This document shows, piece by piece, positions 1-20,000 of a stretch of DNA of 20,000 bases. Every line of letters starts with the position of its first letter. Position 1 is the first letter of the stretch. The notes below the pieces were generated by a model. It did no database searches, had not been told where the DNA came from, and saw only the letters and a list, made by a program, of their open reading frames with translations. Location: sequence record DRR723986_1848. One strand, 5' to 3'. Both the position numbers and the translations under genes were made by a program.

Positions 1-1917
1 AATGATAGTGCTCCCCCATATCTTGGTGAAAAAGGAGTGGGTCGTCTCGCTGTAATGCGACTGGGATGGAAGGTACATATTGAGACTGTAACAAGCAAAG
101 AGAAAGTCACCAACGTTCTAGAAATTGATTGGAAGCGTTTTGAGGAGGCGGATGATGCTGCTGTATCGACAGTAGAGTTAAATCCAGTAGCTGGGAATGA
201 GAAAACAGGTGATGAGTCATTTACTCGAATTACGATCTCAGATCTCAGATCTAGCTGGTCAATATCACGACTTAACCAAATAGCGCGAGAACAAATAGCC
301 CGGATGATGGATCCTTTTTCTTGGGAGGGGAGAAGATTCCAGATTCGTCTAAGTATAAACGGAGTTCCGATTCAACCAGTACGGCAAATTGTTGATGAGC
401 TCTTGCAAAATTCTCATGCCAAGTGTGTCGGTAAGTTTTACTTGAATGGCGGACGACCAGCATTAACCGCTAAAGTTGAGTCCTCGTTGTATCTGGGGGA
501 TACGAAAGAGCTAAATTTTGATTTGGTGGATCTGATGGGTATGGTTGGGCTTAGAGAGTCAGGCTTACCGAGTTCTGTTTTGCGATCCATAGGACCGTTT
601 ACCTTCGAATTGTATTGGTTTAATAGACAAAGACTGCGTGGTATTCCTGATGTGGGCGATCGAAAGGCTGTATCAGATTTGGTGAGAACCTGGGCTGGCG
701 TTTGTTTGTTTCGGGACGGCTTTAGAGTTCTACCATATGGTGACCCAGGCGATGACTGGTTGGGCCTAGATATAACGGCACTGGCGTCAAGTGGTTACAA
801 GCTAAACACTAAACAGATTATTGGCCGAGTAAATATTGGTCGAACGACAAATCCCTGTCTTCTAGATCAAACAAATAGACAAGGTCTACTTGAGACTCCT
901 GAAAAGGAAGTTCTGGTTACTCTGATGCGCAGTCTGGTCTCGAGCTGGTGGCACGACTACCTGAATGAAGCTTCGCAGGCTCAGAAGCGAAAAGAAATTC
1001 GATCTTTCGATCCCACTGTTGAAGGAAATACGGTCGAGGCTTTGGAGTTGCGTGCGACCCAGTCATTGAAAGATATACGTACTCAATATTCGGGCGAAGC
1101 TCAGTTACTTCGAGATGTGAGAGACGCATTTGCAGAGGTAAAGGAAGCTCACCAAAGGGCAGTTCAGCGAATATTAACAATCGAAGAGGAGAAGGAGCGT
1201 TTGACGCAGTTAGCGGGTGTAGGTCTGATGGTCGAAGTTATAGCTCATGAGCTAACTCGAGCTACGGAGCTTACTCAAGCGACGCTCAAAGATATCGGGC
1301 ATCGAAAGATCGATTCCGACGTTGCCTCGGCGTTCCGCACTCTCGGCGAGCAAATTAAGGTAATTCAGAAGAGACTACAAACTCTGGAACCTCTCTCAAT
1401 CACAGCACGTTTTCGACGCTCTAAGATGCGTCTCTTTGACATAGTTAAATATGTGATTGAAGGTCACTCCGCGCAGTTTGCTAGACATGATGTTGATTTT
1501 CGGTGGATGGAGGGATCCGAACATGACGTTGTTGCATTCGTAATCGAAGGGCATATAGTTCAAATACTTGAGAACCTGATTAACAATTCCATATATTGGC
1601 TTGACACAGAAAAAAAAGACTTTCCGTCACTTCATGCACAAATCAATCTAGGAATTTACAGCAACCCACCTCGTATTATCTATTCTGATAACGGACCAGG
1701 AATACCGCCAGGCCGGAACCAATTGGTATTTGAACCATTTTTCTCAACAAAGAGTGGCATGAAGGCAAGACGCCAGGGCCTTGGTCTTTATATAGCTCGG
1801 CAAAATGCGGAAGCTTTAGGTGGCTCAATTGAGCTTGTTCAGCTTGGTAGTGTGCGTGAAAATCGTTACAACACTTTTCAATTAGATTTAAAAGAGGGGC
1901 CTAATGAGTCTGAGTGA
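1..1917 (+). CDS. 5'-partial GHKL (MORC/MutL/HSP90-like) ATPase fused to a C-terminal histidine kinase (HisKA-like + HATPase_c)
   Basis: Frame +1 is open from base 1 (NDSAPPYLGEKGVGRLA, a GHKL glycine-rich motif), so the true start is upstream of the window. An S5-like region follows (LFRDGFRVLPYG, DQTNRQG), then a predicted coiled coil, H-box AHEL (His codon 1246-1248), N-box ENLINNS, G1 DNGPGI, F-box FEPFFSTK and G2 GLGLYIA. No transmembrane segment is apparent. Confidence 0.9.
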   Translation, partial: NDSAPPYLGEKGVGRLAVMRLGWKVHIETVTSKEKVTNVLEIDWKRFEEADDAAVSTVELNPVAGNEKTGDESFTRITISDLRSSWSISRLNQIAREQIARMMDPFSWEGRRFQIRLSINGVPIQPVRQIVDELLQNSHAKCVGKFYLNGGRPALTAKVESSLYLGDTKELNFDLVDLMGMVGLRESGLPSSVLRSIGPFTFELYWFNRQRLRGIPDVGDRKAVSDLVRTWAGVCLFRDGFRVLPYGDPGDDWLGLDITALASSGYKLNTKQIIGRVNIGRTTNPCLLDQTNRQGLLETPEKEVLVTLMRSLVSSWWHDYLNEASQAQKRKEIRSFDPTVEGNTVEALELRATQSLKDIRTQYSGEAQLLRDVRDAFAEVKEAHQRAVQRILTIEEEKERLTQLAGVGLMVEVIAHELTRATELTQATLKDIGHRKIDSDVASAFRTLGEQIKVIQKRLQTLEPLSITARFRRSKMRLFDIVKYVIEGHSAQFARHDVDFRWMEGSEHDVVAFVIEGHIVQILENLINNSIYWLDTEKKDFPSLHAQINLGIYSNPPRIIYSDNGPGIPPGRNQLVFEPFFSTKSGMKARRQGLGLYIARQNAEALGGSIELVQLGSVRENRYNTFQLDLKEGPNESE

Positions 1918-3907
1918 ACTCTTTGTCAAGCGCGGAATCGTCTGTGCGCATATTATTGATGATGCTTTCGATACCCTGCCATCGTACGCTATGGGGCCAG
2001 ACGAAGCTCAAGCTGCGCTGGAAAACTTTGAAGAAGAGGACTTTAACAATATTTGCAAAATTCTCAAGTTGAAGTCTTGTGATGAGGACGGCATACGAAA
2101 GTCCTTACAGGATATCCAAAGTATCCATGAATTATTCAAAAAACGAGCTTCCCTTACAGAAAAAGCCTCGGGAATATTGTTCAATTCATTTGATAAAGAG
2201 ACTGCAGGGAAGGTAGAGCTCGTTCAACCACTTGTGAATTTGTTGAAAGATAACGGTGTTAATTGCCATTGTTTTGGTGTGGATTATTTACCTAAGGGTG
2301 TAGATGCCCCACAACTTTTATTCATTGACTTGAAGTTAAAAGAAGGTGCTAAAAGTGATGTAACACATGTGGATGCAGTTAAGGTATTTAAATCTCTATC
2401 GACTGTGCACAAAGATTGCAAGCCATTTGTTTTTCTGATGTCTTCCCTTAAAACAGTACTCCCCGAGAAACGTGAATTATTCCGGCGCGATGCTGAGTTA
2501 TTTCAGTCTGAATTTGAAGATCTAGACAAGGCAATTTTCACAAATGGAGATGAGCTTTCTCGGGTTTTAGGAAGTTATACTCAGTCATTAGAACTCCTCG
2601 GTGATCTCCGTGACAAGATGAAGGCTTTTCAGGGCGGGATAGAAGGAGCCGCTAAGAAAGTTATGCATCAACTTCGCGCACTTGATTTAGCCGATTATTT
2701 CGTTCTTTATCACAATACGATAGCAGTTGAAAAAATCAAACTTGGCTCTTATGTTGTTGAAATGTTGCTGGAGTTTTTGGCTCACGAAGTTGAAGGACAG
2801 GGTGAAGTTTGGGATTTAGCGAGGTCTCTCGATCAATTAGAGTTGAAGGACTTGCCGCGAGCTCGTTTTGGAGTTACGCATGCAGTATCTCGACTGTATT
2901 CCGCAAATATGATGCATTCGGAAGCGATGCTCCGTTCTGAAGAAGCTGCAAAAGAGGGGCCGGCACAGGGTTACTTTTTTACTGGTGATATTTTCGTTGA
3001 TGCGCAAGCATTTAATTTGTCCATTCCAGACAGAGCTTATGCAATAGTGACGCCAGCATGTGATCTGGTTAGACCTGAAAAATTGAAGGAACGTACATTG
3101 CTAGTTTGCGAGGGAAGTGTTCGGGCAGTTAACCCCGGGTCGTCCACATTGATTGCAAAAGACGGTCTGCCAATTACAGTTATGAATAATTTACGCAATA
3201 CGGATCAGTTTATAGCAATTGAATGGAACAAAAAAAAGCTTCATACCTGGCATGAGGCCGAACAGTTAAAGTTTTCCGATCCTTCACAATGTTCGCTGGT
3301 ACGTGTAGGTCGACTTAGATCTACCTACGCATTGCAATTGCAGCGAGCGATCACATCTGATCTTAGTCGAGTTGGCACACAAAGGCCACCAAGTGCATTA
3401 GTACCTCATCAACTTCGGTGTTTCGTATCAGATAGTATAAAATGGCATGAAGTTTACTTTGATCTGAATACTGACGCAGCTGCGCTCACAGATTCAGAGA
3501 GTAGCGGAAAAAAGCACACATTGTTTGTGTTGACAGATTCGACTATTCACAAGGTTTTTATTAAGATTGATGCATGGATCAAGAATAATCCTAACGTTGT
3601 TAATAAAGTCTCGATTGAAAAAATATTGAAAGACGATGTTAGAAACGCATTACGTGGGTATAAGCAAAAAGTACCTCAGCCTAAGAAACCAGGCGATAAA
3701 GTCGACGTGACAGCCTATCCATTAGAGGTTATTTGGACAGGAGTAGACCAGAAATTAGTCGCTATGACTCGGGCGGGTTCCGGATCGATATACTCACAAA
3801 TCGCAGATGGTCATACTGTAAACGGTACCCAGAATACTTGTGTTGTATTTAAACTGGAAGTGCCTTCGGAACCTACGGAACAAGTCGCTACTCAGAACCC
3901 GGCCTAG
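1904..3907 (+). CDS. Atypical response-regulator receiver-domain protein with an uncharacterised C-terminal region (TPACD motif)
   Basis: 667-aa ORF overlapping the kinase stop by 14 bp, with GAGGGG upstream. Receiver-like motifs: HIIDD (D19/D20), LFIDLKL (D142), FLMSS and LDK. Later motifs TGDIF, IVTPACDLVR and GRLR...LSRVG. Confidence 0.7.
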   Translation: MSLSELFVKRGIVCAHIIDDAFDTLPSYAMGPDEAQAALENFEEEDFNNICKILKLKSCDEDGIRKSLQDIQSIHELFKKRASLTEKASGILFNSFDKETAGKVELVQPLVNLLKDNGVNCHCFGVDYLPKGVDAPQLLFIDLKLKEGAKSDVTHVDAVKVFKSLSTVHKDCKPFVFLMSSLKTVLPEKRELFRRDAELFQSEFEDLDKAIFTNGDELSRVLGSYTQSLELLGDLRDKMKAFQGGIEGAAKKVMHQLRALDLADYFVLYHNTIAVEKIKLGSYVVEMLLEFLAHEVEGQGEVWDLARSLDQLELKDLPRARFGVTHAVSRLYSANMMHSEAMLRSEEAAKEGPAQGYFFTGDIFVDAQAFNLSIPDRAYAIVTPACDLVRPEKLKERTLLVCEGSVRAVNPGSSTLIAKDGLPITVMNNLRNTDQFIAIEWNKKKLHTWHEAEQLKFSDPSQCSLVRVGRLRSTYALQLQRAITSDLSRVGTQRPPSALVPHQLRCFVSDSIKWHEVYFDLNTDAAALTDSESSGKKHTLFVLTDSTIHKVFIKIDAWIKNNPNVVNKVSIEKILKDDVRNALRGYKQKVPQPKKPGDKVDVTAYPLEVIWTGVDQKLVAMTRAGSGSIYSQIADGHTVNGTQNTCVVFKLEVPSEPTEQVATQNPA

Positions 3908-3956
3908 AGAAAAATGCCAGATTGTATTGTTGAAATTTCATGGATTAAGCTTTTGG

Positions 3957-4484
3957 TTACAGATAGACACCATAACGAATGGCGGATAGCAGATTGGATA
4001 TCACCTGCTGGCCCACCACGGTATCAAAGTAATCTGCAGGACGATGGCCACCCAAGGCGTCATTGTGACTAAATGCCCAAGTTCCGAGCCACTCGGCGGC
4101 ATCAAATCCTTCAGGATCGCCACACTCCTCAACAATATTTTTTACTTGTCCTATTAACAAGTGAATTCCAATGATCTGGTTAGACAGACTTTTTTTCTGA
4201 CTGGGTGAGCCTCTAGACTTGATTGAGTAGGCCAAAGAAAGAGAGATGCCGAGACTGTGGGACAAGTTAGCCAAACTGACTCCCATGGCTTGGGCAGTTT
4301 CATAAAAATACCCAGCAGGGATTCCAGCTCTGATCAACCCAACGCGCTCTACTAGAGTGGTTTTGTAGACAGAACTTATGTAGTTGGCAAATTTATCTTT
4401 TTGAGGCGATGAACTCGACAATTTTGACTCCACAAATTTCCTTAGACTTATTGGCCAATGTATCCTAGGCACTTGAAAAAACAC
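3957..4484 (-). CDS. Xre/MbcA/ParS-family antitoxin (HTH + DUF2384-like C-terminal domain)
   Basis: ERVGLIRAGIPA followed by an HTH-like segment, and the C-terminal FDAAEWL...ALGGHRPADYFDTVVGQQVISNLL...GVY typical of this family. The GTG start is uncertain. Confidence 0.8.
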   Translation of the reverse strand: MFFQVPRIHWPISLRKFVESKLSSSSPQKDKFANYISSVYKTTLVERVGLIRAGIPAGYFYETAQAMGVSLANLSHSLGISLSLAYSIKSRGSPSQKKSLSNQIIGIHLLIGQVKNIVEECGDPEGFDAAEWLGTWAFSHNDALGGHRPADYFDTVVGQQVISNLLSAIRYGVYL

Positions 4485-4689
4485 AGCGATCGAGCCGCTA
4501 AGTGGCCGGCACGTAATGTTGTTTTTAGGTGAGTTAGATCGGTTATGACTAAACTGGCTCTCAAACCTTGACGATCCTTATGTGCATAGTGCGGGGCAGA
4601 CAGGGCTACGTCGCTAGCTTAGCGAGTCCTCGTAAGGATTGCTATTGAAGTTTTATGGACGAACTAGGAGTGGCGCTGATTGAAGTTTT

Positions 4690-4799
4690 TCAAGTTTCAA
4701 AAATCCGATCCTAAACTTGAGCGATTTCTCACTGGATTGATTTTTCGAATCAAATGATTTAATGTTCCGATGAATCGGAGCATATATTCCATGAATATA
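4690..4799. promoter_or_regulatory. Cluster of inverted repeats (putative operators) and possible extended -10 upstream of the DUF433 gene
   Basis: TCAAGTTT/AAACTTGA (4690-4697/4713-4720), TTGATT/AATCAA (4737-4753), TGTTCCGAT-GA-ATCGGAGCA (4763-4782, one mismatch) and TATATTC-CAT-GAATATA (4783-4799). TGaTTTAAT at 4755-4763. Confidence 0.45.
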
Positions 4800-5456
4800 A
4801 CTAAATACTTATCGATCGCTGGAGCAGCATTTGTGTCAGGTTTGACAGAACGTGAACTGAACCGAGTAATTGATGAGATGCTTGTACCAGATGAGTTGGT
4901 TGTTCAGAGTAACGGGGGCAGGAGTTTTTCACCGCTGGGCATTGCTTTTGCAAAGTTTTACTTCCGATTGGCTCCAATACTGAGTGCGACGACCAGGAAG
5001 CAGATCATTAATCAAGCATACGAGAATTTCCATGTACAAGGCGAAGGCTTCAATTTCTTGGGTGAGGTTGTGGTGGGAGCCAAAAGTTGGGAGATTTCGG
5101 TTGATATAGTTAGAGTTGATATTGCCCCTTTTGTGCGTGAGGTTTGGTCGAATTTACGCTTGGTGGATGCAGCTGAAAGTTCGATTACACAGGACGATTC
5201 GGTGATGTCTGGGCGTCCCGTATTCAAGGGAACAAGGCTTCCAGTCGACTTGGTTGTCGGTGTCAAGGAACAGTCAATAAGTATTCAAGAAGCTCAAGAG
5301 GCCTACCCATTCTTAACCAAAGAGCAAATTGAGGCGGCGGAAGTCTACCTCAAGCTCCACCCTCCCCGTGGGCGCCCTAGACGCCTGACAGAAGTGAACC
5401 CAAAGCTCAAGGTATTAAGGCCGAGAGCCAAAAGCGAAAGAAATTTTGACGATTAA
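4770..5456 (+). CDS. HTH + DUF433 domain protein (antitoxin-type)
   Basis: N-terminal HTH-like segment (AAFVSGLTERELNRVID) and C-terminal DUF433 signature ITQDDSVMSGRPVFKGTRLPV...EAYPFLTKEQIEAA. The likely start is ATG 4791, with GGAG at 4777-4780. Confidence 0.85.
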   Translation: MNRSIYSMNITKYLSIAGAAFVSGLTERELNRVIDEMLVPDELVVQSNGGRSFSPLGIAFAKFYFRLAPILSATTRKQIINQAYENFHVQGEGFNFLGEVVVGAKSWEISVDIVRVDIAPFVREVWSNLRLVDAAESSITQDDSVMSGRPVFKGTRLPVDLVVGVKEQSISIQEAQEAYPFLTKEQIEAAEVYLKLHPPRGRPRRLTEVNPKLKVLRPRAKSERNFDD

Positions 5457-5511
5457 CATCGAATAGCTTCGGAATGTAGCGCTGAGCAGAACTCAGGCGG
5501 AATGATTGTTG

Positions 5512-5556
5512 GTCGCGTATTTACGTGTGTAGTCGCATATTTAAACGGAAATAACA
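5512..5556 (-). repeat. Transposon end: terminal TGT plus two 12-bp direct repeats (putative TnsB/TniA binding sites)
   Basis: Minus strand reads TGTTATTTCCGTT-TAAATATGCGAC-TACACACG-TAAATACGCGAC. The repeats are 11/12 identical with a 20-bp period. Confidence 0.7.
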
Positions 5557-6423
5557 TCCGCCGCCGATCAATGCAGCCATGGTGCTGCTAGGGTGTGGGT
5601 TTCTAAAAGGGCGCTGCGGGCTCAGCATGTCGCTTTCGCCTTTCAGGCTTCGAATGGCCGAGATCTCCAGCGAGTCTTCAAAAGGCAAAGGTGGCATCAG
5701 GCTGCCTACGCGCTGCGCCAGCATCGACTTTCCACTGCCCGGTGGGCCCACCAGGCGAATGTGGTGTTGACCCGCCGTGGCGGTCAGTAAGGCATGTTTG
5801 GCGGTTTGGTGACCAATCACTTCGGCCATGTCCAGTGGGTTGGTCGTGCTCGAATGGTTTGATGCCAGGTGTGATTGTTGTTCCAGTGGCTGGCCATGCC
5901 CCACCAGATGCGCAGCCGCTTCAAACAAATTGCCGGCGCCGAATACTGCAAGGTCGGGCACAGTGGCTGCAAGCCTGGCTGGCGCTTTGGGCATCATCAG
6001 CTTGATCGTGCGCTGGCGTATGCAGGCCTCCTTTCGAGCAGCAACTGCCAGGGCAAAAGGACTGCGTACGCCAGTCAGTGCACCTGACAATGACAGTTCT
6101 CCAGCGAACAACCAGTCAGAGAGATCGGCTTTGGCCAATTGGCCCGAAGCACTGGCGATGCCCAATGCGACTGCAAGATCAAATGCCGCACTGCCCTTGG
6201 GAAGGTCAGCCGGCGCGAGGTTGACTGTAATTCGCTGAGAGGGAAACTCGAATCCGCTGTTGAGCAAGGCCGATCGTACTCGTTCTTTGGATTCACGGAT
6301 TTCGGTATCGGGCAGACCGACCAGCGCGAAGGAAGGCAAGCCGGCTGACAAATGAACCTCAATTTGAACCGCGACAGGGCGAACGCCCACAAAGGTAAGA
6401 CTGTGAAGGGTGGCTAGAGGCAT
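5557..6423 (-). pseudogene. comM: 5' fragment of comM/yifB (Mg-chelatase-like AAA+ ATPase) interrupted by the insertion; reads through 11 codons to TAA at 5521-5523
   Basis: From ATG 6423: GLPSFALVGLPD, ESKERVRSA, ITVNLAPADLPK, GELSLSG, Walker A GPPGSGKSMLA and RPFRNPH...ALIGGG. The conserved continuation (PGEISLAH, Walker B FLDE) is absent. Confidence 0.92.
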
Positions 6424-6531
6424 GGTGCGGACAACAGTCAAACCCCGAGGATTATCCCCACGCCGCTTCTTTTTGCAAATGAGTGCTTCGGTTGGCGTCA
6501 CCCGGTGGACGACGCCTGACAGAGGGCTCGA

Positions 6532-6762
6532 TCAGGTTCGTTTCTCGAGCTCAGCCACGCGCAATTCGAGTGCATGCACCTTTTCGCGCAGCCGGTTAAG
6601 CACTTCCTTTTGGATTTCAAAATCTTCAAGGCTCACAAACTCCATGTCTTGCAAACCTTGCCGAATCAGCTGTGTGACTGGATTCTCCATGTTTTGAAGG
6701 CCTTTTGCGTTGAGCAATTCGCCTACTTTGGCCGTGATGGCATCGAAAGGATTGTTCGCCAA
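6532..6762 (-). CDS. ubiK: UbiK/YqiC (BMFP) family accessory factor
   Basis: 76 aa with FVSLEDFEIQKEVLNRLREKVHALELRVAELE. It sits in the usual position upstream of comM, divergent from glnK-amtB. TTG start. Confidence 0.85.
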   Translation of the reverse strand: MANNPFDAITAKVGELLNAKGLQNMENPVTQLIRQGLQDMEFVSLEDFEIQKEVLNRLREKVHALELRVAELEKRT

Positions 6763-6790
6763 TGTTTACCCCGAAAGAGTTTTATCGCGT

Positions 6791-6820
6791 CGCACCAAAA
6801 CAGTGCACCAAATTGGTGCT
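6791..6820. promoter_or_regulatory. Two overlapping NtrC-type binding sites
   Basis: CGCACCAAAACAGTGCA (6791-6807) and TGCACCAAATTGGTGCT (6804-6820) match TGCACCA-N3-TGGTGCA and lie upstream of a sigma54 promoter and glnK-amtB. Confidence 0.85.
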
Positions 6821-6902
6821 GCGGCGAAAAATTCAAAAAATTGAATCCCTATTGTGCCCGAAAAAGGGGGATTTATCGTGAAATTACCGACGAGTTCATG
6901 GT

Positions 6903-6918
6903 TGGCACACTTCTCGCT
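6903..6918 (+). promoter_or_regulatory. Sigma54 (-24/-12) promoter
   Basis: TGGCAC-ACTTC-TCGCT, with GG (6904-6905)-N10-GC (6916-6917). Confidence 0.8.
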
Positions 6919-6973
6919 AATAGACCCTTGCCAAAAAAACTTTACGGCATTCATCTATTTTTAGGAGAGTGAG

Positions 6974-7747
6974 ATGAAAAAATTAGTACTGGTCGCTGCA
7001 ATCGCCGCAACTACTTTCGGGGCTGTTTCAACTGCACAAGCTGTTGAAGTGACTACCACTGCAAACGCCAACCTCACCACCGACTATAAGTTCCGTGGTA
7101 TTTCCCAAACCAATGCAGGCCCAGCTTTCCAGGGTGGTTTTGACGCCGCTTTCAGCAACGGTTTCTACATCGGTAACTGGAACTCCAACGTTTCTTTCAC
7201 TGGCGCTACTGGTGCCGGTCTGGAAATGGACTTCTACGGTGGCTACGCTGGCTCTTTCGCCAACGGTATTGGATATGACGTGGGTGCTTTGTATTACTTC
7301 TACGAAGGCGCAGCTATTACCCCAGGTTTGCCCGAACTCAATACATTGGAAGTCTACGGTAAGTTGACTTACGGTGGTGCATACGCCAAGTTGTCAGTCG
7401 CTGCTTCCGAAGACTACTTCGGCTTCCAGGGCGTCAATAGCCAAAATGATCAGAGCGGATCAACATACCTCGACTTGGGTTACACATTCCCATTGTCCGA
7501 TGCTTTGTCTTTGACCGCTCACTACGGTTTGACATCGTTCGACAAGGACATGGCCGACCTGCGTCCAGGTGCTACCGGCACAATCGACTCCTATGCTGAC
7601 TACAGCATCGGCGCTACATATGCCATTAGCCCAAAGTACTCAATCACCGCAGCCTACATCGAAACTGATGACGATGCGCAAGCACTGATCAACAACGATG
7701 ACTTGACCGACGGTTCTTTGGTAGTGACTTTCAGCGCCAAGTTCTAA
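6974..7747 (+). CDS. TorF-family putative outer-membrane porin
   Basis: Signal peptide, TDYKFRGISQT, PAFQGGFD, EMDFYGGY and C-terminal Phe. RBS AGGAG. Typical location upstream of glnK. Confidence 0.88.
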   Translation: MKKLVLVAAIAATTFGAVSTAQAVEVTTTANANLTTDYKFRGISQTNAGPAFQGGFDAAFSNGFYIGNWNSNVSFTGATGAGLEMDFYGGYAGSFANGIGYDVGALYYFYEGAAITPGLPELNTLEVYGKLTYGGAYAKLSVAASEDYFGFQGVNSQNDQSGSTYLDLGYTFPLSDALSLTAHYGLTSFDKDMADLRPGATGTIDSYADYSIGATYAISPKYSITAAYIETDDDAQALINNDDLTDGSLVVTFSAKF

Positions 7748-7758
7748 ATTGAATCCAG

Positions 7759-8157
<399 letters not shown>

Positions 8158-8178
8158 CCAGAGAGAAGTGAGGAAATC

Positions 8179-9633
8179 ATGAGAAAACTTCTGACTGTCT
8201 GGCTTGCGGCCGCAGCACTGGGTTTCAGTGTTGCCAGTCCCGGTGTATTTGCTCAGGAAACCCCTGTAGCGCCTGCCACCGAAGCCACCGAAACAATGGC
8301 TGCTCCCGTCGAGGCAGCTCCTGCCGAAGCGCCTGCCGCTGAAGCTCCCATGGCCGCAGAAGCTGCTCCCGCAGAAGAAGCTGCCCCAGCTGTTGAACAA
8401 ACAGTGAACAAAGGCGATATCACCTGGATGATGGTCGCGACTATTTTGGTTATCTTCATGACCATTCCTGGCTTGGCATTGTTCTACGGCGGCTTGGTCC
8501 GCGCAAAGAACATGTTGTCTGTGCTGATGCAGGTAATGTCCGTGTTCTGTCTGATCGTGGTGTTGTGGGCTGTATACGGCTACAGCTTGACTTTCGGCGG
8601 TGGTGACAATCCGTTCGTGGGCAACTTCAGCAAACTGTTCTTGAGCGGCGTGACACCTGACTCCCTGTCAGCCACGTTCACTGAAGGCGTGATGATCCCT
8701 GAATTCATTTTCATCGCATTCCAGTCCACATTCGCGGCCATTACCTGTGCCCTGATCGTGGGTGCATTCGCCGAGCGCATCAAGTTTTCTGCAGTGTTGC
8801 TGTTCTGTGCAATCTGGTTCACTTTCAGCTACGTGCCAATCGCTCACATGGTGTGGGACGCTGCTGGTTTCATCTTCGCAGATGGCGCAATCGACTTCGC
8901 TGGCGGTACAGTGGTTCACATCAACGCTGCAGTTGCAGGTTTGGTGGGTGCTTACATGATCGGCAAGCGTGTTGGTTACGGCAAGGAAGCCATGACTCCA
9001 CACAGCCTGACATTGACCATGGTTGGTGCATCCATGCTGTGGGTGGGTTGGTTCGGTTTCAACGCTGGTTCCAACCTGGAAGCCAACGGTGGTGCAACAT
9101 TGGCCTTCATCAACACATTGTTGGCAACTGCTGCCGCAACACTGAGCTGGGCCGCTGCTGAAGCACTGCTGAAAGGCAAGGCGTCCATGCTGGGTGCCGC
9201 TTCCGGTGCAGTGGGTGGTCTGGTTGCGATCACACCAGCCTGCGGCACAATCGGCCCAATGGGAGCTCTGATCCTTGGCTTGATGGCTGGCCCAATCTGT
9301 CTGTGGGGCGTGACTGGTCTTAAGAAGATGTTGGGTGCAGACGATGCACTGGACGTGTTCGGTGTACACGGCGTAGGCGGTATCTTGGGCGCCTTGATGG
9401 TAGGTGTGTTGTCTGCACCTAGCCTGGGCGGCACCATGGGTGACGACTTCGTAATCGCTTCCCAGTTGGCAGTGCAGGCCAAGGGCGTGGTGATCACTAT
9501 CGTTTGGTCTGGTATCGTGGCTGCAATCTCCTTCAAGCTGGTAGACCTCATCGTTGGCCTGCGTGTGTCTGAAGATGCAGAGCGCGAAGGTCTGGACATC
9601 ACCTCTCACGGTGAAACAGCCTACAGCAAGTAA
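8179..9633 (+). CDS. amtB: Ammonium transporter AmtB
   Basis: PGLALFYGG, DFAGGTVVH, WFGFNAGS, DDALDVFGVHG and EREGLD..HGE. Signal peptide present. Confidence 0.97.
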   Translation: MRKLLTVWLAAAALGFSVASPGVFAQETPVAPATEATETMAAPVEAAPAEAPAAEAPMAAEAAPAEEAAPAVEQTVNKGDITWMMVATILVIFMTIPGLALFYGGLVRAKNMLSVLMQVMSVFCLIVVLWAVYGYSLTFGGGDNPFVGNFSKLFLSGVTPDSLSATFTEGVMIPEFIFIAFQSTFAAITCALIVGAFAERIKFSAVLLFCAIWFTFSYVPIAHMVWDAAGFIFADGAIDFAGGTVVHINAAVAGLVGAYMIGKRVGYGKEAMTPHSLTLTMVGASMLWVGWFGFNAGSNLEANGGATLAFINTLLATAAATLSWAAAEALLKGKASMLGAASGAVGGLVAITPACGTIGPMGALILGLMAGPICLWGVTGLKKMLGADDALDVFGVHGVGGILGALMVGVLSAPSLGGTMGDDFVIASQLAVQAKGVVITIVWSGIVAAISFKLVDLIVGLRVSEDAEREGLDITSHGETAYSK

Positions 9634-9685
9634 ATACACTCTCCACTTAGGTGGAATCCTTCAGCCCGGGGTAAAGGGCTGATTC

Positions 9686-9710
9686 AAAGGCACCTTCGGG
9701 TGCCTTTTTT
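9686..9710 (+). terminator. Rho-independent terminator after amtB
   Basis: AAAGGCACC-TTCG-GGTGCCTTT followed by further Ts. Confidence 0.9.
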
Positions 9711-9796
9711 GCTTCACCCCCCGATTTTCCCTCCTCAATGTGGCGGTGCAGCGTTTTGGATTACACTTGGCGAAGTGTCTTACCCAGAGAATGTTG

Positions 9797-11086
9797 ATGG
9801 TTCCACATCTTGTAACTGCTTTAACCGGTCCACTGTTGGATCTTGAAAAACGAATGCTCGACAAGACCACTGAAATTGAGCGGTGGTTTCGCATGGCCTG
9901 GAATGAGAACACGCCGCCTTTTTACAGTTCAGTGGATGTGCGCAATGCAGGTTTCAAGCTTGCGCCTGTTGACACCAACCTGTTTCCTGGCGGTTTCAAC
10001 AATCTCGCCCCCGACATGATGCCGCTGGCCATTCAGGCCGCCGTGAGTGCCATTGACAAAATTTGTCCGGAAGCGCGCAGCATGGTGCTGGTACCGGAGA
10101 ACCACACCCGCAACACCTTTTACCTCACCAATGTGGCCCGCTTGGCTGCCATTTTGAAGCAAACCGGTCTGGATATTCGTCTGGGTTCCGTGTCGCCCGA
10201 CATCACCGAACCGACCCGTTTTGATTTGCCGGATGGTCAGCACATTGTGCTGGAACCGCTCAAGCGCTACGGTAGCCGGGTTGGTGTTGATGGGTTGGAG
10301 CCATGTGCGGTGTTGTTGAACAACGATCTTTCCGCAGGTGTTCCTCCAATTCTGCAAGGCATTAAAGACCAAATCCTGTTGCCCCCTTTGCATGCTGGTT
10401 GGGCCACCCGCCGCAAGAGTACGCACTTCAAAGCCTATGATTCAGTCGTTGAGGCTTTTTCTGAAATGCTGGAAATTGATCCCTGGTTGATCAACCCGTA
10501 TTTCACGCACCGCAATCAGTTGAATTTTCAGGAGCGCGTGGGTGAAGAGGCCCTGGCGCAGGCTGTCGATGAGGTGCTTGCCAAAACACGCATCAAATAC
10601 GCTGAATACGGCATAGACGAGCAGCCTTATGTGGTGGTCAAGGCTGATGCAGGCACCTACGGCATGGGCATCATGACTGTAAAGGACGCCTCGGAAGTGG
10701 TTGGCCTGAATCGCAAGCAGCGCAACAAAATGTCGGTGATCAAAGAGGGCCTGCAGGTGTCCGACGTGATTATTCAAGAAGGTGTGCACACCTTCGAGAG
10801 CATTGAAGACGCCGTGGCCGAGCCTGTGGTTTACATGATCGACCGCTATGTGGTGGGCGGTTTTTACCGAGTGCACACTGGCCGTGGCCGCGATGAAAAC
10901 CTGAATGCACCTGGCATGCACTTTGTGCCTTTGGCATTTGAAACGCCATGTAACACACCCGACTGCAGTGATCGCCCCGACGCCGCGATGAACCGTTTCT
11001 ATGCTTATGGCGTAATCGGCCGTCTGGCCGCGTTGGCTGCTTCGCAAGAGCTGGAGGCTACAGCAGGTATGGAGTTGGCCGCATGA
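9797..11086 (+). CDS. gshA: Glutamate--cysteine ligase (Betaproteobacteria-type GshA)
   Basis: MVPHL start (9797; alternative ATG 9791), PFYSSVDVRNAGFKLAPVDTNLFPGGFNNL and KADAGTYGMG. Overlaps gshB. Confidence 0.93.
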   Translation: MVPHLVTALTGPLLDLEKRMLDKTTEIERWFRMAWNENTPPFYSSVDVRNAGFKLAPVDTNLFPGGFNNLAPDMMPLAIQAAVSAIDKICPEARSMVLVPENHTRNTFYLTNVARLAAILKQTGLDIRLGSVSPDITEPTRFDLPDGQHIVLEPLKRYGSRVGVDGLEPCAVLLNNDLSAGVPPILQGIKDQILLPPLHAGWATRRKSTHFKAYDSVVEAFSEMLEIDPWLINPYFTHRNQLNFQERVGEEALAQAVDEVLAKTRIKYAEYGIDEQPYVVVKADAGTYGMGIMTVKDASEVVGLNRKQRNKMSVIKEGLQVSDVIIQEGVHTFESIEDAVAEPVVYMIDRYVVGGFYRVHTGRGRDENLNAPGMHFVPLAFETPCNTPDCSDRPDAAMNRFYAYGVIGRLAALAASQELEATAGMELAA

Positions 11087-12045
11087 GCAGTCGGAGTTTT
11101 GTGTGCGTCATTGATCCGCTCACCAGCCTGAATCCGAAAAAAGATTCCTCCATCGCCATGATGGAATCGGCGCAATCGCGTGGCTGGAAAGTGGGCGTGA
11201 TCGAGGATGGAGGCATGCATTGGGCGACTGGTGTTGGTGTTCGCGCCCAGGTGGTGTGGATTGCAATTGACCGGGCCAGCAAGCCTTGGTATTCCGAGGT
11301 GGGTCGTGAAGAGGTTGCATTGAAAGACCTTGATGCCATCATCATGCGCAAAGACCCACCGTTCGATGCCGAGTTTGTGACCGCTACCTGGCTTCTTGAA
11401 CAGGGCGAGCGTGAGGGTGCGCGAGTGTTCAATAGTCCGCGGGCCATTCGTGATCACAACGAAAAATTCACCATTGCCCAGTTTGAACAATTTGTAGTGC
11501 CTACCCTGGTTTCGCGCAACGCCGCCCAGCTTCGCGGTTTTCTGGAACAACATCCTGATGCCATTGCCAAACCTCTGGATGGCATGGGCGGCACGTCAAT
11601 TTTTCGCATGAAGAAAGGCGATCAAAACGTGGGCGTAATACTGGAAACCCTGACCGACTATGGCCGCAAAACCGCCATGATTCAGCGCTATATTCCCGAC
11701 ATTGTGGACGGCGACAAACGTGTGTTACTCATCAATGGCGAGCCGGTACCTTATTGTCTGGCACGATTACCCAAAGAGGGTGAGCACCGAGGTAACCTGG
11801 CTGCGGGGGGCACAGGCAGGGCACAGCCCTTGAGTGAAAGCGACTGGCACATTGCCCGCACATTGGCACCCGAATTGAAAAAGCGAGGGCTATTGCTGGT
11901 GGGACTGGACATCATCGGGCAGAACCTCACCGAGGTGAATGTCACAAGCCCCACCTGCTTTCGCGAGATCATGGATCAAACCGGATTTCCCGTGGCAGAC
12001 ACTTTCGTGCAAGCCGTTGAAACAGCCTTGCAGGAGAAGCACTGA
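11083..12045 (+). CDS. gshB: Glutathione synthetase
   Basis: KKDSS, MRKDPPFD, KPLDGMGG, RGNLAAGG and EVNVTSPT. Confidence 0.96.
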   Translation: MSSRSFVCVIDPLTSLNPKKDSSIAMMESAQSRGWKVGVIEDGGMHWATGVGVRAQVVWIAIDRASKPWYSEVGREEVALKDLDAIIMRKDPPFDAEFVTATWLLEQGEREGARVFNSPRAIRDHNEKFTIAQFEQFVVPTLVSRNAAQLRGFLEQHPDAIAKPLDGMGGTSIFRMKKGDQNVGVILETLTDYGRKTAMIQRYIPDIVDGDKRVLLINGEPVPYCLARLPKEGEHRGNLAAGGTGRAQPLSESDWHIARTLAPELKKRGLLLVGLDIIGQNLTEVNVTSPTCFREIMDQTGFPVADTFVQAVETALQEKH

Positions 12046-12509
12046 TGTTGGGCTTGGTGCTGGTGACTCATGCGCCTTTGGGTGACGCCATTGCCCAATG
12101 CGTGAAACACGTGATGGGTTCTTTGCCTGATGGACTGGCTGTGGTGGATGTGCCTGCGGATGAAGACATTGAACAGTCTGTGCAGCGCATTCAAGCCGCT
12201 GCGCGGCAGGTTCATGCGGGTGAAGGTGTGGTGTTTTTGACTGACCTGTTTGGTGCAACTCCTTCCAATGCCGCGGTGCGTGCTGGCGTGGAATCGTTGA
12301 ATTTGCCGACTGTGCTGGTCTCGGGCTGCAATCTACCCATGGTGCTGCGTGCACTTGGGTTTCGGGATTTGCCCATCAATGACGTGGCCGAACGTTTGGT
12401 CATGGGCGGCCGAAACGGTATCGTAAGCACTGGTGCAACAGCGCCACAACGTCAAACCTTTAACCCGGCGAAGAACGATGATTCAGCAAGAAATCACCAT
12501 CAGCAATAA
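12045..12509 (+). CDS. PTS EIIA component (mannose/fructose-type)
   Basis: LVLVTH, LTDLFGATPSN and GCNLPMVL. Confidence 0.9.
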   Translation: MLGLVLVTHAPLGDAIAQCVKHVMGSLPDGLAVVDVPADEDIEQSVQRIQAAARQVHAGEGVVFLTDLFGATPSNAAVRAGVESLNLPTVLVSGCNLPMVLRALGFRDLPINDVAERLVMGGRNGIVSTGATAPQRQTFNPAKNDDSARNHHQQ

Positions 12510-12747
12510 ACTGGGCCTGCATGCGCGGGCTTCGGTCAAACTGACACAGACGGCCAGCCGTTTTCAGTCCGAAGTGTGGATTGGCAAGGCAGGCCGGCGC
12601 GTGAATGCAAAAAGTATCATGGGTGTCATGATGTTGGCCGCAGGGAAAGGACACAATGTGCTTCTTGAAGCGGAGGGCAGTGACGAGGCTGAAGCCATCG
12701 CCGCACTGGTGGCCTTGATTGATGACAAATTTGGCGAAGGCGAGTAA
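12478..12747 (+). CDS. ptsH: Phosphocarrier protein HPr/NPr
   Basis: NKLGLHARAS and NAKSIMGVMMLAA. The start is placed at ATG 12478 rather than the ORF-track start at 12433. Confidence 0.94.
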   Translation: MIQQEITISNKLGLHARASVKLTQTASRFQSEVWIGKAGRRVNAKSIMGVMMLAAGKGHNVLLEAEGSDEAEAIAALVALIDDKFGEGE

Positions 12748-12750
12748 ACC

Positions 12751-14502
12751 ATGACCCTGGCCTTGCATGGCATTGCAGTATCAAGAGGCATTGCAGTCAG
12801 CCGAGCCCTGGTTTGGGACACGGCGATGCGGGACATTCCCCGCAATCGCATTGAAAAAAAATCCGTTCGTTTCGAGAAAAAGAGATTCGACAACGCGGTC
12901 AAACGCGTCGCTGATGAGTTGGTTGAAATTCGCAGTCAAATTGCAGCTGACTCCCCTGCAGAGTTCGATGCGTTCCTGAACTTGCACAGCCTGATTCTGG
13001 CCGACCCGATTCTGTCCGAAGAGCCCAAAAACCTGATTCAAAGCAAGTTGATCAATGCCGAGTGGGCGCTGATCGAGCAAATGGAAGTGCTCTTGGAGCA
13101 GTTTTCCGCCATTGAGGATGATTACTTCCGCGAGCGCAACAGCGATGTGCGTCAAGTGGTTGAGCGCATTCTGAAATCACTGCGAGGTCATGCCACAGCT
13201 CTGCCCTTGCCTCCCGAGGGTGAGAATGAAGACCCCTGGCTGATTGTTGCGCACGATATTTCGCCAGCCGATATGGTGCAACTCAAAGGCCGCCGCGTGG
13301 GCGCTTTCGTGACCGAGATGGGTGGTGCAACCTCTCACACCGCGATTGTGGCGCGCAGCCTTGGCATACCTGCGGTCGTGGGTGTGCCGCGCGCGCTCGA
13401 GTATGTGCACAACGGCGATTTGGTGGTGGTCGACGGCAAGGTAGGTGCCGTGTTTCTGGACCCCGCTGCGATGGTGGTGGACGAGTACCAGCGCAAACAG
13501 GCCATTTTGGCTTTGTCGCGCCAGCGCCTGAAGCGGCTGATTACCACCGAAGCGCGAACCCAATGCGGCCGTCGAATTGAGTTGCTGGCCAACATTGAAT
13601 TGCCCGAGGACGTGAAAGGCGTGGTGGATGCGGGGGCCGATGGTGTAGGCCTGTTCCGGTCCGAATTCCTGTTCATGAACCGCAAGGAATGGCCTTCTGA
13701 GGATGAGCAGTATGAGGCGTACCGAAAGGTAATCAAGGCCATGAAAGGCAAGCCGGTCACAGTTCGGACACTGGATTTGGGCGCTGACAAAACCCTGCAG
13801 TTTGATGGGGCCAACAGCAGTGCGCCACCCGTGTCCAGCACTTCAGCGCTGGGGTTGCGTTCCATTCGCTTCAGTTTGGCTGAGCCCGCCATATTTCTCA
13901 CCCAAATTCGCGCCTTGTTGCGGGCTGCCAAGCATGGTCCAGTCAAAATCCTTTTGCCGATGCTCACCAACATTCGGGAAACCAAACAAGCTTTGGCCTA
14001 CATTGATATGGCGCGTGAACAATTGCTCGAGCGCCGTTTTCAGGCCAATCAGGCCGTGCCAATCGGCGGCATGATCGAAGTGCCCGCGGCTGCGCTCAGC
14101 CTGCCGCATTTCTTGAATTATCTGGATTACGTGTCGATCGGCACCAACGATTTGATTCAATACACGCTGGCAGTTGACCGGGTCGATCACCAGGTGGCGC
14201 ACTTGTACGACCCCCTCCACCCCGCGGTGTTAAGGCTTGTCTTTGAGGTCATCTCCAGCGCTGAAAAAGCGGGCGTGCCTGTGAGCGTATGTGGTGAAAT
14301 GGCGGGCGATATTCGCCTGACCCGCTTGTTGCTGGGCATGGGCCTTACCCAGTATTCCATGCACCCGTCGCAGTTGTTGGATGTGAAAGAGTTGCTGCTG
14401 AAAACCGATTTTGAGGCCACGCAAAAATTGGTCAAAAAAGTGACTCGGTCATTTGACATCGATAAAATTGATGCCCTGATGCATCAATTGCACGAAGACT
14501 GA
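12751..14502 (+). CDS. ptsI: PEP-protein phosphotransferase (Enzyme I)
   Basis: GGATSHTAIVAR, GVGLFRSEFL, SIGTNDLIQY and VCGEMAG. No N-terminal GAF domain. Confidence 0.95.
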   Translation: MTLALHGIAVSRGIAVSRALVWDTAMRDIPRNRIEKKSVRFEKKRFDNAVKRVADELVEIRSQIAADSPAEFDAFLNLHSLILADPILSEEPKNLIQSKLINAEWALIEQMEVLLEQFSAIEDDYFRERNSDVRQVVERILKSLRGHATALPLPPEGENEDPWLIVAHDISPADMVQLKGRRVGAFVTEMGGATSHTAIVARSLGIPAVVGVPRALEYVHNGDLVVVDGKVGAVFLDPAAMVVDEYQRKQAILALSRQRLKRLITTEARTQCGRRIELLANIELPEDVKGVVDAGADGVGLFRSEFLFMNRKEWPSEDEQYEAYRKVIKAMKGKPVTVRTLDLGADKTLQFDGANSSAPPVSSTSALGLRSIRFSLAEPAIFLTQIRALLRAAKHGPVKILLPMLTNIRETKQALAYIDMAREQLLERRFQANQAVPIGGMIEVPAAALSLPHFLNYLDYVSIGTNDLIQYTLAVDRVDHQVAHLYDPLHPAVLRLVFEVISSAEKAGVPVSVCGEMAGDIRLTRLLLGMGLTQYSMHPSQLLDVKELLLKTDFEATQKLVKKVTRSFDIDKIDALMHQLHED

Positions 14503-14591
14503 TCCAGCAACCGGCCCGCCCTTAAAGCCCGTTTGCGATTTATACTCAAGGGCTTGCGAAAACCAACCACCAACCAAAGAAACGCCGTATT

Positions 14592-15728
14592 GTGTCTGCC
14601 AACCAGTCCGTGGGCTTCGTAAAGCCCGAGCTTATTGAATTTACTGCACCGCTGTTGCTGGAGTGCGGAAAATCCCTGCCCAGTTATTCGCTGATGGTTG
14701 AAACGTATGGCACACTCAATGCCGAGAAAAGCAATGCTGTGCTGGTGTGCCACGCATTGAATGCCTCTCACCATGTGGCAGGTCTGTACGAAGGGCAAGA
14801 CAAGAGTGAGGGCTGGTGGGACAACATGGTGGGCCCGGGAAAGCCGCTGGATACCAACCGGTTCTTCGTGATTGGCGTGAACAACCTGGGTTCATGCTTT
14901 GGTTCTACCGGCCCCAGCAGCATCAACCCGGAAACCGGTAAACCCTATGGCGCCGACTTTCCGTTTGTCACTGTTCAAGACTGGGTGAATGCGCAGGTGC
15001 GGCTGGCAGATTACTTTGGCATCGAAAAGTTTGCTGCAGTCATGGGGGGCAGCCTGGGCGGCATGCAGGCCCTGCAATGGAGCCTCAGCTACCCCGACCG
15101 CGTGGGTCACTGCATGGTGATTGCCTCAACTCCAAAGCTGAGCGCACAGAACATTGCCTTTAACGAAGTGGCGCGCCAGGCCATCGTGACCGATCCCGAT
15201 TTTCATGGCGGCAATTATTATGAGCACGGCGTGGTACCCAAGCGCGGTTTGCGACTGGCTCGAATGATCGGCCACATCACCTACTTGAGCGGCGACGACA
15301 TGGCCGAAAAGTTTGGCCGCACCCTGCGCAACGGTGATTACAATTACGGGCTGGAGGTGGACTTCCAGGTGGAAAGCTACCTGCGCTACCAAGGCGACAA
15401 GTTTGCAGATTACTTTGATGCCAACACCTACTTGCTGATTACCAAAGCGCTCGATTATTTTGACCCCGCGCGCCACACGGGTGGCGACTTGGCCAAAGCG
15501 CTTGAAGCGGCCAAAGCCAAATTTTTACTGGTCAGCTTTACCACCGACTGGCGTTTTGCCCCCGAGCGAACCCGCGAAATCGTGGAGGCCCTCATGGCCA
15601 ACCAGCGCGATGTCACTTACGCGGAAATTGACGCCCCACACGGTCACGATGCATTCTTGTTGACTGACGAGCGCTACCACAATGTGGTGCGTGGCTACTT
15701 TGAGCGCATTGCCAAGGAGCTTGCATGA
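14592..15728 (+). CDS. metX: Homoserine O-acyltransferase MetX
   Basis: [22 protein letters not shown] and HGHDAFL. GTG start. Overlaps metW. Confidence 0.95.
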
Positions 15729-16366
15729 AAACACTGCACGCTGTTCGCCAAGACATACAACCGTTGCCCATCGCAGTGCCCCGGGCCGATCTCGATTTGA
15801 TCGAAAGCTGGGTACCCATGGGCGCACGTGTACTCGATTTGGGTTGTGGTGATGGCTCATTTCTGGCCCGTTTGATGAAAACCCGCAAGGCGACCGGCTA
15901 TGGCGTCGAAATCGACGACACCAATGTGCAGCGCAGCGTCGCCAACGGCATCAATGTCATTCAGCAAGATCTGGAAAAGGGTCTGGCCATGTTCGAGGAC
16001 CATGCCTTTGATGTGGTGATTTTGTCGCAAACCCTGCAAGCCATGCACAACACCGAGCGAATCCTCAAAGAGATCGCCCGGGTTGGGAAAGAAGGCATCG
16101 TCAGCTTCCCCAATTTTGGTCATTGGTACCATGTGTGGTCGATTGCCTTGGGTCGTATGCCGGTGTCCAAACAGATGCCTTATCAGTGGTACAACACCCC
16201 GAATATCCACCTGTGCACCCCCAAGGATTTTGAAGCGCTGGTTGCTCAAATCGGACATAAAGTACTGGGCAAACAACTTTTTTTGAACGGTGAGCCTGTT
16301 GAATTGTTGGGCAATTTGCGCAGCACTTTGGCGGTTTATCGTTTCAAGCCCCAGTTTGCCAACTAG
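15725..16366 (+). CDS. metW: Methionine biosynthesis protein MetW
   Basis: [25 protein letters not shown] and WYNTPNIH. Confidence 0.94.
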
Positions 16367-16375
16367 GCCAACTTC

Positions 16376-16705
16376 ATGAAAAGCCCGCAACCCACCCCGC
16401 TTGAAAACGAGTATTGGCGGCAGGTTAAACGAATCACCGGTCGATTACTGGTGGTGTGGATTGGGCTGATTCTTGGTGTGGTTCTGTTTATTCCCCAACT
16501 CGGTATCACGGTGTATGGGGTTCCCTTGACTTACTGGGTCATCTCCAGTGTGCTGCTTTTGAGTTTTTTAGGATTGGTGGCCTGCTACGCGTGGCGCATG
16601 GATAGGTTAGAATTGAAATTCAAACGAGCGGTGGAAAACAACCGCAACTATCTTGGAGACACGAATGAAGAGCAGCACCGGCGAGGTGGGAAAGCCCCTC
16701 ACTGA
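16376..16705 (+). CDS. Small membrane protein, DUF4212-like (solute symporter small subunit family)
   Basis: YW...LLVVW, GVPLTYW and YAWRMDRLE, with two hydrophobic helices. Confidence 0.7.
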   Translation: MKSPQPTPLENEYWRQVKRITGRLLVVWIGLILGVVLFIPQLGITVYGVPLTYWVISSVLLLSFLGLVACYAWRMDRLELKFKRAVENNRNYLGDTNEEQHRRGGKAPH

Positions 16706-19700
16706 CACCAAAGGCACGCCACTGCGTTTTGTAACCGGTTCGTCCCTGTTTGACGGACACGATGCAGCAATCAACATGATTCGCCGTTTGTTGCAAAGCC
16801 AAGGTGCTGAAGTCATTCACTTGGGGCACAACCGTTCCGTTCAGGAATTGGTGGACGCCGCTATACAGGAAGATGCCGACGGCCTGGCCGTGAGCTCCTA
16901 TCAAGGCGGGCACAATGAATTTTTCAAATACATGGTGGACGAGCTAAAAGCTCAAAACGCCGGCCATATTCAGGTGTTTGGCGGCGGCGGTGGTGTTATT
17001 TTGCCCGCCGAAATCGAAGCCCTTCAAGCCTATGGTGTGAATCGGATTTACAGCCCCCAAGATGGCCAGAAAATGGGCCTGGAGGGCATGATCGGCGACA
17101 TGATCGCCCGCGCGGCACAAGTGCGCGATGCCCGCAAAAAGATTGACACGGCTTGCACACCTCAAAGCATCAAGGCCTTGGCCAACGACTGGCCGCTGCT
17201 GACCCAACTGATTACCCGCCTTGAGCGTGACGAAGTGCCTGCTGCCGATTTGGAAGTGATTCGCGAGCAAGCCAAAGCCAGTAAAACCCCAGTGTTGGGC
17301 ATTACCGGTACGGGTGGCGCAGGCAAGTCGAGCCTGACTGATGAGCTGATTCGCCGCCTGCGCATGGACCATGGTGATGACCTGACCATTGGCGTGGTGT
17401 GTGTAGACCCTTCCCGCCGTAAAACCGGCGGTGCATTGCTGGGCGATCGCATCCGGATGAATGCCATTGGCCCTTGGGCTGGCAATGGCCCCAAAGTATT
17501 CATGCGCTCACTGGCCACCCGCGATTCCGCTCAGGAAGTACCCGCTACTCTGCCAGATATTATTGCCTTGTGTCGCGCTACGGGTTTTGATGTGGTGCTG
17601 ATTGAAACTCCGGGCATTGGCCAGGGCGATGCGGCCATCGTGCCGCATGTGGATTTCAGCCTGTATGTGATGACACCGGAATACGGTGCAGCCAGCCAGC
17701 TTGAAAAAATCGACATGCTGGATTTTGCCGATTTTGTGGCGGTGAACAAATTTGACCGCAAGGGCGCACTCGATGCCCTGCGGGATGTGTGCAAACAGGT
17801 GCAGCGTAACCGCATGGCTTTTACCAGCATGCCCGACACCATGCCTGTGTACGGCACGCTGGCCAGCCGGTTTAACGACGATGGTGTCAGCGCCCTGTAT
17901 AAAGCATTGCGCGCAGCCCTGCCCATTGCCAAGCCTTCCAAAGGCTTGTTCAATTCAATCGACACCAAACATTCCACCACCCTGAAAGCCGTAGTGCCTT
18001 CCGAGCGCGTGCGTTATCTGGCTGAAATCGCACAGGCTGTACGCAGTTACAAGGCGCAAGTACAAAAAGACGTGGCTGCAGTGTACGACCTGGAATGCAT
18101 GCAACGTGCCCAAGCCCTATTGCTTGAACACAAGCCTGACAAAACCAAGGCGGTGGAAGCGCTGGATGACATTGTCGAACTGACGAACACTCGAATCAGC
18201 ATGGCTGCGCAAAAGGCCATGAAAGACTATTCAAAGCTGACTGAGGGTTACCAAGGCGACACGCTGACCTATGAAGTGCGCGGCAAGGCCCTGCAAGCAC
18301 CGTTGACCGTGACTTCGCTCAGTGGCCTGAAAATCAATCGCGTCAGTCTGCCCAAGTTCACCAGTCGGGCCGACCTGCTGAAATTCGTGATGCTGGAAAA
18401 CCTGCCGGGTTATTTCCCCTTCACCGCAGGCGTGTTCCCCGTGAAGCGGGAAGGCGAGGACCCTACCCGCATGTTTGCCGGTGAGGGCGACCCCGCACGC
18501 ACCAACCGCCGTTTCAAAATGCTCAGCAGTGCAAGCGATGCCAAGCGATTGTCGACTGCTTTTGACTCGGTCACCCTGTACGGTTTTGATCCCGACCTGC
18601 GCCCCGACATTTACGGCAAGGTGGGCACCAGCGGTGTAAGTGTGGCCACGCTAGACGATATGAAAGTGTTGTACAGCGGCTTTGATTTGTGCGCTCCAAG
18701 CACCAGCGTGTCCATGACCATCAACGGCCCTGCACCCAGTATTTTGGCCATGTTCCTGAACACCGCCATTGATCAGCAGGTGGACCTGTTCACAGCCAAA
18801 AACAAGCGCGCACCGAATGCGGATGAATATGCAAACATCAAGGCCAGCACCTTGAAGGCAGTGCGCGGCACCGTGCAAGCGGACATTTTGAAAGAAGATC
18901 AAGGCCAGAACACTTGTATTTTCTCGACTGAATTCAGCCTGCGCGTGATGGGCGACATTCAGCAATACTTCATCGACCATGAAGTGCGTAACTTCTACAG
19001 CGTGTCGATCAGCGGTTATCACATTGCCGAGGCCGGGGCCAACCCGATTTCGCAACTTGCCTTTACGCTTTCGAACGGCTTCACATTTGTGGAGGCCTAC
19101 CTGGCGCGCGGCATGAAGATCGATGACTTTGCGCCGAATTTAAGCTTCTTCTTCAGCAATGGGATGGACCCGGAATACACCGTGCTGGGTCGCGTGGCCC
19201 GTCGCATTTGGGCCATTGCCATGCGCGACAAATACGGTGCGAGCGATCGCAGCCAAAAGCTGAAGTACCACATTCAAACCAGTGGTCGCAGCTTGCACGC
19301 ACAGGAAATTGCGTTCAACGACATACGCACCACCTTGCAAGCCCTGATTGCCGTATACGACAACTGCAACAGCCTTCACACCAACGCCTATGACGAGGCA
19401 GTGACCACGCCGACCGAGGAAAGCGTACGCCGTGCCATGGCCATTCAGTTGATCATCAACAAGGAATGGGGCTTGGCGAAAAACGAAAACTCAAGCCAAG
19501 GAGCTTTCATTATTGAAGAGCTCACTGAATTGGTGGAAGAAGCTGTGTTGGCTGAACTGGACCGCATCAGCGAACGCGGCGGTGTGTTGGGTGCCATGGA
19601 AACAGGCTACCAGCGCAGCAAAATCCAGGAAGAGTCGATGCATTATGAAATCCAGAAGCATGACGGAACCTTGCCAATTGTGGGTGTGAATACTTTCACC

Positions 19701-19967
19701 AACCCCAATGACAACGCCGATTCCTTGAACTCGCTCGAGCTTGCGCGTGCTACTGAAGAAGAAAAACAAAGCCAGTTGAAACGCTTGGCCGAATTCCAGC
19801 AAAAGCATGCCGCCGAAAGCGGGCCAATGCTGGAGCGTCTGAAGCAGACTGCCATGGACGGCGGCAACGTGTTTGAGGTGCTGGTGGATGCTGTTCGAGT
19901 GTGTTCACTTGGCCAGATTACTCAAGCGCTGTTCGAAGTGGGTGGAAAGTACCGCAGGTCGATGTAA
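16665..19967 (+). CDS. icmF: Fused isobutyryl-CoA mutase / MeaI GTPase chaperone (IcmF)
   Basis: B12-binding FDGHDAAIN, P-loop GTGGAGKS, GALLGDRIR, NKFD, and mutase motifs RMFAG, RLSTAFD, SISGYH and SLHTN. ATG 16665 has GGAG at 16655-16658. Confidence 0.95.
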   Translation: MKSSTGEVGKPLTDTKGTPLRFVTGSSLFDGHDAAINMIRRLLQSQGAEVIHLGHNRSVQELVDAAIQEDADGLAVSSYQGGHNEFFKYMVDELKAQNAGHIQVFGGGGGVILPAEIEALQAYGVNRIYSPQDGQKMGLEGMIGDMIARAAQVRDARKKIDTACTPQSIKALANDWPLLTQLITRLERDEVPAADLEVIREQAKASKTPVLGITGTGGAGKSSLTDELIRRLRMDHGDDLTIGVVCVDPSRRKTGGALLGDRIRMNAIGPWAGNGPKVFMRSLATRDSAQEVPATLPDIIALCRATGFDVVLIETPGIGQGDAAIVPHVDFSLYVMTPEYGAASQLEKIDMLDFADFVAVNKFDRKGALDALRDVCKQVQRNRMAFTSMPDTMPVYGTLASRFNDDGVSALYKALRAALPIAKPSKGLFNSIDTKHSTTLKAVVPSERVRYLAEIAQAVRSYKAQVQKDVAAVYDLECMQRAQALLLEHKPDKTKAVEALDDIVELTNTRISMAAQKAMKDYSKLTEGYQGDTLTYEVRGKALQAPLTVTSLSGLKINRVSLPKFTSRADLLKFVMLENLPGYFPFTAGVFPVKREGEDPTRMFAGEGDPARTNRRFKMLSSASDAKRLSTAFDSVTLYGFDPDLRPDIYGKVGTSGVSVATLDDMKVLYSGFDLCAPSTSVSMTINGPAPSILAMFLNTAIDQQVDLFTAKNKRAPNADEYANIKASTLKAVRGTVQADILKEDQGQNTCIFSTEFSLRVMGDIQQYFIDHEVRNFYSVSISGYHIAEAGANPISQLAFTLSNGFTFVEAYLARGMKIDDFAPNLSFFFSNGMDPEYTVLGRVARRIWAIAMRDKYGASDRSQKLKYHIQTSGRSLHAQEIAFNDIRTTLQALIAVYDNCNSLHTNAYDEAVTTPTEESVRRAMAIQLIINKEWGLAKNENSSQGAFIIEELTELVEEAVLAELDRISERGGVLGAMETGYQRSKIQEESMHYEIQKHDGTLPIVGVNTFTNPNDNADSLNSLELARATEEEKQSQLKRLAEFQQKHAAESGPMLERLKQTAMDGGNVFEVLVDAVRVCSLGQITQALFEVGGKYRRSM

Positions 19968-20000
19968 AGTGCTGCTGTTTATTGCTCAACTCGGCGTGGG

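Follow-up and report, generated by a model that had tools for sequence, protein, structure and literature searches.

The 20,000-nucleotide stretch of sequence record DRR723986_1848 analyzed here (the window) opens with two overlapping genes, and the question it raises is which process they serve. ORF1 (1..1917, + strand) encodes the C-terminal 638 aa of a soluble paraMORC-type GHKL-histidine kinase whose 5′ end lies beyond the window edge, while ORF2 (1904..3907, + strand), with AGAGGGG upstream of its ATG, encodes a 667-aa receiver-effector protein; the start of ORF2 and the stop of ORF1 overlap by 14 bp. A preliminary description had reported the overlap and a set of sequence motifs, which were located again, and had interpreted the genes as a phosphorelay-controlled defense module carried by a transposon and allied to methylase-type restriction-modification. 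Its architecture, defense context, and Tn7-like cargo status are borne out, whereas the methylase link gives way to one with Ssp DNA-phosphorothioation (PT) genes that are not visible in the window. The reading favored here, at a probability of roughly one half, is that the pair forms a kinase-gated, toxin-like restriction or abortive-infection arm of Ssp PT defense.

Full-length homologs of ORF1 comprise 787-815 aa and carry PF13589 and PF02518; since such relatives are complete at ~790 aa, ~155 N-terminal residues of ORF1 fall outside the window. An in-house HK profile matched ORF1 with an E-value of 1.6e-248. Close to the truncated N-terminus, GEKGVGRLA (25..51, +) represents the G2-type glycine motif of an N-terminal GHKL ATP-binding fold, with G9, E10, K11, G12, G14, and R15 invariant in 36 sequences, and the Pfam match to HATPase_c_3 at residues 8-64 is weak because the window edge cuts the domain. 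By sequence, the nearest solved structures to this module are Hsp90/GRP94 (E 2e-7); matches of the N-terminal profile to solved structures were confined to the GHKL part, and residues ~65-400 had no Pfam match; the S5-like region named in the preliminary description is retained as putative. Further downstream, the HEF_HK-like DHp dimerization and phospho-acceptor helices (1219..1407, +) match HEF_HK (PF19191) at residues 407-469 with 20.9 bits, under the Pfam cut-off of 24.1, and include the H-box phospho-acceptor His416 (codon CAT, 1246-1248, +), which is invariant together with E417 in the same 36 sequences. The catalytic HATPase_c domain (1552..1893, +; PF02518 at residues 518-631, E 2.2e-13) contains the N box NLINNS (1573-1590, +), the G1 box DNGPGI (1687-1704, +), the F box FEPFF (1729-1743, +), and the G2 box GLGLYI (1777-1794, +), which are invariant across the aligned relatives. 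Transmembrane segments are absent from both proteins (top 19-residue Kyte-Doolittle means of 1.36 for ORF1 and 0.98 for ORF2). ORF1 thus unites a GHKL module of the Hsp90/paraMORC type and a complete histidine-kinase core in one soluble protein, as the earlier account of a two-GHKL kinase had held.

ORF2 has 103 homologs and no match among Pfam, NCBIfam, PADLOC, or PHROGs models. The AlphaFold model of the full-length protein (pLDDT 86.9, pTM 0.79) is confident and consists of a receiver, a helical bundle, a MazF/CcdB toxin fold, and a beta-rich tail. The receiver (REC) domain (residues ~11-230; 1934..2593, +) carries a helical insert at residues 32-116 and the phospho-acceptor D142 (2327-2329, +), which is invariant along with the motif residues D19, D20, S180, and K209 in 33/33 relatives. 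Pfam REC models match none of 45 family members, and receiver domains nevertheless account for almost all of the best 50 VIA-align matches to the modeled domain (Z 11.9-10.8, rmsd 2.6-3.1 Å, 109-152 residues aligned), which, with the gene overlap, upholds the proposal of a translationally coupled receiver partner. According to the modeled secondary structure, a helical bundle (residues ~231-349; 2594..2950, +) with an invariant D264 joins the receiver to the output domain (residues ~350-492; 2951..3379, +). For the latter, within a C-terminal model of pLDDT 89.4, the best 11 VIA-align matches are all MazF, CcdB, or Kid, with alignments spanning 90-103 residues of toxin chains of 94-118 residues at an rmsd of 2.8-3.6 Å and a middling Z of 7.9-5.7, values below 8 that, as the tool warns, can reflect a common arrangement. 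The best Foldseek matches are likewise almost all MazF-family (best E 0.017), so that two independent aligners reach the same assignment, and the MazF/CcdB-like fold predicted for this domain is newly assigned here. G361, D362, C386, D387, G404, W441, R470, Q480, R489, and G491 are invariant in it across at least nine phyla, as judged from record titles. R376, the arginine assigned by eye to the catalytic loop of MazF, varies within the family, which makes the canonical MazF RNase mechanism doubtful for ORF2. The C-terminal beta-rich domain (residues ~494-655; 3383..3868, +) consists of strands predicted with high pLDDT, is poorly conserved in sequence among relatives, and gave only mixed fold matches in VIA-align (Z ≤ 3.6).

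This output end bears on whether the pair could be a transcriptional two-component system controlling ssp gene expression. In 211 Acinetobacter strains, histidine kinase genes that adjoin the ssp system have been proposed as regulators of SspE, according to the part of the article consulted (Sun et al. 2020, PMC7464106), and the available portion of another report describes an Ssp system with no nuclease and, close by, a two-component system (PMC12421847). However, no Pfam family matches ORF2 at E ≤ 10, PemK/MazF and HTH or other DNA-binding families included, and the protein therefore has no recognizable HTH, in agreement with the first description. Moreover, its modeled output combines a beta barrel of the toxin type with a further beta domain, the sensor of the kinase is an ATPase clamp instead of a ligand-binding domain, and Acinetobacter proteins are absent from the 103 ORF2 homologs and from the 120 ORF1 matches listed. 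Transcriptional control of this kind is accordingly considered quite improbable.

A Tn7-like element inserted in comM carries the pair as cargo at its left end. That end (5512..5556) contains two GTCGCRTATTTA repeats (at 5512 and 5532) and terminates in ...AATAACA; it is followed by the target-site duplication TCCGC (5557-5561) and by the 5′ part (5557..6501, − strand; ChlI and the initial 95 positions of Mg_chelatase) of comM/yifB, which encodes a Mg-chelatase-like AAA ATPase and is split by the element. In the nearest genome (G001), an element with tnsA, tnsB, tniB, and tniQ, inverted ends, and the 5-bp duplication on both sides occupies the same comM junction; its right end, the inverted counterpart of the left end, adjoins the transposition genes, and the 3′ half of comM lies beyond it. 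An Xre/ParS-type antitoxin-like gene without a RES toxin partner (3957..4484, − strand) shares 95% identity with the copy in the G001 element, from which a 228-aa DUF433-containing ORF (4770..5456, + strand) is missing. G001 also harbors a methylase-linked version of the pair within the same transposon family. Generic kinase and receiver motifs would suit a housekeeping two-component system with no tie to defense or mobile DNA. Such a role is extremely unlikely, as the pair sits in a low-GC island (41-46% vs 52-57% in the flanks) at the transposon end, occurs in only 1/201 genomes of the family, where the match is distant, and lacks the usual sensor or DNA-binding domains.

The new point concerns genomic context, in that this kinase clade is found inside Ssp DNA-phosphorothioation loci, the Ssp phosphorothioation defense system being that reportedly published by Xiong et al. 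in 2020. HK and REC genes are adjacent in 28/28 genome loci, and Ssp genes lie within 10 kb of the pair in 27 of them, the exception being a 7.6-kb contig; they also occur in 9/13 close metagenome loci (the other four contigs are ≤5.4 kb) and flank the pair on plasmid NZ_CP115927.1. PADLOC, which names neither ORF1 nor ORF2, does name the Ssp genes of relatives: SspB, SspC, and SspD (512, 1996, and 398 bits, respectively) among the upstream genes of locus L006, which belongs to Pseudomonas orientalis DSM 17489, and SspF, SspG, and SspH at other loci. Loci holding the pair encode SspABCD with or without SspFGH, and no methylase adjoins the pair at the Ssp-linked loci. The Ssp genes expected upstream of ORF1 fall outside the window, and the link for the window's own pair rests on these relatives. 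Because they are almost always inside such systems, the pair is probably a signaling arm of DNA-phosphorothioation anti-phage defense, of which it is a candidate component. The pair is a minority feature of Ssp loci: it was present at 0/12 randomly met SspB loci, which indicates that Ssp systems work without it.

Clustering in defense islands, which do gather defense genes, might produce such proximity if the pair were an ordinary methylase-linked member of the HEF_HK/Response_reg_2 type, with which it shares the kinase architecture HATPase_c_3 + DHp + HATPase_c, and the methylase-linked version in G001 would fit that explanation. In a 77-row kinase tree, however, the kinases of Ssp loci group in a single clade (support 100, branch length 1.35), in which 33/33 rows with informative flanks are Ssp-linked; the window's kinase lies deep within it and 41/41 methylase-linked or other kinases lie outside. 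The Ssp-linkage label changes 3 times on the tree, compared with a shuffle mean of 24.7, and 0/500 shuffles were as low. Furthermore, the pair often lies inside the ssp operon, in the sspC-sspD interval, its Ssp-linked loci lack an adjacent methylase, and PF19192 matches 0/45 partners. Mere island clustering is thus an improbable explanation.

A rather unlikely, though more substantial, alternative is that the pair acts post-translationally on the Ssp machinery, as a regulator or adaptor instead of an effector: once phosphorylated, ORF2 would bind SspB/SspC or SspFGH and thereby permit or hold back modification or restriction, and the MazF/CcdB-fold domain would be a mere binding module. DndB, to which a restraining role is ascribed in Dnd systems, offers a model for such activity. 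The position of the pair between sspC and sspD in several phyla (L013, L020, L022, L024, L025, L028, and L029) is compatible with regulation, as are the lack of conservation at the canonical MazF catalytic arginine and the complete SspFGH modules alongside the pair (L019, L025, L028, L029, L040, and L117); the latter co-occurrence also implies that the pair is not simply a substitute restriction module. HK and REC distances additionally co-vary with SspC distances (HK-REC r = 0.70, HK-SspC r = 0.58, REC-SspC r = 0.61), correlations that also count toward the favored reading and were matched by 0/2000 shuffles in a test inflated by relatedness. On the other hand, the ten invariant polar or glycine residues shared by distant phyla, including D362, C386-D387, R470, Q480, and R489, resemble an active site more than a docking surface, and absence from all 12 sampled SspB loci argues against a core regulator. 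At least 12 Ssp loci with the pair have no further candidate restriction gene nearby; PADLOC models for PT restriction matched 0/42 flanking ORFs at 13 loci with SspABCD and the pair, in a database that may not include SspE models.

As a restriction or abortive-infection arm, the pair would close an Ssp-type PT defense island on the Tn7-like transposon as its final two genes, with ORF2 as the cognate partner of the ORF1 kinase. The Hsp90/paraMORC-type GHKL ATPase module, fused to the DHp-CA core as its sensor, may read a DNA or infection state tied to PT marking, candidate cues being incoming DNA that lacks the modification or an SspBCD complex stalled during scanning. Such a cue would trigger autophosphorylation of His416, from which the phosphoryl group would pass to Asp142 of ORF2 and release the toxin-fold output domain to stop growth or attack nucleic acid. 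The pair could in this way serve SspABCD alongside SspE or SspFGH or in their place. An ATPase clamp that senses a ligand and a switch by His-to-Asp transfer, both anticipated in the preliminary description, would agree with the invariance of the H, D, S, and K residues, and gating of a toxin-like effector by His-to-Asp transfer seems the likely mechanism.

Experimental characterization of this two-gene architecture was not found in the literature searched, and the pair is absent from PADLOC-DB v2.0.0. The nearest published counterparts, the HEF_HK/Response_reg_2 two-component-like elements, are described computationally only, as far as the text available extends (Bellieny-Rabelo et al. 2021, PMC8011034). 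In them, too, a soluble kinase has a paraMORC-like HATPase_c_3 at its N-terminus, followed by a HisKA-like DHp and, at its C-terminus, HATPase_c; a divergent receiver-like partner is encoded next to it, and the genes sit beside DNA-modification genes. Those elements are linked to methylases (C5 MTase, type I/II R-M), whereas the present clade is Ssp-linked, and the same portion of text makes no mention of DUF4007, PAPS reductase, Dnd, or phosphorothioation. Apart from its separate place on the kinase tree and the lack of PF19192, the clade differs in its partner, a longer fusion (~650 aa) with the MazF/CcdB-fold domain; most methylase-linked loci have a partner of ~360 aa followed by a gene of ~250 aa, on which HNH_2 was found at one locus (L046). 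Relatives of the pair lie within or beside sspB, sspC, and sspD, and often sspF, sspG, and sspH, as in SspABCD-SspE and SspABCD-SspFGH, yet these published systems include no kinase or receiver, and the terms kinase, ATPase, and two-component are absent from the accessible part of the SspFGH paper (Wang et al. 2021, PMC8092258). Compared with MazF, Kid, and CcdB, the predicted fold of ORF2 residues ~350-492 covers nearly the whole toxin chain, but it has no sequence-level match to these toxins, varies at the mapped catalytic arginine of MazF, possesses invariant residues of its own (the C-D pair, R470, Q480, and R489), and is fused behind a receiver with no separate antitoxin gene. A precedent for an effector gated by His-to-Asp transfer is Detocs (DtcABC), in which, according to the excerpt consulted, a kinase transfers phosphate to a receiver that bears a cell-killing effector in place of a DNA-binding domain, and His and Asp mutants lose defense (10.1101/2023.01.24.525353). 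Unlike the pair, Detocs as presented there senses through TPRs, includes DtcB as a third component that serves as a buffer receiver, has effectors that are mostly PNP ATP-nucleosidases, and is not tied to DNA modification. VcSduA, a paraMORC3-like GHKL plus DUF4263 Shedu nuclease in the section seen (PMC12137116), likewise has an Hsp90/MORC-like GHKL ATPase at its N-terminus, for which control of a killing domain during phage defense has been proposed; there the ATPase and the nuclease are joined directly, whereas in the pair described here a kinase core and His-to-Asp transfer would stand between sensor and effector.

The two genes at the start of the window, ORF1 (1-1917, + strand), encoding a GHKL-histidine kinase of putative paraMORC type, and ORF2 (1904-3907, + strand), encoding a 667-aa protein with a receiver, a helical bundle, an output domain, and a beta-rich tail, belong to a family whose members nearly always lie beside the Ssp genes of DNA phosphorothioation (PT) defence. 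A pattern scan covering one genome per species yielded 28 loci encoding ORF2 relatives, and in all 28 the ORF2-type match starts directly after a kinase ORF of ~790 aa. In Pseudomonas orientalis DSM 17489 (locus L006, contig NZ_JYLM01000012.1), PADLOC identified the three genes upstream of the pair as SspB, SspC, and SspD, with scores of 512, 1996, and 398 bits, respectively. SspF, SspG, and SspH were named in other loci, and the Pfam matches (DUF4007, PAPS_reduct, FtsK_SpoIIIE, and Aminotran_5) are consistent with this naming. When 10-kb flanks were scored with in-house profiles built from these Ssp genes, at least one Ssp gene was detected in 27 of the 28 genome loci, and SspB, SspC, or SspD in 22; the one locus without lies on a contig of 7.6 kb, and its kinase does not differ from that of an Ssp-linked twin. 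The pair is often located between sspC and sspD, as in loci of Bacteroidota, Chloroflexota, Planctomycetota, and Armatimonadota, and on plasmid pAtK224b the gene order is kinase, ORF2 relative, SspF, SspG, SspH, and then SspD and SspC, with the pair labelled 'sensor histidine kinase' and 'hypothetical protein' in RefSeq. A second independent sample, comprising metagenome loci seeded on the kinase, contained 13 close loci (31-71% identity), nine of them with Ssp genes and the other four on contigs too short to be informative.

The dependence is one-directional: the pair goes with Ssp, whereas Ssp loci occur without the pair, which is carried by none of the 12 SspB loci encountered when 401 genomes from the phylum were scanned. 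Two alternatives, namely that the pair exerts transcriptional control or that its neighbourhood is due to chance, are much less likely than an effector, regulator, or adaptor role. In 13 loci with SspABCD and the pair and without SspFGH, 0 of 42 flanking ORFs match a PT-restriction model in PADLOC. No Ssp remnant was seen in the window, and the Ssp linkage of its pair is predicted from relatives. Since the clade's neighbours are Ssp genes and methylases flank only kinases outside it, the methylase restriction-modification setting cited in the preliminary description does not apply, whereas its expectation of a defence context is borne out by the clade-wide Ssp linkage of the homologues.

In two unrelated genomes (loci L108 and L111), the same unlabelled three-gene set follows sspD, downstream of SspBCD. 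The products measure ~557, 589, and 307 aa in one genome, compared to 556, 633, and 304 aa in the second; neither set matches the in-house SspF, SspG, and SspH profiles, and it may represent another uncharacterised Ssp partner module. A gene for an HNH_4-type nuclease of 369-393 aa flanks Ssp and the pair in four loci (L016, L025, L027, and L028) from Bacteroidota and one Verrucomicrobia MAG, and is a possible additional nuclease partner. Two other loci, L013 and L014, are near-identical in their ORFs and have kinases that agree letter for letter, and are filed under an 'uncultured actinobacterium' MAG and a 'Planctomycetales' MAG, so that the public entries conflict in binning or labelling.

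In a tree of 77 kinases, the Ssp-linked sequences group together in a single clade (support 100, branch length 1.35), which contains the kinase of the window, the 33 Ssp-labelled rows without exception, and two rows whose contigs are uninformative; the remaining 41 kinases all fall outside it. The Ssp label requires three changes on this tree, compared to a mean of 24.7 when shuffled. Approximately 55 distant metagenome loci (22-29% identity) have a different organization, in which two genes, of ~360 aa and then ~250 aa, come after the kinase. Among those scanned with Pfam, Eco57I-type N6 methylases were found in L064, L079, and L090, and a C5 methylase together with HerA in L046 and L057, while the partners yielded one weak match to Response_reg and one to Response_reg_2. 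Judged by these sequence features, the distant loci represent the published methylase-linked HEF_HK/Response_reg_2 type. A GD...CD or GD...CH motif like that of ORF2 also occurs in 3 of 38 methylase-linked partners (L046, L050, and L048), which all fall within the group sister to the Ssp clade. The L046 and L050 sequences are identical and come from the C5-methylase and HerA locus, where an HNH_2 gene lies next.

The second class of module is also present in the nearest genome, G001, at the same chromosomal site. The GC content of the window is 41-46% up to ~5000 and 52-57% beyond, and the 5' part of comM/yifB occupies 5521-6501 on the - strand. G001 matches the window over 5511-6600 at 99% and in the Xre-like gene at 95%, and lacks 1-3950. 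At the same junction, it carries the 3' half of comM, tnsA, tnsB, tniB, and tniQ, with cargo leading up to the same end sequence. Because the right end in G001 is the inverted counterpart of 5512-5556 of the window and TCCGC is present on both flanks, the end seen in the window is the left one of a Tn7-like element. Taken together, the window and G001 show terminal TGT...ACA inverted ends with repeats of the transposase-binding site and a duplicated 5-bp target, as expected of Tn7-like transposons. The proposal that the pair is carried as Tn7-like cargo is thus upheld by the element end at 5512-5556 and by the sister element with tns genes in G001; tnsA, tnsB, tnsC (tniB), and tniQ are known from the latter and expected outside the window. 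The G001 cargo includes a complete methylase-linked kinase-receiver module (locus L032, G001:C33:8000-27400; ~11161-17177, - strand), which is made up of genes for an Eco57I-type N6 methylase (590 aa) and a paraMORC-kinase (785 aa), a receiver-like frame (11893-13074, E = 1.7e-41 to the in-house class-B profile), and a gene of 243 aa; this locus also contains a patatin-like gene. As this methylase-linked cargo and the pair of the window share the same comM site, the transposon family swaps two module classes as cassettes. The pair is rare among relatives of the host, with one distant match in 201 genomes of the family, and a DUF4007 gene was not found in G001.

Similarity to G001 begins exactly at 3953, which therefore probably marks a recombination boundary between transposon backbone and variable cargo. 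An Xre/ParS-type antitoxin-like gene follows at 3957-4484 (- strand), with no RES toxin adjoining, and the ~1 kb from this gene to the transposon end (4501-5510), for which G001 has only ~50 bp, contains a DUF433 ORF of 228 aa (4770-5456). In a second study (run X2), one contig matches 4521-5574 almost perfectly and continues into comM-like sequence with 52 differences in 231 bases (window stretch 4521-6369); this hints at the same element end in another comM allele or host, with the proviso that metagenome joints can mislead. A promoter scan of 3700-5600 returned no sites, and the window gave no match when scanned for Rfam families and tRNAs. Ordinary chromosome extends over 6574-19967, with genes for a Gcw_chp outer-membrane protein, glnK-amtB, gshA, gshB, PTS EIIA and enzyme I, metX-metW, DUF4212, and a fused IcmF-type mutase.

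The reading frame of ORF1 is open at base 1 of the window, with no stop upstream of its first base. A total of 799 homologues were detected at E <= 0.001, and among the 120 listed nearly all are 787-815 aa long with PF13589 and PF02518; from these lengths, ~155 N-terminal residues of ORF1 should lie outside the window. Of the N-terminal GHKL motifs I-III, the window covers motif III only, with GEKGVGRLA at 25-51 and the tail of a HATPase_c_3 match at residues 8-64 (Pfam). Across full-length relatives, no variation is seen in the Bergerat-fold motifs (E27, N31, and D34; D124, G126, and G128; G165-G170), and by sequence the closest solved structures to this module are those of Hsp90/GRP94 (E = 2e-7). 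The kinase core is represented by PF02518 (HATPase_c) at residues 518-631 (E = 2.2e-13), with the H-box histidine at residue 416 of visible ORF1 (1246-1248), the N, G1, F, and G2 boxes within 1573-1794, and H416, N525, N529, D563, G565, G567, F577, F580, G593, and G595 invariant in 36 sequences. PF19191 (HEF_HK) reaches 20.9 bits at 407-469, below its gathering cut-off of 24.1, and is a precomputed match on some homologues. The motifs were all found where the preliminary description had placed them; its two ATP-binding modules are both intact, with an invariant phospho-acceptor histidine, and its view of the kinase as soluble agrees with the absence of a hydrophobic segment from ORF1, a segment that ORF2 lacks as well.

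ORF2 overlaps ORF1 by 14 bp and, as previously described, has an aspartate at residue 142 (2327-2329) as candidate phospho-acceptor. A full-length AlphaFold2 model built on the family alignment (pLDDT 86.9, pTM 0.79) superposes at residues ~11-230 on solved receivers (Z 11.9-10.8, rmsd 2.6-3.1 A, 109-152 aligned residues; VIA-align), which make up almost all of the best 50 matches, and Foldseek likewise retrieves many response regulators with weak E-values. In the model, the five strands of the receiver end at the classical positions, and all 33 of the sequences compared, which come from many phyla, share D19, D20, D142, S180, and K209. Neither PF00072 nor PF19192 matches any of 45 family members at E <= 1, and the failure of sequence models is attributed to a helical insert at residues 32-116. 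ORF2 has no Pfam match even at E <= 10 and none in NCBIfam, PADLOC, or PHROGs, and a search of solved-structure sequences with two of its profiles (A1 and A4) returned a single match, a chance one to COX7a. Links to PF19192 are indirect: alignment of the family with the methylase-linked partners by hhalign gives a probability of 70% (E = 3.9e-5), and the share of PF19192 in related Atlas clusters is 15%. On the evidence of motifs and modelled fold, ORF1-ORF2 has the kinase core and the receiver fold of a two-component system, with His-to-Asp transfer predicted.

The output domain of ORF2 (~350-492) is preceded by a helical bundle (~231-349). In an AlphaFold2 model of residues 325-667 (pLDDT 89.4), the first 11 VIA-align matches of this domain are without exception toxins of the MazF, Kid, or CcdB kind (Z 7.9-5.7, rmsd 2.8-3.6 A), with 90-103 residues aligned to toxin chains 94-118 long; CptN, a type III toxin, ranks 12th, and unrelated chains are confined to Z values under 4.4. 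Foldseek agrees, with nearly all matches in the MazF family (best E = 0.017, probability up to 0.98). The modelling therefore supports an SH3-like barrel fold of the MazF/CcdB toxin kind; as the Z values are middling, the fold is proposed and homology to MazF/CcdB is not. Membership of the PemK/CcdB sequence families was not detected in Pfam at E <= 10 or among solved-structure sequences. Ten positions are invariant in 33 of 33 sequences (G361, D362, C386, D387, G404, W441, R470, Q480, R489, and G491), and the MazF catalytic-loop arginine, its position mapped by eye, varies across the family. The leading alternative to an effector role, which we regard as less likely, is that the pair is a non-toxic regulator or adaptor. 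Four active-site ideas arising from the GD...CD motif (PD-(D/E)xK nuclease, caspase-like, sortase-like, and phosphatase-like) were rejected, as the needed neighbour residues are not conserved and the modelled fold is MazF/CcdB-like. The final ~160 residues form a beta-rich domain with mixed best matches (Z <= 3.6). An output-region profile recovered 969 representative clusters at 50% identity in 1.84 billion proteins, and the best 150 of these all have the same architecture or are fragments thereof. An Atlas search with the C-terminal part returned own-family clusters only. When the output domain was compared by hhalign with the in-house profiles for SspA, B, C, D, F, G, H, HNH, and HK, no probability exceeded 0.4%. 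A scan of viral contigs gave no relative, and a search for longer fused forms, itself weak evidence, revealed none.

A kinase-gated effector acting through its toxin-fold output domain is the reading to which we assign a probability of about one half. The ATPase module of ORF1 would sense PT-related DNA or the state of infection, phosphate would move from H416 of ORF1 to D142 of ORF2, and phosphorylation of ORF2 would free the output domain to act. More tentatively, the pair could form a third Ssp restriction arm beside SspE and SspFGH, in which the ATPase clamp would read PT status and His-to-Asp transfer would fire a MazF/CcdB-fold toxin, as a two-component abortive-infection switch that would be tied to an epigenetic mark on the DNA backbone and is distributed over at least nine phyla. 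With Ssp in place of methylase restriction-modification, the phosphorelay-controlled defence module of the preliminary description is largely right, and the MazF/CcdB-fold output, as modelled, is an addition to that account. PT systems without a known nuclease are common. One example is found in a dominant Acinetobacter baumannii clone, according to the accessible part of PMC12421847. Should the pair supply the effector or switch that these nuclease-less systems lack, it would account for the way in which they discriminate and kill. It would also join three principles so far studied only apart, namely GHKL/MORC-type DNA clamps in immunity, the His-to-Asp immune trigger known from Detocs, and toxin folds of the toxin-antitoxin type as built-in effectors. 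As the ORF2 family is invisible to Pfam, NCBIfam, and PADLOC, it has been missed by genome annotation and defence-system censuses.

In line with the preliminary description, no experimental study of the pair was found in the literature searched, which was mostly without subscription journals. The accessible sections of the SspFGH paper (PMC8092258) do not mention such kinase/receiver genes, and the Dnd reappraisal by Rakesh et al. (2024; PMC10853773) does not contain the terms histidine kinase, receiver, MORC, or GHKL. For Acinetobacter, the available portions of PMC7464106 and PMC12421847 note in passing that genes for histidine kinases lie next to ssp; these are possible relatives of ORF1. 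A 2026 preprint still refers to paraMORC defence roles as 'proposed'. MADS, an eight-gene methylation system, was considered and rejected, as its kinase is annotated otherwise in the part of the report available (10.1101/2023.03.30.534895) and neither ORF1 nor ORF2 matches a mad model. Neither protein matches PADLOC v2.0.0, which may not include Detocs models. Detocs (10.1101/2023.01.24.525353) and VcSduA (PMC12137116), as far as the accessible text of each describes them, provide functional precedents, one for each half of the proposed mechanism; unlike Detocs, the ORF1-ORF2 locus has no third receiver gene. Bellieny-Rabelo et al. (2021; PMC8011034) gave a computational account of the kinase-receiver architecture and tied it to methylase restriction-modification in a text whose accessible part contains no mention of phosphorothioation. 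The present pair differs from that HEF_HK/Response_reg_2 type in that the partner domain PF19192 is found in 0 of 45 members and the methylase neighbourhood is absent from this clade. The architecture itself has therefore already been described computationally, whereas the Ssp link of the pair and its predicted MazF/CcdB-fold output are new.
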